In this document: piece by piece, positions 1 to 64,000 of the stretch | How positions within the stretch are numbered: position 1 is the first letter of the stretch | How the letters are laid out: every line of letters begins with the position of its first letter | Position numbers and translations under genes: made by a program | Assembly (NCBI GenBank): GCA_902521465.1 | Contig: CABYRL010000002.1 | Coordinates: 58,777-122,776, forward strand | Reading direction: 5' to 3' | DNA from: an uncultured Alphaproteobacteria bacterium | GTDB lineage: Bacteria; Pseudomonadota; Alphaproteobacteria; HIMB59 | Length of the DNA stretch: 64,000 nt | Notes under the pieces: model-generated | What the model was told of the DNA's origin: nothing | The model's database searches: none | The model's input: only the letters and a program-made list of their open reading frames with translations

Positions 1-192
1 AGAGTTTATAATTTGCTCAGTACTATGACTCTTGAGTGCCAAATGCTAGCAAGAGCATGTGGTAAGACAAATATTCACTCACTTGAGCCAGAAGATCTAG
101 CTGCATTAACAATGGAGTCATCAGCAATGGCTAAAGTTCCATTAGCTGGTACAGATTTAACAGTAGGTGTAGATAACTACCACTCAATTTAG
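1..192 (+). CDS. mgsC: N-methylglutamate synthase subunit C (GlxD, FMN-binding glutamate synthase family), 3' end only
   Basis: Not in ORF track. Frame 1 reads RVYNLLSTMTLECQMLARACGKTNIHSLEPEDLAALTMESSAMAKVPLAGTD...HSI* (TAG 190-192). ARACGK..H.LEPEDL.ALT.E..AMA.VPLAGT is the characteristic MgsC/GlxD C-terminus; gmaS is 1.1 kb away. Confidence 0.85.
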   Translation, partial: RVYNLLSTMTLECQMLARACGKTNIHSLEPEDLAALTMESSAMAKVPLAGTDLTVGVDNYHSI

Positions 193-201
193 GAGAGTAT
201 T

Positions 202-678
202 ATGGTTAAAAAGAAAGTTACAAAAAAGAAATCAACTTCTGCAAAATCAAAAAAACCTACTAAGTCAAAAGGTTATCAAGTTGTAGGTGGGGCTAAATTA
301 AAAGATAAGGAAATTAAAACATCAAGAGAAAAAATGATTGGCCAGCATATTGGCTATCGATATGATGTTAACTTAATTCCTGATTATAAGCACTTAACGC
401 CATTTCTAAAACAATATATCGAAATTATGGGTTGGGATGACTTAAATTGGTTAGAGGACATCCATATGGGTTTCGAAGGTGATACCCCTGCTGTGTTTGA
501 CAGAAATGCAAACGCTTGGATAACTTTACCAAAGAAGATTAAACTTCCAAAAAACCAACAAGATAGAGATATGTTAGCTAGAGAACTTTTAATTAAGTTT
601 CAAATGTCACCTAATCATCCCTTGGTACAGTTAAAAAGAACATACGCTAAGGGCGAGAACTTTAAGTTAGTTGAGTAA
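202..678 (+). CDS. Hypothetical protein with Lys-rich N-terminal tail, coupled to mgsC
   Basis: 158-aa ORF; AGGAG RBS overlaps the mgsC stop; globular-looking Trp/Asp-rich core (GWDDLNWLEDIHMG); followed by a terminator hairpin. Confidence 0.75.
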   Translation: MVKKKVTKKKSTSAKSKKPTKSKGYQVVGGAKLKDKEIKTSREKMIGQHIGYRYDVNLIPDYKHLTPFLKQYIEIMGWDDLNWLEDIHMGFEGDTPAVFDRNANAWITLPKKIKLPKNQQDRDMLARELLIKFQMSPNHPLVQLKRTYAKGENFKLVE

Positions 679-688
679 AATTTTATAA

Positions 689-712
689 ATAAGGGAGCCT
701 TTGCTCCCTTAT
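689..712. terminator. Intrinsic terminator, probably bidirectional
   Basis: Perfect hairpin ATAAGGGAGC-CTTT-GCTCCCTTAT between convergent genes. Confidence 0.75.
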
Positions 713-725
713 ACATTCAAATATT

Positions 726-1280
726 TTAATCTTTAATTCTTATTAATTTAGATTTTTTCCAGTTTGGAATAAATTTTATAACATCAATGTCATTTCCCAA
801 ACCAGGATTAAAATTTTTATTATGCCAAAAAATATTTTCCCAATGTTCCTCATTTTTATCGAGAATAAAAGGAGAGCATGACAATCTATAATTTGTAGAA
901 AGGTGAATAAAATCTAAGATACATGAGCCGTCTTTAACTACTTTTTTTGAGATACTTGAGTTTTTTGGAAAAGTAGCAAATAAAGAGTCTGAAAATTTAT
1001 CTTTATCCATAAAATATTCAGAAGATAAAAATTTATTCATTTTATCAAATCGATCAGCAGGATCGTAAGTTCGTTTAAAAGTGTGTTCAAACAGTTTTGT
1101 AGTGTTTACAGGATCATTTTCCGAAATTACAACAATAATTCTTAGAAGTTCATTTCCTTTCTTATCAAGCAATATAGGTGCCATAGATGAATTTGGTCTG
1201 CCATTTTGTGTTCTAAATGCCTGAATTCTAGATTGACATTGCCAATCAAGAAACTTTTCTTGTAAAACTTCAGGTGTCAT
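726..1280 (-). CDS. Hypothetical protein downstream of gmaS
   Basis: 184-aa ORF starting 7 nt after the gmaS stop on the same strand (FLDWQCQSR..., FWHN..FNP motifs); function not recognised. Confidence 0.75.
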   Translation of the reverse strand: MTPEVLQEKFLDWQCQSRIQAFRTQNGRPNSSMAPILLDKKGNELLRIIVVISENDPVNTTKLFEHTFKRTYDPADRFDKMNKFLSSEYFMDKDKFSDSLFATFPKNSSISKKVVKDGSCILDFIHLSTNYRLSCSPFILDKNEEHWENIFWHNKNFNPGLGNDIDVIKFIPNWKKSKLIRIKD

Positions 1281-1287
1281 AAATAAT

Positions 1288-2595
1288 TTAACAATCTAGA
1301 GTTGTTTCTCTTTCCCAATTAGAAAGGTGTTTATTAAAAGTACCCCAATCTTGATTTTTTAGTTTGACATAGCTATTAACTAAATCATCACCAAAACCTG
1401 CTCTAATGATTTTTGATTTATCAAAATCACGTATTGCATCAAGAAGATTTAATGGCAATTTCTTTACTTTTCCAGCCTTGTGACCTTCTGTGTACATATT
1501 AATATCTAATCTTTTACCAGGGTCTCTTTTATTATTTAAACCGTCCAAACCTAAAAGTAAAATACCTGCTTGAAGTAAATAAGGATTTGTAGCTCCATCC
1601 ATTAATCTCAATTCAAATCTTCCTGCTCCAGGAACTCTAACCATGTGTGTTCTGTTGTTACCTGCCCAAGTAATCGAACTTGGTGACCAAGTTGCACCTG
1701 ATGTTGTAACACTACCGTTGATTCTTTTATATGAGTTTACAGTTGGATTAAAAACAGCAGCCATTTTGTCCGCACTTTCCATTATTCCACCTAAGAAATT
1801 GTAACCAGTTTTGGATAAACCTAATTCATCTTTTTTATCTAAAAACATATTTTTTTTGCCAGATTTATCCCAAATAGAAATATGACAATGACATCCATTG
1901 CCTGTTAAATTTGTGAAAGGTTTGGGCATGAAAGTCGCCCTTAATGAATGTTTTTCAGCAATAGATTTGACCATGAATTTAAAAAAAGCATGTCTATCTG
2001 CAGTTACTAAACAATCTGAAAAATCCCAGTTCATTTCAAATTGACCATTCGCATCCTCATGGTCGTTTTGGTAAGGTTTCCATCCAAGTGAGATCATTGA
2101 GTCACATATTTCAGTAATAACATCATATCTTCTCATTAATGCAGAGGAGTCATAGCATGGTTTTGCTTGCGTATCCCTTTGATCTGATAAAGAAGTCCCA
2201 TCTTCATTAACTAGAAAAAATTCACACTCAACACCTGACTTCATATAAAGATTTTTTTTAGCTGCTTTTTCTATTTGTCTTTTTAAGGCTATTCTTGGTG
2301 AGGTTTCTACTGGTTTACCATCCATAAACAAATCTGAGGCAACCCAAGCTATTTCTTTATTCCAAGGAAGCTGGATAACACTATCACCATCAGGCATACC
2401 AAACATATCAGAGTCAGCTGGAGACATATCAAGCCATGTTGCAAAACCAGCAAATCCAGCACCTTCAGATTGAATTTCATCTATAGCTGTTGCAGGTACA
2501 AGCTTTGATCTGAGCACTCCAAATAAATCTACAAAGCTTACAAAAAAATATTTAACACCATTTTTTTTTGCAAATTGGTGAAGGTTAGTTGCCAT
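1288..2595 (-). CDS. gmaS: Gamma-glutamylmethylamide synthetase (GlnT / 'type III' GS family)
   Basis: GAGFAGFATW in place of GFDGSS, ECEFF, DHEDANGQFEMN, TGNGCHCH, SGATWSP, RFELRLMD; GAGGAG RBS; linked to mgsC. Confidence 0.85.
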   Translation of the reverse strand: MATNLHQFAKKNGVKYFFVSFVDLFGVLRSKLVPATAIDEIQSEGAGFAGFATWLDMSPADSDMFGMPDGDSVIQLPWNKEIAWVASDLFMDGKPVETSPRIALKRQIEKAAKKNLYMKSGVECEFFLVNEDGTSLSDQRDTQAKPCYDSSALMRRYDVITEICDSMISLGWKPYQNDHEDANGQFEMNWDFSDCLVTADRHAFFKFMVKSIAEKHSLRATFMPKPFTNLTGNGCHCHISIWDKSGKKNMFLDKKDELGLSKTGYNFLGGIMESADKMAAVFNPTVNSYKRINGSVTTSGATWSPSSITWAGNNRTHMVRVPGAGRFELRLMDGATNPYLLQAGILLLGLDGLNNKRDPGKRLDINMYTEGHKAGKVKKLPLNLLDAIRDFDKSKIIRAGFGDDLVNSYVKLKNQDWGTFNKHLSNWERETTLDC

Positions 2596-2616
2596 TATAT
2601 ATCTCCTCTATCTGAA

Positions 2617-2633
2617 TATGCAAATTGTGCATA
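2617..2633. promoter_or_regulatory. Palindromic candidate operator TATGCA-N5-TGCATA in the gmaS/amt divergent region
   Basis: Perfect 6-bp inverted repeat about 20 nt upstream of the gmaS start; a 13/17 copy lies upstream of glnB (26393-26409). Confidence 0.4.
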
Positions 2634-2828
2634 CCATTAAAAAAACAATTGAACTCAATCTTTTTTTAACATTAATTAATTTCTTTTGATTTTATAATTA
2701 AGTCAATTAAAAGTAAAATACATAAAAGTACAGGAAAGAAGATTCTAAAAAGTTGTAAAAAGATTTTTTCTCTGTTCTTTTTTATTTTTATAAAAATAAA
2801 AAGTAATAATTAATAAGGAGGTCATATA

Positions 2829-4106
2829 ATGACACTTGAAGAACTTGAATCGTACGTGATGATGCAAGCGAACGTCAGTATGGAAGCTTACTATTGGTGG
2901 TGTACTGCGTTAATGATTGCAATTCACGTAGGTTTCTTGATGTATGAAGTAGGATCGTCTCGTTTTAAAAATGCGGTCTCTTCAGCTACAAAAAACCTTT
3001 TAGCGTTCGCGTTTATGATACCAACTTTCTGGTTATTTGGTTGGTATATTTATCTTGCATTTCCAGAGGGATTTACTCCAATAGCACTTGACGGTTATGG
3101 TACTCCATGGAATGTATCTATGGGGCCAATGTTAAGTGACCAAGCCACAGGTGTTTTCTGGGCAGCATTTACATTATTTGCTTGTACTACAGCATCTATT
3201 TTTTCAGGATCTGTTCTTGAGAGAATAAGAATTAGCTCATTTACTTTCTTGGCTGTTGTTTTAGGGTCTGTAGCATGGATCTTAGCCGCTTCATGGGGCT
3301 GGCATCCTGATGGTTGGTTAGTAACACAATTCGGATATCATGATGTTGGAGCAGCTGGTGTTGTTCACATGGTAGCAGGTTGGTTTGCTTTCGGAGTTGT
3401 CTTAAACTTAGGACCTAGAGTTGGTAAATACAATGCTGACGGTTCTGCGAATGAGATTGAGGGTCATGATCTTCGTTTCTCATTTATTGGTCTTTTAATG
3501 ATTATTGTTGGTTTCTTCGGATTCCTCGGTGGTTGTTTAATCTGGGCAGGTGCAGAGTTTGGTGGATGGATAAACATTTACGGTGCTCCAGCAACATTAT
3601 CATCTTTCGCTTTCAATACCCTCATGGGTCTAGGTGGAGGAATGATTGGTGCATTCTGGATGAGTAAAGGTAACCCATTCTGGATGATGTCAGGTGGTCT
3701 TGCAGGTATATTCTCCTGTGCGTCTGGGCTTGATGTTTGGTATCCAGGATTAGCCTTTGTTCTCGGTTTTGTTGGCGGTGTTATAATTATTCCTGCGAAT
3801 AATTGGTTACACAGTGTTTTCAAGATTGATGATCCAGTAGGAGCTATATCTGTTCATGGAGTTGCCGGTATATGGGGTGTGATTGCAATGGGATTATTTG
3901 CTTCAGGCTATCCAGCATCTGGTGATATTCCTCCAACAAGTTTTGGTGGACAGTTAGTTGGATGTATAGTCATGTTCTTAGTAGGATTTGTGCCTGGTTA
4001 TGGTTTATCATTCATTATGAAAATGATGAATTGGTTACGTGTACCAGATGCAGTTCAAAAAGCAGGTATTGATAGCGCTGAGTTAAATCTCAAGGCATAT
4101 CAGTAA
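2829..4106 (+). CDS. amt: Ammonium/methylammonium transporter (Amt family)
   Basis: 425 aa, multi-TM; HD.GAAGVVH and D.VGAISVHG twin-His motifs; LRV..GID..E...AY C-terminus; AAGGAGG RBS. Confidence 0.95.
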   Translation: MTLEELESYVMMQANVSMEAYYWWCTALMIAIHVGFLMYEVGSSRFKNAVSSATKNLLAFAFMIPTFWLFGWYIYLAFPEGFTPIALDGYGTPWNVSMGPMLSDQATGVFWAAFTLFACTTASIFSGSVLERIRISSFTFLAVVLGSVAWILAASWGWHPDGWLVTQFGYHDVGAAGVVHMVAGWFAFGVVLNLGPRVGKYNADGSANEIEGHDLRFSFIGLLMIIVGFFGFLGGCLIWAGAEFGGWINIYGAPATLSSFAFNTLMGLGGGMIGAFWMSKGNPFWMMSGGLAGIFSCASGLDVWYPGLAFVLGFVGGVIIIPANNWLHSVFKIDDPVGAISVHGVAGIWGVIAMGLFASGYPASGDIPPTSFGGQLVGCIVMFLVGFVPGYGLSFIMKMMNWLRVPDAVQKAGIDSAELNLKAYQ

Positions 4107-4126
4107 CATATAAGGAAGGAGAAAAT

Positions 4127-4300
4127 ATGAATACATTTCCAGGACCTGAAAATAGTTGGGAAGGTGTGGACGCTTATTTCACTTATGCCAACAGTGAAGG
4201 TGCACTGATATTTTGGACCCTTTTTGTTATTGCTCTATGCGTGCTAGTCACTATGGCAACAGCAAGACACGAGTCTGATACTGCAAAAAAAACAAAATAA
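4127..4300 (+). CDS. 57-aa single-TM protein directly downstream of amt (below ORF-track cutoff)
   Basis: AAGGAAGGAG RBS, ATG at 4127; MNTFPGPENSWEGVDAYFTYANSEGALIFWTLFVIALCVLVTMATARHESDTAKKTK*; lies inside the amt transcript, before the terminator. Confidence 0.8.
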   Translation: MNTFPGPENSWEGVDAYFTYANSEGALIFWTLFVIALCVLVTMATARHESDTAKKTK

Positions 4301-4309
4301 TGTATAATT

Positions 4310-4335
4310 TAAGGCGGGGAATTATCCCCGCCTTA
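4310..4335 (+). terminator. Intrinsic terminator of the amt operon
   Basis: GC-rich hairpin TAAGGCGGGGA-ATTA-TCCCCGCCTTA. Confidence 0.8.
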
Positions 4336-4341
4336 TAATAA

Positions 4342-4512
4342 ATGGATTACAACACTTCAAATCTCTTTTTTCAAAATCTCATTCAATCAATAGCTGAAAA
4401 TAAACTAATAGCAGCAGTTATTTGGATTGCATTTATGATTTTTATTTTAAGAAAAATTGCAAAAAAAGATAACGAATTGATTTTAAAAAAGAAATTCTCT
4501 AGACATAAATAA
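4342..4512 (+). CDS. 56-aa putative single-TM protein (below ORF-track cutoff)
   Basis: MDYNTSNLFFQNLIQSIAENKLIAAVIWIAFMIFILRKIAKKDNELILKKKFSRHK*; fills the gap between the terminator and the GATase gene; hydrophobic helix then basic tail; no clear RBS. Confidence 0.55.
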   Translation: MDYNTSNLFFQNLIQSIAENKLIAAVIWIAFMIFILRKIAKKDNELILKKKFSRHK

Positions 4513-4521
4513 ACAGAAAAC

Positions 4522-5262
4522 TTGAATTTACTAATTATCAGTGGCATGGATCAAAACCATGATAATGAACATGTTAAATCAAATTCTTCTTATCAATATA
4601 GTTTTTTTGAAGAAATTATTAAAAAGCAAAATCCCCTCTCAAATATCTCGGTTTATAAACCTTACATTGAGGATGTAAATAAATTTAGTTTTGAAGATTA
4701 CGATGCCTTTTTATGGACCGGAGGTCTCGGTAATATTTATGATGACAATGATCACAATAAAAATCAGTTGAAGATATTTGATAGAATAGCAACTCTAGAA
4801 AGACCAATTTGGGGAAGTTGTTGGGGTCTTCAAGTGGTTGTAACAGCATTTGGAGGAAAAATATCAAGTTCTATGAGTCCAGAGTTTGGATATTCTGAAA
4901 AAATAAAAATTATAAAAAATCATTTTGTTTATAAAAATAAAAAAAATTTATTTACTGCCCCTGGTCATCATTATGATAGTTTAGAAACTCTTCCCAAGGA
5001 CTTTGACATAATTTCTGAGAATAATCATTCTATTCAATCTATATGTCATAAAAAACAAAACATATTTTGTACTCAATATCATCCAGAACTACCATACAAC
5101 TATATCGGTAAATTAATGAGTTATTGGAAAAGAAATTATTTAAAGATTATGAGTGAAAATGAATTTGAAGCATTATTAAATAAATTACAAAGTTTTGAAA
5201 ATGAAGATCAATTTAACAGAGAACTTGAATTACTGAATTGGTTAGAAAATATTAAATTATAA
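4522..5262 (+). CDS. Class I glutamine amidotransferase-like protein (possible gamma-glutamyl-amide hydrolase)
   Basis: FLWTGG, GSCWGLQ nucleophile elbow, QYHPE (Cys-His-Glu triad); TTG start. Confidence 0.85.
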   Translation: MNLLIISGMDQNHDNEHVKSNSSYQYSFFEEIIKKQNPLSNISVYKPYIEDVNKFSFEDYDAFLWTGGLGNIYDDNDHNKNQLKIFDRIATLERPIWGSCWGLQVVVTAFGGKISSSMSPEFGYSEKIKIIKNHFVYKNKKNLFTAPGHHYDSLETLPKDFDIISENNHSIQSICHKKQNIFCTQYHPELPYNYIGKLMSYWKRNYLKIMSENEFEALLNKLQSFENEDQFNRELELLNWLENIKL

Positions 5263-5550
5263 TTATTTTTTGGTAGCGATCATAATTAGTGATAAAAAAA
5301 TCACTGCTAAAAGACCACAAAAAACTGCTGCAAAAAAAATAGTGGATATAATGAACATAAATACTTTTATATCTGTAATCTTACTAAAAAAAAGTGGTGT
5401 CTGTAAAAACTGATCAACAGTGAGTATAAAAGTTAAAACAAAAAATCCCATCATAAAGCCTCTTTTGTAAAATTTAATCCATGATTTTTTAAAGTAATCA
5501 ATATTCATAATTTGAAGTAGTAATTTTATATTATGGTCATATAATTTCAA
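5263..5550 (-). CDS. Small two-TM hypothetical membrane protein (start uncertain)
   Basis: 95-aa ORF with two hydrophobic segments; fills the gap; its stop abuts the GATase stop. Confidence 0.55.
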   Translation of the reverse strand: MKLYDHNIKLLLQIMNIDYFKKSWIKFYKRGFMMGFFVLTFILTVDQFLQTPLFFSKITDIKVFMFIISTIFFAAVFCGLLAVIFLSLIMIATKK

Positions 5551-5584
5551 TTCGATAAGATTTAAATTTTAGGAGGAGACTAAC

Positions 5585-6982
5585 TTGGGTCAATATTTTG
5601 AAAATTTTAAAGACGCCTTACCTGATGTAAAAAAAGTTAGAAAAATTAAAAAGGATTTAGAAAAAAAAGGCGTAAAATACATTTATTCTAATTGGATTGA
5701 TTTTCTGGGTAGTCCAAAAACCAAGCCTATGCCTATATCTGATTTTGAGGATCTTTGTATGGGTAAAGGCCCTCAATTTGCTGTTCATTCTGTTTCCTTT
5801 GTTCCAGAATTAACTCCAGCAGATAATGATCAAATCCCTGTGCCAGATTTGGATAGTCTCGTTATATGTCCATGGGATAAAACATGTGCATGGGTTTTTG
5901 CAGATTTATATTGGAATGACAAACCTTACGATGTTTGCCCAAGAATGACGTTAAAAAAACAAATAAAGGAAAGCGCTAAATCTGACTTGAAATTTTTTGT
6001 TGGTATCGAACCCGAATTTTTCTTAATGAAGTGGGAGGGCGACAAACCAGTTAAAGCAATTGATAGAGATCCTATAAATTTGAGAAGACAAGCTTTTGGG
6101 TATGACTCAGAGTACTCAATAGATGGAATGCATTTTTTAAAAGAAATAATAGATATTTTAAATAATGATTTGAAATGGGATCTCCATGATGTCGTTGCTG
6201 AGGGCGCATATGGCCAGTATGAATTAGATTTCGGTTACACAGATATTTTAGGGATGGCTGATAGATTTGTATTTTTAAGAGTATTACTCAAGGAAGTTGC
6301 AAAAAAATATGGATATTTTGTATCATTTATGCCAAAGACAACTATTAGTGATTGGAGAGCTGGTGCTCACATTAATCATAGTGTGGCATCAATTAAAAAG
6401 AAAAATAATAACATATATAAGAATGGGAATAATTTCTCTGATAAAGCCTACAATGCTGTCGCTGGAATTTTAAAACATGGAGCAGCGATTACAGCTCTAG
6501 CGTGTCCAACTGTTAACTCATATAACGGATTTGTTCCTACAGTTGAGGGCCTTGATGGTGGCCGTCATACATGGGCTCCTACACACATGACATACGGCAG
6601 TAATAATAGATCAGCTATGATAAGACTACCACAAAATAGATATTGTATAGAAAATAGGGCATCTGATTTAACTCAAAATCCTTATTTAACTTTTTCTTTA
6701 TTAGCCGCAGCTGTTACAGAGGGTATCGACAAAAAAATGAAGCCCCCAAAACCAACTAATAAAAGTCTTTATGATTTGACCGAGAAAGAAAAAAAAGAGG
6801 TTACTACACTGCCAAGAAATTTATTAGAGGCAGTAGACGCTTTCGCTGCTGATAAATTAACTAAAAAAGTTTTTTCTGAGGCTATGATAAACAATTTTAT
6901 TGGATATAAATATGATGAGTGGTCTAGATATCATACAACTACAACTGATTGGGAAATCAAAGAATATCTAAAGTTATTTTAA
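5585..6982 (+). CDS. Atypical glutamine synthetase-family ligase (second GlnT-like paralog)
   Basis: GIEPEFF, EGAYGQYELDF, GAHINHS, NNRSAMIRLP, IENRASD; AGGAGGAG RBS and TTG start; amine- and glutamate-site residues differ from GlnA. Confidence 0.9.
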   Translation: MGQYFENFKDALPDVKKVRKIKKDLEKKGVKYIYSNWIDFLGSPKTKPMPISDFEDLCMGKGPQFAVHSVSFVPELTPADNDQIPVPDLDSLVICPWDKTCAWVFADLYWNDKPYDVCPRMTLKKQIKESAKSDLKFFVGIEPEFFLMKWEGDKPVKAIDRDPINLRRQAFGYDSEYSIDGMHFLKEIIDILNNDLKWDLHDVVAEGAYGQYELDFGYTDILGMADRFVFLRVLLKEVAKKYGYFVSFMPKTTISDWRAGAHINHSVASIKKKNNNIYKNGNNFSDKAYNAVAGILKHGAAITALACPTVNSYNGFVPTVEGLDGGRHTWAPTHMTYGSNNRSAMIRLPQNRYCIENRASDLTQNPYLTFSLLAAAVTEGIDKKMKPPKPTNKSLYDLTEKEKKEVTTLPRNLLEAVDAFAADKLTKKVFSEAMINNFIGYKYDEWSRYHTTTTDWEIKEYLKLF

Positions 6983-7999
6983 TTGATTAGTAAAGAGGAA
7001 CTACATAAATACCAATTAAATAATTTCAAATTAAAATCAGGCGACATAATAGATTTACAATTAAATTATTTAGCATTTGGGAAACTAAATTCTGACAAAT
7101 CAAATGTAATTTTATTTCCTACTAGGTATGCTGGTACACATCTTGAGCAAGGATATCTGATTGGTAATAATTTTCCCATAGACCCAGATAAATATTTCAT
7201 CATTATTCCAAATATGTTTTGTAATGGTGTTTCCTCCTCACCCAGTAATACAGAAATACCCTTTAATGGACCTAATTTTCCCTTAATTACAATATATGAT
7301 AACGTGCAAGCACAATACACTCTTCTAAAAGAAATATTTAACATAGAAAAAATTAAATTAGTTATAGGTTGGTCAATGGGAGGACAACAAGCATTTGAGT
7401 GGGCGTCATATTTTCCAGACATGGTAGAAAATATGATATCTATGTGTGGTCATGCTAAAACCACAGAGCATACATATGTATTTTTAGAGGGCGTATATGC
7501 TGCTTTGACTTCAGATCCAAACTGGAATTCTGGAAATTATGAAAAACAACCTCAAAATGGAAAAACAACAATGGCAAGAGTATGGGCTGGATGGGCGCAT
7601 GGGCAAGACTGGTTTAGGGAAAAAAAATATATCGATGATGGTTACAAAGATGCAAAAGAAGTTTTGGATAAACTTTGGAATAGAATTTATTATCGTAAGG
7701 ATGCAAATGATTTATTAGCGATGATAAGAACTTGGCAAGAGCACGACATAAGCAACAATAATAAATTTAATAATCAATTTGATAAAGCTCTTAACTCTAT
7801 TACTGCGCGATGTATTTTAATGCCAGGTAAAAATGATTTATACTTCCCCCCAGAGGATAATGAAATTGAATTAAAAAATATTAAAAATGGTGAATTACGT
7901 ATCATTCCTTCAAGCTACGGTCACTATGCTGGAGCAGGTAAGTCCAAAGAAGATTTAAATTTTGTTAATGATGCTATAAAGGATATATTGATTACTTAA
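6983..7999 (+). CDS. Alpha/beta hydrolase, homoserine O-acetyltransferase (MetX)-like
   Basis: GWSMGGQQA nucleophile motif, DLYFPP, YGHYAG; TTG immediately follows the ligase stop (TAATTG). Confidence 0.85.
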   Translation: MISKEELHKYQLNNFKLKSGDIIDLQLNYLAFGKLNSDKSNVILFPTRYAGTHLEQGYLIGNNFPIDPDKYFIIIPNMFCNGVSSSPSNTEIPFNGPNFPLITIYDNVQAQYTLLKEIFNIEKIKLVIGWSMGGQQAFEWASYFPDMVENMISMCGHAKTTEHTYVFLEGVYAALTSDPNWNSGNYEKQPQNGKTTMARVWAGWAHGQDWFREKKYIDDGYKDAKEVLDKLWNRIYYRKDANDLLAMIRTWQEHDISNNNKFNNQFDKALNSITARCILMPGKNDLYFPPEDNEIELKNIKNGELRIIPSSYGHYAGAGKSKEDLNFVNDAIKDILIT

Positions 8000-9188
8000 C
8001 AATAATTTTAAAATATTTTTTTTTACCAATCTTGAGTATTTTTTTGTTATAAGACTTGTCAATCGTAAGATTAATATCGTTAATTTGGTAGTCGTCAATC
8101 TTTATACCACCACCCTCAATTAGCCTTTTTGCTTCAGATTTTGATGAGACCGTACTATTGGATGTTAGTGTATCTATGAGTTTCGAGTCTATTTTAAAGT
8201 TAATTTCATCAATATTATCGTAAGAATTATTTTCAAAAATTGATCTTGCTTTTTCTTCAGCCTCTTGTGCTGAGCTTTCTGAGTGACAATCTGTTGTCAC
8301 TAAATATGCTAATTTTTTTTTCGCATTATTGATATCTTCTTTAATTAATATTTTTATTTCTTCTTTATCTAAATCACTAAAAATAAGTAATAGTTTTTCC
8401 ACATCATTATCATCCACATTTCTCCAATACTGATAGAAATCATAAGAATTGTATTTATTTTGATCTATCCAGACAGCGCCTTGCTCGGTCTTGCCCATCT
8501 TCTTACCTGTAGAGGTAGTTAAAAGAGGTGTAGTAAGACCAAAAGCATCTTTTTTGTTTATTTTTGATATAATTTCCATACCCAAAACGATATTACCCCA
8601 TTGATCCGAGCCGCCAATTTGCAACTCACAATTTTCATGTTTATTTAAGTGAAGAAAATCATAACTTTGGAGTATCATGTAATTAAATTCTAAAAATGAT
8701 AATGATTGCTCTCTTTTAAGTCTCTCTTTTACACTCTCAAATGTAAGCATACGATTGATTGAAACTTGACTTCCCAAATCTCTCAATAACTCTATGTAAT
8801 TTAATTTATCAAGCCATTGATCATTATTTATAAATTTTATATTTTCTTTGAATTCTCTAAAATAATGTTCAAATATTCTTTTAAAATTCTCAATATTTTT
8901 TTGGATTGTTTCGTAAGTTAAAATTTGTCTTGAGGCATCTTTGCCAGAGGGGTCACCAATTTTTGTTGTACCTCCACCTAATAGTACTATAGCCTGATGA
9001 CCATGTTTGATTAGAGTCTTAATAGCTCTTAATTGAACAAGACTACCGGCATGTAATGCATCAGCAGTAGCATCAAATCCAATATAAAAAATAATTTTTT
9101 TCTTATTGAGTAAATTATTAAGTTCTATTTCATTAGTGCATTGATTGAATAGATTTCTATCTTTAAATAACTGTATATAATCTATCAT
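7992..9188 (-). CDS. tyrS: Tyrosyl-tRNA synthetase
   Basis: YIGFDATADALHAGS, GGGTTKIGDPSGK, QIGGSDQWGNI, KMGKT, S4-like C-terminus. Confidence 0.97.
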   Translation of the reverse strand: MIDYIQLFKDRNLFNQCTNEIELNNLLNKKKIIFYIGFDATADALHAGSLVQLRAIKTLIKHGHQAIVLLGGGTTKIGDPSGKDASRQILTYETIQKNIENFKRIFEHYFREFKENIKFINNDQWLDKLNYIELLRDLGSQVSINRMLTFESVKERLKREQSLSFLEFNYMILQSYDFLHLNKHENCELQIGGSDQWGNIVLGMEIISKINKKDAFGLTTPLLTTSTGKKMGKTEQGAVWIDQNKYNSYDFYQYWRNVDDNDVEKLLLIFSDLDKEEIKILIKEDINNAKKKLAYLVTTDCHSESSAQEAEEKARSIFENNSYDNIDEINFKIDSKLIDTLTSNSTVSSKSEAKRLIEGGGIKIDDYQINDINLTIDKSYNKKILKIGKKKYFKIIVK

Positions 9189-9221
9189 ATATAATAATTA
9201 ACATAATTTTATAGATATCAA

Positions 9222-10271
9222 ATGGAATATATCGCCCTCGGTTGCATGTCTGGTACTTCTTTAGATGGTATTGATTGTAGCTTGGTCAAATCTGATGGAG
9301 TTTCATATGTGACTGATATATCAAATGAATTCATTCCATATAGTGATGACCTGGAATTAAAATTACGTAATGTAATTTTGAAAGGATACTTAGACGATAC
9401 CAAAGTTATAAACCAGCTAAATCAAGAATATAAGGATTCTATAAACAATTTTATTAAAAAAAATAATTTCGAAATAGACTTAATTGCAATGCATGGACAA
9501 ACAATATATCACGATCAAAAAACAAAAATTTCAATACAACTATTTGATAAGAGTATTAGATTTAACACTAACTCTCCTGTTATATGTAACTTTAGAAAAA
9601 ATGATTTGTTAAATGGTGGTAATGGGGCACCAATAATGCCAGAATTCCACCGAGTCTTAGCTAATCAACTAAATTTAAAAAAGGTTATTTTTGTCAATAT
9701 AGGAGGTGTTACTAATATAACTGTAATTGATAACCAAAAAATTGCTGCTGGTGATAGTTCTTTTGGTAATGCCATCGTTAATGATTTAATTTATGAAAAA
9801 ACTAAAGAAAGATTTGATGTTGATGGTTCATTATCTAATAATGGTCAAAAAATTGATGTTCTATTTAAGAGAATAATAAGTGACAAGTATTTTTTAGAAA
9901 AACTTCCTAAATCTTTAGACAGAAATTATTTTCATAAATATATAGATTATTCTATTAAAGATAAAAATTTAAATGATTTAATTTATACATTACTTGAAGT
10001 TATTCCATTTGCTATTAATTCTTTGATTTCCTCGCAATCAGAATTCAAAATTATTTTAACGGGTGGTGGAAGAAAAAATCTAACTTTAAAAAAAATTTTT
10101 AGTAATTATTTTGATAATATTTCTTTAATTGATGATTTCCAAATAGATGGAGATTTTATAGAATCCCAAGGAATGGCATTACTTGGTATAAGATATATGC
10201 TAAAAAAACAATCTACATATTATGAAACTACAAAAGTTTTAAAAAATATTTACTTAGGTGAAAAGTGTTAG
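9222..10271 (+). CDS. anmK: Anhydro-N-acetylmuramic acid kinase
   Basis: GCMSGTSLDGID, HGQT, GNGAP, NIGGVTN, TGGGRKN; divergent from tyrS as usual in alphaproteobacteria. Confidence 0.93.
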   Translation: MEYIALGCMSGTSLDGIDCSLVKSDGVSYVTDISNEFIPYSDDLELKLRNVILKGYLDDTKVINQLNQEYKDSINNFIKKNNFEIDLIAMHGQTIYHDQKTKISIQLFDKSIRFNTNSPVICNFRKNDLLNGGNGAPIMPEFHRVLANQLNLKKVIFVNIGGVTNITVIDNQKIAAGDSSFGNAIVNDLIYEKTKERFDVDGSLSNNGQKIDVLFKRIISDKYFLEKLPKSLDRNYFHKYIDYSIKDKNLNDLIYTLLEVIPFAINSLISSQSEFKIILTGGGRKNLTLKKIFSNYFDNISLIDDFQIDGDFIESQGMALLGIRYMLKKQSTYYETTKVLKNIYLGEKC

Positions 10272-10924
10272 CTTTTGTGTTTTTGAATATACTTATTTAA
10301 AGTATTCATAAGAGGATCTAGCTTTCCCTCAAATAAGTGATTTGATTTTGAGATAGTTTCCATTGAAACTTCTGCATTTTTTTGTTTTTTAAATGTTTCA
10401 AAAAATTCTTTTAAATTATCTCTTTTTACTATTTCATCTTGTTCAGCTCTAACAATCAATGTTTTTATAGGACAGGGTGATAAAAAATTAAAATCGTACA
10501 AATTTACAGGTGGGGCTATTAAAATTAATCCATCTACTTCTGGTCTTCTCATTAGAGTTTGAAATCCAATCCATGCACCAAAGGAGAATCCTACAATCCA
10601 ACACGACCTAAAATCCTCATTTTTTTTTTGGAGCCAATCTAAAGAGACACTCGCATCATTTAGCTCTCCCTCTCCCTCAGTGAAGGCACCATCACTCTTG
10701 CCAACACCACGAAAATTTATTCTTAAAGTTGAAAAACCAGCATCTTTCATCACTTTAAATGCAGCATAATTAACTTTAGTGTCCATAGTTCCACCGTGTT
10801 TAGGATTAGGATGGAGAATTATAGCTATATTTGGTTTTTCTTGCTCACTAGGTGAGTATTTGGCTTGAAGTTTACCTTCGCCACCTTGTATAAATACTTC
10901 TGGCATAATTAAAGAAGAGATCAT
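10268..10924 (-). CDS. Alpha/beta hydrolase (conserved alphaproteobacterial Fe-S-locus neighbour)
   Basis: LHPNPKHGGTM, NFRGVGKSDG, GFSFGAWI, FQTLMRRPE, NHLF. Confidence 0.9.
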   Translation of the reverse strand: MISSLIMPEVFIQGGEGKLQAKYSPSEQEKPNIAIILHPNPKHGGTMDTKVNYAAFKVMKDAGFSTLRINFRGVGKSDGAFTEGEGELNDASVSLDWLQKKNEDFRSCWIVGFSFGAWIGFQTLMRRPEVDGLILIAPPVNLYDFNFLSPCPIKTLIVRAEQDEIVKRDNLKEFFETFKKQKNAEVSMETISKSNHLFEGKLDPLMNTLNKYIQKHKS

Positions 10925-10956
10925 AGATTACTTTTGATAAAAAAAGCAAGTTATAA

Positions 10957-12057
10957 ATGAATTCACTAGGTTTTAATAAAGATCCATCAAGCACAACAGT
11001 GGTGGTTGCTATGTCTGGTGGAGTGGACAGTTCTGTCACAGCTGGTCTATTAAAAAAAGAGGGATACAATGTTATAGGTATAACTCTTCAGCTCTATACT
11101 TCTAATAACTCTGCAAAAAAAGGTTCTTGTTGTTCAGGTCTTGATATTTATGACGCTAGAAGAGTTGCCCAAAAATTAGATATACCCCACTATGTATTTA
11201 ATTATGAAAAAACATTTAAATCAGATGTAATCGATTACTTTATCAACGCTTACGAAAATGGTGAGACACCCATACCTTGTGTTAAGTGTAATGAGACTGT
11301 TAAGTTTAGAGATTTAATGAACTTTGCAAAAAAATTAGAGGCAGATTGTATGGCAACAGGTCATTACATTAGAAGAAAAGGTAATATTAAAGATGCCCAT
11401 ATGTATAGGGCCGAGGATAAATCGAAGGATCAAAGTTATTTTTTATTTGCAACAACACAGGATCAGTTAGATTACCTAAGATTTCCTCTTGGTGAGATAT
11501 CTAAAGCAGAAACTAGAAAAATAGCAGAGGATCTTGGTCTTATCGTTTATGACAAGAAGGATAGTCAAGATATATGTTTCATTCCAGATGGAGATTATAA
11601 AAAATTTATTAAGTCAAATAAGAAGATAGGTGAAATACTCGACCTTTCAGGTAATGTTTTATCTTTTCATGACGGTATTCAAAATTTTACAGTTGGTCAA
11701 AGAAGAGGCTTAGGTATATCAAATGAAGACCCACTTTATGTTGTTGATATCATTAAAGATAAAAACCAAATAATTGTTGGTGATAAGAAAGATTTGTTAG
11801 GTAAATCCCTTTTATTAGGTGATTTGAATTTTATTATGCCAGAGTACGACCTTTCCAAAAAAACTGTTGAAATCCCTTGTAGTGCAAAAATTAGATCTTT
11901 ATCTGAACCAAAAAAGGGAAAACTTATTAAACAATCTACTTCCTACTCTTTTGAGTTTGATGAACCTGCAGAGGCAATTACCAAAGGTCAAGCTTGTGTT
12001 TTGTATGATAATGATAGGGTTTTAGGTGGTGGGATTATTAAACAGAAACTGAACTAA
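10957..12057 (+). CDS. mnmA: tRNA-specific 2-thiouridylase
   Basis: AMSGGVDSS, TPIPCVKCN, ATGHY, KDQSYFL, DSQDICF, TVGQRRGL, GQACV. Confidence 0.97.
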   Translation: MNSLGFNKDPSSTTVVVAMSGGVDSSVTAGLLKKEGYNVIGITLQLYTSNNSAKKGSCCSGLDIYDARRVAQKLDIPHYVFNYEKTFKSDVIDYFINAYENGETPIPCVKCNETVKFRDLMNFAKKLEADCMATGHYIRRKGNIKDAHMYRAEDKSKDQSYFLFATTQDQLDYLRFPLGEISKAETRKIAEDLGLIVYDKKDSQDICFIPDGDYKKFIKSNKKIGEILDLSGNVLSFHDGIQNFTVGQRRGLGISNEDPLYVVDIIKDKNQIIVGDKKDLLGKSLLLGDLNFIMPEYDLSKKTVEIPCSAKIRSLSEPKKGKLIKQSTSYSFEFDEPAEAITKGQACVLYDNDRVLGGGIIKQKLN

Positions 12058-12117
12058 TTAGGGTATTTACTCGTATTTTCTTGTAAAAATCCTTATTTAT
12101 CATATATATCGAGACCT

Positions 12118-13575
12118 ATGGCAGCTACAGATCAAACAATTAAACAAGTAAACACACTGGGTAGTAGTGATTACAAATATGGTTTTTCTACTGAAGTAGA
12201 CGAGATCCGACCTCCAAAAGGTTTAAATGAAGAAATAATAAAATTCATATCTGCCCAAAAAGATGAACCAGAGTGGATGCTTGAATGGAGACTAAATGCA
12301 TTTAAAGTCTTCAACAAATTACCGAAGCCTCAATGGGCTAAATTGAATATTCCAGAAATTGATTATCAAGATTGTTATTATTACTCAATACCTAAAAGTT
12401 TAAAAGATAAACCAAAGTCACTAGATGAAATAGACCCAGAAATACTAAAAACTTACGAAAAACTTGGTATTCCATTAAAAGAACAAAAAATGTTATCTGG
12501 TATAGCTGTTGATGCTGTTTTCGACTCCGTATCAGTTGCCACGACATATAAAAAACAACTGAGTGACTTAGGTATAATATTTTGTTCAATTTCTGAGGCA
12601 GTAAAAACTCACCCAGAATTAGTAAAAAAATATCTAGGAAGTGTAATTCCAGTATCAGATCATTCTTTCGCAGCATTAAACTCAGCCGTTTTCACTGATG
12701 GATCGTTTATTTACATTCCTGAGGGAGTAAGGTGCCCAGTTGAATTATCAACATATTTTAGAATTAATGCAATGAATACAGGTCAATTCGAAAGAACGCT
12801 TATCATTGCTGATAAAGACAGTTATGTGAGTTACCTAGAAGGCTGTACTGCACCAATGAGAGATGAAAACCAACTTCATGCTGCTAATGTAGAGTTAGTT
12901 GCCCTAGATAATGCTGAAATTAAGTATTCAACAGTTCAAAACTGGTACCCAGGAGATAAAGAGGGTAAGGGAGGCATCTACAACTTTGTAACCAAAAGAG
13001 GTGCCTGCAGAGGGAAAAATTCTAAAATATCTTGGACTCAAGTCGAGACAGGATCTGCAATTACATGGAAATATCCAAGCTGCATTTTACAAGGAGATAA
13101 CTCTAAAGGAGAATTTTATTCAGTAGCCATAACTAACAATATGCAACAAGCTGACACTGGCACAAAAATGATACACATTGGTAAAAACACGTCTTCTAAA
13201 ATCATATCAAAAGGCATCTCAGCTGGAAAAGCTAATAATACATATAGAGGCCTTGTAAATATTTTGTCGAAAGCCAAAAATGCGAGAAATTTTACTCAAT
13301 GTGACTCTCTATTAATAGGTAATCAATGTGGAGCTCACACAGTTCCATATATAGAGTCAAGTAATTCCGACTCAATGGTTGAGCACGAGGCCACAACCTC
13401 AAAAATTAACGAAGATCAATTATTTTACTGTCAGCAAAGAGGATTAAACAGTGAAGATGCAGTGGGGTTAATTGTGAATGGTTTTTGTAAAGAGGTACTT
13501 CAACATTTACCAATGGAGTTTGCTGTTGAAGCTCAAAAATTAGTCGCAATTAGCTTAGAGGGAAGCGTTGGATAA
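12118..13575 (+). CDS. sufB: Fe-S cluster assembly protein SufB
   Basis: [43 protein letters not shown]. Confidence 0.98.
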
Positions 13576-14321
13576 TGTTAGAAATTAAAAACCTTCATGT
13601 CTCTATTGAAGAAAAAAAAATAATTAAAGGTTTGGATTTATCTATTAATAAAGGTGAAGTTCACGCACTTATGGGCCCCAACGGTTCTGGTAAAAGTACA
13701 CTCTCTTACGTGCTATCCGGTAAAGATAAATATGAAATAAATGATGGAACAATAGATTACAATGGTAAAAATTTATTGGAATTAGATGTTGATGAAAGAG
13801 CGAACGAGGGATTATTTCTTGCATTTCAATATCCAATGGAGATACCTGGTGTGCAAACTTCATTTTTTTTGAAAACAGCAATCAATTCTAAAAGAAAATA
13901 TTTAGGTCAAAGTGAAATGGACGCATTGGAATTTGCTAAATTAATGAAATCAAAAGCAGAAGAATTGAATATAAGTACTGAAATGCTCAAAAGAGATCTA
14001 AATGTTAACTACTCTGGTGGTGAAAAAAAGAAACAAGAAATTTTACAGATGTCTATGTTAAGTCCCAAAATGGCTATTTTAGATGAAACAGACTCCGGTT
14101 TAGATATTGATGCCTTAAGAATTGTCTCTGAGGGAGTAAATAAATTAAGAAATAGTGATAATTCTTTCTTAGTTATAACTCATTATCAAAGACTTTTAAA
14201 TTATATAAAGCCTGATTTTGTTCATATTATTGCAGATGGTAAAATCGTAAAATCTGGTGATTACTCTTTAGCTTTAGAGCTAGAAGAAAAAGGTTACGAA
14301 GAGATATCTCAAACTGCTTAA
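13575..14321 (+). CDS. sufC: Fe-S cluster assembly ATPase SufC
   Basis: GPNGSGKST, LAFQYPMEIPGV, SGGEKKK, LDETDSGLDID. Confidence 0.97.
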   Translation: MLEIKNLHVSIEEKKIIKGLDLSINKGEVHALMGPNGSGKSTLSYVLSGKDKYEINDGTIDYNGKNLLELDVDERANEGLFLAFQYPMEIPGVQTSFFLKTAINSKRKYLGQSEMDALEFAKLMKSKAEELNISTEMLKRDLNVNYSGGEKKKQEILQMSMLSPKMAILDETDSGLDIDALRIVSEGVNKLRNSDNSFLVITHYQRLLNYIKPDFVHIIADGKIVKSGDYSLALELEEKGYEEISQTA

Positions 14322-15421
14322 TGGAACTTGTATTAAATTTAGACAAGATACAATCTGAAAGTGTATCTCAATATGCTAAAGACATCTTAGATAATCAAAA
14401 CCCATATAAAAATTTTAAAATTGAAAATTATAAATACGCTCAACTTCATAAAGATGTCAAATCCGAAATCTTACTTAGAGATATAAATTTTTCTGAACTA
14501 TTAGATAATACTAAAAATATTACCTCTTCTATTTCAAATCCATTTGACTTAACAGCTAATTTAAATCTCTGGAATTACAATAATGAAGATAGCTTTTTTA
14601 GAGTTTCTTCTTTAGTAAAGAGGGAAACTAAATCTGTAAATTTAGATACATTTGATGAAAGAAATTTATTTTTAGATATTTCTCAAATAAATGAGAACAT
14701 ACATATATCTAAATCCTCTACAAACGAAGTCAATCTTATTATTTTTAATAGCAAATCAAATGATGAGTACCCTAAATCAATTTTCTTAGATTTATCTAAT
14801 AATTCTAAGTTAAATGTAGTTCACTTTAATGTTTCAAATAATAAATCTTTTTTATACTTTGAGACTAATTTACAAGACAACTCATATTTAAATTTTGTTT
14901 CTTTTCAATCAGATAATATCCATACAAGAAACGAGTTTTATGCTTCATTAAATCAAGAGTGTAACTTTGATTTATATGGTCTTAATATCAACAATTATGG
15001 TGTAAATGACAATTATTCTTTTATACAACATTTAAAACCCTCTTCATCAAGTAGAGAAGTTTTTAAATCTATTGTTGAAAAGGGCGCTATTACAAACTTT
15101 CAAGGAAAGATATATGTTGACTCTATTGCTCAGAAAACTGATGGATATCAAATGAGTAGATCATTGCTTTTAGATGACATATCGAAAGCCAATAATAAAC
15201 CAGAACTTGAAATTTATGCAGATGATGTAAAATGTAGTCACGGGTCTACTGTCTCCAAATTAGATGACGAGCAAATTTATTATTTTAAGTCCAGAGGTAT
15301 TGATAGCGAAATAGCTAAAAAAATATTAAAAAAAGCATTTATTGTTGAGATTATTGAGTCAATTAAAGACGATATGTTAAAGAATTATTCAAATGAGTTA
15401 ATTGAAAGTTTATTATCATGA
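14321..15421 (+). CDS. sufD: Fe-S cluster assembly protein SufD (divergent N-terminus)
   Basis: FQGKIYV, AQKTDGYQ, KPELEIYADDVKCSHGST. Confidence 0.93.
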   Translation: MELVLNLDKIQSESVSQYAKDILDNQNPYKNFKIENYKYAQLHKDVKSEILLRDINFSELLDNTKNITSSISNPFDLTANLNLWNYNNEDSFFRVSSLVKRETKSVNLDTFDERNLFLDISQINENIHISKSSTNEVNLIIFNSKSNDEYPKSIFLDLSNNSKLNVVHFNVSNNKSFLYFETNLQDNSYLNFVSFQSDNIHTRNEFYASLNQECNFDLYGLNINNYGVNDNYSFIQHLKPSSSSREVFKSIVEKGAITNFQGKIYVDSIAQKTDGYQMSRSLLLDDISKANNKPELEIYADDVKCSHGSTVSKLDDEQIYYFKSRGIDSEIAKKILKKAFIVEIIESIKDDMLKNYSNELIESLLS

Positions 15422-16626
15422 ATAATATTAAATTAGATTTTCCAATTTTAGATAAAAAGATCAGAGACAAAGCTATTACTTATCTTGACTCTGCAGCAAG
15501 CACTCAGAAACCCAAACAAGTAATTAACTCTATTTCTGAATTTTTAGAAAACTCTTATGAAAATGTTCATAGAGGAATGAATTCACTTAGTATAGATGCT
15601 ACAGATTTATATGAAAAATCTAGAGATGTAGCAAAAAGTTTTATTAATTCTAATTCTACAAATGAGATAATTTTTACAAGAGGAGCTACTGACTCTATAA
15701 ATATTATTGCTAATTCATTATCTGAACATCTTAAAGAGGGCGATAAGATTGTTGTAACTGAATTAGAACATCACTCAAATTATTTGCCTTGGATGAACTT
15801 ATGTAAAAAATTAGGTTTAGAATTAAAAATAATTCCTATTTCTAAAGATGGCATTTTATCTGAAGACGATATCATTAATAATTGTGATGACTCCACAAAG
15901 GTTCTCTCTTTAACACACATGTCAAATGTAACTGGCCAAATACTTGATATTAAAAAGATTAAAAAATCAATTAATAAAGATACTTATGTTGCCGTTGATG
16001 GTTGTCAATCAATAGCACACTTAAAAATTGACGTAAAAGATTTGGATTGTGATTTTTACTCTTTTTCATCTCATAAACTTTATGGTCCATCTGGTATTGG
16101 AATTTTGTATGGTAAAGAAGATATTTTAAATAAATTAAATCCTCCAACACTTGGAGGAGGGATGATCAATGAAGTTTCATCTAATGATTTTTCCTATGCT
16201 ATGTTACCCAATAAATTTGAACCGGGTACGCCTTCAATTGAGGCAGCAATTGGCTTTAAAACTGCTATGGAATATTTAAATAATAATAATTACCAAGACT
16301 ATTTTCTGAATGAAAAAAAACTCAGATCTACATTAATTAAAGCTTTACGTGAATTCAAAGAAGTAGATATATATGGCTCTAATGAAGATGGAAATGCTAC
16401 ATCCATTGTTTCTTTTAATATTAAAAACCAAAATTTTAATGATATTGCCACTTTTCTTGACCAGTATGGAATTATGATTAGAGGAGGTCACCATTGTTGC
16501 CAACCATTTATGAAAAAGTTAGGTATCCCTGGTTCTTGCAGAGTCTCTTTTGGTATTTATAACGATCTTAATGATATTGATCATTTTATAGACTCTTTGA
16601 AAAAAACTCTAAAACTTCTTCAATAA
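15418..16626 (+). CDS. sufS: Cysteine desulfurase SufS
   Basis: YLDSAASTQKP, SSHKLYGP (PLP Lys), RGGHHCCQP. Confidence 0.96.
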   Translation: MNNIKLDFPILDKKIRDKAITYLDSAASTQKPKQVINSISEFLENSYENVHRGMNSLSIDATDLYEKSRDVAKSFINSNSTNEIIFTRGATDSINIIANSLSEHLKEGDKIVVTELEHHSNYLPWMNLCKKLGLELKIIPISKDGILSEDDIINNCDDSTKVLSLTHMSNVTGQILDIKKIKKSINKDTYVAVDGCQSIAHLKIDVKDLDCDFYSFSSHKLYGPSGIGILYGKEDILNKLNPPTLGGGMINEVSSNDFSYAMLPNKFEPGTPSIEAAIGFKTAMEYLNNNNYQDYFLNEKKLRSTLIKALREFKEVDIYGSNEDGNATSIVSFNIKNQNFNDIATFLDQYGIMIRGGHHCCQPFMKKLGIPGSCRVSFGIYNDLNDIDHFIDSLKKTLKLLQ

Positions 16627-16629
16627 GCT

Positions 16630-17019
16630 ATGGATAATAAAACACTCTCTGACTTTATGCCAAAAGTAAGTTCTGAAGGTGAGATTACTTACGGAGAAAA
16701 ATTGTCATCACAGTCAGTGACATTAACAAATGATCATATAATCAAAGTTCTCACAGATATAAAAGATCCTGAAATGGATATGAATATTTATGATCTTGGT
16801 TTAATTTACGACATATCAATAGATAATTTTAACAATATTAAAATTATCATGACACTGACAACAGTTAACTGTCCAGTTGCTGATAGTTTTCCATTAGAGG
16901 TCGCTAAAAAAGTTCATGAACTAAATGATGTAGGACAAGTCATTATAAAACTAACCTTTCAACCACCATGGAATAAAGATATGATGAGTGAAAATGCAAA
17001 GTTAGCTTTAGGTTTTTAG
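16630..17019 (+). CDS. sufT: DUF59/SufT-type Fe-S assembly protein
   Basis: DPE...NIYDLGLIY, MTLTTVNCP, FQPPW..DMMSE. Confidence 0.9.
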   Translation: MDNKTLSDFMPKVSSEGEITYGEKLSSQSVTLTNDHIIKVLTDIKDPEMDMNIYDLGLIYDISIDNFNNIKIIMTLTTVNCPVADSFPLEVAKKVHELNDVGQVIIKLTFQPPWNKDMMSENAKLALGF

Positions 17020-17020
17020 T

Positions 17021-17356
17021 ATGACCAGTCCATTATTTTCATTATCCAAAACTGCTGAAGAACAAATTTCTAAATTATTAGTTAATAATAGTAATGCTAT
17101 TGGTTTAAAGATTGGCTTAAGTACTAAAGGTTGTGCTGGATTGAGTTATACAATGGAATATGTGAGTAATGATAACATACAAGGTTGTGAGCTAGTCAAT
17201 GATTACAAGTTTCCTCTTTATATTGAGGACAAAGCAGTTATGTATGTAATAGGCACAGAAATGGACTTTATTAAAGAAGAATTTGGAGAAAGGTTTATTT
17301 TTAAAAATCCTAATCAGACTAGTGAATGCGGTTGTGGTGAGAGTTTTCACGTTTAG
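17021..17356 (+). CDS. sufA: A-type Fe-S carrier (HesB/IscA/SufA)
   Basis: KGCAGLSY, NPN....CGCGESF. Confidence 0.93.
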   Translation: MTSPLFSLSKTAEEQISKLLVNNSNAIGLKIGLSTKGCAGLSYTMEYVSNDNIQGCELVNDYKFPLYIEDKAVMYVIGTEMDFIKEEFGERFIFKNPNQTSECGCGESFHV

Positions 17357-17368
17357 ATTTTAGTTATA

Positions 17369-18226
17369 TTGATGGCAATCTTATTGGGTATTCTCTCAGC
17401 TTTTAGTTTCGGTGTTGGAGATTTTTTAGCAAGATTTTCATCTAAGGAAGTTGGATTTAAAAATTCACTTTTTTGGATGCTGGTTGTTGGCTCAATATTT
17501 TATTTAATTTTATTTTATTTTTTTGGAAGTGGTCTTTCTCCAAATGCGATTGGTCTAAGTAATAGTTTCCTATCAGGAATTCTAATAATGTTTGGACTTC
17601 TTTGTTTGTACAGAGGTCTCCAAATGGGACCAGTGTCAATTGTAGCCTCGATAACAGCAACCAATCCCTTTTTTGTTTTTGTTATTAGATTTTTTTTAGG
17701 AAGTGAACCCACTCTTACTCAATGGATTGCCACACTTGTTGTAATATCCGGCGCAATATTTGTATCCATAAGCGCTGAGAGTTTTAAAGAAAGCCTAGGT
17801 TTGTCAAAAAAACAGATAAAAGAGTCTCTGATTGTGTCATTTATGGCCAGTGGCATGCTTGCTTTGGGTCTTATTTTTTCTCAAGAGGCCTCTAATTCTT
17901 TAGATCCAATTGAGGCTGTTATTTATGTAAGATTTTTTAGCTTATTGGGTATTGCTTCTTTATTATTTTTTATGAAGTCTAAAATAACTCTAACAAAGAA
18001 AGCAGTTCCTATTTTATTTTTTCAAGGAATATTAGAAACCACAGGTTATTTTTGTTTGGTCTCAGCATATGCTTTTGACAAAGTGAGTATTGCAGTAGTC
18101 ATTTCTTCAGGTTTTGGTCTTGTAACAGTTTTATTGGCTAGACTAGTTTTAAAAGAAAAAATATCTAAAATTCAAACTTTTGGCATCTCTTTAACTTTCA
18201 TTGGTGTTGTTGGTCTTACTATCTAA
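17369..18226 (+). CDS. EamA/DMT family transporter
   Basis: About 10 TM; YRGL..GPVSIV, LARLVLKEKI. Confidence 0.85.
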   Translation: MMAILLGILSAFSFGVGDFLARFSSKEVGFKNSLFWMLVVGSIFYLILFYFFGSGLSPNAIGLSNSFLSGILIMFGLLCLYRGLQMGPVSIVASITATNPFFVFVIRFFLGSEPTLTQWIATLVVISGAIFVSISAESFKESLGLSKKQIKESLIVSFMASGMLALGLIFSQEASNSLDPIEAVIYVRFFSLLGIASLLFFMKSKITLTKKAVPILFFQGILETTGYFCLVSAYAFDKVSIAVVISSGFGLVTVLLARLVLKEKISKIQTFGISLTFIGVVGLTI

Positions 18227-19115
18227 TTAAATTTTGAAGCCTCTTTTTATCAAAACGATATGAATTCATTGCTATAGCTAAGCAAATAATTATTCCTCCT
18301 ATAATTGTATTTATATCTGGTGTTTCATTGATACCCAGAATAGGTAGCCAAGCCCAAAAAATTCCTCCAACTACTTCTAATAAAGATAGCATTGTTAGTT
18401 CTCCCGAAAGTAATTTTTTTGAACCGATGCTAAACAGAATAAGCCCAGTTGCAACAATTAAACCGTGAGTCATGCTCAACAAAACATTTCTTAAAGGTAA
18501 ATAGATTTCTTGATTATTAAAAACCATTAAAAATGCGGAAATAGCTGCACAAAAAATTCCTGCATAAATTAAAATATAAAATTTTTTAAAGTTACTTTTG
18601 CTTCTCAAAGCAACGGTGAATGCTGAAAAGCCAAGACTTGATATAAAGCCCATAATTAATCCATACAACGATCCACTAAAGGCACTTGCATATATCATTA
18701 TTAAAGTACCAATAAACGCAATAATCATAGTTATAAAATTTTGTTTTGAGATTTTCTCATTAATAAACACTAGGGCAATTAATGATGCTAAAAAAGGCAT
18801 TAACGCCAACATAAATAGAGTAACTGCGGCAGTTGTATTGCTTATTGAATAAATAAAACCAACCATGGCTGTTGTTAAACTAAGACCACCAATCACAGAA
18901 ACTTTATCTATTTTGATTAAATTCATAAAAAAGTCTTTTTGCTCATTAAGAATAAGATATATGGCGATGATAATTGCAACTGTAAGCCCTCTAATAACAA
19001 GGTAGGGGAGTTGATAGATTTGAGGGTCTATCATATTTTTGACCACAAGCGGTCCAAAACTCCATATTAATCCACTTAAAACTACTATAATTACTGCCTT
19101 GATGTGGTCGCTCAT
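18219..19115 (-). CDS. EamA/DMT family transporter
   Basis: About 10 TM in two repeats; P.LASLIA..F.NEKI, GINETP. Confidence 0.85.
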   Translation of the reverse strand: MSDHIKAVIIVVLSGLIWSFGPLVVKNMIDPQIYQLPYLVIRGLTVAIIIAIYLILNEQKDFFMNLIKIDKVSVIGGLSLTTAMVGFIYSISNTTAAVTLFMLALMPFLASLIALVFINEKISKQNFITMIIAFIGTLIMIYASAFSGSLYGLIMGFISSLGFSAFTVALRSKSNFKKFYILIYAGIFCAAISAFLMVFNNQEIYLPLRNVLLSMTHGLIVATGLILFSIGSKKLLSGELTMLSLLEVVGGIFWAWLPILGINETPDINTIIGGIIICLAIAMNSYRFDKKRLQNLIR

Positions 19116-19156
19116 TTTAAGAAATTAACTTATTTTATAAATTAACTTTTTAATAG

Positions 19157-20941
19157 TTAATTACTGATAAAGAAATCTGAGAGAGTTTTAATATCATCAA
19201 AAGAAGTATTCTTACCCTCATTACTTCTTAGAGTAAATGAGTCTGACTCAATCTCTTTCTCACCCATTACAAGAGAATAGGGTATCTTTTTAGAAACAGA
19301 ATTTCTTATTTTATAACCCAATTTGTTATCAGATCCATCAACAATTACTCTTACACCCATTTTTTGAAGCTCCCCTTTAATCCGGTTACTATGATCAACA
19401 AATTTTTCGGACACAGGGAGAATTGCAAGTTGTATAGGCGTAACAAATAAGGGAAGCCAGCCATTAGTGTTTTCAAGAATAATTGCTATAAACCTTTCTA
19501 GAGATCCGACAACTGCTCGGTGTATCATTATTGGAACTTGATTTTTGTCATCTTTGTCTTTGTATTTTGCACCCAATCTATCAGGGAGATTGAAGTCAAT
19601 TTGTATTGTTCCACATTGCCACTCTCGACCCAGTGAGTCCTCTAATGTAAATTCTATTTTTGGACCATAGAATGCTCCTTCACCCTCTAAAATATTAAAT
19701 TCTTTATTGTTGTCTTTTAAAACTTTTTTTAACTGATTTTCCGCATTGTCCCAGTTTTCTTGCGTGCCAATACTTTTTTCTGGGCGAGTAGAAATATTAT
19801 ATTTTATTTTTTCAAATCCGAACTTTTTATACACTCTCTCAATTAATAGGGTTGTCTCATTACAAACATCATATATTTGTTCAGCAGAACAAAATATGTG
19901 GGCATCATCTTGAGTAAAACCTCTGACCCTAAATAATCCATTTAGAGCTCCAGAGGGTTCGTATCTATGACACTTACCAAACTCCGAGTATCTAAGTGGT
20001 AAATCTTTGTAAGTTATTAGTTGAGAGTTAAATAAAACAATATGACATGGGCAATTCATAGGTTTTAGTGCAAATGTCTTGTTGTCAGTTTCTGATGTAA
20101 ACATATTTTCTTTAAAATTGTCCCAATGACCAGACTTTATCCAAAGCTCATTTGATACTAGTTCAGGTGTTTTTACTTCGAAATAATTTAGTTTTTGCTG
20201 CTCAGAGCGAATATATTTTTCAATATTTTGATACAAGGTTAAGCCTTTATCTTTCCAAAATACATTCCCTGCTGATAAATCAGTTAGAAGGAACAAACCC
20301 ATATCAGTGCCTAATCTTCTATGATTTCTTTCTTTAGCCTCTTCTAAATTTTTTAAATAAACTCGAAGTTCTTTTTCAGAATACCAAGCGGTTGCATAAA
20401 TTCTTTGAAGCATTTTGTTAGTGCTAATACCTCTCCAATAAGCCCCTGATACATTTGTTATTTTAAAGCTGGCATTATAATCTTTTGTGCTTTTATGATG
20501 AGGACCTTTACAAAGATCAGTAAAATTTTTTTGCTCATAGAGTGTTATTTCATCAGAATTATCTAAATTATTAATAAGCTCCAATTTATATTTATTATCT
20601 TTAAATATTTCTGATGCCTCTTTTTTAGTTACAGCTCTCTTTAAAAAGTTTCTTCCCTCTGAGAGAATTTCTTTCATTTTTTTTTCTATATTAGCTACGT
20701 CATCATCTGATAAAGTACTTTCCATATCAAAGTCATAATAAAAACCGTTCTTTATAAAAGGACCAATAGTTGGTTTAGCATTTGGGAAAAGAGTAATTAC
20801 AGCTTCAGCCAAAATATGAGCCATATCATGCCGCATTATATTTAATGCATCATCAGATTTAGGTTTAATGGGAGTGCTATTTTCAACTTCAGTGTCCCAA
20901 TAATTATTATTCGAGTCTTTAAATGCTATTATATCGCTCAT
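19157..20941 (-). CDS. thrS: Threonyl-tRNA synthetase (short N-terminus)
   Basis: RHD.AH, DLCKGPH, KPMNCP, RGFTQDDAH, AFYGPK, WQCGTIQ, HRA..GS.ERF. Confidence 0.97.
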   Translation of the reverse strand: MSDIIAFKDSNNNYWDTEVENSTPIKPKSDDALNIMRHDMAHILAEAVITLFPNAKPTIGPFIKNGFYYDFDMESTLSDDDVANIEKKMKEILSEGRNFLKRAVTKKEASEIFKDNKYKLELINNLDNSDEITLYEQKNFTDLCKGPHHKSTKDYNASFKITNVSGAYWRGISTNKMLQRIYATAWYSEKELRVYLKNLEEAKERNHRRLGTDMGLFLLTDLSAGNVFWKDKGLTLYQNIEKYIRSEQQKLNYFEVKTPELVSNELWIKSGHWDNFKENMFTSETDNKTFALKPMNCPCHIVLFNSQLITYKDLPLRYSEFGKCHRYEPSGALNGLFRVRGFTQDDAHIFCSAEQIYDVCNETTLLIERVYKKFGFEKIKYNISTRPEKSIGTQENWDNAENQLKKVLKDNNKEFNILEGEGAFYGPKIEFTLEDSLGREWQCGTIQIDFNLPDRLGAKYKDKDDKNQVPIMIHRAVVGSLERFIAIILENTNGWLPLFVTPIQLAILPVSEKFVDHSNRIKGELQKMGVRVIVDGSDNKLGYKIRNSVSKKIPYSLVMGEKEIESDSFTLRSNEGKNTSFDDIKTLSDFFISN

Positions 20942-21270
20942 AATTCTAATTTTTTATAAAAACAACTTTTTTTACCCGTATGGCAAGCGCCAATGCCTTC
21001 AAGCTCAACTTCATAAATCAAAGCGTCACTGTCACAATCAGTATAAATATTAATAATATTAAGTTTATTGCCAGATGTTTCGCCTTTTAACCATAATTTT
21101 TTTTTACTTCTACTCCAAAAGTGTGCTTTTTTTGTTTTTACTGTCATTTCAATAGAATTTTTATTTGAGTAGGCCATCATAAGAATTTCATTAGTTGACT
21201 TCTCTTGAGCAATCGTAGGTATGAGCCCATCAGAATTAAAAACTAGGTGATTTATGTTGAAATTTTCCAA
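20938..21270 (-). CDS. hisI: Phosphoribosyl-AMP cyclohydrolase
   Basis: GLIPTIAQ, WSRS...LWLKGETSG, DCDSD, ACHTG..SCF. Confidence 0.95.
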   Translation of the reverse strand: MENFNINHLVFNSDGLIPTIAQEKSTNEILMMAYSNKNSIEMTVKTKKAHFWSRSKKKLWLKGETSGNKLNIINIYTDCDSDALIYEVELEGIGACHTGKKSCFYKKLEL

Positions 21271-21336
21271 TGTCTTGATTTTTAATGATTTTTACTTTTA
21301 TTAAAGTATTTTTCAATTATTAAAAGAATTTTTTCG

Positions 21337-22263
21337 ATGAATTATTATTTAGCACCAATGATGGGTTACACAGACTGCTATTTTAGAAGTTTAGTGGAAA
21401 ACATTTATGGAAATAGTGTAACTACTTTTTCTGAAATGATAGTGGATAAAGCAATCATCCATAATGAGACCAAAACAATAACCAAGCATTTTTTAAAAAA
21501 TAATAAAAGCGCCATTCAAATTGCAGGCTCAGATCCTGAAGAAATTAAAAGAACAATAAATATTTTAAATAAAGTAGATATTATTAAACATGTAAATTTT
21601 AATTTAGGGTGCCCAAGTTCTAGAGTCCAAGAAAATATGCTTGGTTTAGCTTTAACCCAAAAGTATGACTTAGTAAAAAAATGTTTATATGAATTGATCA
21701 AATATAATAAAGATGTATCGGTAAAATGTAGACTTGGTTTAGGTATGGATGAGGATAAGAGTTATATTTTTGATTATCTTAAATTGTTTAATGAAATAGG
21801 AATTAAAAAAGTATTTATACATTGTAGAAATGGTGTTTTGAACTTAGATACCAAAAAAAATAGAACAATTCCGAAAATTAATTACAATTTATTTTTAGAG
21901 TGTTGTGATCAATTTCCTGAAATGGAACTTATTCCTAACGGTGAGGTTAATGATTTAGCAACCTTTAAATTTTTTCAGTCAAAAAATATTACTCAATTTA
22001 TGATTGGTAGGCAATTTGCGAAAGACGCTTTTTTTTTAGAAAAATTAGATCTTGAGAATATCAAAAAGAAGACAACTTCAATAATTAATACAATAAATGA
22101 ATTAGAGCATTACAAATATTTAAATATTAATTTATTAAAAAAAAGTATATTCACTGCACTTAGTAACATATCAAATTCCAAAAAAGTAAAAAAAGAAATC
22201 TCAGTTATTGATAATTATAGTGGCTTACTAAATTATTTTGAGAGGAATGCCATTTGGAGTTAA
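21337..22263 (+). CDS. dusA: tRNA-dihydrouridine synthase, DusA-like
   Basis: LAPMMGYTD..FR, QIAGSDP, NFNLGCPSSRVQ, VSVKCRLG, NGEV, MIGR. Confidence 0.8.
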   Translation: MNYYLAPMMGYTDCYFRSLVENIYGNSVTTFSEMIVDKAIIHNETKTITKHFLKNNKSAIQIAGSDPEEIKRTINILNKVDIIKHVNFNLGCPSSRVQENMLGLALTQKYDLVKKCLYELIKYNKDVSVKCRLGLGMDEDKSYIFDYLKLFNEIGIKKVFIHCRNGVLNLDTKKNRTIPKINYNLFLECCDQFPEMELIPNGEVNDLATFKFFQSKNITQFMIGRQFAKDAFFLEKLDLENIKKKTTSIINTINELEHYKYLNINLLKKSIFTALSNISNSKKVKKEISVIDNYSGLLNYFERNAIWS

Positions 22264-24578
22264 AGAGATTATATAAATCTTCCACTTTTTTATCAAAATT
22301 TGAATATCTTAATAATTCTTATAATATTTCTAAGGTTGATGCACAATTAATACTTAACCACTACAAAAGTAATATAAAAAAATATTCTAATTCCTCTACA
22401 ACTAACTTTTCAAATATATATAAACTTAAAAATGAGCTTATTTATTTAATTTTTATATCAATTCATCAAAATTTAATTTCTCAGTCTAATGGATCAAGAT
22501 TATGGTCAATTTTATGCAAAAATATTTTAAGTAAAATCATTAATACCAATCTATACAGATCATTTAATAATAGTTTAAAAAAATATTATTTTATTTTAGG
22601 TATGGGTAAAATTGGTGTAAGAGATTTAAATTTCGCCTCTGATATTGATATAATCATATTCTATGACTCCAAAAATAGTCCTATTTCTCTTCAAGATTTT
22701 AATAAATCTATAAAGAAAACCATTAGTGACATTTCGAATATTTCTGAGTCTTTTTTTCATAAAATAGATTTAAGGTTACGACCAGATTTTGGTGATTCAT
22801 TAATTGTATCTGACATAGATCAGGCAATTAATTATTATACATCAGTTGGCAGAAACTGGGAGAGATTGGCATTTCATAGATCTAGTTTTTTGTGTGGTGA
22901 TATTCAAAAATATTTCTCATTTAAGGTGGCAATTAAAAGTTTCTTATTTAGAAGAACATTTGACTATTACGCTATAGATGAAATTAAAAAACTCTTTGCC
23001 TCCAATAATACTGAACAAAAGCTAGATATAAAAAATTCTTATGGCTTTATTCGATCTTGTGAAAATATAATACACTTTAATCAACTTCTTTGGTCTGGAA
23101 AAATAAACTCTCTTAAAGAGAGTAATATTCATAAATTACTTATAAATTTAAAAAAACATGAAAATATAATTCCAAAAAATGACTTAAAAAATATAACAGA
23201 GGCATATTATTACTTCCGTAAAATTGAGAATTATTTACATATAAAAAAGAATACTTTTCAGAATATAATTGACTCTAATGAAACCTATTTAAATTCAGTA
23301 TTAGATAACTTTTCAAACAAATTAGAGAAGCATAAATCTGAAATTCAAACAATATATCAGCGTTTATTTTTCCCTAAAATAAATAGAGAAAGTTTACGAC
23401 GTGAAAAATTTAATGAATCTAGCCAAAAAATTATAGATAGTCTTCTCAAAAGAGCTGAGAAAATCAATAGTTCAGATACAGTAAAAAATGATTATTTAGA
23501 GTCTATTTCAAGTCTCATAAATATTTTATCAACACATAATAAACGAGATGATCTGATTATAAAATTTGACTATTTAATTAACTATTATAAGTCTGGTGTC
23601 CATTTAACCGCTTTATACAAATACAATAATAAAATTTTTTTAGAGTTAGCTTTCATATTTGAGAATTCTTCAAAATTAACAAATCTTATTTACAAAAATC
23701 ATTTTTTAATAGAGTCACTAGTTTATTTTTTTAATTATGGCATACCTACTTTTAAGCTGAGAGAATTTTCTGATAATTTTGATTTAGATTTAAAAAAATC
23801 AATCCAGGATATTTATGAAATTTTATTCCTTTTAGATTATTTGTTACTTTCAAAAAAAATAACAAATACTAACTTCCTCAAAAAACGAAATACCGCTGTA
23901 AGAAAGTTTATTTTTTATATTTTTGAACTAGTTAAAAATGAATACATTGTCAATAGAAGCAATATTTTCTCTGACTTAACACCGATTTTATTTGGAAGTT
24001 ACGGTGTCAAAATGGCTACGAATTTTTCAGATTTAGACATTTTTTTTATATATAAATCAAACAAAAATAATCACATAGATAATATTAAAATTGTAAGGAG
24101 ATTTTACTCGATAATGAAACAATATATTGATCCAAATATACTAATAATTGACGATAGAAATAAACCTTTTGATAGAGACTCTGATCAAGTTATTAATATT
24201 GAAAATTTCTTTTCATTTTATTCAAAGACTAGTGAGCCATTTCATAAATTGTCTTTTATGAAGGTATGTCTTTTAACAAATAATCTAAAATTAATTAAGT
24301 ATTTTACAAAAATGAAAAATCAAATTATTTCAAACTTTTCTAAAATCGACAATGAATACTTTTTAAAAATAGTAGATATAAAAAATCCTTTAAAAAATAA
24401 TAAGGATCTTTTTCAACTCTTTAAGATTAAAGAAGACATCAATCACATAAATAATAAAGAGTTTTCATATCGTGACGATATTGATTATTTAAGAGAGTTG
24501 CTTATGTTTGAAAATCTAACTAGCAACCCATCCAAAGTAGATAATAAAAAATATTTAGACAGGTTGCTTTTAATTTAG
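22254..24578 (+). CDS. glnE: Glutamine synthetase adenylyltransferase/removase (shortened, divergent C-terminal domain)
   Basis: LGMGKIG..LNFASDIDII, DLRLRPD, YY..VGRNWER; second nucleotidyltransferase repeat FGSYG....NFSDLDIFFIY; adjacent to glnA. Confidence 0.85.
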   Translation: MELKRLYKSSTFLSKFEYLNNSYNISKVDAQLILNHYKSNIKKYSNSSTTNFSNIYKLKNELIYLIFISIHQNLISQSNGSRLWSILCKNILSKIINTNLYRSFNNSLKKYYFILGMGKIGVRDLNFASDIDIIIFYDSKNSPISLQDFNKSIKKTISDISNISESFFHKIDLRLRPDFGDSLIVSDIDQAINYYTSVGRNWERLAFHRSSFLCGDIQKYFSFKVAIKSFLFRRTFDYYAIDEIKKLFASNNTEQKLDIKNSYGFIRSCENIIHFNQLLWSGKINSLKESNIHKLLINLKKHENIIPKNDLKNITEAYYYFRKIENYLHIKKNTFQNIIDSNETYLNSVLDNFSNKLEKHKSEIQTIYQRLFFPKINRESLRREKFNESSQKIIDSLLKRAEKINSSDTVKNDYLESISSLINILSTHNKRDDLIIKFDYLINYYKSGVHLTALYKYNNKIFLELAFIFENSSKLTNLIYKNHFLIESLVYFFNYGIPTFKLREFSDNFDLDLKKSIQDIYEILFLLDYLLLSKKITNTNFLKKRNTAVRKFIFYIFELVKNEYIVNRSNIFSDLTPILFGSYGVKMATNFSDLDIFFIYKSNKNNHIDNIKIVRRFYSIMKQYIDPNILIIDDRNKPFDRDSDQVINIENFFSFYSKTSEPFHKLSFMKVCLLTNNLKLIKYFTKMKNQIISNFSKIDNEYFLKIVDIKNPLKNNKDLFQLFKIKEDINHINNKEFSYRDDIDYLRELLMFENLTSNPSKVDNKKYLDRLLLI

Positions 24579-24579
24579 T

Positions 24580-25995
24580 TTAGTAATCGTAGTACATGTC
24601 GAACTCTGCAGGTGTAACTAGCAGTTTATTTGGTTCGATTTCTTCTTCTCTTTTGTATTCGATATATGACTCGATTAAATCCTTAGTAAATACATTACCT
24701 TCTAAAAGAAAATCATGGTTAGATTCAAGATTGTTAATCGCTTCCTCAAGAGTGCCAGGTACTTCTTTTACTTTAGATTGCTCTTCAGGAGGTAAATCAT
24801 AAAGATTTTTATCCATTGGTTCACCGGGATCAATTCTATTCTTAATCCCATCTAGACCTGCCATAAGCATAGCTGAAAATGCTAAATATCCATTTGCAGT
24901 TGCATCTGGACATCTAAACTCAACTCTTTTTGCTTTAGGAGATGGTGAGTATGCAGGTATTCTACATATAGCACTTCTATTTCTATTAGAGTATGCAAGC
25001 TTAACTGGAGCCTCATAACCTGGAACTAATCTCTTGTAAGAGTTAATAGTTGGATTTGTAAAAGCTAATAAAGATGGTGCGTGCTTTAGCAAACCACCAA
25101 TATAAAATTTTGCTTCATCACTAAGATTAGCGTATCCACCTTCACCATAAAATACTGGTTTACCGTTTGACCAAATACTTTGATGACAATGCATTCCTGA
25201 ACCATTGTCGTTTGAAAGAGGTTTTGGCATAAAAGTAGCACTTAAACCATTGCTTTTTGCTGTGTTTCTTACAACGTATTTATATTTTTGAAGATCATCG
25301 GCCATCTTAACTAATGTGTCGAATTTTAAATCAATCTCACATTGACCAGCAGTAGCAACTTCGTGGTGTTGCGCTTCAACACTCATACCAATTGCAACCA
25401 TGTGATTTACCATTTCTGATCTAACATCTTGCATAGTGTCATGAGGTGGGCACGGGAAATAGCCTCCTTTATTTCTAACTTTATAACCTAGATTTGGACC
25501 TTCATCTGTGCCTGTATTCCAAACAGCTTCACCTGAGTCAACAGAAAAAGAAGAGTGATGAGGGTGCGTGTTAATTTGAACATTATTGAAAAGAAAAAAT
25601 TCAGCTTCTGGTCCAAAGAAAATACTATCACCAACTCCTGAGGTTTTAACGTATTCTTCTGCTTTTTTTGCAACGTATCTTGGATCTTTATCGTACTTTT
25701 GTCCAGTAATTGGATCTTGAATATCACATATCAGAACTAGAGTAGGATCAGTAAAAAAGGGATCTACAAATGCAGTCTCAATATCTGGAATTAATATCAT
25801 GTCACTAGCTTCAATTGACTGAAAACATCTAATTGAAGAGCCGTCGAAACCAATACCTTCCTCAAATACGTCCATTTCAAATGTATTAATATGGTTTGAA
25901 AAGTGCTGCCATGTTCCTAAAGGATCAGTAAATCTAAAATCAATATACTTAATACCATTTTCATCGATCATTTTTTGTAATGATTTTTTGTCCAT
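24580..25995 (-). CDS. glnA: Glutamine synthetase type I-beta
   Basis: GFDGSSI, GPEAEFF, HHEVA, DNGSGMHCHQS, KRLVPGYEAP, RVEFRCPD, NLYDLP adenylylation site. Confidence 0.98.
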   Translation of the reverse strand: MDKKSLQKMIDENGIKYIDFRFTDPLGTWQHFSNHINTFEMDVFEEGIGFDGSSIRCFQSIEASDMILIPDIETAFVDPFFTDPTLVLICDIQDPITGQKYDKDPRYVAKKAEEYVKTSGVGDSIFFGPEAEFFLFNNVQINTHPHHSSFSVDSGEAVWNTGTDEGPNLGYKVRNKGGYFPCPPHDTMQDVRSEMVNHMVAIGMSVEAQHHEVATAGQCEIDLKFDTLVKMADDLQKYKYVVRNTAKSNGLSATFMPKPLSNDNGSGMHCHQSIWSNGKPVFYGEGGYANLSDEAKFYIGGLLKHAPSLLAFTNPTINSYKRLVPGYEAPVKLAYSNRNRSAICRIPAYSPSPKAKRVEFRCPDATANGYLAFSAMLMAGLDGIKNRIDPGEPMDKNLYDLPPEEQSKVKEVPGTLEEAINNLESNHDFLLEGNVFTKDLIESYIEYKREEEIEPNKLLVTPAEFDMYYDY

Positions 25996-26035
25996 CTAAT
26001 AACCTCCTGAGTTGTTAACTTGGTTTATGTAAAAA

Positions 26036-26413
<378 letters not shown>

Positions 26414-26439
26414 CTATACTATAAATTAATTCAATTTTT

Positions 26440-26517
26440 GGCGGGTGTAGCTCAGTTGGTTAGAGCGCCGGTTTGTGGTACCGGAGGTCGGGGGTTCAAG
26501 TCCCCTTACTCGCCCCA
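26440..26517 (+). tRNA. tRNA-His(GTG) with encoded G-1, C73 and CCA
   Basis: Acceptor GCGGGTG/TACTCGC, anticodon arm CCGGT-TTGTGGT-ACCGG, T-arm GGGGG-TTCAAGT-CCCCT, then C-CCA; G at 26440 is the -1 base. Confidence 0.96.
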
Positions 26518-26523
26518 ATTTGT

Positions 26524-26605
26524 GCGCCAGTGGCGGAATGGTAGACGCGCTGGTCTTAGGAACCAGTGGGCAACCGTGGGGGTTCGAGTCCCTCCTGGCG
26601 CACCA
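26524..26605 (+). tRNA. tRNA-Leu(TAG)
   Basis: GCGCCAG acceptor, GGCGGAATGGTAGACGC D-arm, CTGGT-CTTAGGA-ACCAG, long variable arm, TTCGAGT, ACCA. Confidence 0.96.
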
Positions 26606-26618
26606 GAATACAAGTAAA

Positions 26619-27845
26619 ATGGATTATAAAAACATAGAAAAAAAAAGTTACAAAACCTCTTTTGAGGTTTCATTAGATCAAAGCGCGATAGCCAAAATTA
26701 TTGACGAAAAAGTATCAGAAAAGCAACCCACTTTTGAAATTGCAGGTTTTAGAAAGGGTAAAGTACCGGTAAGCATTATAAAGTCAAAAATTGGTCTTCA
26801 AATTGAAAACGAGGTATTAAATGAAGAGGTATCAAAAAATATAAATAAAATTAGTGAGGATGAAAAAATACAATCTCTAATACAACCCGATGTTAATTTT
26901 AAGGATAATTATAATTTTACCTTGGATTTTTATTTAAAACCCGAAATTAAAATGGAAGAATTAAAAACAAGTGAAATAGAGAAAGTTACATCAGAAGTAA
27001 CAAAAAAAGATATTGATGATTTTAGAGAAAAAGTAAGAAAAGAATACTATTCATTAGAGAGTATAGATACATCAGATGAAAATTCTGTTATAGATTTTGA
27101 AATATTAAACTACGAAGATGAACAAAAAAAATTATTTTCTCAAAAAGAGGTACGAGTAGACTTAAATACCCAAACGAAAGAAGAAGTATTTCTAGACTTA
27201 AAAAAAGCTCTTTTAAAAATTAAAAATAAATCTGATATTAATTTTTCCACAAAAGGAATAAAGATAAACGCTCAAATTAAAGATATAAATAAAAAGATTT
27301 ATCCTAAAAATGATGACGATTTGATTAAAATTTTAAAATTAAAATCTACTAAAGAATTAAATGACAAAATAGATAATAAACTCAAAGAGGATATGAATTA
27401 TCTTCAAAAAGAGTTTTTTATTGAAGATTTACTTAAAGTACTATTACAAAAGAAAAAGATTGATATCAATGAAGAGGTTGTAAATCTTGAGCTAAAAAGA
27501 AAATATCAAATAGATTTATCTAAAATGAAAGATGAGCACAAAGAAAGAATTGATAGTTTAAAAAAACTCACAAGTGAGAATATTCAAAAAGATGTTCTTT
27601 TTTCTGAATTAGTAAAATTTTTAAATGTAAAAGTTGAGCAGAAAGAACTCCAAGAGTATATTCAAAAATATTATGGTGAAAAAATTGATCAAAGAACGGC
27701 TGAAACTGCTTATGGTACTCTTCTTAGAAATAAAATAGCAGATGAGTCTATGAAAACTTTTAAAATCAAAGAAACTAAGTTAAGCTTAGAAGAGCTAATG
27801 AAAAAAGGATCTCAAACTAATGAATCTAGTACCCATAGTCATTGA
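26619..27845 (+). CDS. tig: Trigger factor (start corrected to ATG 26619; FKBP domain degenerate)
   Basis: GFRKGKVP ribosome-binding motif; tRNA-Leu-tig-clpP-clpX-lon synteny. The ORF-track start (26475) lies inside tRNA-His. Confidence 0.9.
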
Positions 27846-28410
27846 ACAATCTGGTAAGGGAGAGAGATCTTTTGATATTTTCTCCAGACTGCTTAGAGAA
27901 AGAATTATTTTTTTGACAGGCGCCATCAATGATGAGACTGCCTCTCTAATATGCGCTCAACTTTTATTTTTAGAATCTGAAAATCCAGAAGAACCCATTA
28001 ACCTTTATATTAATTCACCAGGAGGTTTAGTTACAGCTGGTTTAGCCATGTATGATACTATGCAGTATATTAAATGTCCCGTTCATACAGTTTGCATAGG
28101 TCAAGCTGCCTCTGCAGGTTCGTTAATACTTGCAGCAGGAAAAGAGGGTAACAGATATGCTTTACCACACTCTAAAATAATGATTCATCAACCATCTGGT
28201 GGTTTTTCAGGACAAGCAAGTGATATTAAAATTCATGCCGAAGAGATATTAAAGACAAAAAAAAGACTAAATGAAATCTATCAAAAGCATACTAAAATAA
28301 GCATTGGTGAAATAGAAAAGGCAATGGAAAGAGATAGATTTTTTGACCCTGAAGAGGCACAAAAATTTGGTTTGATAGATAAAGTTATTACTACTAGAAT
28401 TGAGAAGTAA
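27820..28410 (+). CDS. clpP: ATP-dependent Clp protease proteolytic subunit
   Basis: [32 protein letters not shown]. Confidence 0.98.
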
Positions 28411-28415
28411 AAAAA

Positions 28416-29669
28416 ATGTCTGATGAAAAAATAATTTCTGCTAATAGTTCTGATAAAAAAATATCTTGCTCTTTTTGTGGTAAAAGCCAAGAGGAGGTTA
28501 AAAAATTAATTGCTGGACCAAATGTCTATATTTGTAATGAGTGTGTAGTTTTATGTAAGGATATTCTTGTTGAGGATGATAAAATTGATACAAAGAAAAA
28601 ATTTGAGATACCAAAGCCAAGTGAGATATACAATTATCTTGATGATCATATAATCGGTCAAGATCATGCAAAAAAAATATTATCTGTATCTGTTTATAAT
28701 CATTATAAGAGAGTTCAAAACCCCTCAAAAGATATAGAGATATCTAAATCAAACATATTACTTATTGGACCGACAGGTTGTGGTAAAACACTTTTAGCAC
28801 AAACCCTAGCAAAATTTTTAAATGTACCTTTTACAATTGCTGATGCTACTACGTTGACGGAGGCTGGATATGTTGGTGAAGATGTAGAAAATATTATTTT
28901 AAGATTACTTCAGCAATGTGATTATGATGTTGCTTTGGCTCAAAAAGGTATCGTATATATTGATGAAATTGATAAAGTGGGTAGAAAAAGTGAAAATCCA
29001 TCAATAACAAGAGACGTATCTGGCGAGGGAGTTCAACAAGCTTTACTAAAAATAATTGAGGGAACAACTGCCAGTGTGCCACCTCAAGGTGGAAGAAAAC
29101 ATCCCCAACAAGAGTTCCTTCAAGTTGATACAAAAAATATATTGTTTGTTTGCGGGGGCGCCTTTGAAGGCATTGATAAAATCATAAAAAATAGAGTGAA
29201 TAAAAAGTCTATCGGCTTTAATAAATCAATCAATCAGGACCAACCAATGACATCACAACTTGAGAATGACGATTTGATTAAATTTGGATTAATACCTGAA
29301 TTAGTAGGAAGACTTCCTGTAAGCGCTAGTCTTAATGAGTTATCTTTAGAAGATTTAAAAGAGATAATTACAAGACCAAAAAATGCAATATCAAAACAAT
29401 ACAAAGCTCTTTTTTCTTTTGAAGGGGTTGAATTCGAGATAACTGAAGATGGTAGGGAGCAAATTGCTCAATTAGCTGTTGAAAAAAAAATTGGTGCACG
29501 AGGCCTAAGATCAATCATGGAAAAACTGCTTTTAGATTGCATGTATGATATTCCTGATAAGGATTCTGTGGATAAGGTAGTTTTGAGTAAAGAGTCAGTA
29601 ATCTCAAATAGACCAATAATCGTATATAAAGAAAAAGCAAAAATTAAAAAAAAAGTGGGTGAAAATTAA
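28416..29669 (+). CDS. clpX: ATP-dependent Clp protease ATPase subunit
   Basis: CSFCGK zinc finger, [32 protein letters not shown] loop, GARGLR. Confidence 0.98.
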
Positions 29670-29692
29670 AAATTCCTCACTATCTTAATAGT

Positions 29693-32110
29693 ATGGAAAA
29701 TCAAATCATTGGACCCATTTTACCTTTAAGGGATTTAGTTGTTTATCCCTCTATAACCTCACCTTTGTTTGTTGGCCGAGCTAAATCTATTGATGCAATT
29801 AATTTTGCCATGAATAATAATAACAAGATTATTTATTTATTTACACAAAAAGAACCAACCACTGATGATCCCCAAGTTAACGATGTTTATTCCTACGGAG
29901 TAAAATCAAAAATTATTCAGTTTCTTAAGTTACCTGACAATACATATAAAGTTCTTACTGAAGGTTTAGAAATTGTGAAGATAAAGTCTGCTGTTAAGGC
30001 AAGTAATAACTTCCTTACAGCTAAAATTGAAACAGTAGTAATTAACAAAAAAAATTCAGTTGAATTAAAAGCCTCTTTGAGAGTCTTAAAAAATGAATTT
30101 CAAAACTATATACAAAATATAGGAAATAATAATGACATCCTTGAAGGGCTTTTAAATATTGAAGATCCATATCAGTTTATTGATAATATTTATTACAACT
30201 TAAATGTTGGAATTGAAGATAAACAAAAAAATTTAGAAATTATTGACATTAATAAAAAAATTCAAAATCTACTGAATTTCTTTTCAAAAGAACTCAACTT
30301 TTCTGCTCTTGAGAAAAAAATTAAAAATAGAGTAAAAAGACAAATGGAAAAAACTCAGAGAGAGTACTACCTAAATGAACAAATGAAAGCCATACAGAAA
30401 GAACTTGGTGATGGTGAAGACGGTTCTAACGAGTACTCTGAAATAGAGAAAAAGATTAATGAGGTAAAATTATCAAAAGAGGCAAAAGAAAAAGCTTTAA
30501 ATGAATTTAAAAAATTAAAATCTATGAGTCCAATGTCTGCTGAGGCATCTGTTATTCGTAATTACCTTGAATGGATATTAGATATACCATGGGAAAATTT
30601 CTCAAAAGAAGTTATAGACATAAAAGGTTCTGAAAAAATATTAAATGACGATCACTATGGTCTCGAAAAAGTAAAAGAGAGAATACTTGAATTTTTAGCA
30701 GTAAAAAAAAGATCAAAGAAAGCATCTGGTACAATACTTTGTTTTGTAGGACCTCCTGGTGTGGGTAAAACTTCATTAGGTAAATCTATAGCTAGAGCTA
30801 CTGGCAGAGAATTTGCAAAGATTTCTCTTGGTGGAATTAGGGACGAGGCTGAGATTAGAGGTCATAGAAGAACTTATATTGGCTCAATGCCTGGTCGATT
30901 TATTCAGGCTATGAAGAAAACCAAAACATCTAATCCTATTATTTTATTAGATGAAATTGACAAAGTGGGCAGTGACTGGAGAGGAGATCCATCCTCTGCA
31001 TTATTAGAAGTTTTAGATCCTGAGCAAAATAATCAATTTAATGATCATTATCTTGAGGTTGATTATGACTTATCAAATGTAATGTTTATATGCACAGGTA
31101 ATACTTACAACATACCTGGTCCTCTTCTTGACAGATTAGAGATCATTGAAGTATCTGGTTACACAGAAAAAGAAAAAGTTGAAATTGCCAAAAAATATTT
31201 AATTCCAAGAAAAATGAATAAAAATATCTTAAAAAATAATGAATTTAAGCTTGATAAAAGCTCAATTACCAAAATAGTAAGACACTACACCAGAGAGTCA
31301 GGTGTCAGAGGGCTCGAAAAAGTCTTTGATAAGCTTTTTAGAAAACTTGTTTTTCAATTAGAAAAAAATAAATCAAGGTCAAAAAAACCATTTGTATTTG
31401 ATGATAAAGCTATAAAAAATTTTTTAGGCCCAGAAAAATTTAAGGATAGTATTTTAGAAAAGAAAAATTTAGTTGGCATCACCAACGGGCTTGCATGGAC
31501 TCAGGTTGGTGGAGATATCTTAAATATTGAAGTTAATTTATCTTCAGGTAAGGGGATGATTAATGCAACAGGTAAACTTGGTGACGTGATGAAAGAGTCT
31601 ATTACTGCTGCTTTAGGTTACATTAAATCTAATTCCGTTGAGTTTGGAGTAAATCCAAAGGTCTTCGATAAAATAGATATTCATTTACATGTACCTGAAG
31701 GAGCTATACCTAAAGATGGTCCAAGTGCTGGAATTACAATATTTACCTCATTAATTTCATCTCTAACTGATATTAAAATTAAAAGAGACATTGCAATGAC
31801 TGGGGAAATTACATTAAAAGGAAGAGTTCTACCAATTGGGGGATTAAAAGAGAAATTATTGGCTGCGATAAGGTACGGTATTAAAACTGTTATAATACCA
31901 AAAGAAAATGAAAAGGACTTAGTTGAAATACAAAAAGACATTCAAAACAAGTTGATAATTAAGAAAGTCGAGTTTGCGAAAGAGGTATTGGACTTAGCTC
32001 TCGATGGAAAAATTAGTAAAATCAACAAAAAATTAGACTGGAGACACCTAGTTACAGAGTCTATGAAGCCAAAAAACCAGCAAAATCAAGAAAAAACATT
32101 CGTCAACTAG
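29693..32110 (+). CDS. lon: Lon protease
   Basis: LPLRD, GPPGVGKTS, RGHRRTYIG, PKDGPSAG, MTGE, IGGLKEK. Confidence 0.98.
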   Translation: MENQIIGPILPLRDLVVYPSITSPLFVGRAKSIDAINFAMNNNNKIIYLFTQKEPTTDDPQVNDVYSYGVKSKIIQFLKLPDNTYKVLTEGLEIVKIKSAVKASNNFLTAKIETVVINKKNSVELKASLRVLKNEFQNYIQNIGNNNDILEGLLNIEDPYQFIDNIYYNLNVGIEDKQKNLEIIDINKKIQNLLNFFSKELNFSALEKKIKNRVKRQMEKTQREYYLNEQMKAIQKELGDGEDGSNEYSEIEKKINEVKLSKEAKEKALNEFKKLKSMSPMSAEASVIRNYLEWILDIPWENFSKEVIDIKGSEKILNDDHYGLEKVKERILEFLAVKKRSKKASGTILCFVGPPGVGKTSLGKSIARATGREFAKISLGGIRDEAEIRGHRRTYIGSMPGRFIQAMKKTKTSNPIILLDEIDKVGSDWRGDPSSALLEVLDPEQNNQFNDHYLEVDYDLSNVMFICTGNTYNIPGPLLDRLEIIEVSGYTEKEKVEIAKKYLIPRKMNKNILKNNEFKLDKSSITKIVRHYTRESGVRGLEKVFDKLFRKLVFQLEKNKSRSKKPFVFDDKAIKNFLGPEKFKDSILEKKNLVGITNGLAWTQVGGDILNIEVNLSSGKGMINATGKLGDVMKESITAALGYIKSNSVEFGVNPKVFDKIDIHLHVPEGAIPKDGPSAGITIFTSLISSLTDIKIKRDIAMTGEITLKGRVLPIGGLKEKLLAAIRYGIKTVIIPKENEKDLVEIQKDIQNKLIIKKVEFAKEVLDLALDGKISKINKKLDWRHLVTESMKPKNQQNQEKTFVN

Positions 32111-32120
32111 TATATTGTTG

Positions 32121-32150
32121 TTGATTTTCTTACCTTTTTCTTACTACAAT
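32121..32150 (+). promoter_or_regulatory. Candidate sigma70 promoter for hup-tRNA-Val-tRNA-Asp
   Basis: TTGATT-N18-TACAAT in the lon-hup gap, upstream of an AAGGAGG RBS. Confidence 0.4.
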
Positions 32151-32180
32151 TAACTAATAGAATCACTAAGGAGGTTCGGT

Positions 32181-32462
32181 ATGAACAAAAATGAACTCAT
32201 TGCTGAATATAGTACGAAAAATGGTGTTGGAAAATCAGATGCAACTAAGGCTGTAGAAAGTTTATTTGATATTATCACATCTACTTTGAAAGCAGGAGGG
32301 GATGTTAAGATTGCCGGTTTTGGTACTTTTAAGGTAGCTAACACAAAAGCTAAGACTGGAAGAAACCCAAGAACGGGAGAGTCAATCCAAATTCCTGCAT
32401 CAAAAAAGCCAAAATTTCTTGCTGGAAAACAGCTAAAAGAACTAATAAAGTCCACAGTCTAA
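32181..32462 (+). CDS. hup: DNA-binding protein HU
   Basis: MNKNELI, GFGTF, GRNPRTGE.IQIPA..KPKF.AGK.LK. Confidence 0.96.
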   Translation: MNKNELIAEYSTKNGVGKSDATKAVESLFDIITSTLKAGGDVKIAGFGTFKVANTKAKTGRNPRTGESIQIPASKKPKFLAGKQLKELIKSTV

Positions 32463-32480
32463 TTTTTTGCAAATTAGATA

Positions 32481-32556
32481 GGGCGATTAGCTCAGTTGGT
32501 AGAGCATCTCGTTTACACCGAGAGGGTCGGCGGTTCGAGTCCGTCATCGCCCACCA
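32481..32556 (+). tRNA. tRNA-Val(TAC)
   Basis: GGGCGAT/ATCGCCC acceptor, TCTCG-TTTACAC-CGAGA anticodon arm, ACCA; 76 nt. Confidence 0.97.
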
Positions 32557-32569
32557 TTCGACAATTGTC

Positions 32570-32647
32570 GGGGGTGTAGTTCAGTTTGGTTAGAACGCCT
32601 GCCTGTCACGCAGGAGGTCGCGGGTTCGAGTCCCGTCGCTCCCGCCA
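32570..32647 (+). tRNA. tRNA-Asp(GTC); integration target
   Basis: GGGGGTG/CGCTCCC acceptor, CCTGC-CTGTCAC-GCAGG anticodon arm, G73-CCA. Confidence 0.97.
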
Positions 32648-32650
32648 CTT
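32603..32650 (+). repeat. att-like repeat copy 1 (tRNA-Asp 3' half plus CTT)
   Basis: CTGTCACGCAGGAGGTCGCGGGTTCGAGTCCCGTCGCTCCCGCCACTT; starts at the first base of the anticodon loop. Confidence 0.95.
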
Positions 32651-32696
32651 TTATAAGGGAGTGGGTTATATTTTTCCTAACTTTTTCAATAGTTAT

Positions 32697-32782
32697 CTGT
32701 TCAACAAAAAAACATTGAATCAATAAACCATGTCGTCTAATTCCCTAAAATTTCTTTCTAGTGGTGAACATATGGTGAGCAA
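32697..32782. repeat. Left motif block: CTGTTCAACA, then GGTGAACA-TAT-GGTGAGCAA
   Basis: Mirrored by 35131-35215 (18/20 identity in the tandem pair; spacing 66 vs 65 nt). Confidence 0.7.
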
Positions 32783-32811
32783 AACCCCCCATGTACTTTT
32801 AGACAATAATA

Positions 32812-32976
32812 ATGGAAGTGATTTCAATGCAGAACAGATTTCCCAATCCCATACCCTATAGCTTTGGGAAATGGGAAAAGCCAAAGAAGGTTATCTGTAT
32901 TGCTTCAGAAATTAGAAAGTCACTTGAAGAGAGTGATCAAAAAGAACTACATAAACTATTTTGGAAGAGAGCATAA
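32812..32976 (+). CDS. 54-aa hypothetical protein (below ORF-track cutoff)
   Basis: MEVISMQNRFPNPIPYSFGKWEKPKKVICIASEIRKSLEESDQKELHKLFWKRA*; its TAA abuts the ATG of the next ORF. Confidence 0.5.
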   Translation: MEVISMQNRFPNPIPYSFGKWEKPKKVICIASEIRKSLEESDQKELHKLFWKRA

Positions 32977-33162
32977 ATGGATCGTTACTTATCGGACTAT
33001 GAAAAACTTCTTCATGAATACGAAAGGATTGAGTCAAAACTTAATAGCCTTTTTATTCAGACTGATCTATCAGAGTCAGCTAGAAAGAAGTTAGAAATAA
33101 GTTTGAAGAGAAGATTAAAAACACTACTACCTGAACTAAGAAAAAAAGAATTAGAAGTTTAA
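32977..33162 (+). CDS. 61-aa hypothetical helical/coiled-coil protein
   Basis: ORF track; amphipathic charged helix; TAAATG junction with the upstream ORF. Confidence 0.6.
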   Translation: MDRYLSDYEKLLHEYERIESKLNSLFIQTDLSESARKKLEISLKRRLKTLLPELRKKELEV

Positions 33163-33200
33163 TATCGTTTCTAGTTCATTCGTGTCGTTACTTAAATTCT

Positions 33201-33238
33201 TCCAAATTTGATGAATTTAATGCGAAATTAATTGAAAT
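33201..33238 (+). repeat. 38-bp direct repeat, copy 1
   Basis: TCCAAATTTGATGAATTTAATGCGAAATTAATTGAAAT; 37/38 identical to 34725-34762. Confidence 0.95.
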
Positions 33239-33249
33239 TGATTCAATTT

Positions 33250-34677
33250 TTACATTAAGTATTCTTCAAGCAAAGATATTGTTTTTTTTGCAGAATTAAT
33301 AGCCGCTTCATTGTTTCTTCCCTCTACGACCCCCCAATGCTCACATTCTTTTTTATAATCTTTGTAATGCTTATCAGCAGAAACATCCCAAGTATCGTAA
33401 TTATCTAAATGAATTACTTTATCTTCCATTCGCCACGTTCTTTTTCCATCCGCAGCAAGCCAGTATTTGCAATTTTTAGTTACTCTAAACCATTGATTTG
33501 AAAATTCTGCCTCATCCCAATTGCTCCATCCATCAAAGTTATGATGGGCGTTAGGAAAAATATCTATAGTTGCATTACCACCAAAATCGTTAAAGTTTTT
33601 TGCCATATCTTTACAAAATAAGGCAGGAGTAGTCTCATCCTTTTCACCTGTTAAAAAATGAATTTTATTTTTAGTTACACCCTGTTTATCTAAATATCTA
33701 CAATATGGATAAACTCCTATTCTTAATGCAAAATCATTTAAATTTTCATCATCAATTATTGGCTTTCTAATCATATCAAGACCAGTGTAAACTGCAGATG
33801 AACCACCCCAACTAAAACCCATTACCGCAATTTTTTCAGGATCTATTTTGGGATGAGATTGCATGTGCTTTAAACCATAGAGAGCGTCAGCTGCTCCCAT
33901 CCATGGTGTTAGTTTACTGCTGTTGCCTTGGATAATCATATTGTAAATACTGAGGCCTCGTGGAAGACAGCTATCAATCTCTAATGTAGCAACACCTGCT
34001 TTTTTTATATCCTGACCTAAAGTAAAATTTCTTTGCCCAAAGTCACAGGCAGAATTCATAATTAAAATCATTAAAGGATATTTTTCTTTTTGCTCTTGAG
34101 GGTAAGTTAAAAAACCCTCAATCGTATATTTTTGATCATTTTCAACACCATCTATAAAATCAATAGGAATTCTGGGAGTAAATGCTTCAAATTTAACATT
34201 CTCTGCTCGATAGAGCAGAGCATCGCAATTATTCCATTCATCAGTGACCTCAATATGATTATTGCTTGACATTTTCCCAAACCACTTCCTGGTATTATCC
34301 TTATCATCAACAGGCTCTTTGCTTACAATTTCGAAAGAATTCTCATTAACCTTAAATGATTTTATTTTGACTCTTCCTCCAAAAGATGGCCAAAGCCATT
34401 TTTCTTTTTTTATAATAACTTTTTTGGGATCTTTCTTATCTTTTTTGATAACTAGATCAATTACACCTTCAATAATTCCATTGCCTAACTCATAGCGTCC
34501 ATTCCATTCGCAATTAGCTAAACCTCTCCATCTCCCAATGATATTTGAGGATATTTCCTCAGATTTTAATACTTTATCTTCCGTTTTTTCATTGCCATCA
34601 ACTTGTTGCCCATCCTTAAAAGTAAGTCCCCAACTCAAACTAGGGATTAATAGTAATAGGGTGATAATTATTCTCAT
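33250..34677 (-). CDS. Secreted dienelactone-hydrolase-family alpha/beta hydrolase with extra N-terminal domain
   Basis: Signal peptide MRIIITLLLLIPSLSWG (ATG at 34677 preferred over 34713); IDPEKIAVMGFSWGG, GEKDETTP, FPNAHHNFD. Confidence 0.85.
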   Translation of the reverse strand: MRIIITLLLLIPSLSWGLTFKDGQQVDGNEKTEDKVLKSEEISSNIIGRWRGLANCEWNGRYELGNGIIEGVIDLVIKKDKKDPKKVIIKKEKWLWPSFGGRVKIKSFKVNENSFEIVSKEPVDDKDNTRKWFGKMSSNNHIEVTDEWNNCDALLYRAENVKFEAFTPRIPIDFIDGVENDQKYTIEGFLTYPQEQKEKYPLMILIMNSACDFGQRNFTLGQDIKKAGVATLEIDSCLPRGLSIYNMIIQGNSSKLTPWMGAADALYGLKHMQSHPKIDPEKIAVMGFSWGGSSAVYTGLDMIRKPIIDDENLNDFALRIGVYPYCRYLDKQGVTKNKIHFLTGEKDETTPALFCKDMAKNFNDFGGNATIDIFPNAHHNFDGWSNWDEAEFSNQWFRVTKNCKYWLAADGKRTWRMEDKVIHLDNYDTWDVSADKHYKDYKKECEHWGVVEGRNNEAAINSAKKTISLLEEYLM

Positions 34678-34724
34678 AAGATATATTATTGTACATAGTG
34701 GATTTAAAATCAAAACGAAATTTG

Positions 34725-34762
34725 TCCAAATTTGATGAATTTAATGCGAAATTAATCGAAAT
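34725..34762 (+). repeat. 38-bp direct repeat, copy 2
   Basis: TCCAAATTTGATGAATTTAATGCGAAATTAATCGAAAT. Confidence 0.95.
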
Positions 34763-35130
34763 ACTTCTCTATACAAATAAAATGCTCTCTCTATGAGGGG
34801 GTTATTAGGGTTATTTTGTTAATGTTTTCAATTGTTGATACGGAGTTCTTAGTAGTTTTTCCGTATTTCTCGCACAGAACTCTCCTAGGTAATGTAACCT
34901 TTTGTTACCCTGAAATGTTTACTTTTGTTAACTTTGAAAGCTACGCATAGGGGGGGTTCAAAATTACTAAAGGTACACTTTAATACATGTTTAACACGCA
35001 TTTTTGAATCGTAGGGTACGAAGTAAATGCTACCCCCGTAACAAGTTAACATCAGGCTAACACCATGCTCTATGATTCCTAAAACAGCGTTTCGCGGTGC
35101 ATGATCCATGGTCAAATATCAATGGATATT

Positions 35131-35215
35131 CTGTTCACCAATATTGGAATATTTGAATCATTATTTCGTAAAATGTGGTAGTGTTTCAGTAGAAAGGTGA
35201 ACACTTGGTGAGCAA
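35131..35215. repeat. Right motif block: CTGTTCACCA, then GGTGAACA-CTT-GGTGAGCAA
   Basis: Same order, orientation and spacing as 32697-32782; ends 60 nt before the distal att copy. Confidence 0.7.
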
Positions 35216-35275
35216 CTCTTATGGGTGTTTAAAAAGGCTTGGTAATATAGGCTTAAAACAACCTAGGATTCCTTA

Positions 35276-35323
35276 CTGTCACGCAGGAGGTCGCGGGTTC
35301 GAGTCCCGTCGCTCCCGCCACTT
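35276..35323 (+). repeat. att-like repeat copy 2 (displaced tRNA-Asp 3' fragment)
   Basis: 48/48 identity with 32603-32650; lacks the tRNA 5' half, so it is not a functional tRNA. Confidence 0.95.
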
Positions 35324-36350
35324 CAAAATATTCATTTCGTTTTTTTTAATTTTTTCTTTATTTTCATGTTCTTCTTATAAATCAAAAGATGTTCATGGAT
35401 TAAAGACACTTGGTATGAGCTTTGGCGATACAACAATTAAAGGTTTTAAAATTGACCCAGGTTGGAATGCTAGTTCAAAAGATGAAATAAAAAAATATCA
35501 AAGAAAAAAAAACTTGGTACTTTTTCAACTTCAGAAAGAGAAAACAAGATACGGAGATACTGCTTTTTTTATCCAAGCACCAGGAGATGAGTGTTATAAC
35601 AAATTAAAAGATTGCTCACGACCAAATGGTGAAAAACAAAAAAGAGTAGAGGTAGGAACCAATTATGGTTTTCAAGGAGAAATATGGTTATCTTATTCTT
35701 TTTTAATCACAGAAAATTACGAACTAAATAATGATAGCGCTATGAATAAATCAATATTGCAATTTCATAGCACAGAGAGTTTTTTTGGTCCTATGTTTAT
35801 GCTTCAAATAGACAAGAAGAAAGGTTTGCTTTGGAGACACGAATCTAGTGAGGGAGTTATTATTATTCAAGGAGGGAATGATGATTGCTCACCTGGTGCT
35901 GGAGGTCCAGAGGATACTGATAAAAGAATTTTTTGTGAAGCTAGGCATGATTGGTACCAAATAATATCTGCAAAAAATTTACAAAGAAATAAATGGTATG
36001 ATTTAGTCTTCAATATTAATTTTAATAAAAAGGATATTTCCAAAGCTTTTCATAAAATTTGGTTAAATGGAAAGTTATTGCATTACAGAAAAAACCAAAC
36101 ACTCTGGAAAGATCAAAAAGGTGTAAAAAACTCAGATAATTTGGCAAATTTTAAATTTGGTATTTATGGTTCAAGATTAGATGGCTCTTATCAATCTATT
36201 TATGCTGATGAAATCCACTTTGGAACTGAATGTAATGACCTTTTAATAGAAAATATTGGCTATCATTGTAGTAATCTAAAAAAACAAACAATAAATGAAT
36301 CATTTCCTATCTTTACAGAAGATAGAGTTGCTTATTATACTAGAGGATAA
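35322..36350 (+). CDS. Polysaccharide-lyase-like (heparin lyase I-type) lipoprotein; start codon unresolved
   Basis: Lipobox-like KIFISFFLIFSLFS-C; KRVE, ILQFH, KWYD, IWLNGK, FKFGIY, IYADE motifs typical of these beta-sandwich lyases. Confidence 0.7.
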   Translation, partial: FKIFISFFLIFSLFSCSSYKSKDVHGLKTLGMSFGDTTIKGFKIDPGWNASSKDEIKKYQRKKNLVLFQLQKEKTRYGDTAFFIQAPGDECYNKLKDCSRPNGEKQKRVEVGTNYGFQGEIWLSYSFLITENYELNNDSAMNKSILQFHSTESFFGPMFMLQIDKKKGLLWRHESSEGVIIIQGGNDDCSPGAGGPEDTDKRIFCEARHDWYQIISAKNLQRNKWYDLVFNINFNKKDISKAFHKIWLNGKLLHYRKNQTLWKDQKGVKNSDNLANFKFGIYGSRLDGSYQSIYADEIHFGTECNDLLIENIGYHCSNLKKQTINESFPIFTEDRVAYYTRG

Positions 36351-36479
36351 AATATTTTTTTAACTTTTTTACACTCAAATATCTAAAAATCAAGTGTAAG
36401 ACTAATGCGTCATTTTTATCGTCACTAAATACATATTGTTTCTTATAATGTATTGCGTTACGGAAAATCAAAACTTTTA

Positions 36480-36839
36480 ATGTATAACCTAGATTATATT
36501 TTCATATTGATATTCATTGTTATTGGGGCAGGAATGGCAATCGCTATGTATTTGCTTTCAAAAATATTATCACCTAGCTCACCTGATACTGAAAAACTAT
36601 CTGCATATGAATGTGGTTTTGAGGCATTTGACGACGCTCGGTCAAAATTTGATGTTAAGTTTTATTTAGTATCAATACTATTTATTATATTTGATTTAGA
36701 AATTGCGTTTTTATTTCCCTGGGCCGTGAGTCTTAGCAATATTGGAGCTCTTGGTTTTTATTCAATGATGTTTTTTTTATTTATTCTCACAGTAGGATTT
36801 ATATATGAATGGAAAAATGGAGCACTAGATTGGGAGTAG
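36480..36839 (+). CDS. nuoA: NADH-quinone oxidoreductase subunit A (ATG 36480 preferred)
   Basis: [35 protein letters not shown]. Confidence 0.97.
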
Positions 36840-37339
36840 TATTAGAAAAAGACAAATCATTAAATATTGATGAGCTATTTGAAAAAAAAGGTTTTGTAAC
36901 AGCATCATTTGAAAATTTAATAAATTGGGCGAGGTCAGGATCTTTATGGCCTATGACTTTCGGTTTAGCATGTTGTGGTGTTGAGATGATGCACTCCTAT
37001 ATGAGTAGATACGATCTAGATCGTTTAGGTGTAATTCCAAGAGGTTCTCCAAGACAATCTGATGTAATGATTGTTGCGGGAACTCTTACAAACAAAATGG
37101 CTTCTGCTTTGAGAAAAGTTTATGATCAAATGCCTGAACCAAGATGGGTAATCTCTATGGGTTCTTGTGCTAATGGAGGAGGATATTATCACTACTCTTA
37201 CTCTGTTGTTCGAGGATGCGATAGGATAGTGCCTGTTGATATTTATGTCCCTGGATGTCCACCTACAGCAGAAGCTCTTTTGTACGGCATTATGCAACTT
37301 CAAGATAAAATCAAAAAGAAAAAGAAGATTTATAGGTAA
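36830..37339 (+). CDS. nuoB: NADH-quinone oxidoreductase subunit B (TTG 36830 preferred)
   Basis: [35 protein letters not shown]. Confidence 0.97.
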
Positions 37340-37344
37340 ATTTC

Positions 37345-37941
37345 TTGTCTCCAAATATTTTACAAAAATATTCAACTGGTAACTTCCATTTTCCAATAAA
37401 GTCTGGAATAGACAATATATTAGTTAACAAAGACTCCATTCTAGAAGTAACACAAAAAATTAAAGAAGACGAAGATCTACTCTATGACCAGTTAATTGAT
37501 ATTACTGTAACTGATAATATGCTATCCAAATCAAGTTATTCAAATGAACGATTTACTCTTATCTATTCTTTTCTAAGTTTAAAATTTAATAAAAGGTTAT
37601 TTATTTTTACTAACATTTCCGAAGATAATTTAGATATCAATTCAATAACACAAATATTTGAGTCTGCCGATTGGTTTGAAAGAGAATGTTACGATCTTTT
37701 TGGCATAAACTTTGTTAATCACCCAAATCTTCAAAGAATAATGAATGATTATAATTTTCAAGGTCATCCGCTCAGAAAAGACTTTCCTCTGACGGGTTAT
37801 GAAGAGGTTCGTTATGATGAAAACTTAAAAAAAGTTGTTTATGAACCTGTTTCATTAAAACAGGAATTTAGAGATTTTGACAATGAAAGTCCCTGGGAGG
37901 GAATGAAAGAAACAATTAAAGAGGAGCTTGAAAAGAAGTAA
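37345..37941 (+). CDS. nuoC: NADH-quinone oxidoreductase subunit C
   Basis: [30 protein letters not shown]. Confidence 0.96.
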
Positions 37942-39116
37942 TGTCAGAGAATTTTAAACCTGTAACTCTAAACTTTGGACCCCAACATCCTGCCGCTCAT
38001 GGAGTTTTAAGACTTCTTGTACAATTAGAAGGGGAGGTAGTTAATAAAGCTGAACCCCACATTGGACTTTTGCATAGAGGAACTGAAAAATTAATTGAAC
38101 AGAAAACTTATACTCAAGCTATTCCATATTTTGATCGTCTAGATTATGTCTCACCAATGTGTCAAGAACATGCTTTCGCTTTAGCTGTTGAGAATTTATT
38201 AAATATTGAAGCTCCTAAACGAGCTCAATACATCAGAGTTATGTTTGCAGAAGTTACTAGGATACTAAATCATTTATTAAATATTCCAGCGTTTGCTATG
38301 GATATAGGTGCTGCTACTCCAATGCTGTGGGCTTTCGAAGAAAGAGAAAAAATGTTGGAGTTCCATGAAGCTGTATCTGGTGCCAGATTTCATGCAGCTT
38401 ATTTTCGACCTGGTGGAGTTCACCAAGACTTGCCTGAAAATTTGTTAGAAAAAATGAAAAAGTACTTTACTAACTTTCCTAAATTTATAGATACGCTTGA
38501 AGAACTACTTACTGAAAATAGAATATTCAAACAACGATCTGTTGATATAGGTATTTTAAAGAAAGATGATGCAATAAGACTAAGTTGCAGTGGCCCTGTT
38601 CTTCGTGCTAGTGGTGTAGCTTGGGATTTAAGAAAATCTCAACCTTATGATGTTTATGAGGATTTAGATTTCGACATACCAGTTGGAAAAACCGGTGACA
38701 CCTATGATAGATATTTGGTGAGAATGGAGGAGATGAGAGAGTCAGTTAAGATAATCTTACAATGTATTGAAAATATTCCAGAAGGACCCGTAATGGTTGA
38801 GAATAATAAAATTACTCCACCTAAAAGATCAGAAATGAAAAACTCAATGGAAGCTATTATTCATCATTTTAAATTATTTACCGAGGGTTATAGAGTTCCT
38901 GAGGGTATTACATACAAAAGCGTAGAGGCACCAAAAGGAGAATTTGGTGTTGTATTAGTTTCAGATGGAAGTTCCAAACCATATCGATGCAAGTTGAGAG
39001 CGCCGGGCTTTGTCCATTTACAGGCATTACATTTTTTATCAAAGGGCCACCAACTAGCTGACGTACCATCAATCTTAGGAAGTTTAGATATAGTATTTGG
39101 AGAGGTAGACAGATGA
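37941..39116 (+). CDS. nuoD: NADH-quinone oxidoreductase subunit D
   Basis: [37 protein letters not shown]. Confidence 0.98.
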
Positions 39117-39700
39117 GTGGTAATCATCCAGGTTTATCAAATAATTTTTCTAGATCGGGCGAAAAATTTTCTTGGTCTAAAGATAATCTAAGATCAATTA
39201 AAAATATAATTTCTAAATATCCTAAAGGCAGAGAACAAAGCGCAGTTATGCCTCTTCTCTATTTGGCTCAAGAGCAAAACAATAATTGGATAAGTATCGA
39301 ATGTATAGAAACAATCGCTGAAACTTTAAATATGCCTAAAATAAGAGTCACAGAAGTGGCTTCATTTTATTCAATGTATAATACAAGACCTGTTGGAGAA
39401 AATCTTGTTCAGATTTGTAGAACCTCTCCTTGTTGGCTTAGAGGTTCAAATAAGATTACGAAAACTATTTGTAAAGAAACAAAATGTGAAATTAATGATA
39501 CTAGTGACGATAATAAATTTACAGTTGTTGAAGTAGAGTGTCTAGGTGCTTGTTCAAATGGACCTATGATACAAATCAATAATGATTTCTATGAGGATTT
39601 AGATGAAGAGTCTACAAAAAAAATTATAGACAATATTAAAGAGGGAAAACCAAATGTTATTGGCTCTCAAAAAGGCAGGAGAAGTTCAGAAAATGCTTAA
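39113..39700 (+). CDS. nuoE: NADH-quinone oxidoreductase subunit E
   Basis: SAVMPLL.LAQ, VASFYSM, CRTSPC, ECLGAC.NGP. Confidence 0.97.
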
Positions 39701-40964
39701 TGAAAAAGATAAAGTTTTTCAAAACCTTCATGGTTTTCAAGAACCCTTCATAGAAGGAGCTTTAAAAAGAGGCTCCTGGTCAAACACAAAAGAAATTTTG
39801 TCTAAAGATCAAAATGATATTATCGAATTAGTTAAATCCAGTCAGTTAAGAGGAAGAGGTGGAGCTGGATTTTCTACAGGTCTTAAATGGTCATTCATGC
39901 CAAAGAACACTGGTAAACAGCATTATTTGGTTGTCAATGCTGATGAGTCAGAACCTGGTACTTGCAAAGATAGAGAAATTATTAGAAATGACCCACATAC
40001 TCTTGTAGAAGGGTGCTTGATAGCTTCATACGCAATTCAAGCCACTAAATGTTACATATACATTAGGGGCGAATACCACCACGAATATGTCCAATTAGAA
40101 AAGGCAATTGAAGAGGCATATGAACGAGGCTTTATCGGAAAAAATGCTTGTGGTAGCGGATTTGATTTTGATCTTTATGTTCACAGGGGTGCTGGAGCTT
40201 ACATATGTGGAGAAGAGACAGCTCTTTTAGAGAGTTTAGAAGGAAAAAAAGGACAACCAAGATTAAAACCTCCTTTTCCTGCTGGTGTAGGTTTGTATGG
40301 TATGCCAACAACTATTAACAATGTTGAGTCAATAGCAGTAGTTCCAACTATTTTAAGAAGAGGCCCAGATTGGTTTAAGTCAATTGGCGCTGAAAATAAT
40401 ACAGGTACAAAAATTTTTTGCATATCTGGTAACGTTAATAAGCCATGCACAATAGAAGAGGAAATGGGAATACCACTTAAAGAATTAGTAGAAAAGCATT
40501 GTGATGGAGTTGAGGGAGGATGGGATAATTTAAAGGCGATAGTACCAGGAGGTTCTAGTACCCCAATGCTTCCAAAAAATATTTGTGAGTCAGTTCTAAT
40601 GAATTTTGATGATCTAAAAGCTAATGGCTCAGGTTTAGGTACCGCAGGAGTGATTGTTGTTAACAAGAATAATGATATTGCTGAAGTGATTGAGAGATTT
40701 GCTCACTTTTACAAACACGAAAGTTGTGGTCAATGTACACCTTGTAGAGAAGGAACAGGCTGGATGCATAGAATGATGCAGAGATTAGTTAGAGGAGAGA
40801 TATCTCCTGAACAAATAGAGCTTTTAGAAAATGTTACAAAGCAAGTAGAGGGTCATACTATCTGCGCTTTAGGAGATGCAGCAGCTTGGCCTATACAAGG
40901 ACTCATTAAAAATTTTAAATCAGAGTTAATAAGTAAATATAATAAAAAGTTAAAAGCATCATGA
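39693..40964 (+). CDS. nuoF: NADH-quinone oxidoreductase subunit F (ATG 39693 preferred)
   Basis: [47 protein letters not shown]; AGGAG upstream. Confidence 0.98.
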
Positions 40965-42994
40965 GTGACGATCTAATAAATATTAAAGTTAATCAAAAAG
41001 AAATTCAGGTAGATAAAAATCTGACTGTGATGCAAGCCTGTGAAATCGCTGGTGAAGAAATTCCAAGATTTTGCTATCACGACAAACTCTCTATAGCTGG
41101 TAACTGTAGAATGTGTTTAGTAGAAATAGAAAAAGCTCCAAAATTAGTATCTTCCTGCACTATGCCTCTAATGGAGGGCATGTCGATAATCACCAATTCT
41201 GAAAAAGTAAATGCAGGTAGAAAAGGTGTAATGGAGTTTTTATTAATTAATCACCCCTTAGATTGCCCAATATGTGATCAAGGTGGAGAATGCGATTTAC
41301 AGGATCAGGCCATGTACTACGGTTTCGACAAATCCAGATATAAAGAAAATAAAAGGGCTGTAGATAATAAAAATATGGGTCCTCTGGTAAACACTATAAT
41401 GACTAGATGTATCCATTGCACTAGGTGTGTAAGATTTGCCACTGAAGTAGCCGGAGTCCCAGAATTAGGTATGTTAGGTAGGGGCGAGAATGCAGAAATT
41501 ACCACTTACCTTGAACAATCAATCACTTCAGAGCTTTCAGGAAATGTAATTGATTTATGCCCTGTAGGAGCACTTACGAGTAAGCCATATCAATTTAAAG
41601 CACGTCCTTGGGAGCTAAAACGTACTGACTCAATCGATATTTTCGATAGTGTTGGTTCTAATATCAGAGTCGATAGTAGAGCGGAGGAGATTTTAAGAGT
41701 TACACCAAGAACAAATGAATACATAAATGAAGAGTGGATATCAGATAAAGTTCGATTTAACTATGATGGTTACTACCAACAAAGAATAGACACACCCTAC
41801 ATTAAAGAAAACCAAAAATTATCAATATCAAATTGGGAAGAGTCATTAAAAGTTTTAAAAGATAAATTAAAAACTCTAAAACCATTAGCTTTGATTGGTG
41901 AGCACGTAGATTTAGAAACCGGATATGCAATCAAAAAATTTATGTCTAATTATGGTAAAGACAATGTGGAGTGCCGAACTGATAATCATGCTATCCTAGA
42001 AAGCTTAGATAGTTATCGTTTTAACACACCTTTAAACGATATAGAAAATTCAGATTTAATTATACTTTTAGGAACAAACCCAAAAATAGAAACACCAATT
42101 ATAAATCATAAGATATTTAAAGCTTACAATAATGACTCAAAAGTATTTAACATAGGTGAAAATATATCTTTGAACTATAAAACAGAGTATCTAGGAGAGA
42201 GTTTATCAAGTTTAAATAATGAAAATCTAATCAAAGCATTAAAAAAATCTACAAATCCTCTTATAATTATTGGCTCTGCGTTTTTAAATAAAATTAAAAA
42301 TATTAAAACTTTAAAATCAATTTTTTCATATGCTGATAAATACAAAGTTATTACAAAAGAAAAAAATAATCTAAATTTTTTAATTCCATATGCCTCACGT
42401 GTGGGCCAATTGATTATAGGCAATACTACTAATAAACTTTGTGAGCCGTTTTCTAATTTAAAAAAAGATAATTTTGAATTGGTTCTTTCTTTTGGTTCAG
42501 AACATATTGCCAACGAGCAATTCAATAACTGTTTTAAAGTTTATTTTGGCCATCATGGTGATGATGGAGCGATGGGGTCTGATATTGTTTTGCCAACCCC
42601 TCTTTATACAGAGAAAAATGGTACTTTTGTAAATATTGAAGGCAGACCTCAAGAAGCAAAAAAATGCCATAATCCAATTGGATCCGCCAAAGAGGAGTGG
42701 TCTATACTAAAAAAATTATCTGATGAATTATCTTTTGATTTTATCCCAAATACTTTTGAACAATTAAGATCTGAGTTATTTGACAAACACCCAATTCTGT
42801 CTGATTATCATGAAATTATTGCTGTTGAAAATTCAACTTCAATTACACCAGATATTGAATTTGAAGATTGTAAGGCAGAATATCCTATAAGTAATTTTTA
42901 TATGTCAGATGTGATTTCAAAAAATTCGGTCACTATGGCTAAATGTGTTGAGGAAATAACCTCAACTCCATCTCTTTTGGAGAAATCAGCATAA
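40961..42994 (+). CDS. nuoG: NADH-quinone oxidoreductase subunit G
   Basis: [45 protein letters not shown]. Confidence 0.98.
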
Positions 42995-43992
42995 TGACAA
43001 GTTTATCTATTGAGTTAACAATTGGTATTTTAAAAATATTTAGTTTCGTTGTCCCTGTACTAGTTTCTGTTGCATTATTAGTTTACTTAGAAAGAAAAGT
43101 GCTTGGTGCTGTTCAATTAAGAAAAGGCCCTAACGTTGTTGGACCATTCGGAATACTACAGAGTTTTGCTGATGTCTTAAAATTACTCACTAAGGAGAAT
43201 TTACTTCCATCTAGCTCAAACAAGTTCCTCTTTATCTTTGCGCCTATGCTTACTTTAATATTAAGTTTAATAGCTTGGGCTGTTATCCCAATTAGCTCTA
43301 CTTATGTTATAGCAAATATAAATATAGGTATTTTATATTTGTTCGCTGTGTCATCGTTTGGTGTTTATGGGGTCATTATTGCTGGTTGGGCCAGTAATTC
43401 TAAGTATCCATTTTTAGGGGCGTTGAGATCAGCAGCTCAGATGATTTCTTATGAAGTGTCAATAGGTTTTGTAATCATAACAGTCTTAATTTGTGTCGGC
43501 TCATTAAATTTAATTGATATTGTAGAGAGTCAAAAGAATATGTGGTTTGCCATACCACTGTTACCTATGTTTGTTATATTTATAATTTCAGCATTGGCTG
43601 AAACAAATAGACTCCCATTTGATTTGCCTGAAGATGAAGCCACATTAGTTGCAGGTTTTTTTACCGAATACTCATCAATATCATTTGGCTTATTTTTTTT
43701 AGCAGAATACGCAAATATGATTTTAATGAGTTCCTTAACTGTAATTCTATTTTTAGGTGGTTGGTACCCACCAATAGATATATTCCCTTTAAACGCAATA
43801 CCTGGAATATTCTGGTTTGTAATTAAAGTATTTTTAATTCTTTTCGTGTTTTTATGGGTCAGAGCAACTTTTCCAAGATATAGATATGATCAACTTATGC
43901 GACTTGGTTGGAAAATCTTTCTACCTTTTACTTTGGTTTGGGTAGTTATTACATCAGCATTTTTATTTTACTTTGGACTATTACCTAACTAA
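42994..43992 (+). CDS. nuoH: NADH-quinone oxidoreductase subunit H
   Basis: ERKV...[39 protein letters not shown]. Confidence 0.98.
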
Positions 43993-43994
43993 CA

Positions 43995-44483
43995 ATGACA
44001 ACACTAATTAAATACATTAAATCCTTTACCCTTTTCGAATTAATGAAAGGTTTAAAATTAACGATAACTTATTTTTTTAAGCCAAAAGTCACTCTTAATT
44101 ACCCTAATCAAAAAGGTCCTATTAGTCCTCGCTTCAGGGGAGAACATGCTTTGAGGAGATATCCAAATGGTGAGGAAAGATGTATTGCATGTAAGTTATG
44201 TGAAGCAGTTTGCCCTGCTCAAGCAATAACTATTGAAGCAGAACCAAAACCTGACGGAAGTAGAAGAACTACCCGATATGACATTGATATGACTAAGTGT
44301 ATTTATTGTGGTTTATGCGAAGAGGCGTGCCCAGTAGATGCAATTGTTGAAGGACCCAATTTTGAATACGCAACTGAAACAAGAGAAGAGTTACTTTATG
44401 ACAAGGAAAAGCTTTTACGAAACGGAGATATTTGGGAAAAACAAATTAGCGAAAATTTAAAAAGGGACAGTAAATATAGATAA
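43995..44483 (+). CDS. nuoI: NADH-quinone oxidoreductase subunit I
   Basis: [24 protein letters not shown]. Confidence 0.98.
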
Positions 44484-45082
44484 TGTTCCTTGTTGGCTCT
44501 TTTTTTTTGTTTGCAGCATTTTTGATCACCACATGTATATTTGTAATATTTTCAAAAAACCCAGTTAACTCTGTACTTTTTCTTGTACTTGCGTTTCTAA
44601 ATTCTACTTTTCTATTTATTCTTATCGGCGCAGAGTTCGTTGGTATTATTCTTGCGATTGTTTATATAGGAGCAGTAGCTATACTATTTCTTTTTGTTGT
44701 GATGATGCTTGATATTCAAATCACAACTTTAATGTTTAATATAAAAAGATATATACCCCTTGCATTACTTTTTGCTGGTATAATTTTAGCTGAAATAATT
44801 TATTTAACTGTATTTAAAACTTCAAAAGATAATTTAGACACCTTCATTAGGTCTAAAAATAATACTGAGCAAATTGGAGATGTGCTTTACACAGAGTATT
44901 TTATTGATTTTCAGTTAAGTGGTATCGTTTTGTTACTTGCTATGATTGGTGCAATTGTTCTAACACATGTGTATAGACCAACCATTAAAAGACAAAACAT
45001 AGAAAGTCAAAACTCAACTACAGCTGAAGATAGAGTAAAACTAGTAAAAATTAAGTCTGGTGAAGGTATTAAAGATGACTAG
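44483..45082 (+). CDS. nuoJ: NADH-quinone oxidoreductase subunit J
   Basis: NPVNS, VYIGAVAILFLFVVMML, LLLAMIGAI. Confidence 0.96.
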   Translation: MFLVGSFFLFAAFLITTCIFVIFSKNPVNSVLFLVLAFLNSTFLFILIGAEFVGIILAIVYIGAVAILFLFVVMMLDIQITTLMFNIKRYIPLALLFAGIILAEIIYLTVFKTSKDNLDTFIRSKNNTEQIGDVLYTEYFIDFQLSGIVLLLAMIGAIVLTHVYRPTIKRQNIESQNSTTAEDRVKLVKIKSGEGIKDD

Positions 45083-45386
45083 CCTTACGTATAATCACTT
45101 CTTCATACTTTCTCTAATTGTTTTTATTATTGGATGCTTTGGATTATTTTTAAACAGAAGAAATATGATCCTAATTTTAATGTGTATTGAAATTATATTA
45201 TTGGCTGCAAATATTAATTTTGTATCAGCTTCGGTTTTCCTAAATGATATTAATGGTCAGGTATTCTCCATTTTTATTTTAACTATTGCCGCTGCAGAAG
45301 CAGCCATTGGTTTAGCTATATTGGTTATTTATTTCAGAAATAAGGGAGAGATTGACATTACTCAAATCAATCAACTAAAAGATTAA
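45075..45386 (+). CDS. nuoK: NADH-quinone oxidoreductase subunit K (ATG 45075 preferred)
   Basis: LNRRN, IEIILLA, AAAEAAIGLA. Confidence 0.96.
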   Translation: MTSLTYNHFFILSLIVFIIGCFGLFLNRRNMILILMCIEIILLAANINFVSASVFLNDINGQVFSIFILTIAAAEAAIGLAILVIYFRNKGEIDITQINQLKD

Positions 45387-47302
45387 TGTTAAGTTATAAA
45401 TTACTTTTTTTTCTTCCTCTAATTTCAACCATTTTTACATATCCTTTTGGAGTGTTATTAGGTGAAAAAACTGCCCAATATTTCTCTTCTACTCTAATAT
45501 CTATAGCAGCTATTTTAAGTTGGTTCTTATTTATCAGTTTTTCAAGCTCTTCATCGTCTGAAATTATAATTCCTGTCCTCGAGTGGTTTTTTGTTTCTGG
45601 TCAGTTCTTTAATTGGGGAATTTCTGTTAATTCTCTTACTCTTTTGATGTTAACACTTGTTCTCACAGTTTCTGCATTGGTTCATATTTATTCAATTGAG
45701 TACATGTCTCATGATAACTCAAAAGTAAGGTTCATGACTTATTTGAGTCTATTTACCTTTTGTATGGTTGCATTAGTTGTAAGTGATAATTTAATTCAGT
45801 TATTTTTTGGATGGGAGGGTGTTGGTCTAGCCTCTTATTTATTGATAGGTTTCTGGCATCATAAGAAGTCTGCAAATTTAGCTGCAATGAAAGCTTTTTT
45901 AGTAAATAGAGTTGCAGATTTTGGATTTCTCATCGGTATTGCAACTCTCTATATATTTTTAGACACATTATCAATTAATGAAATAATTGCGGGGAAAGAG
46001 AAATTATTAAGCTATCAAATTAATTTTTTAGGATTTGAAATTAATGCTTTAATTTTTTCTTGTTTTTTCCTTTTCATAGGTGCTATGGGAAAATCCGCCC
46101 AGTTTGGCTTTCATACATGGTTACCTGACGCTATGGAGGGACCTACACCTGTCTCAGCATTAATTCATGCAGCAACAATGGTAACAGCTGGTGTTTTCTT
46201 GACTGTAAGATTTTCAGAATTAATGGTCATGTCTGACTTTATTATGACTTTTGTTTTAATAATAGGTCTATTAACAGCATTCTTTGCTGCATCAGTGGGC
46301 TTTTTTCAAAAAGATATAAAAAAGGTGATAGCTTATTCAACTTGTAGTCAGTTGGGTTTCATGTTTGTGGCTTGTGGTTTAGGCGCATTTAATATTGCAA
46401 TTTTTCATTTAATAACACATGGTTATTTTAAGGCATTACTCTTTTTATCTTCAGGATCTGTTATTCATGGTGTTCATGATGAGCAAGATATGGATAAAAT
46501 GGGAAATCTTTTTTCAAAGATGAAAATCACCGCAGTAATGATGTGGATAGGTACATTAGCTATTATAGGTTTTCCATATTCATCAGGTTACTTTTCAAAA
46601 GATCTAATTTTAAGTTCATCATTTAACTTAATTAGTTTAGGCCCATTGGTTTATGTAATTTTGGCTATAGTCTCTGCCATGACCGCATTTTACTCGTTCA
46701 GGCTCATATTTAAGGTGTTTCATGGGAACTATAATGGATCTTATGATTATGAAAAAATTCATGAATCCGGTCCTTTTATGTTAGTTCCATTATTATTACT
46801 TTCCGTAGGTGCAATTCTAGCAGGCTTCTTTCTAAACGATTTATTAGCGGGATATAATTCAAAAAATTTCTGGAACGGAATAATATTTTTGAGTCAAGAT
46901 AAGCAGTATTATTCCTCTTTTTATCCAATTTTATCAAAATCATTGGTAGCTTTTGGTATAGGGCTGGCAGTTTATTATTATGGTTATAATTTAAATAAAC
47001 TTGCTGACTTAAAAAAACGGTTTTACTCAATCTATAATTTTATTTTGAACAAATGGTATTTTGATGAACTTTATAATAAAATTTTTGTTTTACCACTTTA
47101 CAATTTAGGCAAGTTTTTATGGACTAAAATAGACCAAGGTATAATTGATAAGTATTTACCAAATGGAAGTGCCTCGATAGTTTCTACAATTTCAAAAGCT
47201 TTTAAAAGGATACAAACAGGGTATATATTCGATTACACTTTTATAATAATTTCTGGTTTCACACTCTTTATAACTATCATTTTTTATATATCCATAACCT
47301 AA
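45386..47302 (+). CDS. nuoL: NADH-quinone oxidoreductase subunit L
   Basis: FFGWEGVGLASY, KSAQ, WLPDAMEGPTPVSALIHAATMV, YSTCSQLG. Confidence 0.98.
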   Translation: MLSYKLLFFLPLISTIFTYPFGVLLGEKTAQYFSSTLISIAAILSWFLFISFSSSSSSEIIIPVLEWFFVSGQFFNWGISVNSLTLLMLTLVLTVSALVHIYSIEYMSHDNSKVRFMTYLSLFTFCMVALVVSDNLIQLFFGWEGVGLASYLLIGFWHHKKSANLAAMKAFLVNRVADFGFLIGIATLYIFLDTLSINEIIAGKEKLLSYQINFLGFEINALIFSCFFLFIGAMGKSAQFGFHTWLPDAMEGPTPVSALIHAATMVTAGVFLTVRFSELMVMSDFIMTFVLIIGLLTAFFAASVGFFQKDIKKVIAYSTCSQLGFMFVACGLGAFNIAIFHLITHGYFKALLFLSSGSVIHGVHDEQDMDKMGNLFSKMKITAVMMWIGTLAIIGFPYSSGYFSKDLILSSSFNLISLGPLVYVILAIVSAMTAFYSFRLIFKVFHGNYNGSYDYEKIHESGPFMLVPLLLLSVGAILAGFFLNDLLAGYNSKNFWNGIIFLSQDKQYYSSFYPILSKSLVAFGIGLAVYYYGYNLNKLADLKKRFYSIYNFILNKWYFDELYNKIFVLPLYNLGKFLWTKIDQGIIDKYLPNGSASIVSTISKAFKRIQTGYIFDYTFIIISGFTLFITIIFYISIT

Positions 47303-47303
47303 G

Positions 47304-48758
47304 ATGAGTTTCCCAATATTATCACTGTTAATCCTAACGCCTATTATAGGAGCATTAACACTCTCACTTTCAAGTAGCACGCAACTCAAAAACAAAACTA
47401 TTTTTCTATCAGGTTTATGGATAACAACAGGTGAATTTCTTCTTAGTTTGTTATTGCCATTTTTTTATGATAAATCCAAAAATGGTTATCAATTTATTGA
47501 GTTTCATACTTGGTTTGATAAGTTTGATATTAATTACTATGTCGGAGTTGATGGTGTTTCAATACCGCTTATATTACTGACTACCTTCTTAGTCCCTATT
47601 TGTTTATTGTGCTCTATTAACTCTATTCAAAATAGAGCCAAAGAATTTGTTATTTATTTTTTATTGCTTGAGAGTTTTATTATAGGAGTATTTGTTAGTA
47701 TTGATATTGTAATTTTTTACGTTTTCTTTGAAGCTGTTTTAATTCCGATGTTTTTGATTATTGGAATTTGGGGAGGAGAAAATAGACTTTATGCTACTTT
47801 CAAATTCTTTCTCTACACACTAGCAGGATCTGTTTTAATGTTACTTGCGATTATTTATATTATTTCTAAAGTGAAATCAGGCAATATTGAGTTAATTTCG
47901 GACTTTACATTTGATCAGCAAATAGAGTTGGTTCTCTTTTTATGTTTTTTTGCATCTTTTGCAGTAAAAGTACCGATGTTTCCTTTTCATACATGGTTAC
48001 CTGATGCACACGTTCAAGCGCCCACGAGTGGTTCAGTAATTTTAGCTGGTGTGCTTCTTAAATTAGGCGCATACGGTTTTATAAGACTATCCTTACCTTT
48101 TTTTGAGTATGCCTCACTTTATTTTCAACCAATGATATTTGCACTAAGTTGTGTAGCTATTGTTTACACATCAATCGTAGCTCTAAGACAACTAGATATG
48201 AAAAAAATGATTGCCTATTCCTCTGTTGCTCATATGGGATTTGTCACCATTGGCATTTTCACTTTAACTCAAGATGGAATTAATGGTGCGTATTTTCAGA
48301 TGATAAGTCATGGAATTGTTTCTGCAGCATTATTTTTAATAGTTGGTGTGGTATACGAAAGACATCACACCAGAATGATATCTGATTATAGTGGTGTAAC
48401 AAATGTAATGCCCAAATATTCATTCTTTTTTATGGTTTTTATGCTCTCATCTGTGGGTCTTCCTGGAACTAGTGGTTTTGTTGGGGAGTTCTTAGTTATA
48501 ATGTCAACTATAAGTGTTAGTGTTTATCTTACTTTTTTTACCGCTATTGGAGTAATCTTAGGAGCTTCATACATGCTCTTATTGTACAAAAATATTAATT
48601 TCGGAGATTTAAAATCAGATATTAAGCAATTAGCTGATTTAACAAATATTGAAATTTTCTACTTCTCATGTTTAGCATTTCTCACAATGCTTTTAGGGAT
48701 TTATCCAAAACTTTTATTTGAAATGATAAATAAGAGTATTTCCTTAAGCATTATATAA
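47304..48758 (+). CDS. nuoM: NADH-quinone oxidoreductase subunit M
   Basis: GVDGVS, KVPMFPFHTWLPDAH, LLKLG.YG, AYSSVAHMG. Confidence 0.98.
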   Translation: MSFPILSLLILTPIIGALTLSLSSSTQLKNKTIFLSGLWITTGEFLLSLLLPFFYDKSKNGYQFIEFHTWFDKFDINYYVGVDGVSIPLILLTTFLVPICLLCSINSIQNRAKEFVIYFLLLESFIIGVFVSIDIVIFYVFFEAVLIPMFLIIGIWGGENRLYATFKFFLYTLAGSVLMLLAIIYIISKVKSGNIELISDFTFDQQIELVLFLCFFASFAVKVPMFPFHTWLPDAHVQAPTSGSVILAGVLLKLGAYGFIRLSLPFFEYASLYFQPMIFALSCVAIVYTSIVALRQLDMKKMIAYSSVAHMGFVTIGIFTLTQDGINGAYFQMISHGIVSAALFLIVGVVYERHHTRMISDYSGVTNVMPKYSFFFMVFMLSSVGLPGTSGFVGEFLVIMSTISVSVYLTFFTAIGVILGASYMLLLYKNINFGDLKSDIKQLADLTNIEIFYFSCLAFLTMLLGIYPKLLFEMINKSISLSII

Positions 48759-50146
48759 TGATTAATTTATTTCAATTCATACCAGAAATTTTTATCTTAT
48801 CTTTGATTTTAATAACTTTATGTTTTGGATTATTTAATAAGGACAGGGCTATATCTTTAAATACTTTAGGTTTCATTTTGTTGAGTATTTTGCTTTTAAA
48901 TTATGGAAAAGATTTTTATAGCTCCACACAAATATCACTTAATACGATTAACTTATTTGTTTTATCTAAGATTATTTTATCTATTGGCTCAATCGTATTC
49001 ATTTTACTGTTAAAAAGACCCTTGAAGAATGAAAATTTATACAGATACGAATATGTGTTATTTTTACTGTTTGCTATTCTTGGCTCATTTGTTCTAATTT
49101 CTAGTAATAATTTTTTAACAGCTTTTATTGGTTTAGAGTTACAATCTTTATCCTTGTACTTGATGGCTGCTTTCAATACTAAAAATTTATCTTCAAATGA
49201 AGCTGGTATAAAATATTTTTCTCTTGGTGCTTTATCATCAGGATTTCTTTTATTTGGTATTTCAATGATTTATTACGATACTGGGTCTTTTAATATACAA
49301 AACCTAGATAATTTCACTGCAATAAGCGAAATAGGATTATCATTAGTTCTTATTTCTTTATTTTTTAAAGTTTCCGCTGCTCCATTTCATATTTGGACAC
49401 CTGATGTGTACGAAGGATCTCCAACTATATCTACACTCTTTTTTGCAACTTTACCTAAATTTGCATCATTAATATTTTTATTCAGAGTTTATCAAGAACT
49501 TAACATTTCTGATATCAAATCTCTTAATTACATTTTTCAAATGGTATGTGCTATTTCATTATTAGTAGGAGTATATGGAGCCATTACACAAAAAGTTATA
49601 AAAAGACTTCTAGCCTTCAGCTCTATCAACCACATTGGTTTTATGCTTCTCGGAATAATGAGTTATCAATTTATGTCTGAGGGTACATTATTTTTTTACT
49701 TAATTATTTATCTGATTACTACGTTTGGTATTTTTGCTGTTTTACTGAACTTGAGAACTGTAGATGGGGAATTTACCAAAATATCCCAACTCAAAGGTTT
49801 AAGATTTACCTCAAATTCAAAATCCATAAGTATGTTGGTGTTTTTCTTTTCTCTCGCGGGAATACCACCTTTTGCAGGGTTCTTCGCAAAGTTCTTCATT
49901 CTTTCAGCTTCTATAAATGATGGTTTTATTTTATTATCAATTATTGCTGTTTTAAGTTCAGTAATTGCCGCATTCTATTACTTAACAATTATTAAGAATA
50001 TGTTTTTCAATAAATCAGAAATAGAGTTACTAGATGATAATAACAAAACAGGCAAAGTTATATTTATATCATCTGGATTAATTATAACTTTATTTTTCAT
50101 CTATCCAGACCCTTTAATTAATTTAGTAGATAATCTTTTTAAATAA
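48758..50146 (+). CDS. nuoN: NADH-quinone oxidoreductase subunit N
   Basis: LELQSL, EAGIKYF, FK...APFH.WTPDVYEG, AGIPPFAGF. Confidence 0.97.
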   Translation: MINLFQFIPEIFILSLILITLCFGLFNKDRAISLNTLGFILLSILLLNYGKDFYSSTQISLNTINLFVLSKIILSIGSIVFILLLKRPLKNENLYRYEYVLFLLFAILGSFVLISSNNFLTAFIGLELQSLSLYLMAAFNTKNLSSNEAGIKYFSLGALSSGFLLFGISMIYYDTGSFNIQNLDNFTAISEIGLSLVLISLFFKVSAAPFHIWTPDVYEGSPTISTLFFATLPKFASLIFLFRVYQELNISDIKSLNYIFQMVCAISLLVGVYGAITQKVIKRLLAFSSINHIGFMLLGIMSYQFMSEGTLFFYLIIYLITTFGIFAVLLNLRTVDGEFTKISQLKGLRFTSNSKSISMLVFFFSLAGIPPFAGFFAKFFILSASINDGFILLSIIAVLSSVIAAFYYLTIIKNMFFNKSEIELLDDNNKTGKVIFISSGLIITLFFIYPDPLINLVDNLFK

Positions 50147-50149
50147 AAA

Positions 50150-50836
50150 TTGTATAAAGTTATCTTTGACTCAATTAATTCAACACAAGATGAAATTATT
50201 GGCTTTAATAATTATAAAAAAATTTTAAAAAATAATAATTTATATATCCAATCTTTTAGGCAAATTAAAGGTACTGGAAGAGGTAAAAAAAAATGGTTAA
50301 GCCCTATAGGTAATATTTATTTAACAATTAATCAAAAATTAAAAGCCTCACATGCTTTAAGAAATAACTTTTATATTTGTTACATAATCCACAAATTTTT
50401 TAAAATTAATTTTAATATTAACCTAAACTACAAATGGCCAAATGATTTATATTATAAAAATAAAAAAATAGTTGGTGTTGTTGTCAAATCAACCATCTTA
50501 GGTAAAAAATCATATCTAAAAACGGGTATAGGAATAAATATAAACAATTCTCCAATAGTAGACTCAGTTTCTCTATTTAGCATTATCAATGAAAAGTCAA
50601 ATATCCTCGATTTATCAAATATAATTATTGATATTATTGAACATAATTTAACAAAAAAAATATCTAATAAGAAATTAGTGAGATATCTTAATCATTATAT
50701 GCTAAGGGACTATAAATTAAATCATCCAATTTTTGGAAAAAATATTATTGAAATATTATCAGTAAATGAAGATTTATCTTTAAAGATCAAAATAGATGAC
50801 ACAACTAAAAATATCTTCTTTGGAGAACTAGTTTGA
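50150..50836 (+). CDS. birA: Biotin--protein ligase (no HTH)
   Basis: STQ, Q..GTGRG...WLSP.GN, KWPND, GIGIN; usual position after nuoN. Confidence 0.88.
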   Translation: MYKVIFDSINSTQDEIIGFNNYKKILKNNNLYIQSFRQIKGTGRGKKKWLSPIGNIYLTINQKLKASHALRNNFYICYIIHKFFKINFNINLNYKWPNDLYYKNKKIVGVVVKSTILGKKSYLKTGIGININNSPIVDSVSLFSIINEKSNILDLSNIIIDIIEHNLTKKISNKKLVRYLNHYMLRDYKLNHPIFGKNIIEILSVNEDLSLKIKIDDTTKNIFFGELV

Positions 50837-51591
50837 ATTTATTAGTTGATATTGGAAATACATCTATAAAATTTTCATCAATTGTTGATAAGAATTTAAA
50901 AAAAATCTCTCAAATTAGATACTCAAAGGAAGATTTAAAATCAGTCACTCTTTTTTTTAAGAATAAACTCAAAACTCATACTAAAATTTATATTTGCTCT
51001 GTTGTCTCAGAAGTAGACAAAGTTATAATTAAAAATTTAAAACCCTATCAAAATCGTTTATTTTTCATTAATAAAAAAAAATTATCTCGTTTAGTTCATA
51101 AAACAGTTAATGTACGCCAGCTAGGTAATGATAGAATTATTAATGTTTTATCTGCTATAAATATTTATCCAAAATCTAAATTCTTTATCATAGTTGATTT
51201 AGGAACTGCCACTACATTAGATATTATTATAAATAAGAAATATTACGGAGGTGTGATATTACCCGGCCTTACCACCTCTTATGAAAATCTAATTTCTTTA
51301 GCTTCTGGTATAAAGAATATGAAATTTTCAAATAAATCTAGCATCATAGGTAAAAATACTAATCAAGCTCTTATGTCTGGATTTAATGTGGGTTACAAAA
51401 TAATGATAGAGTCTTACATAAAATTAATTAAAACTACATACAAAAGAAATTTTAAAGTGATTTTTACTGGTGGATATGCTACCTCTATCGACTATAAAAA
51501 AACTAATTTTATTTATAGAGAAGATTTAACTCTTTTAGGTATTTTTTTTTATCATATTTTTTTAAATGAAAAACTTAGAATTATTAAATAA
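50833..51591 (+). CDS. coaX: Type III pantothenate kinase
   Basis: VDIGNT..K, GNDR, VDLGTATT, GG.ILPG, TGG. Confidence 0.93.
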   Translation: MNLLVDIGNTSIKFSSIVDKNLKKISQIRYSKEDLKSVTLFFKNKLKTHTKIYICSVVSEVDKVIIKNLKPYQNRLFFINKKKLSRLVHKTVNVRQLGNDRIINVLSAINIYPKSKFFIIVDLGTATTLDIIINKKYYGGVILPGLTTSYENLISLASGIKNMKFSNKSSIIGKNTNQALMSGFNVGYKIMIESYIKLIKTTYKRNFKVIFTGGYATSIDYKKTNFIYREDLTLLGIFFYHIFLNEKLRIIK

Positions 51592-53224
51592 TAAAAAAAA
51601 CAATTATTTTTTGCCCATTGGAGGAATAGGTGAAATAGGGGGTAATAACTATTTATACTCTTTTAAAGGAGAACAAATAATAGTTGATGGTGGTATATCA
51701 TTTGCTGATGATAGTCTCCCAGGTGTAGATATAACTATTCCTGATCCTTATATTTTTTTGAATACATCTATTAAACCTAAAGCAATGATACTAACTCACG
51801 CGCATGAAGATCATGTTGGAGGATTAGAGTATTACTTTGACAAGATTGATTTTCCAATCTATTGCAATCAATTTACTTTTTCCTATATAAAACATAAGTT
51901 CAATAAAATTAATGATTTTGAGAAAAAATTTGTAATAGTTGAGGACTATCAAGAAGTAGAGTTTGAGAATTTTTCATTTCAATTAATTCCGACAACTCAC
52001 TCTATACCCGATCCCACAGGTATATTTTTTAAAACATTGGAAGGAAATATTTATCATACAGGTGATTGGAAAATAGATAAAAATCCAGTTACAGGCTCAC
52101 CTTTTGATTACAAAAATTACCAGTTATTAAAAGATGAAAATATAGACTTACTTATAGGTGACTCAACTAACGCCGGTGTAAACGAGATATCACGCTCAGA
52201 GTCTGAGTTAGATCCATCATTTGATAATTTATTTAATAAACTTCAAGGTAGAATTATAGTTACTTGTTTTTCCTCAAATATTGCAAGACTTAAAACCATT
52301 ATCTCAAATGCTATTAAGCATGATAAAAAAATATTTGTTGTAGGAAGAAGTATAAAAAGAGCTATTAATACTGCTATAGAAGAAAAGATAATTGAAAATT
52401 TTGAAATACTTAACGAAAAAAAATTTCAGGATTATAATAAAGATAAAGTTCTTTTAATCTGCACAGGTAGTCAAGGTGAAAAAAACTCTGCTCTTTGGAA
52501 GATTGCAAATAATACACATAATCAAATTAAATTAAGTTCAAAAGATAATATAATTTTTTCATCAAAAGAAATTCCTGGCAACGAAAAATCAATTTCATAT
52601 TTAAAAAATTCTTTTAGTTATTTAGGCTTAAATATTATTTCTGATGATGAGGAGTTTGTTCATGTTTCAGGGCATCCAGGAAAAAATGAAATAAAAGAAT
52701 TTTACTCTTTTATTCAGCCTAAATCTTTAATTCCTATGCACGGAGAATATCTTCATTTAAAAAAACATTTAGAAATAGCTAAAAGCTTAAAAATTGAAAA
52801 AACTAATCTTCTTTTAAGTGGAGATTTGTGCCAATTAGATTTAGTAAATAAAAACCATAAGTTAATTGAACAATTTGTTATAAAAAAACTACCTGTTATT
52901 CAAAATCTAATTATTGAAGAAGATAATTTTATAAATGAAAGGGGAAAGATCATTCATAATGGTGTAGTTAGTATTAATTTAATTCTAAACAAACAATTTG
53001 ATATTATTAAATTTCAAATATCTGATAAAGGCTTCCCTTTTTCCTATAATAAAGAAGCAATTCAAGATGAAATTAAAGATATCTTGCTAAATAAAATATT
53101 GTTTATCAAGGAGGAGATAGATGAAAATTCGCTAAGCGGGTTAGTAGAGGAAGTTTCAAGAAAAACTTATAATAGAAATTTTTCATTAAAGCCTGAATTG
53201 TTAATACACATATCTTTGATATGA
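51566..53224 (+). CDS. rnj: Ribonuclease J
   Basis: PIGGIGEIG.N, THAHEDHVG, HSIPD, HTGDWK, TGSQGE, HVSGH, PMHGE. Confidence 0.95.
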   Translation: MKNLELLNNKKNNYFLPIGGIGEIGGNNYLYSFKGEQIIVDGGISFADDSLPGVDITIPDPYIFLNTSIKPKAMILTHAHEDHVGGLEYYFDKIDFPIYCNQFTFSYIKHKFNKINDFEKKFVIVEDYQEVEFENFSFQLIPTTHSIPDPTGIFFKTLEGNIYHTGDWKIDKNPVTGSPFDYKNYQLLKDENIDLLIGDSTNAGVNEISRSESELDPSFDNLFNKLQGRIIVTCFSSNIARLKTIISNAIKHDKKIFVVGRSIKRAINTAIEEKIIENFEILNEKKFQDYNKDKVLLICTGSQGEKNSALWKIANNTHNQIKLSSKDNIIFSSKEIPGNEKSISYLKNSFSYLGLNIISDDEEFVHVSGHPGKNEIKEFYSFIQPKSLIPMHGEYLHLKKHLEIAKSLKIEKTNLLLSGDLCQLDLVNKNHKLIEQFVIKKLPVIQNLIIEEDNFINERGKIIHNGVVSINLILNKQFDIIKFQISDKGFPFSYNKEAIQDEIKDILLNKILFIKEEIDENSLSGLVEEVSRKTYNRNFSLKPELLIHISLI

Positions 53225-53421
53225 AGTTTTTATTTTTACTTTTTATTATCTGGTGGGTTATTTTTATGACAATATTACCTATTAAAAGATCTGATTTCGA
53301 AGAGGGTATGCCAAAAAAGTCATATTTAGGAATAAAATTTTTAGTTTCATTTGCTCTATCAATGGTCGTATCTTTTTTTATAATAAAATATGAAAATAAC
53401 ATATTCGAATACTTTAAATGA
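53221..53421 (+). CDS. Small two-TM protein, DUF1467-like
   Basis: IIWW..FM.ILP motif; conserved rnj-DUF1467-proS position in alphaproteobacteria. Confidence 0.7.
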   Translation: MKFLFLLFIIWWVIFMTILPIKRSDFEEGMPKKSYLGIKFLVSFALSMVVSFFIIKYENNIFEYFK

Positions 53422-54692
53422 AACTCTCAAATCTTTTATTTAACTCATTAAAAGAGTCACCAAAAGAAGCTAAAATTATTTCCCATCAATTAATGTTGCG
53501 TTCATCGATGATTAGGCAGCACACCTCTGGTATATACACATGGTTACCGTTAGGTTTTAAAGTTCTAAAAAATATTGAGAATATTATTCGAAATAATCAA
53601 GACGAAATAGGTTGTAATGAAATGTTAATGTCTACTATTCAATCTTCAGAATTATGGAAAAAAAGTGGCAGATATGCAGACTATGGAAAAGAGATGTTAA
53701 GAATTACTGACAGACATGATAACGATTTATTATATGGACCAACTAATGAAGAGGTCATTACAGATTTATTTTCAGATTATGTTAATTCTTATAAAGGTCT
53801 CCCTAAATATCTGTACCATATTCAATGGAAATTTAGAGATGAAATTAGACCTCGGTTTGGAGTAATGCGAGGCAGAGAATTCTTAATGAAAGATGCTTAT
53901 AGTTTTGACTTAACCGAAGAAGCTGCTTTTGAAACTTATAAAAAATTTTTTAGAAGTTATTTAAAAACTTTTCTGGACCTAGGATTACAACCTATACCTG
54001 TAAAAGCTGCAACGGGTGCTATTGGTGGAGACTTATCTCATGAGTTCCAAATATTAGCTAATACCGGTGAAAGTGAACTTGCTTACGACTCTAAATTAGT
54101 TGATTCTAATTTATACGAAAAAAGTTATGAAGAAATTACAGCAATGTATTCTGCTTCTGACGAAATGATCGATAAATCAAAATATGATATGATAATTGGA
54201 AGAGGTATTGAAGTGGGCCACATATTTAATTTTGGCACAAAATATACAAAGCCTTTGGAATGCTTCGTTTTAAATCAAGATGGAAAAAGAATAACACCAT
54301 ATATGGGATCCTATGGAATAGGAGTTTCCAGATTAACAGCAGCCATAATAGAGGCATTCCACGATGATAAAGGTATCAAATGGCCAATTAATATTTCACC
54401 ATTTAAAATAAACATCATAATGCAACCAAACTCTGACTATATTAAAGATGTGGAAAGTATTTATAATCTGCTTATCACGAAATATGACAATGTTAGTTTA
54501 GATGATAGAGATTTAAGTATAGGAAGAAAAATTAAAGACTCTGAATTGATTGGAATACCTTGGACATTGATTATCGGGAATAATTTTAAAGAAAAAGGTC
54601 AAATTGAACTGATTAGTAGATCTAACAGTGATAAGATATTCTTAAGTAAACATGAAATTGAGAATTTTAAATTTGAACAATACACTCCATAA
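53418..54692 (+). CDS. proS: Prolyl-tRNA synthetase (short form)
   Basis: SHQLMLR, GIYTWLP.G, GPTNEE, FRDE.RPRFG.MRGREF, IEVGHIF, GIGVSR. Confidence 0.97.
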   Translation: MKLSNLLFNSLKESPKEAKIISHQLMLRSSMIRQHTSGIYTWLPLGFKVLKNIENIIRNNQDEIGCNEMLMSTIQSSELWKKSGRYADYGKEMLRITDRHDNDLLYGPTNEEVITDLFSDYVNSYKGLPKYLYHIQWKFRDEIRPRFGVMRGREFLMKDAYSFDLTEEAAFETYKKFFRSYLKTFLDLGLQPIPVKAATGAIGGDLSHEFQILANTGESELAYDSKLVDSNLYEKSYEEITAMYSASDEMIDKSKYDMIIGRGIEVGHIFNFGTKYTKPLECFVLNQDGKRITPYMGSYGIGVSRLTAAIIEAFHDDKGIKWPINISPFKINIIMQPNSDYIKDVESIYNLLITKYDNVSLDDRDLSIGRKIKDSELIGIPWTLIIGNNFKEKGQIELISRSNSDKIFLSKHEIENFKFEQYTP

Positions 54693-55845
54693 ACTATCTT
54701 TCTCATATATATTTAATTTTAAAAAAGATAAAGCATTCTCGGTATCAACAATTTTATCATCACTAGCATTAATTTTAGGTATTTCAATTTTAATAACAGT
54801 AATGTCTGTTATGAATGGTTTTAGAGAACAATTAGTTGACTCTTTAAGTGGTGTGAATGGAGATATTACTATTTATAATGCTAACAAAGATAAAATCAAA
54901 AAAATCCAAGAAAAAAATCCTTCAATATCTTTTGTTGAAAATTTTCAAAGTAGAGTAATAACAAGTAATGAAAATGGCATTGAGGGTCTGCTAATGAAAT
55001 CACTTAATAAAGATGATATTTATAAGATTCCCAAAATTAATCAAAATATATTTGAAATTGAAAAAAATATCGATAATTGGGTTTTTATTGGAGTTGAACT
55101 AGCAAGATCTTTAGATCTAAAAGTAGGGATGCCTCTTCAAATTAACATTCCTGGAAATTCTATGACAATTTTGGGCCCTGTTTTAAATTCAAGAAATTTA
55201 ACCATTAAAGGAACATTTAATACAGGTGTATATGACTTTGATAAATATTTTATTTTTAGCAATATCGAACAGTTTAAAAATAACATAAGCAATAAAGTTA
55301 TAGATGTATATTTTAATAATAAAGACTTTGATTATAGTGATTTAGATGGCCTAAACTACTCAACATGGGAAGATCAAAATCAAACTTTAGCTCAAGCGTT
55401 ATCTACTGAAAAAAATGTTATGTTTGTTATTCTCTTTTTTATTATTGTAATTTCGTCTTTTACAATAATTTCAAATCAAATTTTTTTCATTAAAGAAAAA
55501 TACAAAGATATTGTTTTGTTGAAAGCATTGGGTATAAAGCAATCAAAAATTTGTTTTTTATTTTTTTTAAATTCTTTCTTCATATCATTTTTCTCTATTG
55601 TTATTGGGACTTGTTTAGGATTGCTGCTATCAACAAATATTGACTCAGTTGAAAACTTTTTATCATATTTGTTAAATTTTGAACTTTGGAATAATGAAAT
55701 AAGATATTTAGCATCAATGCCTTATAGTATTAAATTTAATGACATAGTGTTTATTGTTAGTATTTCTCTTTTTTCAAGTTTAATCGCATCTTACATTCCA
55801 ATATTGAGAATATTTAGAATTAAACCAAATCTAATATTAAGATGA
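54652..55845 (+). CDS. lolE: Lipoprotein-releasing ABC transporter permease LolC/E (TTG 54673 is an alternative start)
   Basis: LI.VMSVMNGF, EKNVMF, LKALG; upstream of lolD. Confidence 0.88.
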   Translation: MKLRILNLNNTLHKLSFSYIFNFKKDKAFSVSTILSSLALILGISILITVMSVMNGFREQLVDSLSGVNGDITIYNANKDKIKKIQEKNPSISFVENFQSRVITSNENGIEGLLMKSLNKDDIYKIPKINQNIFEIEKNIDNWVFIGVELARSLDLKVGMPLQINIPGNSMTILGPVLNSRNLTIKGTFNTGVYDFDKYFIFSNIEQFKNNISNKVIDVYFNNKDFDYSDLDGLNYSTWEDQNQTLAQALSTEKNVMFVILFFIIVISSFTIISNQIFFIKEKYKDIVLLKALGIKQSKICFLFFLNSFFISFFSIVIGTCLGLLLSTNIDSVENFLSYLLNFELWNNEIRYLASMPYSIKFNDIVFIVSISLFSSLIASYIPILRIFRIKPNLILR

Positions 55846-56477
55846 GTTTATTAGAACTAAAAAATATATCTAAATCATACCTATCTAAGGTAGGAAACTT
55901 TCAAGTAATAAATAAATTAAATTTATCAATAGATCATAATCAAAATATTTTTTTATTTGGTCCATCAGGTTGCGGTAAGTCGACTTTATTAAACTTAATA
56001 TCAGGATTAGATAAAGCAGACACCGGCGATATTTACTTTGATGGCAAATTAGTAAAAAACCATTTTGACCTTTTGAAAGACGATATAGGAATTATATTTC
56101 AGGATCACTATCTAATATCTGAATTGAACATTTTCGATAATATTAAATTAAAAAGTAACGATACGAAAAAAATTGAAAAAATCTTATCCTATTTCAATTT
56201 AAGTCAATTTAAATTTAAATACCCTAATCAGATGTCAAATGGACAAAAACAAAGAGTTTGTGTTGCAAGGTCACTAGTGAATAGCCCTAAACTTTTAATA
56301 GCCGATGAACCTACAAGTTACTTAGATAAAGAAAATGCAAAGTTGGTAATTGATCTTATATTAAATAGTTCCAAAAAATTTAATTTATCAACAATAATAG
56401 CTAGTCATGATATTTCATTTCGTCCACTTTTTGATAAGTCTTATACAATTGAAGATAAATCAATAACAGAATGCTAA
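55842..56477 (+). CDS. lolD: Lipoprotein-releasing ABC transporter ATPase LolD
   Basis: GPSGCGKST, SNGQKQRV, ADEPT, SH; synteny. Confidence 0.85.
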   Translation: MSLLELKNISKSYLSKVGNFQVINKLNLSIDHNQNIFLFGPSGCGKSTLLNLISGLDKADTGDIYFDGKLVKNHFDLLKDDIGIIFQDHYLISELNIFDNIKLKSNDTKKIEKILSYFNLSQFKFKYPNQMSNGQKQRVCVARSLVNSPKLLIADEPTSYLDKENAKLVIDLILNSSKKFNLSTIIASHDISFRPLFDKSYTIEDKSITEC

Positions 56478-59400
56478 TACCTCTAAGAAATTACTCAAAT
56501 TATTCAATTTGTGAGTCAAATATTAAAATTGAGGATCTTGTGAATTTTGCTGAGAGGAAAAAATTACCTGCAATGGCATTAACAGACTACAAATTATTAT
56601 CAGGCGCTCTTGAATTTTCAACTAAATGTAAAAACAAGGGTATTCAACCTATTATAGGATTAGATGTGGATTTTATCTCAAAATTAAAGCACAAATCACG
56701 ACTTACCTTTCTATGTAAAAACGATAAAGGTTTTAAAAATCTCAACATACTATCTACAAAAATAAATACTGAAAATGAATTTCATTTATCTTTAGATAAT
56801 ATTAATAATTATTCTGAAGGTAACATTTTAATATTAGGTGGGTTATTTAGTTATTTTCATGATTTGAATATCAATAAAAATAATTTAAAAATTATTTTAG
56901 ATGAAATCGCTACTTTAAAAAATTTTTTTAAAAATGATATTTTTTTTGAATTCGATGAAAACTTAGATAATAAACTATTAAATGAAATATCTATAAAATC
57001 TAAAATTAACATCTTTTTATCTTCATTTAGTTTTTACAAACAAGATAAAGATTATGATGCAATAAAAATACTTCATTGTTTGAAGAATAGTGAATATTTA
57101 CAAAATACTTCATTTAAAATAAAAAATAATTATTATTTAACTAAAATATATCAAGAAAATAATAATCTAAAACCACTAATACAAAACTCAAATTTAATAG
57201 CAAATAAAATCAATTTTCTAATTGAAGAAAAACCTATTACATTGCCAAATTTTAAATCAGATTTTGACTCTGATGAAGATAAAGAAATTATTCAACAATC
57301 TAGAAGTGGCTTAGATTTAAGATTAAAAAAAATACTTGTAAACAGAACCATTGAGGATTTTAACAGTCAATCTAAAATTTATAGAGATCGATTAGAATAT
57401 GAATTAAATGTTATTATAAAAATGAAATTCTCTGGATATTTTCTTATAGTCAGTGATTTTATTAGGTGGGCTAAATCAAATTCAATTCCAGTTGGCCCAG
57501 GTAGAGGATCAGGAGCCGGATCTATTGTTGCATGGTCTTTATTAATTACAGATGTAGATCCAATTCAATATGGTTTACTTTTTGAGAGATTTTTAAACCC
57601 TGATAGAGTGTCAATGCCGGACTTCGATATTGATTTTTGTAAATCAAGAAGAGATGAAGTTATTGAGTATGTACAAAAAAAGTATGGTTATCAAAATGTT
57701 GCACAAATAATTACCTTTGGATCGATGATCTCAAGGGGAATATTAAAGGATATTGGCAGAGTAGAAGGTGTACCATATTCTGAAGTAGAGAGAATGGTTA
57801 ACAAAATTCCATATAATCCAGTTCATCCTTTAAGTATTAGTGAATTAAAAGCAAATCATACTGATCAATTAGGAGATTTAGCTGACTCCCCTATGATGGA
57901 GAAAGCTGAGTCTATGGAAGGTGCGCTAAGAAATGTTTCAACTCACGCAGCAGGTATAATTATTTCATCAGATAAGCTCTATGGAAATATTCCTTTATTC
58001 AAGGACGATGACTCTGAAATAATGGCAACCCAATATAATATGAAAGATTGCGAAAAAGCAGGTTTATTAAAATTTGATTTTTTAGGCTTAGCTAATCTTA
58101 CTATCATTGATGAAACACTTAAATTAATAAAAGCTAAAAAAAAAATTTCTATTGACTTAGCTGAAATACCTTTTGACGACAAGAAAACTTTTAAATTATT
58201 AAGTGATGGATTTACATGTGGAGTATTTCAAGTTGAAAGTGCTGCAATGGTAGACACTTTAATTAAACTTAAACCAACTAGCTTAGAGGAAGTAATCGCA
58301 GTTTTAGCTTTGAATAGGCCTGGTCCAATGCAATTTATTGATAGTTTTATTAAAAGAAAAAAAGGTGAGGAAAAAATAATATATGACCATCCTTTACTTG
58401 AACCAATTTTGAGAGAAACTTATGGAATAATTGTTTATCAAGAACAAATTATGAAAATAGCACAAGTGATATCAGGATATACTTTAGGTCAAGCAGACTT
58501 ATTAAGAAGAGCTATTGGTAAAAAAATTAAAGCTGAATTAATGAATCAAAAGGATAATTTTATTAAAGGCGCTGTAAATAAAAAGGTTAGATCTAAAGAT
58601 GCGGAGAAACTTTTTTCCTTGATTGAAAAATTTGCAGAATATGGATTCAACAAAAGTCATGCAGCAGCTTATGCTTTTATTACTTATTATACAGCATATC
58701 TAAAAGCACATTTTCCATTAGAATTTTATTGTGAGCTACTAAATAATTCGTTGAATAATACCGACAAAATTTTTGTAATACTAAATGAAATGTATGAACA
58801 AGACTTAATCATATTACCACCTGATATAAATTATTCAGATTGCAAATTTATAGTAAACGAAGATAAGATTATTTATGGATTAGCCGCACTAAAGGGAGTA
58901 GGAGAGGAGTCTATGAAAGAATTAGTTATTGAAAGAAATACAAATGGTAAATTTAAATCTTTATCAGATTTTAATGATAGATTATCTAGATCAGTACTAA
59001 ATAAAAGACAAATAGAGAAACTAATATTGTCTAATTCTTTAAACTCTCTTAATAAAGACATTTCAAAATTATTTGCAAACGTAGAAAATATCATACAAAA
59101 AAAATCTGGAGCATCATTGTTTAATGATATATCTGATAGACAATTTTTTTTAAAAAAAAATTACGATGAAGTTGACTCAATAAAAGCTGAATTTGAAAGT
59201 TATGGATTTCTCTATTCACAAAAAAAACAAACAAAAATACTTTCAAATCTTAATCATTCTTCATTTAAAGAAAAAGTTGACTCAAAATTAGAATTTTTAG
59301 AAGAATTTTATTTTTACGTTGTAAAGGCACAATACAAAACTACTAGAAATGGCAAAAGGTATATCCTTTTGAGTGTAATTAATGAAAGTGGTTTTTTTGA

Positions 59401-59656
59401 TTTGAGACTTTTTGATAGCAACTTTGATATAAATTCACTTCATACAAAATATATAAAGGCAAAAATTAAATCTGTTATTAAAAATGATTTTTATAATGTA
59501 AATATTGACAAGTTAAATACAATTGAAGATGAAGATTTAATCAATCAAATTAATTTTATTTCCTACCAAGAGCTCCTCGATTTAGACAAAGAAAGCAAAT
59601 TTAAAAATATTAAAGTTCATAATGATAACAAAATACTTAATATTTCTCTGAATTAA
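56471..59656 (+). CDS. dnaE: DNA polymerase III alpha subunit
   Basis: GPGRGSGAGS, FERFLNPDR.SMPDFDIDF, HAAG, KFDFLGL, YQEQ.M, YGFNKSH. Confidence 0.98.
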   Translation: MLIPLRNYSNYSICESNIKIEDLVNFAERKKLPAMALTDYKLLSGALEFSTKCKNKGIQPIIGLDVDFISKLKHKSRLTFLCKNDKGFKNLNILSTKINTENEFHLSLDNINNYSEGNILILGGLFSYFHDLNINKNNLKIILDEIATLKNFFKNDIFFEFDENLDNKLLNEISIKSKINIFLSSFSFYKQDKDYDAIKILHCLKNSEYLQNTSFKIKNNYYLTKIYQENNNLKPLIQNSNLIANKINFLIEEKPITLPNFKSDFDSDEDKEIIQQSRSGLDLRLKKILVNRTIEDFNSQSKIYRDRLEYELNVIIKMKFSGYFLIVSDFIRWAKSNSIPVGPGRGSGAGSIVAWSLLITDVDPIQYGLLFERFLNPDRVSMPDFDIDFCKSRRDEVIEYVQKKYGYQNVAQIITFGSMISRGILKDIGRVEGVPYSEVERMVNKIPYNPVHPLSISELKANHTDQLGDLADSPMMEKAESMEGALRNVSTHAAGIIISSDKLYGNIPLFKDDDSEIMATQYNMKDCEKAGLLKFDFLGLANLTIIDETLKLIKAKKKISIDLAEIPFDDKKTFKLLSDGFTCGVFQVESAAMVDTLIKLKPTSLEEVIAVLALNRPGPMQFIDSFIKRKKGEEKIIYDHPLLEPILRETYGIIVYQEQIMKIAQVISGYTLGQADLLRRAIGKKIKAELMNQKDNFIKGAVNKKVRSKDAEKLFSLIEKFAEYGFNKSHAAAYAFITYYTAYLKAHFPLEFYCELLNNSLNNTDKIFVILNEMYEQDLIILPPDINYSDCKFIVNEDKIIYGLAALKGVGEESMKELVIERNTNGKFKSLSDFNDRLSRSVLNKRQIEKLILSNSLNSLNKDISKLFANVENIIQKKSGASLFNDISDRQFFLKKNYDEVDSIKAEFESYGFLYSQKKQTKILSNLNHSSFKEKVDSKLEFLEEFYFYVVKAQYKTTRNGKRYILLSVINESGFFDLRLFDSNFDINSLHTKYIKAKIKSVIKNDFYNVNIDKLNTIEDEDLINQINFISYQELLDLDKESKFKNIKVHNDNKILNISLN

Positions 59657-59701
59657 CTCTTGATATTTTAAATTTATTCGTTAAAACATCAAAAAAAAAC
59701 A

Positions 59702-59761
59702 GGTTAATAGACATCCGGTGCCTATTGGTTTCCCTTCTATTAACTAAAGTTAAACCGGAGG
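59702..59761 (+). promoter_or_regulatory. Structured rpsB 5' leader (candidate S2 autoregulatory pseudoknot)
   Basis: Stem 59702-59711/59736-59745; loop TCCGGT (59714-19) pairs with ACCGGA (59754-59), which overlaps the GGAGG RBS. Confidence 0.6.
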
Positions 59762-59765
59762 AAAA

Positions 59766-60476
59766 ATGAATATAGAAATATCACTTGAAGATCTTCTAAA
59801 GAATGGTTCTCACTTTGGTCATAATAAAAAAAGGTGGAATCCTAAAATGGAAAAATATATTTATGGAGAAAAAAATGGTACACATATTTTAGATTTGAGA
59901 AAGTCTCTCCCTTTGATTGAAAATGCTTTGAAATTTGCCCATGAGTCATCTAAAAATAAAAAAAAATTTTTATTTGTTTCAACTAAAAAACAACATAGTG
60001 AAATAGTTGAAACTATTGCTAAAGAAACTAATAATTATTTTGTTAATTTTAGATGGTTAGGTGGAATGATCACTAATTGGAATACTGTAAAAAACTCTAT
60101 AAACACTCTAAATAATTATGAAAATATTTTAAAATCAGAAGATACGGTTTTTACAAAAAAAGAACTATCAGATATAGAAAAAAAGAAAGTCAGATTAGAT
60201 AAAACCCTTGGGGGAATTGTTGAGATGAAGTCAACTCCAGATGTAATTTTTATTATAGATACCAATAGAGAACACATCGCAGTTTTAGAAGCAAAAAAAT
60301 TAGGAATTCCAATTATAGGTATCGTTGATACAAATTGTGATCCAGAGATAATAGACTATCCAATTCCAGCAAATGATGATGGCGTCAAATCTGTCCAATT
60401 TATACTTGATAATTTTAAAAAAGTTTTAATGTCAAATGATAATAGTCTGCCAGAAGAGAGTGTTAATAATGATTAG
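59766..60476 (+). CDS. rpsB: 30S ribosomal protein S2
   Basis: HFGH...WNPKM, RWLGG..TNW, EA.KLGIP, DTNCDP, PIPANDD. Confidence 0.98.
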   Translation: MNIEISLEDLLKNGSHFGHNKKRWNPKMEKYIYGEKNGTHILDLRKSLPLIENALKFAHESSKNKKKFLFVSTKKQHSEIVETIAKETNNYFVNFRWLGGMITNWNTVKNSINTLNNYENILKSEDTVFTKKELSDIEKKKVRLDKTLGGIVEMKSTPDVIFIIDTNREHIAVLEAKKLGIPIIGIVDTNCDPEIIDYPIPANDDGVKSVQFILDNFKKVLMSNDNSLPEESVNND

Positions 60477-61341
60477 CATGGAATTAATCAAAAAACTTAG
60501 AGACTCTACTGGTAGTGGAATTGTAGATTGTAAAAAAGCACTTTCTGAAAATAATAATGACTTAGAAGCATCAGTTAAATGGTTAAGAGAAAAAGGAATT
60601 CTTAAAGCTCAAAAAAAACAAGATAGAGAAACAAATGAGGGAGTTGTTTCTTTTTATAACAACTCATCAAATACAAATTTTACTGTTTGCAAAATAAAAT
60701 GTGAAACTGACTTTGTAGCTAAAAATAATGATTTTTTAAATTTTGCTGAGATCCTCTCTAGAGCTATTCATGAAAATAAAGATATAAGTCATCATGGAAC
60801 TGATCAAGATTTGGCTGGTTTAACTATTAATCAACAATCATTGAGCGATTGTCTTACAGATTTAATTACTAAAATTGGAGAAAATATTCAAATAGTTTCT
60901 TACAAAAAATACTCTTCAGAAAAATCAATTTTTGTTACATATCTTCATAATAAATATAATTCCAGTTGCTCAAAAATAGCTTCTGTAGTTGAAATTTCAA
61001 CTGACAACACAGACTTAGCTTTAAAATTAGTTGATGAATTAAAAGTAATTGCAATGCAAATATCTGCCATGAAACCAATGGGCATTGATGAAAATTCAAT
61101 AAACTCAAAAATTTTAGAGGATGAAAAAGATATTATTTTAAAACAAATGAATAATGTTCCTGATAATAAAAAAGATCAAATTATTAAAGGTAAATTAAAT
61201 AAGTTTTTAAAAGAAAATACACTTTTAGGACAAGCTTTAATAACAGATCCAAAGAAAAGTGTAAGCTCTTTTTTGAGTGAAATTTCAAAAAATAATAACA
61301 TATCTCTTAACATTGAAACTATGGATTTATATACTATTTAA
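60469..61341 (+). CDS. tsf: Elongation factor Ts (ATG 60469 preferred)
   Basis: IKKLR..TG.G..DCKKAL, WLREKG, CETDFVAKN, KIGENI. Confidence 0.96.
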   Translation: MISMELIKKLRDSTGSGIVDCKKALSENNNDLEASVKWLREKGILKAQKKQDRETNEGVVSFYNNSSNTNFTVCKIKCETDFVAKNNDFLNFAEILSRAIHENKDISHHGTDQDLAGLTINQQSLSDCLTDLITKIGENIQIVSYKKYSSEKSIFVTYLHNKYNSSCSKIASVVEISTDNTDLALKLVDELKVIAMQISAMKPMGIDENSINSKILEDEKDIILKQMNNVPDNKKDQIIKGKLNKFLKENTLLGQALITDPKKSVSSFLSEISKNNNISLNIETMDLYTI

Positions 61342-61345
61342 TACC

Positions 61346-62056
61346 ATGTATAAAAATATCATGTTAAAGATTTCTGGTGAGTCTTTAGCAGGATCTAATG
61401 ATCAAGGTTTCGATTTTGATATTTTAAACGATCTTTCTAACAGTATTAAAAAACTTCAATCTAAAAATCTTAAAATTTCTATTGTTTTAGGAGGAGGCAA
61501 TTTTATTAGAGGTTCATCTTTTTCTAATGGAGTAGTTGATAGAGTAACCTCTGATTATATGGGTATGCTTGGTACTGTAATTAATTCATTAGCCTTACAA
61601 TCTAATCTTAAAAAAATTGGCGTAGAGTCTAGGGTGATGACAGCTATAAGTATAAACAAAGTTGCTGAACCGTACATTAAAAATAAAGCATCTAACCATC
61701 TTGATAAAAACAGAGTTGTAATTTTTGCCTCAGGAACTGGAAATCCTTTTTTTTCAACAGACACAGCTGCAGTGCTTAGGGCCTCAGAAATGAAATCAGA
61801 TATAATTTTAAAAGGAACAAAAGTTGATGGTATTTATGACAAAGATCCTAATGAAAATCCTAATGCAAAAAAAATATCTATCATTTCTTATTCAGATTAT
61901 CTAAATAAAGACATAAAAGTTATGGATGCCACTGCAATTAGCTTAGCAAAAGATAGATCTTTACCGATAATTATTTTTTCTATATTAAAAAGTTCAAATA
62001 TAATTGACATAGTAAATGGTAACGGATCATACTCTATTATTAAAAATACTAAATAA
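61346..62056 (+). CDS. pyrH: Uridylate kinase (ATG 61346 preferred)
   Basis: LKISGESL, GGGNF.RG, DYMGMLGT, GTGNPFFSTD, VMDATA. Confidence 0.97.
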   Translation: MYKNIMLKISGESLAGSNDQGFDFDILNDLSNSIKKLQSKNLKISIVLGGGNFIRGSSFSNGVVDRVTSDYMGMLGTVINSLALQSNLKKIGVESRVMTAISINKVAEPYIKNKASNHLDKNRVVIFASGTGNPFFSTDTAAVLRASEMKSDIILKGTKVDGIYDKDPNENPNAKKISIISYSDYLNKDIKVMDATAISLAKDRSLPIIIFSILKSSNIIDIVNGNGSYSIIKNTK

Positions 62057-62607
62057 TGTTTGAAAAAGATAATTGTTTGAAGGAAATGAATTTGAGCCTT
62101 GACGCTTTTTCCAATGAACTTAAAAACATCAGAACTGGAAGAGTTTCTCCTGATATTCTAAAGTCTATATCAGTTGATAGTTATGGATCTAAAACACCTC
62201 TAACACAACTTTCTAATATTAATAACTTGGATAATATGACTTTAAATATTAACGTTTGGGATTCTTCCTTAATTAAAAATATTGAAAAATCTATTTTAGA
62301 CTCGAACCTAGGTGTCACACCTCAGACCGATGGCACAAATATACTTTTAAAATTTCCTGAACTTTCTGCTGAACGAAGAAAAGATCTAGTAAAGATAATT
62401 TCAGAAATAGCAGAAAAGTTTAAGATATCTGTTAGAGGAGTACGTAGAAAGCACTTAGATGATATAAAAAAACTTGAAAAAGAAAAAACAATTTCTATAG
62501 ATGAAAGTAAAAAATTTCATGATGATGTTCAGAAAATTACCGACCTTATAATAAAAAAAATTGAAAATTTAACCTCAGTAAAAGAAACTGAAATTCTTAA
62601 AGTATAA
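62056..62607 (+). CDS. frr: Ribosome recycling factor
   Basis: IRTGR, YGSKTPL, P.LSAERRKDLVK, R.VRR. Confidence 0.96.
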   Translation: MFEKDNCLKEMNLSLDAFSNELKNIRTGRVSPDILKSISVDSYGSKTPLTQLSNINNLDNMTLNINVWDSSLIKNIEKSILDSNLGVTPQTDGTNILLKFPELSAERRKDLVKIISEIAEKFKISVRGVRRKHLDDIKKLEKEKTISIDESKKFHDDVQKITDLIIKKIENLTSVKETEILKV

Positions 62608-62609
62608 AA

Positions 62610-63281
62610 TTGTCAAAAAAAATAAATCATGTTGCGCTTATAATGGATGGCAATAATCGATGGTCAAAAAAAAATAAAATTAGTAAATATAACTCTTATC
62701 AAAAAGGTGCAAAAAAATTAATTGAAATAACTAATTTTATTTTTCAAAAATATGATATTAATTATGTTTCTGCGTTTGCTCTATCAAAACATAACTTAAA
62801 CAGAGGTTCTGCATTAATAAATATTATCAAAAATGTTTTAATCGATTTTTTAGATCAATCTAACGATATTCATAGTTTAAAGTTTAGTATTAAATTTAAA
62901 GGAAATTTGAGTTTTCTATCAAGTAGCATAATTAATAAACTAATGGATATAGAAAAAAACAATTTAAAATATAAAAAAAAATTAGTTATATATTTAAATT
63001 ACAGTGGTAAAGATGATATTTTTAATTCAATCAAATCTATCAATAATATAAAAAAATTTACAAAAAAAAATTTTCATAATAATCTCACCTCTGCAGGAAT
63101 ACCTGATCCAGATATTTTAATTAGAACCGGTGGCTTCAAAAGAATAAGTGATTTTATGTTATATCAAATATCATTTACTGAACTTTTTTTTAAAAAAAAA
63201 TTATGGCCAGATATAAATAAAAATGACATTAAAAATATTATTGAAGAATTTAATAGGATAGATCGAAAATTTGGTAATTGA
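62610..63281 (+). CDS. uppS: Undecaprenyl diphosphate synthase
   Basis: IMDGNNRW, LNYSG, PDPDILIRTGG..RISDF.LYQ. Confidence 0.95.
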   Translation: MSKKINHVALIMDGNNRWSKKNKISKYNSYQKGAKKLIEITNFIFQKYDINYVSAFALSKHNLNRGSALINIIKNVLIDFLDQSNDIHSLKFSIKFKGNLSFLSSSIINKLMDIEKNNLKYKKKLVIYLNYSGKDDIFNSIKSINNIKKFTKKNFHNNLTSAGIPDPDILIRTGGFKRISDFMLYQISFTELFFKKKLWPDINKNDIKNIIEEFNRIDRKFGN

Positions 63282-63984
63282 TTATAGTAGAATAATTGTC
63301 GGATTTTTTATATTAATTTTTTTTACTTTAGGTTATTTTTTAAAACTTGATATTTTGATTTTATCTTTAATTACTATTTTCGTAATTATTGAATTATATT
63401 TATCTAAGTTTATTTCTAAAATTTCTGATATAATTATAATTGCTTTTTTTATTATACTATTTCCATTAATATATATTAATAATAAAATTATATTTTTCAT
63501 AAATATTCTTTTTTTTCTTTTTGTATTAATTAATATATTCCTACCAAATTTTTATTTTAAAAAGTTTTTTTTGCTAAGTGTTTTAATTTTTGTTCATAAT
63601 TTTTTCACGTTTATTTACTTTGATAGAAATCTTTTATATTTAACTATAATGGTTGCTTTTTTTAATGATACTGTTGCATACATTTCTGGCAGAACACTTA
63701 AGGGACCTTTAATCGTACCTTCAATAAGTCCAAATAAAACTTGGTCAGGTACAACTGTTTCTTTTATTTTTACATTATTTTTGATTTACCAATTTGATAT
63801 ATCAATATTATTAGCTAGTTTCTTATCAATTTCACTATTTTTTGGTGATATATTTTTTTCCTATGTTAAAAGAAATTATAATTTGAAAGATTTTTCAAAT
63901 TTTCTCAAAGGTCACGGAGGTTTTCTTGATAGATTAGATAGTATGTTTTTCTTTTCAGTAATAATAAATTATATTTTTCTATGA
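63271..63984 (+). CDS. cdsA: Phosphatidate cytidylyltransferase
   Basis: DT.AY..G, SPNKTW.G, GD...S..KR....KDF, GHGG.LDRLDS. Confidence 0.95.
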   Translation: MVIDYSRIIVGFFILIFFTLGYFLKLDILILSLITIFVIIELYLSKFISKISDIIIIAFFIILFPLIYINNKIIFFINILFFLFVLINIFLPNFYFKKFFLLSVLIFVHNFFTFIYFDRNLLYLTIMVAFFNDTVAYISGRTLKGPLIVPSISPNKTWSGTTVSFIFTLFLIYQFDISILLASFLSISLFFGDIFFSYVKRNYNLKDFSNFLKGHGGFLDRLDSMFFFSVIINYIFL

Positions 63985-64000
63985 ATATAAAAATTCTAAT

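What the first reader, a model, noticed from the sequence alone, without database searches (positions are those of the whole stretch)
4127..4300. Uncalled 57-aa membrane microprotein as second cistron of the amt operon
Seen: strong RBS (AAGGAAGGAG), ATG 20 nt after the amt stop, a polar N-terminus (WEGVDAYFTYA), one TM helix ending in ARHE, and a strong terminator right after. It is missed by the 60-aa cutoff. Inference: a possible auxiliary or regulatory subunit of this Amt subfamily, perhaps standing in for the absent glnK partner; I know of no described function.
Basis: partly seen in the sequence, partly recalled or inferred. Interest (0 to 1): 0.65.

Follow-up and report, generated by a model that had tools for sequence, protein, structure and literature searches.

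The report
Small membrane partner of divergent Amt
A real, conserved 57-residue single-helix membrane protein is always encoded and transcribed right behind an unusual ammonium/methylamine-type channel gene in marine HIMB59 bacteria and many methylamine-using Proteobacteria, so it is probably an undescribed partner subunit of that channel.

Summary
The ORF at 4127-4300 is real and sits as described: SD AAGGAAGGAG, ATG 20 nt after the amt stop, one TM helix, GC hairpin behind. It is a protein-coding gene under purifying selection (dN/dS about 0.22; third codon positions vary at 54 of 57 codons). It belongs to an unnamed family (616 clusters, 54-63 aa, no Pfam or NCBIfam model) with an invariant periplasmic W-E-G..A-Y-F-T.A motif and an H-E pair at the cytoplasmic end of the helix.

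In every locus examined the gene lies directly downstream of an Amt of one divergent clade. That covers 65 HIMB59 species and 10 distant Alpha/Gammaproteobacteria. This clade keeps the pore residues but changes the outer binding site (F103A, W212F, N216L, S219C). It usually sits among methylated-amine catabolism genes and never next to glnK. Presence of the Amt and of the small protein coincides exactly in two genome samples.

Ocean metatranscriptome contigs span the amt-sp junction, and depth falls at least tenfold after the hairpin. A sister Amt clade carries a different 68-77 aa single-pass partner.

The genome has a canonical glnK-amtB elsewhere, so the "GlnK stand-in" idea is weak. Binding to the Amt and translation remain untested.

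The parts
2691..2719 (+). Promoter-like site TTTATA-17 nt-TAAAAT of the amt-sp unit. Inferred transcription start about 2727.
   Evidence: The promoter scan found it. cDNA contigs begin at 2727/2728, one of them preceded by a template-switch adaptor (TATCAACGCAGAGTACGGG).
2829..4106 (+). amt: a 425-aa Amt-family channel of a divergent clade. It has no signal peptide. Pore residues are kept and the outer (S1) site is changed.
   Evidence: PF00909 at 210 bits; below the cut-offs of all NCBIfam Amt equivalogs. Aligned to E. coli AmtB: F107, W148, D160, H168, F215 and H318 are kept; F103A, W212F, N216L and S219C are changed.
4112..4121 (+). Shine-Dalgarno AAGGAAGGAG, 5 nt before the ATG.
   Evidence: Read directly. 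An AAAGGA/AAGGAG element lies at the same distance in all HIMB59 lineages.
4127..4300 (+). Small protein gene (sp): 57 aa plus stop.
   Evidence: ORF list. 98 homologous clusters. dN/dS about 0.22. Wider family of 616 clusters. RNA contigs run from amt into it.
4127..4198 (+). Residues 1-24: acidic N-tail with the conserved motif S-W-E-G-V-D-A-Y-F-T-x-A. Predicted to be periplasmic.
   Evidence: W11, E12, G13, A16, Y17, F18, T19 and A21 are invariant or nearly so in 68 diverse members. The N-tail has net charge -2.4 and almost no K/R. AF2 gives a short helix at 11-16 with low confidence when the protein is folded alone.
4199..4258 (+). Residues 25-44: transmembrane helix. Hydrophobic, sequence variable.
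   Evidence: AF2 helix 24-56 with pLDDT 88-98. The pN/pS ratio is highest here (0.56), yet the segment stays hydrophobic throughout.
4259..4297 (+). Residues 45-57: juxtamembrane A-(R/K)-H-E and a short K/R-rich tail. Predicted to be cytoplasmic.
   Evidence: H48 and E49 are invariant in 68 of 68 members. All 68 have more K+R here than in the N-tail.
4310..4335 (+). GC-rich hairpin, the likely terminator of the amt-sp unit (11-bp stem, 4-nt loop, no T-run).
   Evidence: RNAfold -20.7 kcal/mol. A hairpin is conserved here with compensatory stem changes across lineages. RNA depth falls from 342, 135 and 226 to 0-13 across it. The consensus scanner did not call it.

Best explanation
The ORF encodes a genuine 57-residue single-pass inner-membrane protein that is a dedicated partner of the divergent Amt channel encoded just upstream.

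Shown:
- amt and sp form one transcription unit. It starts about 2727 and ends at the hairpin at 4310-4335.
- The gene evolves as a protein.
- It occurs only, and always, directly behind Amts of one clade. This holds from HIMB59 to distant Alpha- and Gammaproteobacteria, while the other neighbouring genes change.

Inferred:
- The protein inserts with its acidic 24-residue N-tail in the periplasm and its short K/R-rich tail in the cytoplasm.
- Its helix packs against the lipid-facing surface of the Amt trimer.
- The invariant H-E pair at the inner membrane boundary and the invariant periplasmic W-E-G..A-Y-F-T.A motif make the specific contacts.
- This Amt clade has a remodelled outer substrate-recruitment site (F103A, W212F, N216L, S219C) and lies mostly in methylamine, di- and trimethylamine or ethanolamine catabolism clusters. 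The partner therefore most likely stabilises or completes that periplasmic vestibule, or otherwise tunes channel assembly or gating. The pair would then take up ammonium and/or small alkylammonium ions such as methylammonium for GmaS and the N-methylglutamate pathway.

Which of these partner roles applies (stabiliser, gate, selectivity element) is not resolved.
For: Coding: dN/dS is about 0.22, variable columns are 33/31/54 of 57 by codon position, and length is fixed at 57 aa in 51 of 54 unique alleles.

Family: 98 close clusters. A profile search finds 38 representatives and then 616 clusters of 54-63 aa in Methyloceanibacter, Methylopila, Methylobrevis, Mesorhizobium, Dongia, Thalassospira, Lamprobacter, Reinekea, Thiomicrorhabdus and others.

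Linkage:
- amt is directly upstream in all 65 HIMB59 species loci (gap values 24-37, about 20-33 nt of spacer). This holds even where gmaS is no longer the neighbour.
- The same arrangement occurs in 4 of 4 distant loci found by protein look-up and 6 of 6 from a random 400-genome phylum sample.

Co-occurrence:
- In the 400-genome sample, the 6 genomes with an Amt 50-58% identical by tblastn are exactly the 6 with a credible sp match.
- In 61 relatives, 31 of 31 genomes with the orthologous Amt have sp next to it. The one sp without an Amt is cut by a contig end.

Amt clade: all small-protein-linked Amts share F103A, W212F, N216L/I/Y and S219C and keep the twin histidines and the Phe gate. They form a well-separated clade in a quick ML tree (99% SH-aLRT support; the careful search did not finish). 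The glnK-linked AmtB of the same genome is canonical.

No P-II gene lies in any of the flanks.

A sister Amt clade (43-47% identity) carries a different 68-77 aa single-pass protein in the same slot. That points to a general Amt-plus-partner design.

Transcription: contigs from four metatranscriptomes of three studies span amt into sp (3333-4297, 3903-4297, 3858-4297, 3783-4291), and depth falls at least tenfold after it.

Topology: 68 of 68 members obey positive-inside for an N-out/C-in orientation.
Against: - There is no direct evidence of translation, membrane insertion or binding to the Amt.
- An AlphaFold2 run on a natural in-frame read-through of amt-stop-linker-sp gave no confident docking. 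The sp N-tail scored pLDDT 32-61 and the whole model 67.8. The design was topologically awkward and monomeric, so this is uninformative rather than negative.
- Gene adjacency plus co-occurrence shows functional linkage, not a physical complex.
- The substrate is unproven. In three of four metatranscriptomes amt-sp is well covered while the adjacent gmaS is not detected. The pair may therefore mainly scavenge ammonium.
- By sequence, the closest solved structures to this Amt are sensor-type Amts (6eu6, 8qj3), not transporters.
- Contig depth is a poor expression measure, and contigs carry no strand information.
Confidence: 0.65

Rival explanations
1. Membrane-embedded substitute for GlnK. The small protein would gate or block the Amt in response to nitrogen status, in place of the missing glnK neighbour.
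For: No P-II gene lies beside any Amt of this clade in the loci fetched. The small gene occupies the operon partner slot that glnK usually takes. The invariant H-E pair lies at the cytoplasmic face, where GlnK docks on AmtB.
Against: The genome has glnK-amtB elsewhere and a second P-II gene in the window. The same pair occurs in distant Proteobacteria, which I assume have P-II proteins but did not check here. The best-conserved part is predicted to be periplasmic. The cytoplasmic tail is only about 10-13 residues with no recognisable ligand-binding domain, and there is no Pfam hit.
Confidence: 0.08
2. Assembly or insertion helper. The small protein would act only transiently. It might help translocate the acidic N-tail of this signal-peptide-less Amt, or help the trimer form, and would not remain in the mature channel.
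For: Unlike the canonical AmtB of the same genome, this Amt lacks a signal peptide and starts with an acidic tail. The genes show tight operon coupling.
Against: Strong conservation of a specific periplasmic motif and of the H-E pair over large distances looks more like a stable interface. Nothing distinguishes transient from stable binding with the present data.
Confidence: 0.12
3. It works with the amine-catabolic enzymes or their regulation, for example as a membrane anchor or signal element. It would ride with amt only because both belong to the same regulon.
For: Most loci are embedded in methylated-amine or ethanolamine gene clusters: gmaS/mgs, tdm/dmm, mgd, eutBC.
Against: In Methylopila the amt-sp pair stands alone among unrelated genes. 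In ten HIMB59 lineages gmaS is no longer adjacent but amt-sp stays intact. Neighbours differ in every distant genome, and the only constant is the Amt.
Confidence: 0.1
4. Not a translated gene. The ORF would be a chance reading frame in the amt 3' untranslated region or part of an RNA element.
For: There is no proteomic or ribosome-profiling evidence. The gene is short and the genome is AT-rich.
Against: dN/dS is about 0.22 with a third-position excess. Length, start codon and SD are conserved. Amino-acid motifs stay invariant while the DNA diverges to 54% protein identity and beyond. The family extends into GC-rich genomes.
Confidence: 0.02

Closest known systems
KdpF (29 aa) of the KdpFABC K+ pump, with AcrZ-AcrB and MgtS-MgtA as related cases
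   Same: All are very small single-pass inner-membrane proteins that act by binding a much larger transporter. KdpF is likewise encoded in the transporter operon and acts as a stabilising subunit (established knowledge, from memory).
   Different: There is no sequence relationship; a Pfam MgtS-like hit at E = 1.3 is noise. The partner here would be an Amt channel, for which I know of no described membrane subunit. Unlike these peptides, sp has a 24-residue conserved extracytoplasmic motif. Binding is not shown here.
GlnK (P-II) with AmtB, the canonical amtB-glnK operon
   Same: It is the second gene of a two-gene amt operon and is strictly linked to its Amt across taxa.
   Different: GlnK is a soluble 112-aa trimeric PF00543 protein that plugs the cytoplasmic exits. 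sp is a 57-aa membrane helix with no P-II domain. The genome keeps a true glnK-amtB pair elsewhere.
sP36 of Methanosarcina mazei (PMC10714827)
   Same: It is a small protein reported to modulate an ammonium transporter (AmtB1). This is a precedent for small-protein control of Amt.
   Different: From the paper's title and abstract listing and from memory, sP36 acts together with GlnK1 on AmtB1. My memory that it is a soluble archaeal protein was not verified. Its sequence was not compared here.
Sensor-type Amt proteins: Ks-Amt5 (6eu6) and the 644-661 aa Amt-domain fusions 8qj3/8qpf
   Same: By sequence they are the closest solved structures to the upstream Amt (127 and 120 bits, against 61 for E. 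coli AmtB).
   Different: Two of the three matched chains, 8qj3 and 8qpf (644 and 661 aa), extend well beyond the Amt domain. These proteins keep the canonical GWFGFNGGS site. The window's Amt is stand-alone, has GFFGFLGGC, and pairs with a separate 57-aa protein.
The 68-77 aa single-pass proteins behind the sister Amt clade (MSTIGYDSWAVDLAEVGAVYPFQG...)
   Same: They occupy the same slot, with a gap of -1 to 24 nt. They share the architecture of a polar N-tail with W and Y.F, one helix and a W-H boundary. They follow the same kind of Amt (F103A, S219C), often next to mgsA.
   Different: Homology to the sp family is not demonstrable (hhalign probability 1.6%). They are longer, with a 25-30 residue cytoplasmic tail.

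Membership tests
Unnamed small-protein family (consensus M-N-x-S-P-I-x-S-W-E-G-x-x-A-Y-F-T-F-A-D-S-P, TM helix, (K/R)-H-E) | Significant sequence similarity over the full length, at 54-63 aa | tested here: met
   A profile of HIMB59 members finds distant members at E from 1e-10 to 1e-4. A mixed profile finds 616 clusters. The window protein carries every invariant residue.
Unnamed small-protein family (as above) | Encoded directly downstream of an Amt of the F103A/S219C clade | tested here: met
   The gap is 20 nt in the window. The same arrangement holds in all 75 other loci checked.
Small single-pass accessory subunits of transporters (KdpF/AcrZ/MgtS type; a functional class, not a homology family) | Under about 60 aa with one transmembrane helix | tested here: met
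   57 aa. AF2 helix 24-56 at pLDDT 88-98. Hydrophobic core at residues 25-44.
Small single-pass accessory subunits of transporters | Physical binding to the transporter and an effect on its stability or activity | not testable with these tools
   Only genomic linkage and co-transcription are available. The read-through fusion fold was uninformative.
Small single-pass accessory subunits of transporters | Sequence membership in a described family (KdpF, AcrZ, MgtS and similar) | tested here: not met
   No Pfam or NCBIfam family at E <= 0.01. Distant members give only noise-level hits. No PDB relative.
P-II / GlnK (PF00543) | P-II domain of about 112 aa, soluble trimer | tested here: not met
   No PF00543 hit for the ORF. 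True P-II genes lie elsewhere in the genome.
Amt/Mep/Rh (PF00909), for the upstream gene | Amt domain with twin histidines, Phe gate and W148/D160 | tested here: met
   PF00909 at E = 5.6e-62. H168, H318, F107, F215, W148 and D160 are conserved.
Canonical AmtB (NCBIfam equivalogs TIGR00836, NF007947, TIGR03644), for the upstream gene | Score above the curated cut-off; canonical S1 site (F103, S219); glnK neighbour | tested here: not met
   Scores of 212, 55 and 183 bits against cut-offs of 343, 657 and 514. F103A and S219C. No P-II gene in the flanks.

The most novel reading that the evidence does not exclude
A whole clade of Amt channels, marked by F103A, W212F, N216L/Y and S219C at the outer binding site, works only as a heteromer with a co-evolving single-pass subunit. 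The invariant periplasmic aromatic-acidic motif (W-E-G..A-Y-F-T.A) would form part of the substrate-recruitment vestibule and shift selectivity from ammonium towards methylated or other small alkylammonium ions. At least two unrelated partner families would have been recruited for this: the 54-63 aa type found here and a 68-77 aa type. That would make these the first Amt/Mep/Rh proteins with an integral membrane subunit. It would also identify the long-sought dedicated methylamine uptake system of abundant marine bacteria.
Probability: 0.25. Interest if true: 0.85.

Novelty: new variant of a known kind. Interest (0 to 1): 0.66.

Why it matters
Amt/Mep/Rh channels are textbook homotrimers. Their known regulators are soluble cytoplasmic proteins or kinases. 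A conserved, operon-coupled single-pass membrane partner restricted to one Amt clade would add a new component to this much-studied family.

That clade sits in the gene clusters bacteria use to consume methylamine, di- and trimethylamine and related amines. The transporter step of those climate-relevant pathways is the least defined. Papers note an amt gene in these clusters (PMC7574528; PMC8292978), but none that I found mentions the small gene.

In the ocean metatranscriptomes examined, this amt-sp transcript is the best-covered Amt transcript of the organism. The pair is therefore likely to matter for nitrogen acquisition by the abundant HIMB59/AEGEAN-169 lineage.

The hypothesis can be tested directly in cultivable carriers (Methylopila, Methyloceanibacter, Reinekea, Thalassospira) or by heterologous expression.

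Tried and rejected
1. AlphaFold2 of a natural in-frame read-through (L058 amt, TAA read as G, 8-residue linker, sp), using a mixed paired and unpaired alignment (A6). Mean pLDDT was 67.8 and the sp N-tail scored 32-61, with no sign of docking. I rejected this as evidence either way, for three reasons. The fusion joins a cytoplasmic C-terminus to a predicted periplasmic N-terminus. The model is monomeric. The tool returns no contacts.

2. A first version of that alignment (A5) misaligned the C-termini of distant Amts onto sp and was discarded.

3. Profile-profile comparison of the sp family with the 71-aa partner family gave probability 1.6%, so homology is not claimed.

4. Pfam and NCBIfam scans of sp, of distant members and of the second family found nothing. 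A PDB profile search returned only chance transmembrane matches at E >= 0.1.

5. Five literature searches and six papers were checked. An amt gene is mentioned in methylamine clusters, but no small protein is described. The HIMB59/AEGEAN-169 genomics paper and a SAR11 'unknome' paper mention neither.

7. An alignment of the gmaS-amt intergenic region across lineages showed no conserved regulator site beyond the SD.

8. The consensus terminator scan did not call the hairpin, and its only hit lies inside the ORF and is weak. The hairpin was instead supported by folding, covariation and RNA depth.

9. The careful ML tree did not finish in the time allowed, so only the quick tree is used.

Full report
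**Observation**

The window holds an Amt gene at 2829-4106 (PF00909, E = 5.6e-62). Its TAA stop lies at 4104-4106. The purine-rich element AAGGAAGGAG follows at 4112-4121, then an ATG at 4127. That ATG opens a 57-codon frame ending in TAA at 4298-4300.

The product is MNTFPGPENSWEGVDAYFTYANSEGALIFWTLFVIALCVLVTMATARHESDTAKKTK. It has an acidic 24-residue head, a 20-residue hydrophobic stretch and a short basic tail.

Nine bases after the stop lies a perfect 11-bp GC-rich hairpin at 4310-4335, with a fold energy of -20.7 kcal/mol. It has no T-run, which is why the consensus scanner missed it.

**Is it a gene?**

Yes.

- A search of predicted proteins found 98 clusters at 54-98% identity, almost all exactly 57 aa.
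- Public gene calls (NCBI, JGI, TARA) already list many of these as 'hypothetical protein'.
- I used 51 unique 57-codon alleles taken from 65 species-level genomes. First, second and third codon positions vary at 33, 31 and 54 of 57 codons. Median pairwise dN/dS is 0.22.
- Conservation is patterned like a protein. The N-tail (M-N-x-x-P-G..S-W-E-G-V-D-A-Y-F-T-x-A) and the A-R-H-E-S boundary are invariant. The helix core varies but stays hydrophobic.
- The SD and the start codon are conserved at the same spacing in all lineages.

**Organism and surroundings**

- Record titles of the closest loci name HIMB59 / MarineAlpha5 / 'Pelagibacteraceae' single-cell genomes. This is the HIMB59 (AEGEAN-169) lineage.
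- The genome is about 1.34 Mb.
- Upstream and divergent from amt lies a type III glutamine-synthetase family gene (TIGR03105, 646 bits). I read this as gmaS.
- Beyond it lie two unknown ORFs and the end of a glutamate-synthase-like gene. Relatives show GXGXG and Glu_synthase genes there, which is the mgsB/mgsC pattern.
- Downstream lie a second small ORF, a class-I amidotransferase, a second GS-like gene and an alpha/beta hydrolase.
- This is an N-methylglutamate-pathway type neighbourhood.

**Linkage to the Amt**

- All 65 HIMB59 species loci with upstream DNA have the Amt directly before the small gene. The gap values are 24-37, which is about 20-33 nt of spacer.
- In ten lineages gmaS has moved away, but the amt-sp pair is intact.
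- A profile search of 1.8 billion representatives revealed distant relatives. A second, mixed profile found 616 clusters of 54-63 aa. They occur in Methyloceanibacter, Methylopila, Methylobrevis, Mesorhizobium, Dongia, Thalassospira, Lamprobacter, Thiotrichales, Reinekea and Thiomicrorhabdus, and all are unnamed.
- The family consensus is M-N-x-S-P-I-x-S-W-E-G-x-x-A-Y-F-T-F-A-D-S-P, then a helix, then (K/R)-H-E.

In four such genomes the gene again lies directly behind an Amt, and the neighbours differ each time:

| Genome | Neighbours |
|---|---|
| Methyloceanibacter | mgsC, gmaS, GS-like genes and an alpha/beta hydrolase |
| Methylopila | nothing related |
| Reinekea | a Tdm-like gene (DUF1989 + GCV_T) and Dmm-like dimethylamine monooxygenase genes |
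| Lamprobacter | sarcosine-oxidase-like mgd genes, purU and eutBC |

**Co-occurrence tests**

In an even sample of 400 genomes of the phylum:
- The profile found six credible carriers plus one doubtful hit that contains a stop codon.
- The window's Amt found close relatives in exactly those six genomes. Identity was 54-60% by the genome search and 50-58% by tblastn, at E <= 1e-127.
- In each of the six the small gene follows the Amt by 2-84 nt.

In 61 relatives of the order:
- All 31 genomes with the orthologous Amt (at least 74% identity) have sp beside it.
- The single sp without an Amt is truncated by a contig end.

No P-II gene lies in any of these flanks.

**The Amt is a distinct clade**

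- The window's Amt scores below the cut-off of every NCBIfam Amt equivalog.
- It is only 26% identical to E. coli AmtB and 31% to the second Amt of its own genome.
- That second Amt is canonical. It has a signal peptide and follows glnK.

I aligned 17 small-protein-linked Amts to E. coli AmtB, taking the AmtB sequence from the PDB alignment.
- All 17 keep F107, W148, D160, H168, F215 and H318.
- All 17 carry F103A, W212F, N216L/I/Y and S219C, giving the motif GFFGFLGGC.
- From established AmtB structural work (my recollection), F103, F107, W148 and S219 form the periplasmic ammonium recruitment site. This clade has therefore remodelled exactly that site and left the pore intact.
- A quick ML tree separates the clade from the two canonical Amts with 99% SH-aLRT support. 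The careful tree search did not finish.
- By sequence, the nearest solved structures are sensor-type Amts (6eu6, 8qj3, 8qpf). These keep the canonical site.

**A second partner family**

- Four genomes of the 400-genome sample, and two HIMB59 genomes, carry a sister Amt at 43-47% identity with the same A103/C219 signature.
- Each of these is followed, at -1 to 24 nt, by a different 68-77 aa single-pass protein. Examples are MSTIGYDSWAVDLAEVGAVYPFQG..helix..WH.. in the four sampled genomes and MATTTYTNYESLADITILSPFPGS.. in the two HIMB59 genomes.
- In three of the four phylum-sample loci an mgsA-like gene follows the pair.
- This second family has no Pfam or NCBIfam model.
- It shows no provable homology to the sp family (hhalign probability 1.6%).
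- The design of an Amt of this clade plus its own small single-pass protein therefore recurs.

**Transcription**

- Four marine metatranscriptomes from three studies hold this stretch.
- Their contigs start at 2727/2728. One has a template-switch adaptor in front. The start lies 8 nt after a TTTATA-17-TAAAAT promoter-like site.
- The contigs run through amt and across the junction into sp: 3333-4297, 3903-4297, 3858-4297 and 3783-4291.
- Summed contig depth then falls from 342, 135 and 226 to 0-13 beyond the hairpin.
- The apparent 3' ends at 4297 coincide with an A-rich run. They may therefore reflect oligo-dT priming or assembly breaks rather than the true end.
- In three of the four runs the neighbouring gmaS and the canonical glnK-amtB locus are barely covered, while amt-sp is well covered.
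- Contig depth is a poor expression measure, and contigs carry no strand information.
- Even so, these data show one RNA covering both genes and little read-through.

**Structure and topology**

- AlphaFold2 with a 68-sequence alignment gives a short helix at 11-16 and a long helix at 24-56. Mean pLDDT is 81.7, and the N-tail scores only 53-65 when the protein is folded alone.
- Across 68 diverse members the N-tail has a net charge of -2.4 and almost no K/R.
- All 68 have more K+R in the C-tail.
- By the positive-inside rule the protein is N-out/C-in.
- The invariant aromatic-acidic motif would therefore face the periplasm. The invariant H-E pair would sit at the inner membrane boundary. This topology is inferred, not shown.

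**Best explanation and rivals**

The evidence fits a dedicated membrane partner of this Amt clade. The steps that are shown and those that are inferred are listed under the best explanation.

- The GlnK-substitute reading is weak, for three reasons. The genome keeps glnK-amtB. Distant Proteobacteria carry the same pair. The conserved face of sp is predicted to be periplasmic.
- A role tied to the catabolic enzymes rather than to the Amt is disfavoured. The Amt is the only constant neighbour.
- A transient assembly role cannot be separated from a stable subunit role with the present data.
- A non-coding reading is excluded in practice by the selection pattern.
- The substrate remains open. It could be ammonium, methylammonium or other small amines. 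The gene neighbourhoods and the more hydrophobic, roomier S1 site point to alkylammonium. The in-situ expression without gmaS leaves ammonium scavenging possible.

**Comparison with what is known, and novelty**

- Functionally the closest analogues are KdpF, AcrZ and MgtS-type peptides that bind large transporters. There is no sequence relationship to them.
- GlnK and the archaeal small protein sP36 (PMC10714827) are the known Amt regulators. Neither is recorded here as a membrane subunit of the channel.
- Papers on methylated-amine clusters record an amt gene (PMC7574528). One calls it a methylamine transporter (PMC8292978, citing Kamini et al. 2018). None that I could search mentions the small gene.
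- Earlier notes of this scan describe the same phenomenon from other genomes, in particular e1-1116122: a 71-aa partner, Cys at S219, and an 'SPIESWDGAG type'. I reached the same points independently before reading that note. These notes are not independent evidence.
- I rate this a new variant of a known kind: a small accessory membrane protein, here attached to an Amt channel clade. The genomic evidence is strong. There is no biochemical evidence.

Noticed in passing
window 4342-4512 (+): A second small ORF (56 aa, one TM helix, basic tail) starts 7 nt after the hairpin. It is conserved in HIMB59 lineages only, at 55-59 aa with the motif W..(L/F)(R/K)(K/R)(L/I/V)(A/S)K(K/R/S)D(N/Y). It has no SD, and RNA depth over it is 0-13 against 135-342 for amt-sp. 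It was not seen behind sp in the two distant loci examined (Reinekea, Methyloceanibacter).
   Followed up: partly
L113-L116 (phylum sample genomes G096, G220, G389, G260); L119, L120 (HIMB59 genomes G006, G029): A sister Amt clade (43-47% identity; A103, C219, Y at the N216 position in the four aligned) is followed at -1 to 24 nt by an unnamed 68-77 aa single-pass protein family (S-W-A-V-D-L-A..A-V-Y-P-F-Q-G, helix, W-H). An mgsA-like gene follows in three of the four phylum-sample loci. No Pfam or NCBIfam model exists.
   Followed up: partly
window 5585-7999 (+): A second GS-like gene (465 aa) is immediately followed by an alpha/beta hydrolase (NF005757, 425 bits). The same GS-like plus hydrolase pair follows amt-sp in Methyloceanibacter (L095), which suggests a further conserved amine-processing module.
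   Followed up: no
window 202-678 (+) and 726-1280 (-): Two ORFs of 158 and 184 aa lie between the mgsC-like gene and gmaS. They have no Pfam hit, but genes of similar size (136-138 and 181 aa) are called at the same place in distant HIMB59 relatives (L021-L028).
   Followed up: no
G000 contig C1:59465-61081 (L117); window about 26057-26374 (-): The genome has a canonical glnK-amtB operon (AmtB with a signal peptide and a canonical S1 site) on another contig, and a second P-II gene inside the window. The lineage is therefore not P-II-free.
   Followed up: yes
window 4283-4297: Metatranscriptome contigs from several libraries end at 4297 (one at 4291), some with extra A residues. This sits at the A-rich run GCAAAAAAAACAAAA just before the sp stop codon. 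It is probably oligo-dT internal priming or an assembly break rather than a true 3' end.
   Followed up: no
window 2500-2800 and L117: In three of four ocean metatranscriptomes the amt-sp unit is well covered, while the adjacent gmaS and the canonical glnK-amtB of the same genome are nearly absent. This hints that the sp-linked Amt is the main Amt expressed in situ.
   Followed up: partly
L112 (genome G338): A divergent 57-aa member (MFGFPHDNGGTWDGVEGAVFMGANGG...) lies behind a clade Amt. It lacks the H-E pair, showing that the boundary motif is not universal.
   Followed up: no

What the first reader, a model, noticed from the sequence alone, without database searches (positions are those of the whole stretch)
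4522..7999. Candidate undescribed amine-glutamylation module: GATase-like hydrolase, atypical GS ligase and MetX-like hydrolase
Seen: next to the methylamine genes sit a Cys-His-Glu amidotransferase-like gene, a second GlnT-like ligase, and a Ser-Asp-His hydrolase abutting the ligase (TAATTG junction). Established: GS-like ligase plus GATase-like hydrolase pairs protect and deprotect amines in putrescine (PuuA/PuuD), isopropylamine (IpuC/IpuF) and aniline (AtdA1/AtdA2) catabolism. Inference: a pathway for another small organic amine or amide; no oxidase is in the window, so the substrate and middle step are unknown.
Basis: partly seen in the sequence, partly recalled or inferred. Interest (0 to 1): 0.7.

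Follow-up and report, generated by a model that had tools for sequence, protein, structure and literature searches.

The report
Conserved orphan amine-ligase and esterase pair
A marine HIMB59-type bacterium carries a glutamine-synthetase-like ligase welded to an acetyl-esterase-like hydrolase; the pair recurs across many abundant ocean bacteria, has no known function and probably belongs to an undescribed small-amine pathway, while the neighbouring amidotransferase is only a local neighbour.

Summary
The three genes are real and sit at the stated coordinates, with intact catalytic residues, next to gmaS, an Amt transporter and, just upstream of the window, mgsABC-like genes.

They are not one conserved trio. 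The ligase (LIG, 5585-6982) and the hydrolase (HYD, 6983-7999) form the conserved unit:
- They abut (TAATTG).
- Metatranscriptome contigs cross their junction.
- HYD lies in 40 of 48 LIG loci from other lineages (SAR324, Thioglobus, SAR116, sponge symbionts, roseobacters).

The GATase (4522-5262) is different:
- It occurs in 0 of those 48 loci.
- It evolves fast.
- A conserved minus-strand membrane ORF separates it from LIG.

LIG is neither GlnA nor GmaS. It scores below both curated cut-offs and lacks the ammonium-binding Asp50' and the GmaS base Asp177. The arginine that clamps the glutamate alpha-carboxylate has moved (NSYKR to NSYNG, together with Gly to Arg258). This swap covaries perfectly across 80 relatives.

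HYD is closest to the acetyl esterases MekB and CgHle, not MetX.

The "missing oxidase" exists elsewhere. LIG usually sits with two Rieske oxygenases, glyoxalase I, an EutQ-like cupin, a D-2-hydroxyacid dehydrogenase and an Lrp regulator. In three lineages it also sits with NMG-pathway genes.

Both substrates remain unknown. Verdict: partly supported; a new variant of a known kind.

The parts
5585..6982 (+). LIG: GS-family ATP-dependent carboxylate-amine ligase, a sister group of GmaS. Metal, ATP and acyl-phosphate residues are intact (E142, E144, E206, E213, H262, R342, R347, E356, R358). Ala66 replaces Asp50'. Val204-Ala205 replace GmaS Asp177-His178. The glutamate-clamping Arg is lost (NSYNG, 311-315) and Trp257-Arg258 are gained.
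   Evidence: GmaS residue roles from PMC7948447
6983..7999 (+). HYD: MetX-fold alpha/beta serine hydrolase of the PRK07581 / MekB-CgHle acetyl-esterase subfamily. Triad Ser131, Asp285, His314. Its start abuts the LIG stop (TAATTG). Its 3' end overlaps the convergent tyrS by 8 nt.
   Evidence: RNA contigs cross the junction
4522..5262 (+). Stand-alone class-I glutamine-amidotransferase-like protein (Cys100, His187, Glu189). It is a clade-restricted neighbour and not part of the conserved core. A role as a gamma-glutamyl-amide hydrolase is possible but untested.
5263..5508 (-). Conserved 81-aa ORF with two predicted membrane helices on the opposite strand. It separates the GATase from LIG.
1288..2595 (-). 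gmaS (gamma-glutamylmethylamide synthetase; TIGR03105 at 646 bits, above the cut-off). Context gene.
2829..4106 (+). Divergent Amt-family transporter, followed by a 57-aa membrane ORF (4127-4300). Both are very highly represented in metatranscriptomes. Context gene.
4310..4336 (+). Strong hairpin (11-bp GC-rich stem, -22 kcal/mol, z = -4.75) after the amt operon, where RNA depth collapses. It insulates the downstream genes.
1..168 (+). C-terminal end of an mgsC/glxD-like gene. In sister genomes the full operon is GS-like (489 aa), then glxB-, glxC- and glxD-like genes.

Best explanation
Shown:
- The functional unit is the two-gene operon LIG-HYD, not a three-gene module.

Inferred:
- LIG is an ATP-dependent amide synthetase of the glutamine-synthetase family. 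It forms an acyl-phosphate, most probably on a glutamate-like acid held by a relocated arginine.
- LIG then traps a small cationic amine that is neither ammonia nor, probably, methylamine.
- HYD is a serine esterase/amidase of the MekB-CgHle type. It cleaves one ester, thioester or amide bond in the same pathway. It sits in the operon slot that PuuD-type gamma-glutamyl hydrolases occupy next to related ligases.
- In larger genomes, Rieske oxygenases oxidise the LIG product next to the nitrogen. The nitrogen then stays on the amino acid.
- The carbon skeleton leaves as a 2-oxoaldehyde or 2-hydroxyacid, handled by glyoxalase I and a D-2-hydroxyacid dehydrogenase, all under an Lrp/AsnC regulator.
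- The streamlined HIMB59-type genome keeps only the LIG-HYD core, parked beside gmaS, mgsABC-like genes and amt in a nitrogen-scavenging island.
- The GATase is a lineage-specific neighbour with an independent promoter.

Unknown: the identity of both the acid and the amine.
For: Pairing of LIG and HYD:
- HYD lies in 40 of 48 non-HIMB59 LIG loci, and directly downstream (within 300 nt) in 27 of 47.
- TAATTG junction.
- Metatranscriptome contigs span the junction in three runs.

LIG chemistry:
- Catalytic residues are intact, Asp50' is replaced by Ala, and GmaS Asp177/His178 by Val/Ala (PMC7948447).
- LIG is below the GlnA and GmaS cut-offs. Canonical glnA plus glnE lie elsewhere in the window.
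- The Arg relocation covaries perfectly: 64 relatives have the canonical state, 16 the swapped state and none a mixed state.
- One swapped relative is paired with a Peptidase_C26 hydrolase. This argues that glutamate is still the acid.

HYD:
- NF005757 at 425 bits, above its cut-off of 332.
- Foldseek TM 0.90 to MekB (5e4y, 5efz) and to the C. glutamicum acetylester hydrolase (5d6o).

Context of LIG in the 48 loci:
- RieA 29, Lrp 27, GloA 23 (138.7 bits, cut-off 120), RieB 20, D-2-hydroxyacid dehydrogenase 19, EutQ-like cupin 17.
- A 52%-identical relative sits in a Rieske-ligase-RidA arrangement.
- gmaS and/or mgsABC are inserted inside or beside the pair in Thioglobus and SAR324, and lie beside it in HIMB59.
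- A Rhodococcus GS-like gene has a PuuD-like gene in the same downstream slot.
Against: - No substrate has been identified.
- HIMB59 and SAR116 carry LIG-HYD without any Rieske or GloA gene nearby. A ligase plus a hydrolase alone looks futile unless another step lies elsewhere in the genome.
- In 7 or 8 loci LIG occurs without HYD.
- MekB-type enzymes are O-acetyl esterases, not known amidases.
- The AF2 monomer model of LIG was too poor (pLDDT 63.5) to check where Arg258 points.
- The contig-based RNA evidence cannot exclude DNA carry-over.
Confidence: 0.5

Rival explanations
1. GATase, LIG and HYD form one three-gene glutamylation module. LIG gamma-glutamylates an amine. The GATase is the PuuD/IpuF/AtdA2-type deprotecting hydrolase, and HYD is an accessory step.
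For: - The trio is syntenic in every HIMB59-clade genome examined.
- The GATase has an intact triad and weak Peptidase_C26 and GGP1 similarity.
- Relatives of LIG are paired with C26 hydrolases.
Against: - The GATase is absent from all 48 LIG loci outside the clade.
- It is separated from LIG by a conserved opposite-strand gene.
- It evolves far faster than LIG.
- It has lower RNA depth.
- Its distant homologues are not next to GS-like genes.
Confidence: 0.2
2. The LIG-centred cluster is an alternative glutamate-mediated route for methylated amines such as dimethylamine. It would serve lineages that have tmm, tdm and gmaS but lack dmmDABC. LIG amidates the secondary amine and Rieske oxygenases demethylate the amide to gamma-glutamylmethylamide or glutamine.
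For: - LIG is the sister of GmaS, with a more hydrophobic amine pocket (Asp177/His178 to Val/Ala).
- gmaS and mgsABC lie inside or beside the LIG-HYD operon in Thioglobus, SAR324 and HIMB59.
- Lidbury et al. 2017 report that dmmDABC is missing from SAR11 and from abundant marine Gamma- and Deltaproteobacteria (PMC5520151).
- The Rieske partners resemble N-demethylases (GbcA, Stc2, CntA, NdmA).
Against: - It does not explain glyoxalase I, the D-2-hydroxyacid dehydrogenase or HYD.
- SAR116 and roseobacters, which can carry dmmDABC, also have LIG.
- HIMB59 lacks the Rieske genes near LIG.
Confidence: 0.1
3. LIG does not use L-glutamate. The Arg swap re-tools the acid site for another carboxylate, for example one lacking the alpha-carboxylate (GABA, 5-aminolevulinate) or one with an inverted alpha-centre. 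HYD takes over or resolves the activated acyl group.
For: - The RhGmaS Arg288 equivalent is Gly315 and the Gly231 equivalent is Arg258. Both are invariant in the family, and aromatic residues Phe171, Tyr209 and Trp257 are added.
- GabT- and GabD-like genes and guanidino-acid genes lie nearby in several loci.
Against: - The clean covariation suggests the clamp was relocated rather than lost.
- A swapped relative sits with a gamma-glutamyl-hydrolase-type Peptidase_C26.
- There is no structural or biochemical test.
Confidence: 0.15
4. The adjacency has no shared pathway. LIG is a spare or low-affinity glutamine synthetase, and HYD is an unrelated housekeeping esterase or MetX paralogue.
For: The GS fold and all catalytic metal and ATP residues are retained. 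HYD belongs to the MetX fold.
Against: - The pairing is conserved across at least five deep lineages.
- Asp50' is absent.
- Scores are below the GlnA and MetX cut-offs.
- Canonical glnA and glnE are present.
- HYD is nearest to acetyl esterases.
Confidence: 0.05

Closest known systems
GmaS, gamma-glutamylmethylamide synthetase (TIGR03105; PDB 7CQL, 9QUR)
   Same: - GS-I fold, and the best-scoring curated model and solved structure.
- Ala in place of Asp50'.
- Conserved Tyr173, Glu206, Glu213 and Lys47', equivalent to RhGmaS Tyr147, Glu179, Glu186 and Lys30'.
- Genomic association with mgsABC.
   Different: - About 31-33% identity; 358.7 bits against a cut-off of 469.6.
- The base Asp177 becomes Val204 and His178 becomes Ala205.
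- The glutamate clamp Arg288 becomes Gly315 and Gly231 becomes Arg258.
- The flap is longer.
- A true gmaS is present as a separate gene in the same window.
GS-like ligase plus hydrolase 'protect/deprotect' pairs: PuuA/PuuD, IpuC/IpuF, AtdA1/AtdA2, NpaA1/NpaA2. The aromatic systems add a Rieske dioxygenase.
   Same: - A GS-family ligase with a hydrolase gene immediately downstream.
- An oxygenase acts between the two steps: a P450 in Ipu, Rieske enzymes in Atd and Npa.
- LIG is widely linked to Rieske oxygenases.
   Different: - The hydrolase partner is a MetX-fold alpha/beta esterase, not a class-I GATase/Peptidase_C26.
- The Rieske partners are alpha-only, of the GbcA or phthalate type.
- Glyoxalase I and a D-2-hydroxyacid dehydrogenase are added.
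- The arginine clamp is relocated.
MekB (Pseudomonas veronii) and CgHle (Corynebacterium glutamicum) acetyl esterases (PDB 5E4Y, 5EFZ, 5D6O)
   Same: - Same NCBIfam subfamily (NF005757).
- 31-34% identity, TM 0.90.
- Ser-Asp-His triad.
   Different: MekB works with a Baeyer-Villiger monooxygenase on ethyl acetate. HYD is tied to a GS-like ligase, and its substrate is unknown.
N-methylglutamate pathway (GmaS, MgsABC, MgdABCD)
   Same: Glutamate-mediated amine capture. mgsABC-like and gmaS genes are physically interleaved with LIG-HYD in Thioglobus and SAR324 and lie adjacent in HIMB59.
   Different: No mgdABCD genes lie in these loci. Rieske oxygenases take the place of an oxidase. LIG is not GmaS.

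Membership tests
Glutamine synthetase GlnA (EC 6.3.1.2) | Scores above the curated TIGR00653 cut-off | tested here: not met
   274.1 bits against 429.15. The window's true glnA scores 668.3.
Glutamine synthetase GlnA (EC 6.3.1.2) | Asp50' ammonium-binding and deprotonating residue (FDGSS loop) | tested here: not met
   LIG has FAVHS (Ala66), invariant in the family.
Glutamine synthetase GlnA (EC 6.3.1.2) | Metal, ATP and gamma-phosphate residues | tested here: met
   E142, E144, E206, E213, H262, R342, R347, E356 and R358 are conserved.
GmaS (TIGR03105) | Scores above the curated cut-off | tested here: not met
   358.7 bits against 469.6. The neighbouring gmaS scores 646.2.
GmaS (TIGR03105) | Asp177 (methylamine deprotonation) and Arg288 (glutamate clamp) of RhGmaS | tested here: not met
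   Val204 and Gly315 occupy these positions in LIG. Residue roles are from PMC7948447.
PuuA/PuuD-type gamma-glutamylation module | A class-I GATase/Peptidase_C26 hydrolase co-conserved with the ligase | tested here: not met
   The GATase is in 0 of 48 LIG loci outside the HIMB59 clade. Within the clade it is a separate transcription unit.
PuuA/PuuD-type gamma-glutamylation module | L-glutamate is the acyl donor | tested here: inconclusive
   The clamp Arg is relocated, not simply lost: 64 canonical, 16 swapped and 0 mixed among relatives. A swapped relative is paired with a Peptidase_C26. No biochemical test was possible.
PuuA/PuuD-type gamma-glutamylation module | An oxidase or oxygenase acts on the glutamylated intermediate | tested here: inconclusive
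   None is present in the 64-kb window. Rieske oxygenases lie next to LIG in 29 of 48 other loci (RieA) and 20 of 48 (RieB).
MetX homoserine O-acetyltransferase | Scores above the TIGR01392 cut-off | tested here: not met
   149 bits against 500.
MetX homoserine O-acetyltransferase | Complements methionine auxotrophy; uses acetyl-CoA | not testable with these tools
   This needs an experiment. The motif after the catalytic His is GHYAG rather than the MetX GHDAF. The MetX motif is quoted from my own recollection.
MekB/CgHle esterase subfamily (NF005757, PRK07581) | Scores above the curated cut-off, has the Ser-Asp-His triad, and is nearest to the solved acetyl esterases | tested here: met
   424.8 bits against 332. 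Ser131, Asp285 and His314. TM 0.90 to 5e4y, 5efz and 5d6o.
Class-I glutamine amidotransferase | PF00117 domain with a Cys-His-Glu triad | tested here: met
   E = 6.4e-19. Cys100, His187 and Glu189.

The most novel reading that the evidence does not exclude
LIG, with its relocated arginine clamp, its Rieske partners and an esterase-type hydrolase replacing the usual PuuD-type enzyme, defines an unrecognised ligase-dependent oxidative pathway. It would act on a small aliphatic amine, such as an alpha-aminoketone or amino-alcohol or a methylated amine like DMA. It would operate in some of the most abundant marine heterotrophs (SAR324, Thioglobus/SUP05 relatives, SAR116, HIMB59) and feed nitrogen into the glutamate/NMG network.
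Probability: 0.25. Interest if true: 0.8.

Novelty: new variant of a known kind. Interest (0 to 1): 0.6.

Why it matters
GS-like 'amine capture' enzymes decide which organic nitrogen compounds oligotrophic bacteria can use.

- This ligase family is a single tight clade. There is a gap from 525 to 330 bits before the next relatives.
- It occurs in several dominant ocean lineages and is transcribed in situ.
- It is repeatedly wired to the methylamine (NMG) genes and to Rieske oxygenases, yet no function is assigned.

Identifying its substrate would add a route to the marine dissolved-organic-nitrogen cycle. It might also bear on the reported gap in methylated-amine degradation. The perfectly covarying arginine swap is a clean, testable handle on substrate binding in the GS superfamily.

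Tried and rejected
- **Homarine (homABCDER) and trigonelline pathways.** These were checked as an explanation for methylamine-linked ring cleavage. The hom genes belong to different families and the paper mentions neither a GS nor a Rieske enzyme. The trigonelline paper is not held.
- **Literature searches.** Searches for the gene combination, and of the HIMB59/AEGEAN-169 literature, found nothing on this cluster.
- **Transporter clues.** The roseobacter ABC transporter is only weakly TauABC/SsuA-like, with no informative solved relative. It does not name the substrate.
- **AF2 model of LIG.** The monomer model was low-confidence at the active-site loops (pLDDT 63.5), so it was not used for fold search or pocket reasoning.
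- **Promoter and terminator scan.** It gave no more sites than shuffled sequence. Only the amt hairpin was supported, by folding.
- **Contexts of distant GATase homologues.** They gave no consistent partner.
Full report
**Source and layout**

The window is a low-GC (about 30%) alphaproteobacterial genome of the HIMB59/AEGEAN-169 type. Single-cell genomes AG-9xx and 'HIMB59-LRMED' MAGs carry the ligase at 92-100% identity with the same gene order.

The region reads, in order:

| Coordinates | Strand | Feature |
|---|---|---|
| 1-168 | + | mgsC-like C-terminus |
| 202-678, 726-1280 | +, - | two unknown ORFs |
| 1288-2595 | - | gmaS |
| 2829-4106 | + | divergent Amt |
| 4127-4300 | + | 57-aa membrane ORF |
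| 4310-4336 | + | strong hairpin |
| 4342-4513 | + | 56-aa ORF |
| 4522-5262 | + | GATase |
| 5263-5508 | - | 81-aa membrane ORF |
| 5585-6982 | + | LIG |
| 6983-7999 | + | HYD |
| 7992-9188 | - | convergent tyrS |

In sister genomes the DNA just upstream of the window holds a fourth GS-like gene (489 aa) followed by glxB-, glxC- and glxD-like (NMG-synthase-type) genes. The canonical glnA (668 bits on TIGR00653) lies 17 kb away next to glnE. LIG is therefore not the cell's glutamine synthetase.

**Observation check**

- GATase: Cys100, His187, Glu189.
- HYD: Ser131, Asp285, His314.
- The TAATTG stop/start junction is present.
- The TTG start of LIG has an AGGAGG 7 nt upstream.
- The TTG start of the GATase is supported because its orthologues begin with the first beta-strand MKxLxIxG.

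**Which genes belong together**

I ran tblastn across 80 genome loci and then across 48 LIG loci outside the HIMB59 clade. These cover SAR324, Thioglobus-type and other Gammaproteobacteria, SAR116, sponge symbionts, Kiloniellaceae, a Pedosphaera MAG and roseobacter plasmids.
- HYD is in 40 of the 48 loci, and directly downstream in 27 of 47 informative ones.
- The GATase is in none.
- Within the HIMB59 clade the GATase keeps only 47-62% identity where LIG keeps 84-96%.
- The GATase family has only 66 detectable members, nearly all from this clade. The few distant homologues are not next to GS-like genes.

Independent gene calls also find the minus-strand ORF between the GATase and LIG.

Metatranscriptome contigs show three things:
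- Depth is very high over amt and its small ORF, and collapses at the hairpin (fold).
- Depth over the GATase is low.
- Contigs cross the LIG/HYD junction in three runs.

The conserved unit is therefore LIG-HYD. The trio is a clade-specific arrangement.

**What LIG is**

Its best curated model is TIGR03105 (GmaS type) at 358.7 bits, below the 469.6 cut-off. GlnA scores 274 against a cut-off of 429. The best solved relatives are GmaS 9QUR (219 bits) and 7CQL (198 bits), on a par with archaeal GS.

I aligned LIG to RhGmaS and GS, taking residue roles from the RhGmaS structure paper (PMC7948447).
- All metal, ATP and acyl-phosphate residues are kept.
- Asp50' is Ala66, as in GmaS.
- The GmaS base Asp177-His178 is Val204-Ala205.
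- Asp202 and Asp215 replace Gln175 and Asn188, so the amine site stays acidic.
- The arginine that clamps the substrate alpha-carboxylate (NSYKR; RhGmaS Arg288) is Gly315 (NSYNG). The glycine equivalent to RhGmaS Gly231 is Arg258, preceded by Trp257.

In a library of 50%-identity representatives the LIG family stands apart: 525 bits, then 330 bits for the next full-length relative. Of the 80 sequences where both motifs could be read, 66 came from those representatives and 14 from the LIG homologues.
- 64 have Gly/Ala at 258 together with Arg at 315.
- 16 have Arg at 258 together with Gly at 315.
- None is mixed.
- P0311, read by eye, is also swapped.

This clean covariation reads as relocation of the clamp, not its loss. 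One swapped relative (P0311, 40% identity) sits with a Peptidase_C26 hydrolase, an NCS1 permease and an AsnC regulator. A glutamate-like acid therefore remains the most likely acyl donor, though it must be bound differently.

**What HYD is**

- It passes the NF005757 (PRK07581) cut-off, at 425 bits against 332.
- It fails the MetX model, at 149 bits against 500.
- An AF2 model (pLDDT 77.7, pTM 0.82) matches the acetyl esterase MekB (5e4y, 5efz) and the C. glutamicum acetylester hydrolase (5d6o) at TM 0.90 and 31-34% identity. These rank ahead of the MetX and CefG acyltransferases.

In a Rhodococcus plasmid a related GS-like gene has a PuuD-like hydrolase overlapping its 3' end. HYD occupies the same operon slot.

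**The wider cluster**

Clustering the neighbours, annotating them and counting them gave these partners of LIG in the 48 loci:

| Partner | Loci of 48 | Note |
|---|---|---|
| RieA | 29 | GbcA/CntA/Stc2-like alpha-only Rieske oxygenase |
| Lrp/AsnC regulator | 27 | |
| Glyoxalase I | 23 | 138.7 bits, cut-off 120 |
| RieB | 20 | phthalate-dioxygenase-like Rieske oxygenase |
| D-2-hydroxyacid dehydrogenase | 19 | |
| EutQ-like cupin | 17 | |

- RieA-GloA is often divergent from Lrp-LIG-HYD.
- In Thioglobus the operon reads LIG-(mgsABC)-gmaS-HYD.
- In SAR324, mgsABC-like genes follow RieA-GloA.
- In HIMB59, gmaS and mgsABC lie within 6 kb.
- A 52%-identical relative sits in a Rieske-ligase-RidA arrangement.
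- Roseobacter plasmids place a TauABC/SsuA-like ABC transporter inside or beside the pair. Agmatinase-family, MttB-family and BCCT genes lie nearby.

None is in this window.

**Mechanism (inference)**

1. LIG captures a small cationic amine as an amide on a glutamate-like acid.
2. Rieske oxygenases hydroxylate next to the nitrogen. This keeps the nitrogen on the amino acid and releases a 2-oxoaldehyde or 2-hydroxyacid skeleton.
3. GloA and the dehydrogenase handle that skeleton.
4. HYD performs the pathway's hydrolytic step, on an ester, thioester or amide.

HIMB59 and SAR116 keep only LIG-HYD. This leaves open what stands between ligation and hydrolysis in those genomes.

Candidate substrates were considered but none was tested: aminoacetone or amino-alcohols, DMA, 5-aminolevulinate- or GABA-type acids, and aminosulfonates. 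The DMA idea connects to the reported absence of dmmDABC from SAR11 and from abundant marine Gamma- and Deltaproteobacteria (PMC5520151). It does not explain GloA or HYD.

**Verdict**

The ligase-hydrolase pair is a real, conserved and undescribed module of the 'GS-like amine capture' kind. The GATase is not a core member.
- The module is a new variant of a known kind, with a distinctive relocated arginine clamp and an esterase-type partner.

Noticed in passing
window 1-26000, plus L010 1-4608: Four GS-family paralogues lie within about 30 kb of a streamlined genome. They are a 489-aa GS-like gene in an operon with glxB/C/D-like genes (just upstream of the window), gmaS, LIG, and the canonical glnA next to glnE (22254-24578).
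   Followed up: partly
window 2829-4336: The divergent Amt scores below the curated AmtB and marine-subtype cut-offs. Together with a 57-aa single-helix ORF (4127-4300) it is by far the most represented stretch in metatranscriptome contigs (depth 200-600, against about 10 for its neighbours). Depth collapses at a strong hairpin (-22 kcal/mol).
   Followed up: partly
window 5263-5508 (-) and 4342-4513 (+): Two small membrane ORFs flank the GATase. The 81-aa minus-strand ORF is conserved through the clade (43-100% identity) and is called independently in L088. The 56-aa ORF is seen only in close relatives.
   Followed up: partly
L031, L032 (SAR116/Puniceispirillales) compared with the window: LIG is 84-86% identical between HIMB59-type and SAR116 genomes, while the adjacent HYD is only 58-59% identical and the flanks differ. 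This suggests lateral transfer or unusually strong constraint on LIG.
   Followed up: no
window 202-678 and 726-1280: Two conserved proteins have no Pfam or NCBIfam match: 158 aa with a lysine-rich N-terminus, and 184 aa. They sit between the mgsC-like gene and gmaS in all clade members.
   Followed up: no
window 7992-7999: The convergent HYD and tyrS genes overlap by 8 nt at their 3' ends, leaving no room for a terminator between them.
   Followed up: no
L092 (context of P0307): A 52%-identical LIG relative lies in a Rieske-ligase-RidA arrangement. Hydantoinase A/B genes, an FmdA/AmdA formamidase and an amide/urea-type ABC transporter lie nearby. This looks like a different flavour of the same ligase-oxygenase logic.
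   Followed up: no
window 12118-17019: A complete suf Fe-S assembly operon (sufB, sufC, sufD, sufS and downstream genes) follows mnmA. It is ordinary housekeeping.
   Followed up: no

What the first reader, a model, noticed from the sequence alone, without database searches (positions are those of the whole stretch)
5585..6982. GS-family ligase altered at both amine- and glutamate-binding positions
Seen, compared by eye with the GlnA in this window: metal ligands are kept (EPE, E..G Q.E, H, E.R), but GFDGSS becomes QFAVHS, DNGSGMHCH becomes DWRAGAHIN, NSYKRLVP becomes NSYNGFVP, and YEAP becomes TWAP. Established: Asp50/Glu327 handle ammonium and Arg321 binds the glutamate alpha-carboxylate. 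Inference: the acyl donor may not be glutamate, making it a possibly new amide ligase.
Basis: partly seen in the sequence, partly recalled or inferred. Interest (0 to 1): 0.55.

Follow-up and report, generated by a model that had tools for sequence, protein, structure and literature searches.

The report
Glutamine-synthetase-like ligase with relocated arginine
This gene encodes an intact but uncharacterised relative of glutamine synthetase in which the arginine that normally anchors glutamate has moved to a neighbouring loop; it is always paired with a small serine esterase and sits in the methylated-amine islands of many abundant ocean bacteria, so it is probably a new amine-processing ligase whose substrates are unknown.

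Summary
The ORF at 5585-6982 (+), 465 aa with a TTG start and an AGGAGG ribosome-binding site, is a complete GS-fold enzyme.

Two of the changes (Asp50 to Ala, Glu327 to Trp) are ordinary for the GmaS/GlnT branch. The K320/R321 to N-G change is special: Arg is present in 85 of 85 other GS-family representatives. It always occurs together with Gly265 to Arg. Both positions contact the glutamate analogue in the GmaS crystal structure. The arginine has therefore been relocated rather than simply lost, and "the acyl donor is not glutamate" remains unproven.

The GmaS catalytic Asp177 is Val here, so this is not a GmaS.

The gene is translationally coupled to a MetX-fold serine hydrolase. The pair is conserved in HIMB59, SUP05, SAR324, sponge symbionts and others, often inside methylated-amine islands. 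In a 201-genome sample it is strongly associated with TMAO demethylase.

No member has been characterised. Earlier agents of this scan reached the same reading on other DNA. Verdict: a new variant of a known kind, of moderate interest.

The parts
5585..6982 (+). GS-fold ATP-dependent carboxylate-amine ligase, 465 aa (P0001), member of the 'Arg-swap' clade
   Evidence: Pfam PF00120 at 277 bits. Best NCBIfam match is TIGR03105 at 359 bits, below its cut-off of 470. AF2 model has pLDDT 94; the top Foldseek hit is GmaS 9qur with TM 0.89/0.93.
5571..5587 (+). Ribosome-binding site AGGAGG (5571-5576) and TTG start codon (5585-5587)
   Evidence: Read directly from the sequence. Orthologues start at the same place.
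6353..6358 (+). Codons for Trp257-Arg258, equivalent to E. coli N264-G265 and RhGmaS T230-G231. This is the gained arginine.
   Evidence: The position is Arg in every member of the clade and in none of 85 outgroup representatives.
6524..6529 (+). Codons for Asn314-Gly315, equivalent to E. coli K320-R321 and RhGmaS K287-R288. This is the lost arginine.
   Evidence: The position is Gly in every member of the clade and Arg in 85 of 85 outgroup representatives.
6083..6097 (+). Family-specific insertion RRQAF in the Tyr179 loop, which forms part of the nucleophile site
   Evidence: R167 and R168 are gaps in all 85 outgroup representatives, Q169 in 83 and A170/F171 in 56. The AF2 model is only moderately confident here (pLDDT about 61).
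6194..6196 (+). Codon for Val204, at the position of GmaS catalytic Asp177
   Evidence: Mapping from the 7cql alignment. PMC7948447 states that Asp177 is strictly conserved in GmaS. Val204 is invariant in the family.
6983..7999 (+). Translationally coupled MetX-fold alpha/beta serine hydrolase, 338 aa; its start codon directly follows the ligase stop codon
   Evidence: NCBIfam PRK07581 at 425 bits, above its cut-off of 332. Best PDB matches are 5e4y and 5d6o. Catalytic motifs GWSMGG, D and H are present. It is the next downstream gene in at least 47 of 71 loci.
4522..5262 (+). Class I glutamine amidotransferase-like protein, 246 aa; a companion found only in this lineage
   Evidence: Pfam GATase at 69 bits and a weak Peptidase_C26 match. 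Present in 32 of 37 HIMB59-group loci and in 0 of 36 other loci.
5263..5550 (-). Small conserved membrane ORF lying between the amidotransferase gene and the ligase gene; the likely ATG start is near 5508
   Evidence: Hydrophobic translation. Conserved in 32 related loci. Called as an 82-84 aa gene in relatives.

Best explanation
The gene encodes a working ATP-dependent carboxylate-amine ligase of the glutamine-synthetase fold. It belongs to a distinct, uncharacterised family on the GmaS/GlnT branch.

Shown:
- The two-metal site, the ATP-binding residues and the phosphoryl-transfer residues are intact.
- The ammonium-specific residues Asp50 and Glu327 are absent, as in amine-using relatives.
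- The methylamine-specific catalytic Asp of GmaS is Val.
- The arginine that binds the alpha-carboxylate of glutamate has left the mobile flap (position 321) and reappears at position 265 on the opposite wall of the same pocket.

Inferred:
- The enzyme still forms an acyl-phosphate from an acid that carries an anionic group near that pocket. Glutamate, or a close N-substituted or chain-length analogue, is the most likely acid.
- It then joins that acid to an organic amine other than ammonia or monomethylamine.
- The translationally coupled MetX-fold serine hydrolase acts on the product or on a precursor.
- The pair works in the breakdown of methylated or quaternary amines. It lies at the edge of a Tdm-Tmm-Mgd-Mgs-GmaS-Amt island here, inside the mgsABC-gmaS operon in SUP05, next to mgs and Tdm in SAR324, and it co-occurs with TMAO demethylase genome-wide.
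For: Fold and catalytic residues:
- The fold assignment rests.
- Residue mapping onto RhGmaS uses and PMC7948447. Kept: Glu124, Glu179, His235, Arg327, Arg312, Arg317, Glu186, Tyr147 and Lys30'. Changed: Gly231 to Arg, Arg288 to Gly, Asp177 to Val, Gln175 to Asp, Asn188 to Asp.

The Arg swap defines one clade:
- The clade comprises this family plus P0122, P0126 and P0140.
- Seven of the eight clade sequences form a well-supported group in the tree, and the AU test does not reject a single clade (p 0.66).

The family is tight and widespread:
- 538 loci were found in genome contigs.
- 1783 clusters scored E <= 1e-20, a count that also takes in other GS-family proteins; the 120 listed are all at least 60% identical.

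The hydrolase partner and its neighbours are described.

The methylated-amine island upstream of the window is described.

Association with Tdm:
- A full-length Tdm is present in 33 of 43 family-bearing genomes outside the HIMB59 group.
- In an even sample of 201 genomes of the class, the family is in 8, Tdm is in 12, and both are in 6. Fisher p is 3e-7, or 5e-5 without the own genus.
Against: - No member of the family has been assayed, and neither the acid nor the amine is identified.
- The position of the Arg258 side chain could not be measured because no model coordinates were available.
- Arg321 is invariant in every other GS-type enzyme sampled, so its removal may signal a truly different acid.
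- The partner is an esterase-type hydrolase, not the class I amidotransferase-type gamma-glutamyl hydrolase used in known gamma-glutamylation pathways.
- Genome-level association with Tdm could partly reflect shared ecology, since these are marine oligotrophs.
- Two family-bearing genomes in the sample had no Tdm match.
Confidence: 0.6

Rival explanations
1. The acyl donor is not glutamate. The enzyme would activate a different acid: for example aspartate, an N-methylated glutamate, a betaine-type acid, an omega-amino acid or a dicarboxylate. It would therefore make a new kind of amide.
For: - Arg321 is Arg in 85 of 85 other representatives and is lost only in this clade.
- Position 264 becomes a bulky hydrophobic residue: Trp, Phe or Leu across the clade.
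- The flap is longer here.
- The partner is an esterase-type hydrolase rather than a gamma-glutamyl hydrolase.
Against: - A new Arg always appears at 265, a residue that contacts the same ligand in GmaS. Residue 321 is always Gly, as if to make room for it.
- Position 264 is not conserved in glutamate-using relatives either: Asn 23, Ala 20, Thr 13.
- All characterised members of this branch use glutamate.
- Neighbours in some lineages act on gamma-glutamyl amides: a class I amidotransferase, and the MgsA-type amidotransferase.
Confidence: 0.3
2. The ligase-hydrolase pair supplies the missing dimethylamine step. The ligase would attach dimethylamine to an acyl carrier, so that dimethylamine produced by Tdm can enter the N-methylglutamate route in bacteria that lack DMA monooxygenase.
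For: - dmmDABC is reported absent from SAR11 and from abundant marine Gamma- and Deltaproteobacteria (PMC5520151). The family occurs in these same groups.
- Tdm is present in 33 of 43 family-bearing genomes, while a strong HODM-like match is present in only 1 of 43.
- The own genome has Tdm, Tmm, Mgd, Mgs and GmaS, but only a lone weak HODM-like gene.
- Asp177 to Val, with new acidic residues nearby, would fit a bulkier amine.
Against: - There is no clean complementarity. Of 11 Tdm-positive genomes, 5 have neither the family nor HODM and 1 has both.
- The equation of PF11927 with a Dmm subunit rests on memory and had no positive control.
- No demethylating enzyme for a tertiary amide is linked to the pair in HIMB59.
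- A second module upstream (DAO, 489-aa GS-like gene, second mgsABC set) is an equally good candidate.
Confidence: 0.1
3. The gene is a redundant glutamine synthetase or GmaS paralogue, or an inactive regulatory pseudo-enzyme.
For: The genome carries seven GS-family genes. The best family-model hits are the GS and GlnT models.
Against: - Scores fall below every curated cut-off.
- Asp50, Glu327 and GmaS Asp177 are all replaced.
- All catalytic metal, ATP and phosphate residues are kept, and the sequence is conserved at 60% identity or more across phyla. This argues against a pseudo-enzyme.
Confidence: 0.04

Closest known systems
Gamma-glutamylmethylamide synthetase GmaS (RhGmaS 7CQL-7CQX, PMC7948447; Methylovorus mays GmaS 9QUR; NCBIfam TIGR03105 GlnT type)
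   Same: - Same fold: TM 0.89/0.93 and about 30% identity.
- Same metal, ATP and phosphate residues.
- Asp50 to Ala and Glu327 to Trp, as in GmaS.
- Same genomic theme of methylated-amine islands.
   Different: - Scores 359 bits against a cut-off of 470.
- The glutamate-binding Arg288 is Gly and Gly231 is Arg.
- The catalytic Asp177 is Val; Gln175 and Asn188 are both Asp.
- A five-residue insertion in the Tyr179 loop and a longer flap.
- Always paired with a MetX-fold hydrolase.
Catabolic gamma-glutamyl-amine ligases: PuuA (NF045547), IpuC, AtdA1/TdnQ of aniline dioxygenase, GlnA4 (from general knowledge)
   Same: - A GS-fold ligase that lacks the ammonium residues.
- Encoded with oxygenases (Rieske type in many lineages) and a hydrolase. 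This matches the ligate, oxidise, hydrolyse logic of those pathways.
   Different: - PuuA model score is 182 bits against a cut-off of 650.
- Those enzymes keep NSYKR.
- Their hydrolase is a class I amidotransferase-type enzyme, not a MetX-fold esterase.
Type I glutamine synthetase GlnA (TIGR00653; E. coli/Salmonella numbering)
   Same: Overall fold, two-metal site, Arg339, Arg344, Arg359, His269.
   Different: - Scores 274 bits against a cut-off of 429.
- Asp50, Glu327, Asn264, Gly265, Lys320 and Arg321 are all replaced.
- A true GlnA is present elsewhere in the window (24580-25995, minus strand).
MekB/CgHle-type esterases with a homoserine-acetyltransferase fold (PDB 5E4Y, 5D6O; their identity as small-ester esterases is recalled from memory, Tolzer et al. 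2016). This is the closest known relative of the partner gene.
   Same: The partner protein matches these chains at 190 and 177 bits over its full length and has the Ser-Asp-His triad.
   Different: The substrate is unknown. Those esterases are not known to be coupled to a GS-like ligase.

Membership tests
GS-fold carboxylate-amine ligase superfamily (Pfam PF00120) | Catalytic-domain profile match and GS fold | tested here: met
   277 bits against a cut-off of 24. AF2 model has pLDDT 94; Foldseek TM 0.89/0.93 to GmaS 9qur.
GS-fold carboxylate-amine ligase superfamily (Pfam PF00120) | Two-metal site (E129, E131, E212, E220, H269, E357) and phosphate arginines (R339, R344, R359) | tested here: met
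   All are aligned and identical, and all are invariant in the family.
Type I glutamine synthetase GlnA (TIGR00653) | Curated model cut-off | tested here: not met
   274 bits against a cut-off of 429.
Type I glutamine synthetase GlnA (TIGR00653) | Ammonium-handling Asp50 and flap Glu327 | tested here: not met
   Ala66 and Trp330 occupy these positions.
GmaS / GlnT type (TIGR03105) | Curated model cut-off | tested here: not met
   359 bits against a cut-off of 470. The window's own GmaS-type gene scores 646 bits.
GmaS / GlnT type (TIGR03105) | Catalytic Asp177, Glu186 and Arg312, stated to be strictly conserved in GmaS (PMC7948447) | tested here: not met
   Glu186 and Arg312 are kept as Glu213 and Arg342, but Asp177 is Val204.
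GmaS / GlnT type (TIGR03105) | Glutamate-binding Arg288 on the flap, with Gly231 opposite | tested here: not met
   Gly315 and Arg258 occupy these positions.
Gamma-glutamylputrescine synthetase PuuA (NF045547) | Curated model cut-off | tested here: not met
   182 bits against a cut-off of 650.
Gamma-glutamyl-amine ligases in general | Glutamate as the acyl donor | not testable with these tools
   Needs an enzyme assay or a liganded structure. The sequence shows a relocated Arg rather than an absent one.
Arg-swap clade (defined here) | Arg at the 265 position together with Gly at the 321 position | tested here: met
   This combination is found in P0001, in 11 orthologues, and in P0122, P0126 and P0140. 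It is found in none of 85 other representatives. A single clade is not rejected.

The most novel reading that the evidence does not exclude
The Arg-swap ligase and its esterase partner form a previously unrecognised enzymatic step of marine methylated-amine catabolism. One possibility is an ATP-dependent capture of dimethylamine, or of another Tdm- or Rieske-derived amine, on an acyl carrier that may not be plain glutamate. That would close the dimethylamine bottleneck described for SAR11-type bacteria, SUP05 and SAR324, which lack DMA monooxygenase.
Probability: 0.12. Interest if true: 0.8.

Novelty: new variant of a known kind. Interest (0 to 1): 0.5.

Why it matters
Methylated amines are a large pool of marine organic nitrogen and are precursors of aerosols. 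How the most abundant ocean bacteria process them beyond TMAO demethylation is still partly open (PMC5520151).

This ligase-esterase pair is conserved across HIMB59, SUP05, SAR324, sponge symbionts and other groups. It is physically and statistically tied to those pathways, yet it has no assigned reaction.

It is also a clear natural example of a substrate-anchoring arginine hopping between two walls of an active site in one of the best-studied enzyme folds. That is useful for understanding and engineering the specificity of GS-type amide ligases.

Tried and rejected
- **Alternative gamma-glutamylcysteine ligase.** Rejected. The own genome (92% complete) gave no match to gshA of either type or to gshB, so there is no glutathione pathway to complete.
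- **Ligase-hydrolase fusion as a Rosetta stone.** The three long ORFs in high-GC loci are upstream extensions of the hydrolase frame across the ligase gene, not fusions. A search among longer proteins found nothing, which is weak evidence.
- **The class I amidotransferase as a universal partner.** Rejected. It is present in 32 of 37 HIMB59-group loci and in 0 of 36 others. It is only 21% identical to the amidotransferase next to the distant clade member P0126.
- **Two independent origins of the Arg swap.** This would have been strong covariation evidence, but it is not supported. The constrained one-clade tree is not rejected.
- **Complementarity with DMA monooxygenase.** Inconclusive.
- **Promoter and terminator scan.** The number of sites is no higher than in shuffled sequence, so it is uninformative.
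- **ESM Atlas and literature searches.** They returned only generic glutamine synthetase labels and no characterised member.
- **Measuring the Arg258 side chain in the AF2 model.** Not possible, because the tools do not expose coordinates.

Full report
**What is there.**
- The ORF at 5585-6982 (+) is open for 465 codons.
- It starts at a TTG codon, 8 nt after an AGGAGG at 5571-5576.
- It matches Pfam Gln-synt_C at 277 bits.
- Its best NCBIfam hits are all below their curated cut-offs:
  - GlnT/GmaS type, TIGR03105: 359 bits against 470.
  - GlnA: 274 bits against 429.
  - PuuA: 182 bits against 650.
- The same window holds a true type I GlnA (24580-25995, minus strand; 668 bits).
- It also holds a GmaS-type gene (1288-2595, minus strand; 646 bits on TIGR03105).
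- An AlphaFold2 model built on a 100-sequence alignment is confident (pLDDT 94, pTM 0.94). The exceptions are the Tyr179 loop (about 61) and the flap (about 72).
- The nearest solved structures are the two GmaS enzymes, 9qur and 7cqn, with TM 0.86-0.93.

**Check of the observation.**
- I aligned the protein with the window's GlnA, the window's GmaS-type protein, E. coli GlnA (locus L001) and seven orthologues.
- The metal ligands E129, E131, E212, E220, H269 and E357 are kept, as are R339, R344 and R359.
- The changes are QFAVHS, DWRAGAHIN, NSYNGFVP and TWAP. Codon positions were verified.
- These residues are invariant in twelve family members, eleven of them 60-85% identical to the target.
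- Two of the four changes are not special. Asp50 to Ala and Glu327 to Trp are also found in the window's GmaS-type protein and in both crystallised GmaS enzymes. The RhGmaS paper describes exactly these replacements, Ala48' and Trp300 (PMC7948447).

**What is special.**
- A search of 1.84 billion representatives gave 104 full-length GS-family representatives.
- In a 100-row alignment, the position of Arg321 is Arg in 85 of 85 sequences outside the clade. The position of Gly265 is Gly in 80, Ala in 4 and Asn in 1.
- Only four groups have Gly at 321: the target family, P0122 (52% identity), P0126 (40%) and P0140 (35%). All four have Arg at 265.
- In the tree, seven of these eight sequences form a well-supported group. 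The AU test does not reject a single clade (p 0.66). The swap is therefore best read as one event that defines a clade.
- PMC7948447 reports that the glutamate analogue MetSox is held in RhGmaS by Glu124, Glu179, Gly231, His235, Arg288 and Arg327.
- The printed alignment to chain 7cql, once the chain's 20-residue numbering offset is removed, maps Gly231 to Arg258 and Arg288 to Gly315. The other four residues are kept.
- The arginine has therefore moved between two residues that touch the same ligand, and the vacated position is always the smallest residue.
- I read this as relocation of the carboxylate anchor from the mobile flap to the fixed wall, not as simple loss. This is inference. The side-chain position could not be measured because no coordinates are exposed.

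**Nucleophile site.**
- The same mapping shows that GmaS Asp177 is Val204 here. The paper calls Asp177 the base that deprotonates methylamine and says it is strictly conserved.
- Gln175 and Asn188 both become Asp.
- Tyr147, Glu179, Glu186 and Lys30' are kept.
- The narrower family, together with P0122, also carries a five-residue insertion (RRQAF) in the Tyr179 loop.
- The enzyme is therefore neither a glutamine synthetase nor a GmaS. The pocket is still acidic, as expected for a cationic amine.

**Genomic context in this organism.**
- Identical or near-identical loci come from single-cell genomes and MAGs of HIMB59-type Alphaproteobacteria.
- The assembly is 1.34 Mb, 92% complete, and carries seven GS-family genes.
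- Upstream of the window, in order, lie the following:
  - Tdm (DUF1989 + GCV_T);
  - a GCV_T protein;
  - Tmm (FMO);
  - three Mgd/sarcosine-oxidase-like subunits;
  - one mgsABC set;
  - an IclR regulator;
  - a DAO oxidase;
  - a 489-aa GS-like gene;
  - a second mgsABC set.
- The window then continues with two unknown ORFs, gmaS, amt, a class I amidotransferase, a small membrane ORF on the other strand, the target, and a MetX-fold hydrolase whose start codon directly follows the target's stop codon.
- This order is kept in relatives whose hydrolase is only about 69-77% identical.

**Context elsewhere.**
- ORFs of 75 loci were clustered.
- The hydrolase (NCBIfam PRK07581, 425 bits) is the next downstream gene in at least 47 of 71 loci. 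Three more cases were hidden by over-long ORF calls.
- In 36 loci from SAR324, SUP05/Thioglobus, other Gammaproteobacteria, sponge symbionts, Kiloniellaceae and others, the recurrent neighbours are as follows:

| Neighbour | Loci (of 36) |
|---|---|
| CntA/Stc2-type Rieske oxygenase | 20 |
| Lrp/AsnC regulator | 17 |
| Glyoxalase I, next to the CntA/Stc2-type oxygenase | 16 |
| D-2-hydroxyacid dehydrogenase | 16 |
| Second Rieske oxygenase | 15 |
| EutQ-type cupin | 12 |

- In Thioglobus the order is ligase-mgsA-mgsB-mgsC-gmaS-hydrolase (L058, L069).
- In SAR324 the ligase sits beside mgsCBA, and Tdm lies about 7 kb downstream (L043, L044).
- The amidotransferase is a companion only in the HIMB59 group: 32 of 37 loci there against 0 of 36 elsewhere.
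- The own genome has no CntA-type Rieske gene, so the ligase-hydrolase pair is the conserved core.

**Genome-level association.**
- A full-length Tdm orthologue (50-59% identity where complete) is present in 33 of 43 family-bearing genomes outside the HIMB59 group. Many of these assemblies are incomplete.
- In an even sample of 201 genomes of the window's class, the family occurs in 8, Tdm in 12 and both in 6. Fisher p is 3e-7, or 5e-5 without the own genus.
- Related genomes are not independent and shared ecology may contribute, but the link agrees with the physical clustering.
- A strong match to PF11927 occurs in 1 of 43 family-bearing genomes. From memory, I take PF11927 to be the heme subunit of DMA monooxygenase.
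- The own genome has only a lone weak copy, next to a TauE exporter.
- PMC5520151 reports that dmmDABC is absent from SAR11 and from abundant marine Gamma- and Deltaproteobacteria, and calls this a bottleneck.
- Complementarity between the family and the HODM-like gene is not clean. Of 11 Tdm-positive genomes, 5 have neither and 1 has both.
- The idea that this pair supplies the dimethylamine step therefore stays a low-probability, high-interest possibility.

**The partner.**
- The hydrolase has the GWSMGG nucleophile elbow plus Asp and His.
- It matches PDB 5e4y and 5d6o best, at 190 and 177 bits.
- From memory, these are the MekB and CgHle esterases with a homoserine-acetyltransferase fold. 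I could not retrieve the paper.
- An esterase-type partner is unusual for gamma-glutamylation pathways, which use class I amidotransferase-type hydrolases. This is the main point in favour of an unusual product.

**Verdict.**
- My estimate is about even odds that glutamate or a close analogue is retained, and about 0.3 that the acid is truly different.

**Earlier findings of this scan.**
- Earlier agents looked at this same protein and its relatives on other DNA (e1-5245583, e1-5066274, e1-5112600, e1-2763040).
- They reached the same two readings: a relocated arginine, and an orphan ligase-esterase pair in an amine island.
- I reproduced those points independently before reading them, and they are not independent evidence.
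- New here are three things: the quantitative invariance table, the mapping of the GmaS catalytic Asp to Val, and the genome-level association with Tdm.

Noticed in passing
Own genome, G000:C2:38800-58790 (locus L101), directly upstream of the window: A complete methylated-amine island: Tdm, a GCV_T-only protein, Tmm, Mgd-like subunits and two separate mgsABC sets. A further module of IclR, DAO oxidase and a 489-aa GS-like gene has no assigned role.
   Followed up: partly
Own genome: Seven GS-family genes in a 1.34-Mb streamlined genome: GlnA, GmaS, the target, a 489-aa form, and three more on contigs C5, C9 and C10.
   Followed up: no
window 5263-5550 (-): A small hydrophobic ORF of about 82 aa, probably starting at the ATG near 5508. 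It is wedged tail-to-tail against the amidotransferase gene and is conserved in 32 related loci. It matches no family.
   Followed up: partly
window 4522-5262 (+): A standalone class I amidotransferase-like protein with an intact Cys-His-Glu signature. It follows amt and accompanies the ligase only in the HIMB59 group.
   Followed up: partly
L044:7960-9674 (-) and equivalents in 16-20 other loci: A CntA/Stc2-type Rieske oxygenase always followed by a glyoxalase I that scores above the curated cut-off. This suggests an oxygenase whose product is a 2-oxoaldehyde. The unit is absent from the window's genome.
   Followed up: partly
Own genome, G000:C6:21940-22455 (L104:6935-7648, minus strand): A lone weak HODM_asu-like (DUF3445) gene at 57 bits, next to a TauE/SafE exporter. 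No other DMA-monooxygenase subunits lie nearby.
   Followed up: partly
Own genome: No match to gshA of either type (PF04262, PF04107) or to gshB (PF02955) in the 92%-complete assembly. Glutathione synthesis was therefore not found with these queries.
   Followed up: no
L044:17651-18130 (-): A 159-aa ORF with weak matches to the N-terminal part of GS only. It lies between the cluster and Tdm in SAR324 and may be a remnant of a GS-family gene.
   Followed up: no
L088 (context of P0122) and L085 (context of P0126): Distant members of the Arg-swap clade have different neighbours. P0122 sits with hydantoinase A/B pairs, a formamidase/acetamidase, a Rieske oxygenase and RidA. P0126 sits with an NCS1 permease, AllG, a Peptidase_C26 amidotransferase and an AsnC regulator. 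The clade as a whole therefore serves small nitrogen-compound catabolism.
   Followed up: no

What the first reader, a model, noticed from the sequence alone, without database searches (positions are those of the whole stretch)
32603..35323. 2.7-kb integrase-less islet inserted at the tRNA-Asp anticodon loop
Seen: an exact 48-bp duplication that begins on the first base of the 7-nt anticodon loop and runs 3 nt past CCA; the cargo is two tiny ORFs, a repeat-flanked hydrolase and about 0.5 kb of motif-rich non-coding DNA. Established: one class of tyrosine integrases crosses over in the 7-bp anticodon loop and leaves this footprint. Inference: a non-autonomous element mobilised in trans by a phage or island integrase, or an eroded prophage/satellite with intact att sites.
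Basis: partly seen in the sequence, partly recalled or inferred. Interest (0 to 1): 0.7.

Follow-up and report, generated by a model that had tools for sequence, protein, structure and literature searches.

The report
Decayed phage-satellite remnant at tRNA-Asp
The 2.7-kb islet is the gutted remnant of a 5.8-kb self-replicating, tRNA-Asp-integrating mobile element (a marine phage-satellite-like element) that has lost its integrase and replication genes but kept both attachment sites and picked up a secreted hydrolase gene; this is an ordinary fate for such elements, though this remnant has also spread between species.

Summary
An exact 48-bp repeat (32603-32650 / 35276-35323) runs from the first base of the tRNA-Asp anticodon loop to 3 nt past CCA. 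Close relatives (HIMB59/AEGEAN-169-type single-cell genomes) carry precise empty sites with one copy.

One relative (L008) holds the intact parent between the same repeats. It is 5.8 kb: tyrosine integrase, unknown gene, HTH_17 (AlpA/Xis-like), Toprim primase, AAA_25 helicase, two small ORFs, a single 45-bp site, 0.5 kb non-coding DNA. The window copy has a 4,654-bp deletion at a 6-bp microhomology (ATTTCC, 32838-32843) that removed integrase through helicase. It also has a 1,524-bp hydrolase cassette inserted at the 45-bp site.

Metagenome contigs show the intact element in its attP form, including a head-to-tail concatemer (period 5,807 bp).

Both arms of the islet keep matching GGTGARCA motif clusters.

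The same deleted derivative sits in a genome whose backbone is only about 80% identical while the islet is 97-99% identical. So it moved horizontally after decay. Whether a sibling's integrase or homologous recombination moved it is unresolved.

It is a new member of a known kind (VEIME/tycheposon-like satellites; behaves like a CIME). Interest is moderate to low.

The parts
32570..32647 (+). Intact tRNA-Asp(GTC); its 3' 45 nt form most of attL
   Evidence: ARAGORN; Rfam tRNA 68.8 bits
32603..32650 (+). attL core: left copy of the exact 48-bp repeat (anticodon loop to CCA+3)
   Evidence: Empty-site relatives carry a single copy
32651..32843 (+). P arm of the parent element. Identical to the P arm in the free attP form L081. 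Carries TGTTCAAC (32698-32705), GGTGAACA (32763-32770) and GGTGAGCA (32774-32781), which are putative arm-type integrase sites. Contains the 5' stub of the integrase ORF (32730-32843)
32838..32843 (.). Deletion junction. The 6-bp microhomology ATTTCC joins integrase codon 38 to the sequence just after the helicase stop. 4,654 bp are missing relative to L008 (int, 365-aa unknown, HTH_17, Toprim primase, AAA_25 helicase)
   Evidence: The same junction occurs in L001, L003, L010, L018, L103, L107 and L112
32812..32976 (+). 54-aa ORF. Residues 10-54 match the small ORF that follows and overlaps the helicase end in the intact element. The first 9 codons are a by-product of the deletion
32977..33162 (+). 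61-aa conserved small ORF of the element family (helical, no family match). The exact protein is listed in 392 blocks of the public collection
33194..33238 (.). Left copy of the 45-bp repeat (cargo-slot site)
   Evidence: Present as a single copy in all hydrolase-free intact elements
33250..34677 (-). Cargo: secreted alpha/beta hydrolase (dienelactone-hydrolase family) with a signal peptide. The GxSxGG Ser289, Asp347 and His379 are invariant among homologs. It is the body of a 1,524-bp nested insertion
   Evidence: Pfam DLH 4.9e-08; homologs; alignment A3; absent precisely at the 45-bp site in L008
34718..34762 (.). Right copy of the 45-bp repeat, immediately upstream of the hydrolase start
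34763..35110 (.). Conserved non-coding block of the element. It has G-rich boxes, GTAAC-N5-GTTAC palindromes, TTTTGTTAM repeats and a G-run at 34950-34956 whose length varies between copies. Candidate origin or regulatory/packaging region; function not shown
   Evidence: alignment of 8 element copies. Indels break the only ORF. RNA contigs cover 34894-35139 in 3 metatranscriptomes. Weak folding z-scores
35111..35275 (+). P' arm. It is conserved even in elements whose upstream cargo is unrelated. Carries TGTTCACC (35132-35139), GGTGAACA (35196-35203) and GGTGAGCA (35207-35214), in the same order and spacing as in the P arm
35276..35323 (+). attR core: right copy of the 48-bp repeat (a tRNA-Asp 3' half with no 5' half)

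Best explanation
The islet is a deletion derivative of a 5.8-kb integrative, self-replicating element of HIMB59/AEGEAN-169-type marine alphaproteobacteria. The element resembles a phage satellite of the VEIME/tycheposon kind.

The parent element carries a P4-type tyrosine integrase (arm-binding domain plus catalytic domain), an AlpA/Xis-like HTH_17 protein, a Toprim primase and an AAA_25 helicase. Its attP holds the 3' 45-48 nt of tRNA-Asp, from the first anticodon-loop base onward. Integration therefore regenerates the tRNA (attL) and leaves a 3'-half copy (attR).

In the window's lineage two later events occurred. A 4,654-bp deletion between two ATTTCC hexamers removed integrase through helicase. 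A 1,524-bp cassette encoding a secreted hydrolase recombined into the element's 45-bp cargo-slot site, duplicating that site.

What remains is both att cores, both arms with their repeated GGTGARCA/TGTTCACC motifs, two small ORFs, the cargo gene and the 0.35-kb conserved non-coding block. On its own the islet cannot excise, replicate or integrate. It can move only if a sibling element supplies Int and Xis (in trans, or in cis after tandem integration), or by homologous recombination.

Shown: the anatomy, the empty sites, the intact parent, the free/concatemeric attP form of the parent, and horizontal spread of the deleted derivative. Inferred: crossover in the anticodon loop, the motifs being arm-type Int sites, the non-coding block being an origin or packaging/regulatory region, and helper-phage dependence.
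For: (1) The exact 48-bp repeat lies at the tRNA-Asp anticodon-loop boundary.
(2) Seven relatives with 95-98% identical backbones join window 32650 directly to 35324 through a single 48-mer. Six more join tRNA-Asp directly to nuoA.
(3) L008 has int (Arm-DNA-bind_3 1.3e-11, Phage_integrase 1.5e-10, phrog_1 3.5e-33), HTH_17, Toprim and AAA_25 between the same repeats. It is collinear with the window except for the deletion and the hydrolase. L105, L109 and L111 are further intact copies.
(4) Catalytic residues R336, K359, R422, H444 and Y454 are invariant in the integrase family.
(5) attP forms exist: L081, L094, L096, L099 and L100. One 18,881-bp contig (L091+L093) has attP cores at an exact 5,807-bp period, 3.25 units that are 98-99.9% identical. 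L106 also holds more than 2 units.
(6) Five of the seven GGTGARCA sites in 64 kb lie in the two arms, against 1.75 expected in the whole window. The arms share a module of about 100 bp.
(7) The family also includes a 10.7-kb cargo-carrying tRNA-Asp element (L086) and a 5.8-kb tRNA-Lys element (L087) with free 5.9-kb forms (L088, L089). In both, the repeats start at or within 3 nt of the anticodon loop.
(8) The deleted derivative with the identical junction is present in 7 distinct single-cell genomes.
Against: No attP or circular form of the deleted derivative itself was found. The 28-mer junction had 0 hits in JGI metagenome contigs. Logan contigs break at the 48-bp repeat, so they cannot show joints. 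The element was not found in IMG/VR viral contigs, and the nearest cultured-phage integrases are only 22-27% identical. The satellite lifestyle, meaning packaging by a helper phage, therefore rests on analogy with VEIMEs and on the concatemeric contigs, whose sample fraction is unknown. The integrase ORF of L008 has a 68-aa N-terminal extension that more distant homologs lack. The 38-codon 'integrase stub' may therefore be untranslated P-arm DNA.
Confidence: 0.85

Rival explanations
1. Active hitchhiker. The integrase-less islet is still a working mobile unit, like a CIME or a mini-satellite. A co-resident or incoming intact sibling supplies Int and Xis (and possibly replication and packaging). 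The islet is then excised and integrated through its intact attL/attR and carries the hydrolase between cells.
For: Both att cores are exact and both arms keep their motif clusters. L018 has a backbone only 79-83% identical to the window (lon 81.2%, nuoAB 82.7%, nuoCD 78.8%), yet it carries the same deletion junction and the same hydrolase at 97.5-99.4% identity. In L018 the tRNA-Val/tRNA-Asp spacer is of its own lineage type (GATATTAATC, as in L019-L021). The sequence right after its attR remnant is the L019-type native flank. The shared segment is therefore bounded by the att sites. Intact siblings circulate in both lineages (L008, L111). CIMEs are an established precedent (PMC6323972).
Against: No circular or attP form of the deleted derivative was seen, and no tandem islet-plus-intact array (no locus has three cores apart from the concatemers). 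The last ~450 bp of the L018 islet are only 85-96% identical and mosaic, sharing an 11-bp deletion with L090 and a patch with L095. Its attR core is mutated. Recombination with resident elements is therefore an equally good route. Three of the seven carriers (L003, L107, L112) have lost attR altogether.
Confidence: 0.3
2. Inert scar spread only by homologous recombination. The islet is dead DNA. Its appearance in a divergent lineage came from RecA-dependent exchange, using the perfectly conserved tRNA genes on the left and a resident related element or the 48-bp core on the right.
For: The only long tracts of perfect identity between the two lineages are the tRNA genes and the element sequences. 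The right-hand part of the L018 islet is mosaic. The interval is a recombination-prone hypervariable island with many rearranged remnants (L003, L005, L016, L023, L095, L107, L112).
Against: It needs crossovers inside very short tracts (78 bp or less on the left). The att-bounded outcome is exactly what site-specific integration gives. Both arms remain intact in four carriers.
Confidence: 0.45
3. Eroded true prophage rather than a satellite-like element.
For: tRNA integration with a phage-type integrase; the PHROG hits are to integrase, excisionase and primase/helicase families.
Against: The intact sibling is only 5.8 kb and has no capsid, tail, terminase or lysis genes. Its free form has the same size (5,807-bp period). 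There are no matches in IMG/VR or INPHARED beyond distant integrases.
Confidence: 0.04

Closest known systems
VEIMEs, virion-encapsidated integrative mobile elements / marine phage satellites (Eppley et al. 2022, PMC9618062)
   Same: The intact sibling is a small monomer (5.8 kb; VEIMEs range from under 5 kb to 16.8 kb). It has a tyrosine integrase, an AlpA-like regulator and a primase/helicase, with no capsid genes. It is integrated in oligotrophic marine Alphaproteobacteria single-cell genomes and occurs as head-to-tail concatemers in environmental assemblies.
   Different: Virion encapsidation was not tested here, because the sample fraction of the concatemer contigs is unknown. The window copy is a gutted derivative without integrase or replication genes. 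About 20% of VEIMEs lack an identified integrase according to the paper, but those were found packaged.
Tycheposons of Prochlorococcus (Hackl et al., bioRxiv 10.1101/2020.12.28.424599)
   Same: tRNA-proximal hypervariable island. Elements flanked by a full and a partial tRNA. A tyrosine recombinase plus a replication module plus optional cargo (L086 carries 5 kb of cargo). Degenerate remnants with fragmented integrases and partial tRNAs lie in the island.
   Different: A different host phylum. Whether the integrase belongs to the tycheposon integrase clade was not tested.
CIMEs, cis-mobilizable elements derived from ICEs (definition in PMC6323972)
   Same: The integration (and transfer/replication) genes are lost, but attL and attR are kept intact. 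Mobility could be regained through a related autonomous element.
   Different: The parent is not conjugative, as the intact sibling has no conjugation genes. No tandem accretion was observed.
P4-like satellites and Gram-negative PICIs (own knowledge plus the summary in PMC9618062)
   Same: A P4-type integrase with an arm-binding domain, an AlpA-like HTH protein, primase/helicase replication, and integration at a tRNA 3' part.
   Different: Primase and helicase are separate genes. No homologs of Psu/Sid/Delta, terS or capsid-remodelling genes were detected. The element is about half the size of P4.
Anticodon-loop sublocation class of tRNA-integrating tyrosine recombinases (Williams 2002 from own knowledge; summarised in bioRxiv 10.1101/2020.11.02.365908)
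   Same: [quoted passage not shown] The anticodon stem provides flanking symmetry. attP keeps CCT of the 5' stem arm (CCTTA against CCTGC).
   Different: The crossover point was not mapped. For the tRNA-Lys relative the identity starts 3 nt before the loop.

Membership tests
tRNA-integrating tyrosine-recombinase element (anticodon-loop class) | Direct repeats made of the tRNA 3' part, starting at the anticodon loop, with the intact tRNA at one end | tested here: met
   48-bp exact repeat from loop base 1 to CCA+3
tRNA-integrating tyrosine-recombinase element (anticodon-loop class) | Precise empty site (attB) in relatives and an attP form of the element | tested here: met
   Empty alleles L002, L004, L006, L007, L009, L012 and L013. 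attP in L081, L091, L094, L096, L099 and L100, for the intact sibling only
tRNA-integrating tyrosine-recombinase element (anticodon-loop class) | Element-encoded tyrosine integrase with the catalytic R-K-R-H-Y residues | tested here: not met
   Absent from the window islet; only a 38-codon stub remains. Present and intact in the sibling L008. The islet is therefore a derivative, not an autonomous member
VEIME / marine phage satellite | Packaged as concatemers in virions | tested here: inconclusive
   Concatemeric contigs of the intact sibling exist, but their physical fraction is unknown. Nothing was found for the deleted islet
VEIME / marine phage satellite | Small integrative element with int, AlpA-like and primase/helicase genes and no capsid genes, integrated in bacterioplankton genomes | tested here: met
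   L008, L105, L109 and L111. Met for the parent, not for the window copy
Tycheposon | Integrase belongs to the tycheposon tyrosine-recombinase clade | not tested
   No tycheposon integrase sequences were at hand
Tycheposon | Sits in a tRNA-proximal variable island, flanked by full and partial tRNA, with a replication module and optional cargo | tested here: met
CIME | Lacks integration and transfer genes but retains intact attL and attR | tested here: met
CIME | Derived from, and mobilised by, an integrative conjugative element | tested here: not met
   The parent element has no conjugation genes
P4-like satellite / PICI | Capsid-size redirection or packaging genes (sid/psu/delta, terS, cpm/ppi) | tested here: not met
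   No such Pfam or PHROG hits in the intact sibling. The 365-aa protein and the small ORFs have no match

The most novel reading that the evidence does not exclude
The integrase-less islet is a functioning 'satellite of a satellite'. It would be a minimal hitchhiker that keeps only the att arms and the 0.35-kb non-coding block (origin and/or packaging signal) of its 5.8-kb parent. The parent's Int and Xis, replication proteins and virion route would copy and move it between HIMB59 species, ferrying a secreted hydrolase cassette that docks at a dedicated 45-bp cargo slot.
Probability: 0.25. Interest if true: 0.6.

Novelty: new member of a known kind. Interest (0 to 1): 0.35.

Why it matters
The finding gives a clean natural series at one locus of a very abundant, genome-streamlined ocean bacterium. 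The series runs: empty site, intact 5.8-kb element, free or concatemeric form, cargo-carrying form, gutted derivative, and further eroded scars. This documents how tRNA-proximal flexible islands are built from satellite-like elements outside cyanobacteria and SAR11 proper. It also shows that a derivative without any recombinase can still cross a species-level boundary (about 80% nucleotide identity) while carrying an ecologically plausible gene, a secreted esterase-type hydrolase. The arm motifs and the 45-bp cargo slot are concrete, testable DNA sites. It does not reveal a new kind of system.

Tried and rejected
1. IMG/VR viral contigs gave 0 hits for the 48-mer, for the 45-bp site core and for the L008 integrase protein.
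2. A JGI metagenome scan for the 28-nt deletion junction gave 0 hits, so there was no power to find an attP form of the deleted derivative.
3. Reads were laid on the islet from four DNA runs. Only Logan contigs were available, and they break at the tRNA and 48-bp repeats. No informative joints resulted, only depth differences: the islet is a minority allele, and in run X3 the non-coding block is about 30-fold rarer than the hydrolase.
4. Rfam found nothing in the non-coding block. The two sub-threshold 'HPnc0260' hits and the 'tmRNA' hit are just the antisense or partial tRNA-Asp copies.
5. RNA folding of 34880-35145 gave z = -0.6 (+ strand) and -1.8 (- strand), so there is no convincing structured RNA.
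6. The promoter/terminator scan was at background level. TTTTGTTAM repeats are not enriched window-wide, although three cluster at 34814-34931.
7. The 76-aa ORF at 34885-35115 (-) was rejected as a gene. It has no family hit, and the G-run and indels vary among near-identical copies.
8. PDB sequence search with the integrase gave no hit.
9. An integron-cassette or transposon origin for the hydrolase was considered. No transposase is present, the flanking repeat is 45 bp (too long for a target-site duplication), and the single-copy site in hydrolase-free elements is a left/right recombinant of the two copies. This fits a reciprocal crossover at a shared 45-bp module. The enzyme responsible is unknown.
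Full report
**Observation.** tRNA-Val (32481-32556) and tRNA-Asp(GTC) (32570-32647) follow lon (29693-32110) and hupB (32181-32462). An exact 48-bp direct repeat lies at 32603-32650 and 35276-35323. It starts on the first base of the anticodon loop (CTGTCAC) and ends 3 nt past CCA. Between the copies lie:
- small ORFs at 32730-32861, 32812-32976 and 32977-33162;
- a minus-strand 475-aa dienelactone-hydrolase-family protein with a signal peptide (33250-34677; Pfam DLH 4.9e-08);
- 45-bp direct repeats flanking that gene (33194-33238 and 34718-34762);
- 513 bp of non-coding DNA (34763-35275).

Downstream come a polysaccharide-lyase lipoprotein ORF (to 36350) and nuoA-D. No integrase or other element gene lies elsewhere in the 64-kb window.

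**Organism and population context.** A scan of species-representative genomes with the HU protein returned 25 close relatives. All are marine single-cell or metagenome-assembled genomes of the HIMB59/AEGEAN-169 type. The tRNA-Asp to nuoA interval is highly polymorphic among them:
- Six relatives join tRNA-Asp directly to nuoA (L015, L019, L020, L021, L024, L025).
- Seven have tRNA-Asp, then the lyase gene, then nuoA, with window 32650 joined to 35324 through one 48-mer (L002, L004, L006, L007, L009, L012, L013). These are precise empty sites on backbones 95-98% identical to the window.
- Four carry the islet (L001, L003, L010, L018).
- Others carry unrelated cargo.

**The parent element.** L008 carries 5.8 kb between the same repeats (46 bp exact there). 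Its left 240 bp and right 960 bp are collinear with the islet. Its genes are, in order:
- a 487-aa tyrosine integrase (Arm-DNA-bind_3 1.3e-11, Phage_integrase 1.5e-10, phrog_1 3.5e-33);
- a 365-aa protein with no family match;
- a 77-aa HTH_17 protein (AlpA/excisionase-like);
- a Toprim primase;
- an AAA_25 helicase.

After these come the homologs of the window's 54-aa and 61-aa ORFs, one copy of the 45-bp site, the same non-coding block, and attR. Further intact copies are L105, L109 and L111. In an alignment of nine family integrases, R336, K359, R422, H444 and Y454 are invariant. L008 and its closest relative have a 68-aa N-terminal extension that the others lack, so the true start may be Met69.

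**How the window copy differs.** Two events separate it from L008. First, a 4,654-bp deletion whose ends share ATTTCC (window 32838-32843) removes everything from integrase codon 38 to the helicase stop. If Met69 is the real start, the deletion begins 91 bp upstream of the integrase gene. Second, a 1,524-bp insertion carries the hydrolase and one extra copy of the 45-bp site. The single site in hydrolase-free elements has the left copy's 5' variants and the right copy's 3' variant, as expected for a reciprocal crossover within the shared 32-bp core. The hydrolase keeps an invariant GxSxGG serine, an aspartate and a histidine. The same 45-mer plus 5'-UTR plus signal-peptide start precedes other secreted cargo genes. 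Examples are a lyase paralog in L003 and a second cassette start in L114, where the hydrolase sits beside an integrase-bearing variant. The 45-mer therefore marks a cargo slot or cassette boundary.

**Free forms.** A metagenome contig found through the integrase (L081) reads helicase, orf61, non-coding block, core, P arm, integrase. This is the attP arrangement, and its P arm is identical to the window's attL flank. A metagenome scan for the P'-end plus core returned 11 loci. L094, L096, L099 and L100 are attP forms. L091 and L093 are two halves of one 18,881-bp contig with attP cores at an exact 5,807-bp period. That makes 3.25 units, 98.3-99.9% identical to each other. L106 also holds more than two units. 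The intact element thus exists excised, as circles or head-to-tail concatemers. This is the hallmark reported for virion-encapsidated integrative mobile elements of marine bacteria (PMC9618062). More distant family members are a 10.7-kb cargo-carrying element at tRNA-Asp (L086) and a 5.8-kb element at tRNA-Lys (L087) with 5.9-kb free forms (L088, L089). Their repeats start at or within 3 nt of the anticodon loop.

**The att arms and the non-coding DNA.** Five of the seven GGTGARCA sites in the 64-kb window lie in the islet: 32763, 32774, 35132 (minus strand), 35196 and 35207. The expected number for the whole window is 1.75, and none of 100 shuffles reached seven. Each arm has the same layout, TGTTCAMC, then about 57 nt, then GGTGAACA-N3-GGTGAGCAA. 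I read these as arm-type sites for the integrase's arm-binding domain; this is inference. The last ~165 bp before attR are conserved even in elements whose upstream content is unrelated (L090, L095, L097, L098). The remaining ~350 bp are conserved only within this element type. They contain short palindromes and a G-run of variable length, which rules out the 76-aa ORF there. Rfam finds nothing in this block and folding is unremarkable. Low-depth metatranscriptome contigs from three runs cover 34894-35139. An origin, a packaging signal or a regulatory transcript are all possible, and none is shown.

**Spread after decay.** The identical deletion junction plus the hydrolase occurs in seven distinct single-cell genomes. 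In L018 the backbone is 79-83% identical to the window (lon 81.2%, nuoAB 82.7%, nuoCD 78.8%). The islet's left part is 99.4% identical and the hydrolase 97.5%. The tRNA-Val/tRNA-Asp spacer of L018 is its own lineage's type. The DNA right after its mutated attR is the native flank seen in the empty L019-L021 genomes. The derivative therefore entered a different species after it had lost its integrase, and the shared segment ends at the att sites. However, the last ~450 bp in L018 are mosaic at 85-96% identity, with patches shared with other element variants. Recombination with resident elements is thus a real alternative to integrase-mediated capture. No attP form of the deleted derivative was found. 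The tests had little power, because there were 0 junction hits in JGI contigs and the Logan contigs break at the repeat.

**Comparison with known systems.** The parent fits the description of VEIMEs (marine phage satellites) and resembles tycheposons. Those are tRNA-proximal islands holding elements with a full and a partial tRNA flank, a tyrosine recombinase plus a replication module, optional cargo, and degraded remnants. It lacks the capsid-redirection and terS genes of P4-like satellites and PICIs. The window copy behaves like a CIME in keeping its att sites while losing its recombination genes, but its parent is not conjugative. The repeat geometry matches the anticodon-loop class of tRNA integration sites (Williams 2002 from my own knowledge). 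The integrase has no close relative among cultured phages (22-27% identity).

**Verdict.** It is a new member of a known kind. Interest is moderate to low. The one point worth following up is whether the integrase-less derivative is still moved by its sibling.

Noticed in passing
window 35205-36350 (also L002, L004, L006-L009, L012, L013): The polysaccharide-lyase ORF has a typical lipoprotein signal (…FISFFLIFSLFSC, Cys codon at 35367-35369) that starts immediately after the tRNA CCA. This frame is conserved across alleles despite many substitutions and no frame-breaking indels. There is no ATG/GTG/TTG between the tRNA end and Met at 35409. The only in-frame canonical starts lie inside the tRNA-Asp gene (TTG at tRNA nt 17 in empty-site alleles) or, in the window, in the element's P' arm (TTG 35205, GTG 35208). 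Either the gene uses a non-canonical start (a conserved ATT/ATC Ile codon) or its 5' end overlaps the tRNA. The islet insertion changes its upstream context.
   Followed up: partly
L005, L010, L011, L014, L016, L022, L023 (interval tRNA-Asp to nuoA): The interval is a hypervariable island. Contents include a giant repeat protein (over 2,351 aa in L010; 6,319 aa by the gene call in L110; also in L016), an Mrr-cat/ResIII restriction-like helicase (L005), a glutaminase-ankyrin protein with pseudopilin-like genes (L023), and other lyase-like or unknown secreted proteins (L011, L014). L005, L016 and L023 keep only the first ~130-190 bp of the element's P arm.
   Followed up: partly
L095 (JGI Ga0181580_10194866): An even smaller islet of 1.18 kb lies between tRNA-Asp and an attR half-tRNA in an L020-type backbone. 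It has one unrelated minus-strand ORF plus only the ~220-bp P' arm, and the P arm is gone.
   Followed up: partly
L091+L093 (FUFK010041992.1, 18,881 bp); L106 (ERZ26695794 ctg467544, 14,627 bp): These contigs consist of more than 2-3 head-to-tail units of the intact 5.8-kb element with no chromosomal flank. The units differ by 0.1-1.7% and the first contig contains 66 N. The sample type is unknown.
   Followed up: partly
window 34894-35139: Low-depth contigs from three independent metatranscriptome runs cover this part of the non-coding block. The small-ORF region 32694-33163 has none. DNA carry-over cannot be excluded, the contigs have no strand information, and it is unknown whether the reads come from intact elements or from islets.
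   Followed up: partly
window 34718-34762 and 34632-34717; L003 12517-13571; L114 2149-2278; L014 2190-3470: A shared 5' module precedes different secreted cargo genes: the hydrolase, a polysaccharide-lyase paralog and a 426-aa unknown. The module is the 45-mer, about 40 nt of leader, and a signal peptide of the form M..LLLLIPSLSWGLTFKDGKQV. This suggests cassette shuffling by recombination at the module.
   Followed up: partly
L008 5473-5676 and window 32730-32843: The annotated integrase ORF of the tRNA-Asp subfamily has a 68-aa N-terminal extension absent from homologs at 41-55% identity. The extension overlaps the putative arm-type sites. It is conserved as an open frame in P0002 and as a remnant in L023, so it is unclear whether it is translated.
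   Followed up: no
window 32609-32759 and 35282-35429 (minus strand), 35263-35310: The sub-threshold Rfam hits (HPnc0260, tmRNA) are explained by the antisense or partial tRNA-Asp sequence and are not separate RNAs.
   Followed up: yes
Read-laying run X3, window 32756-35263: In one marine metagenome the islet's left part and the hydrolase have contig depth ~110-180, while the non-coding block has ~3. There the dominant carrier is an attR-less variant (L003-like) rather than the window form.
   Followed up: no
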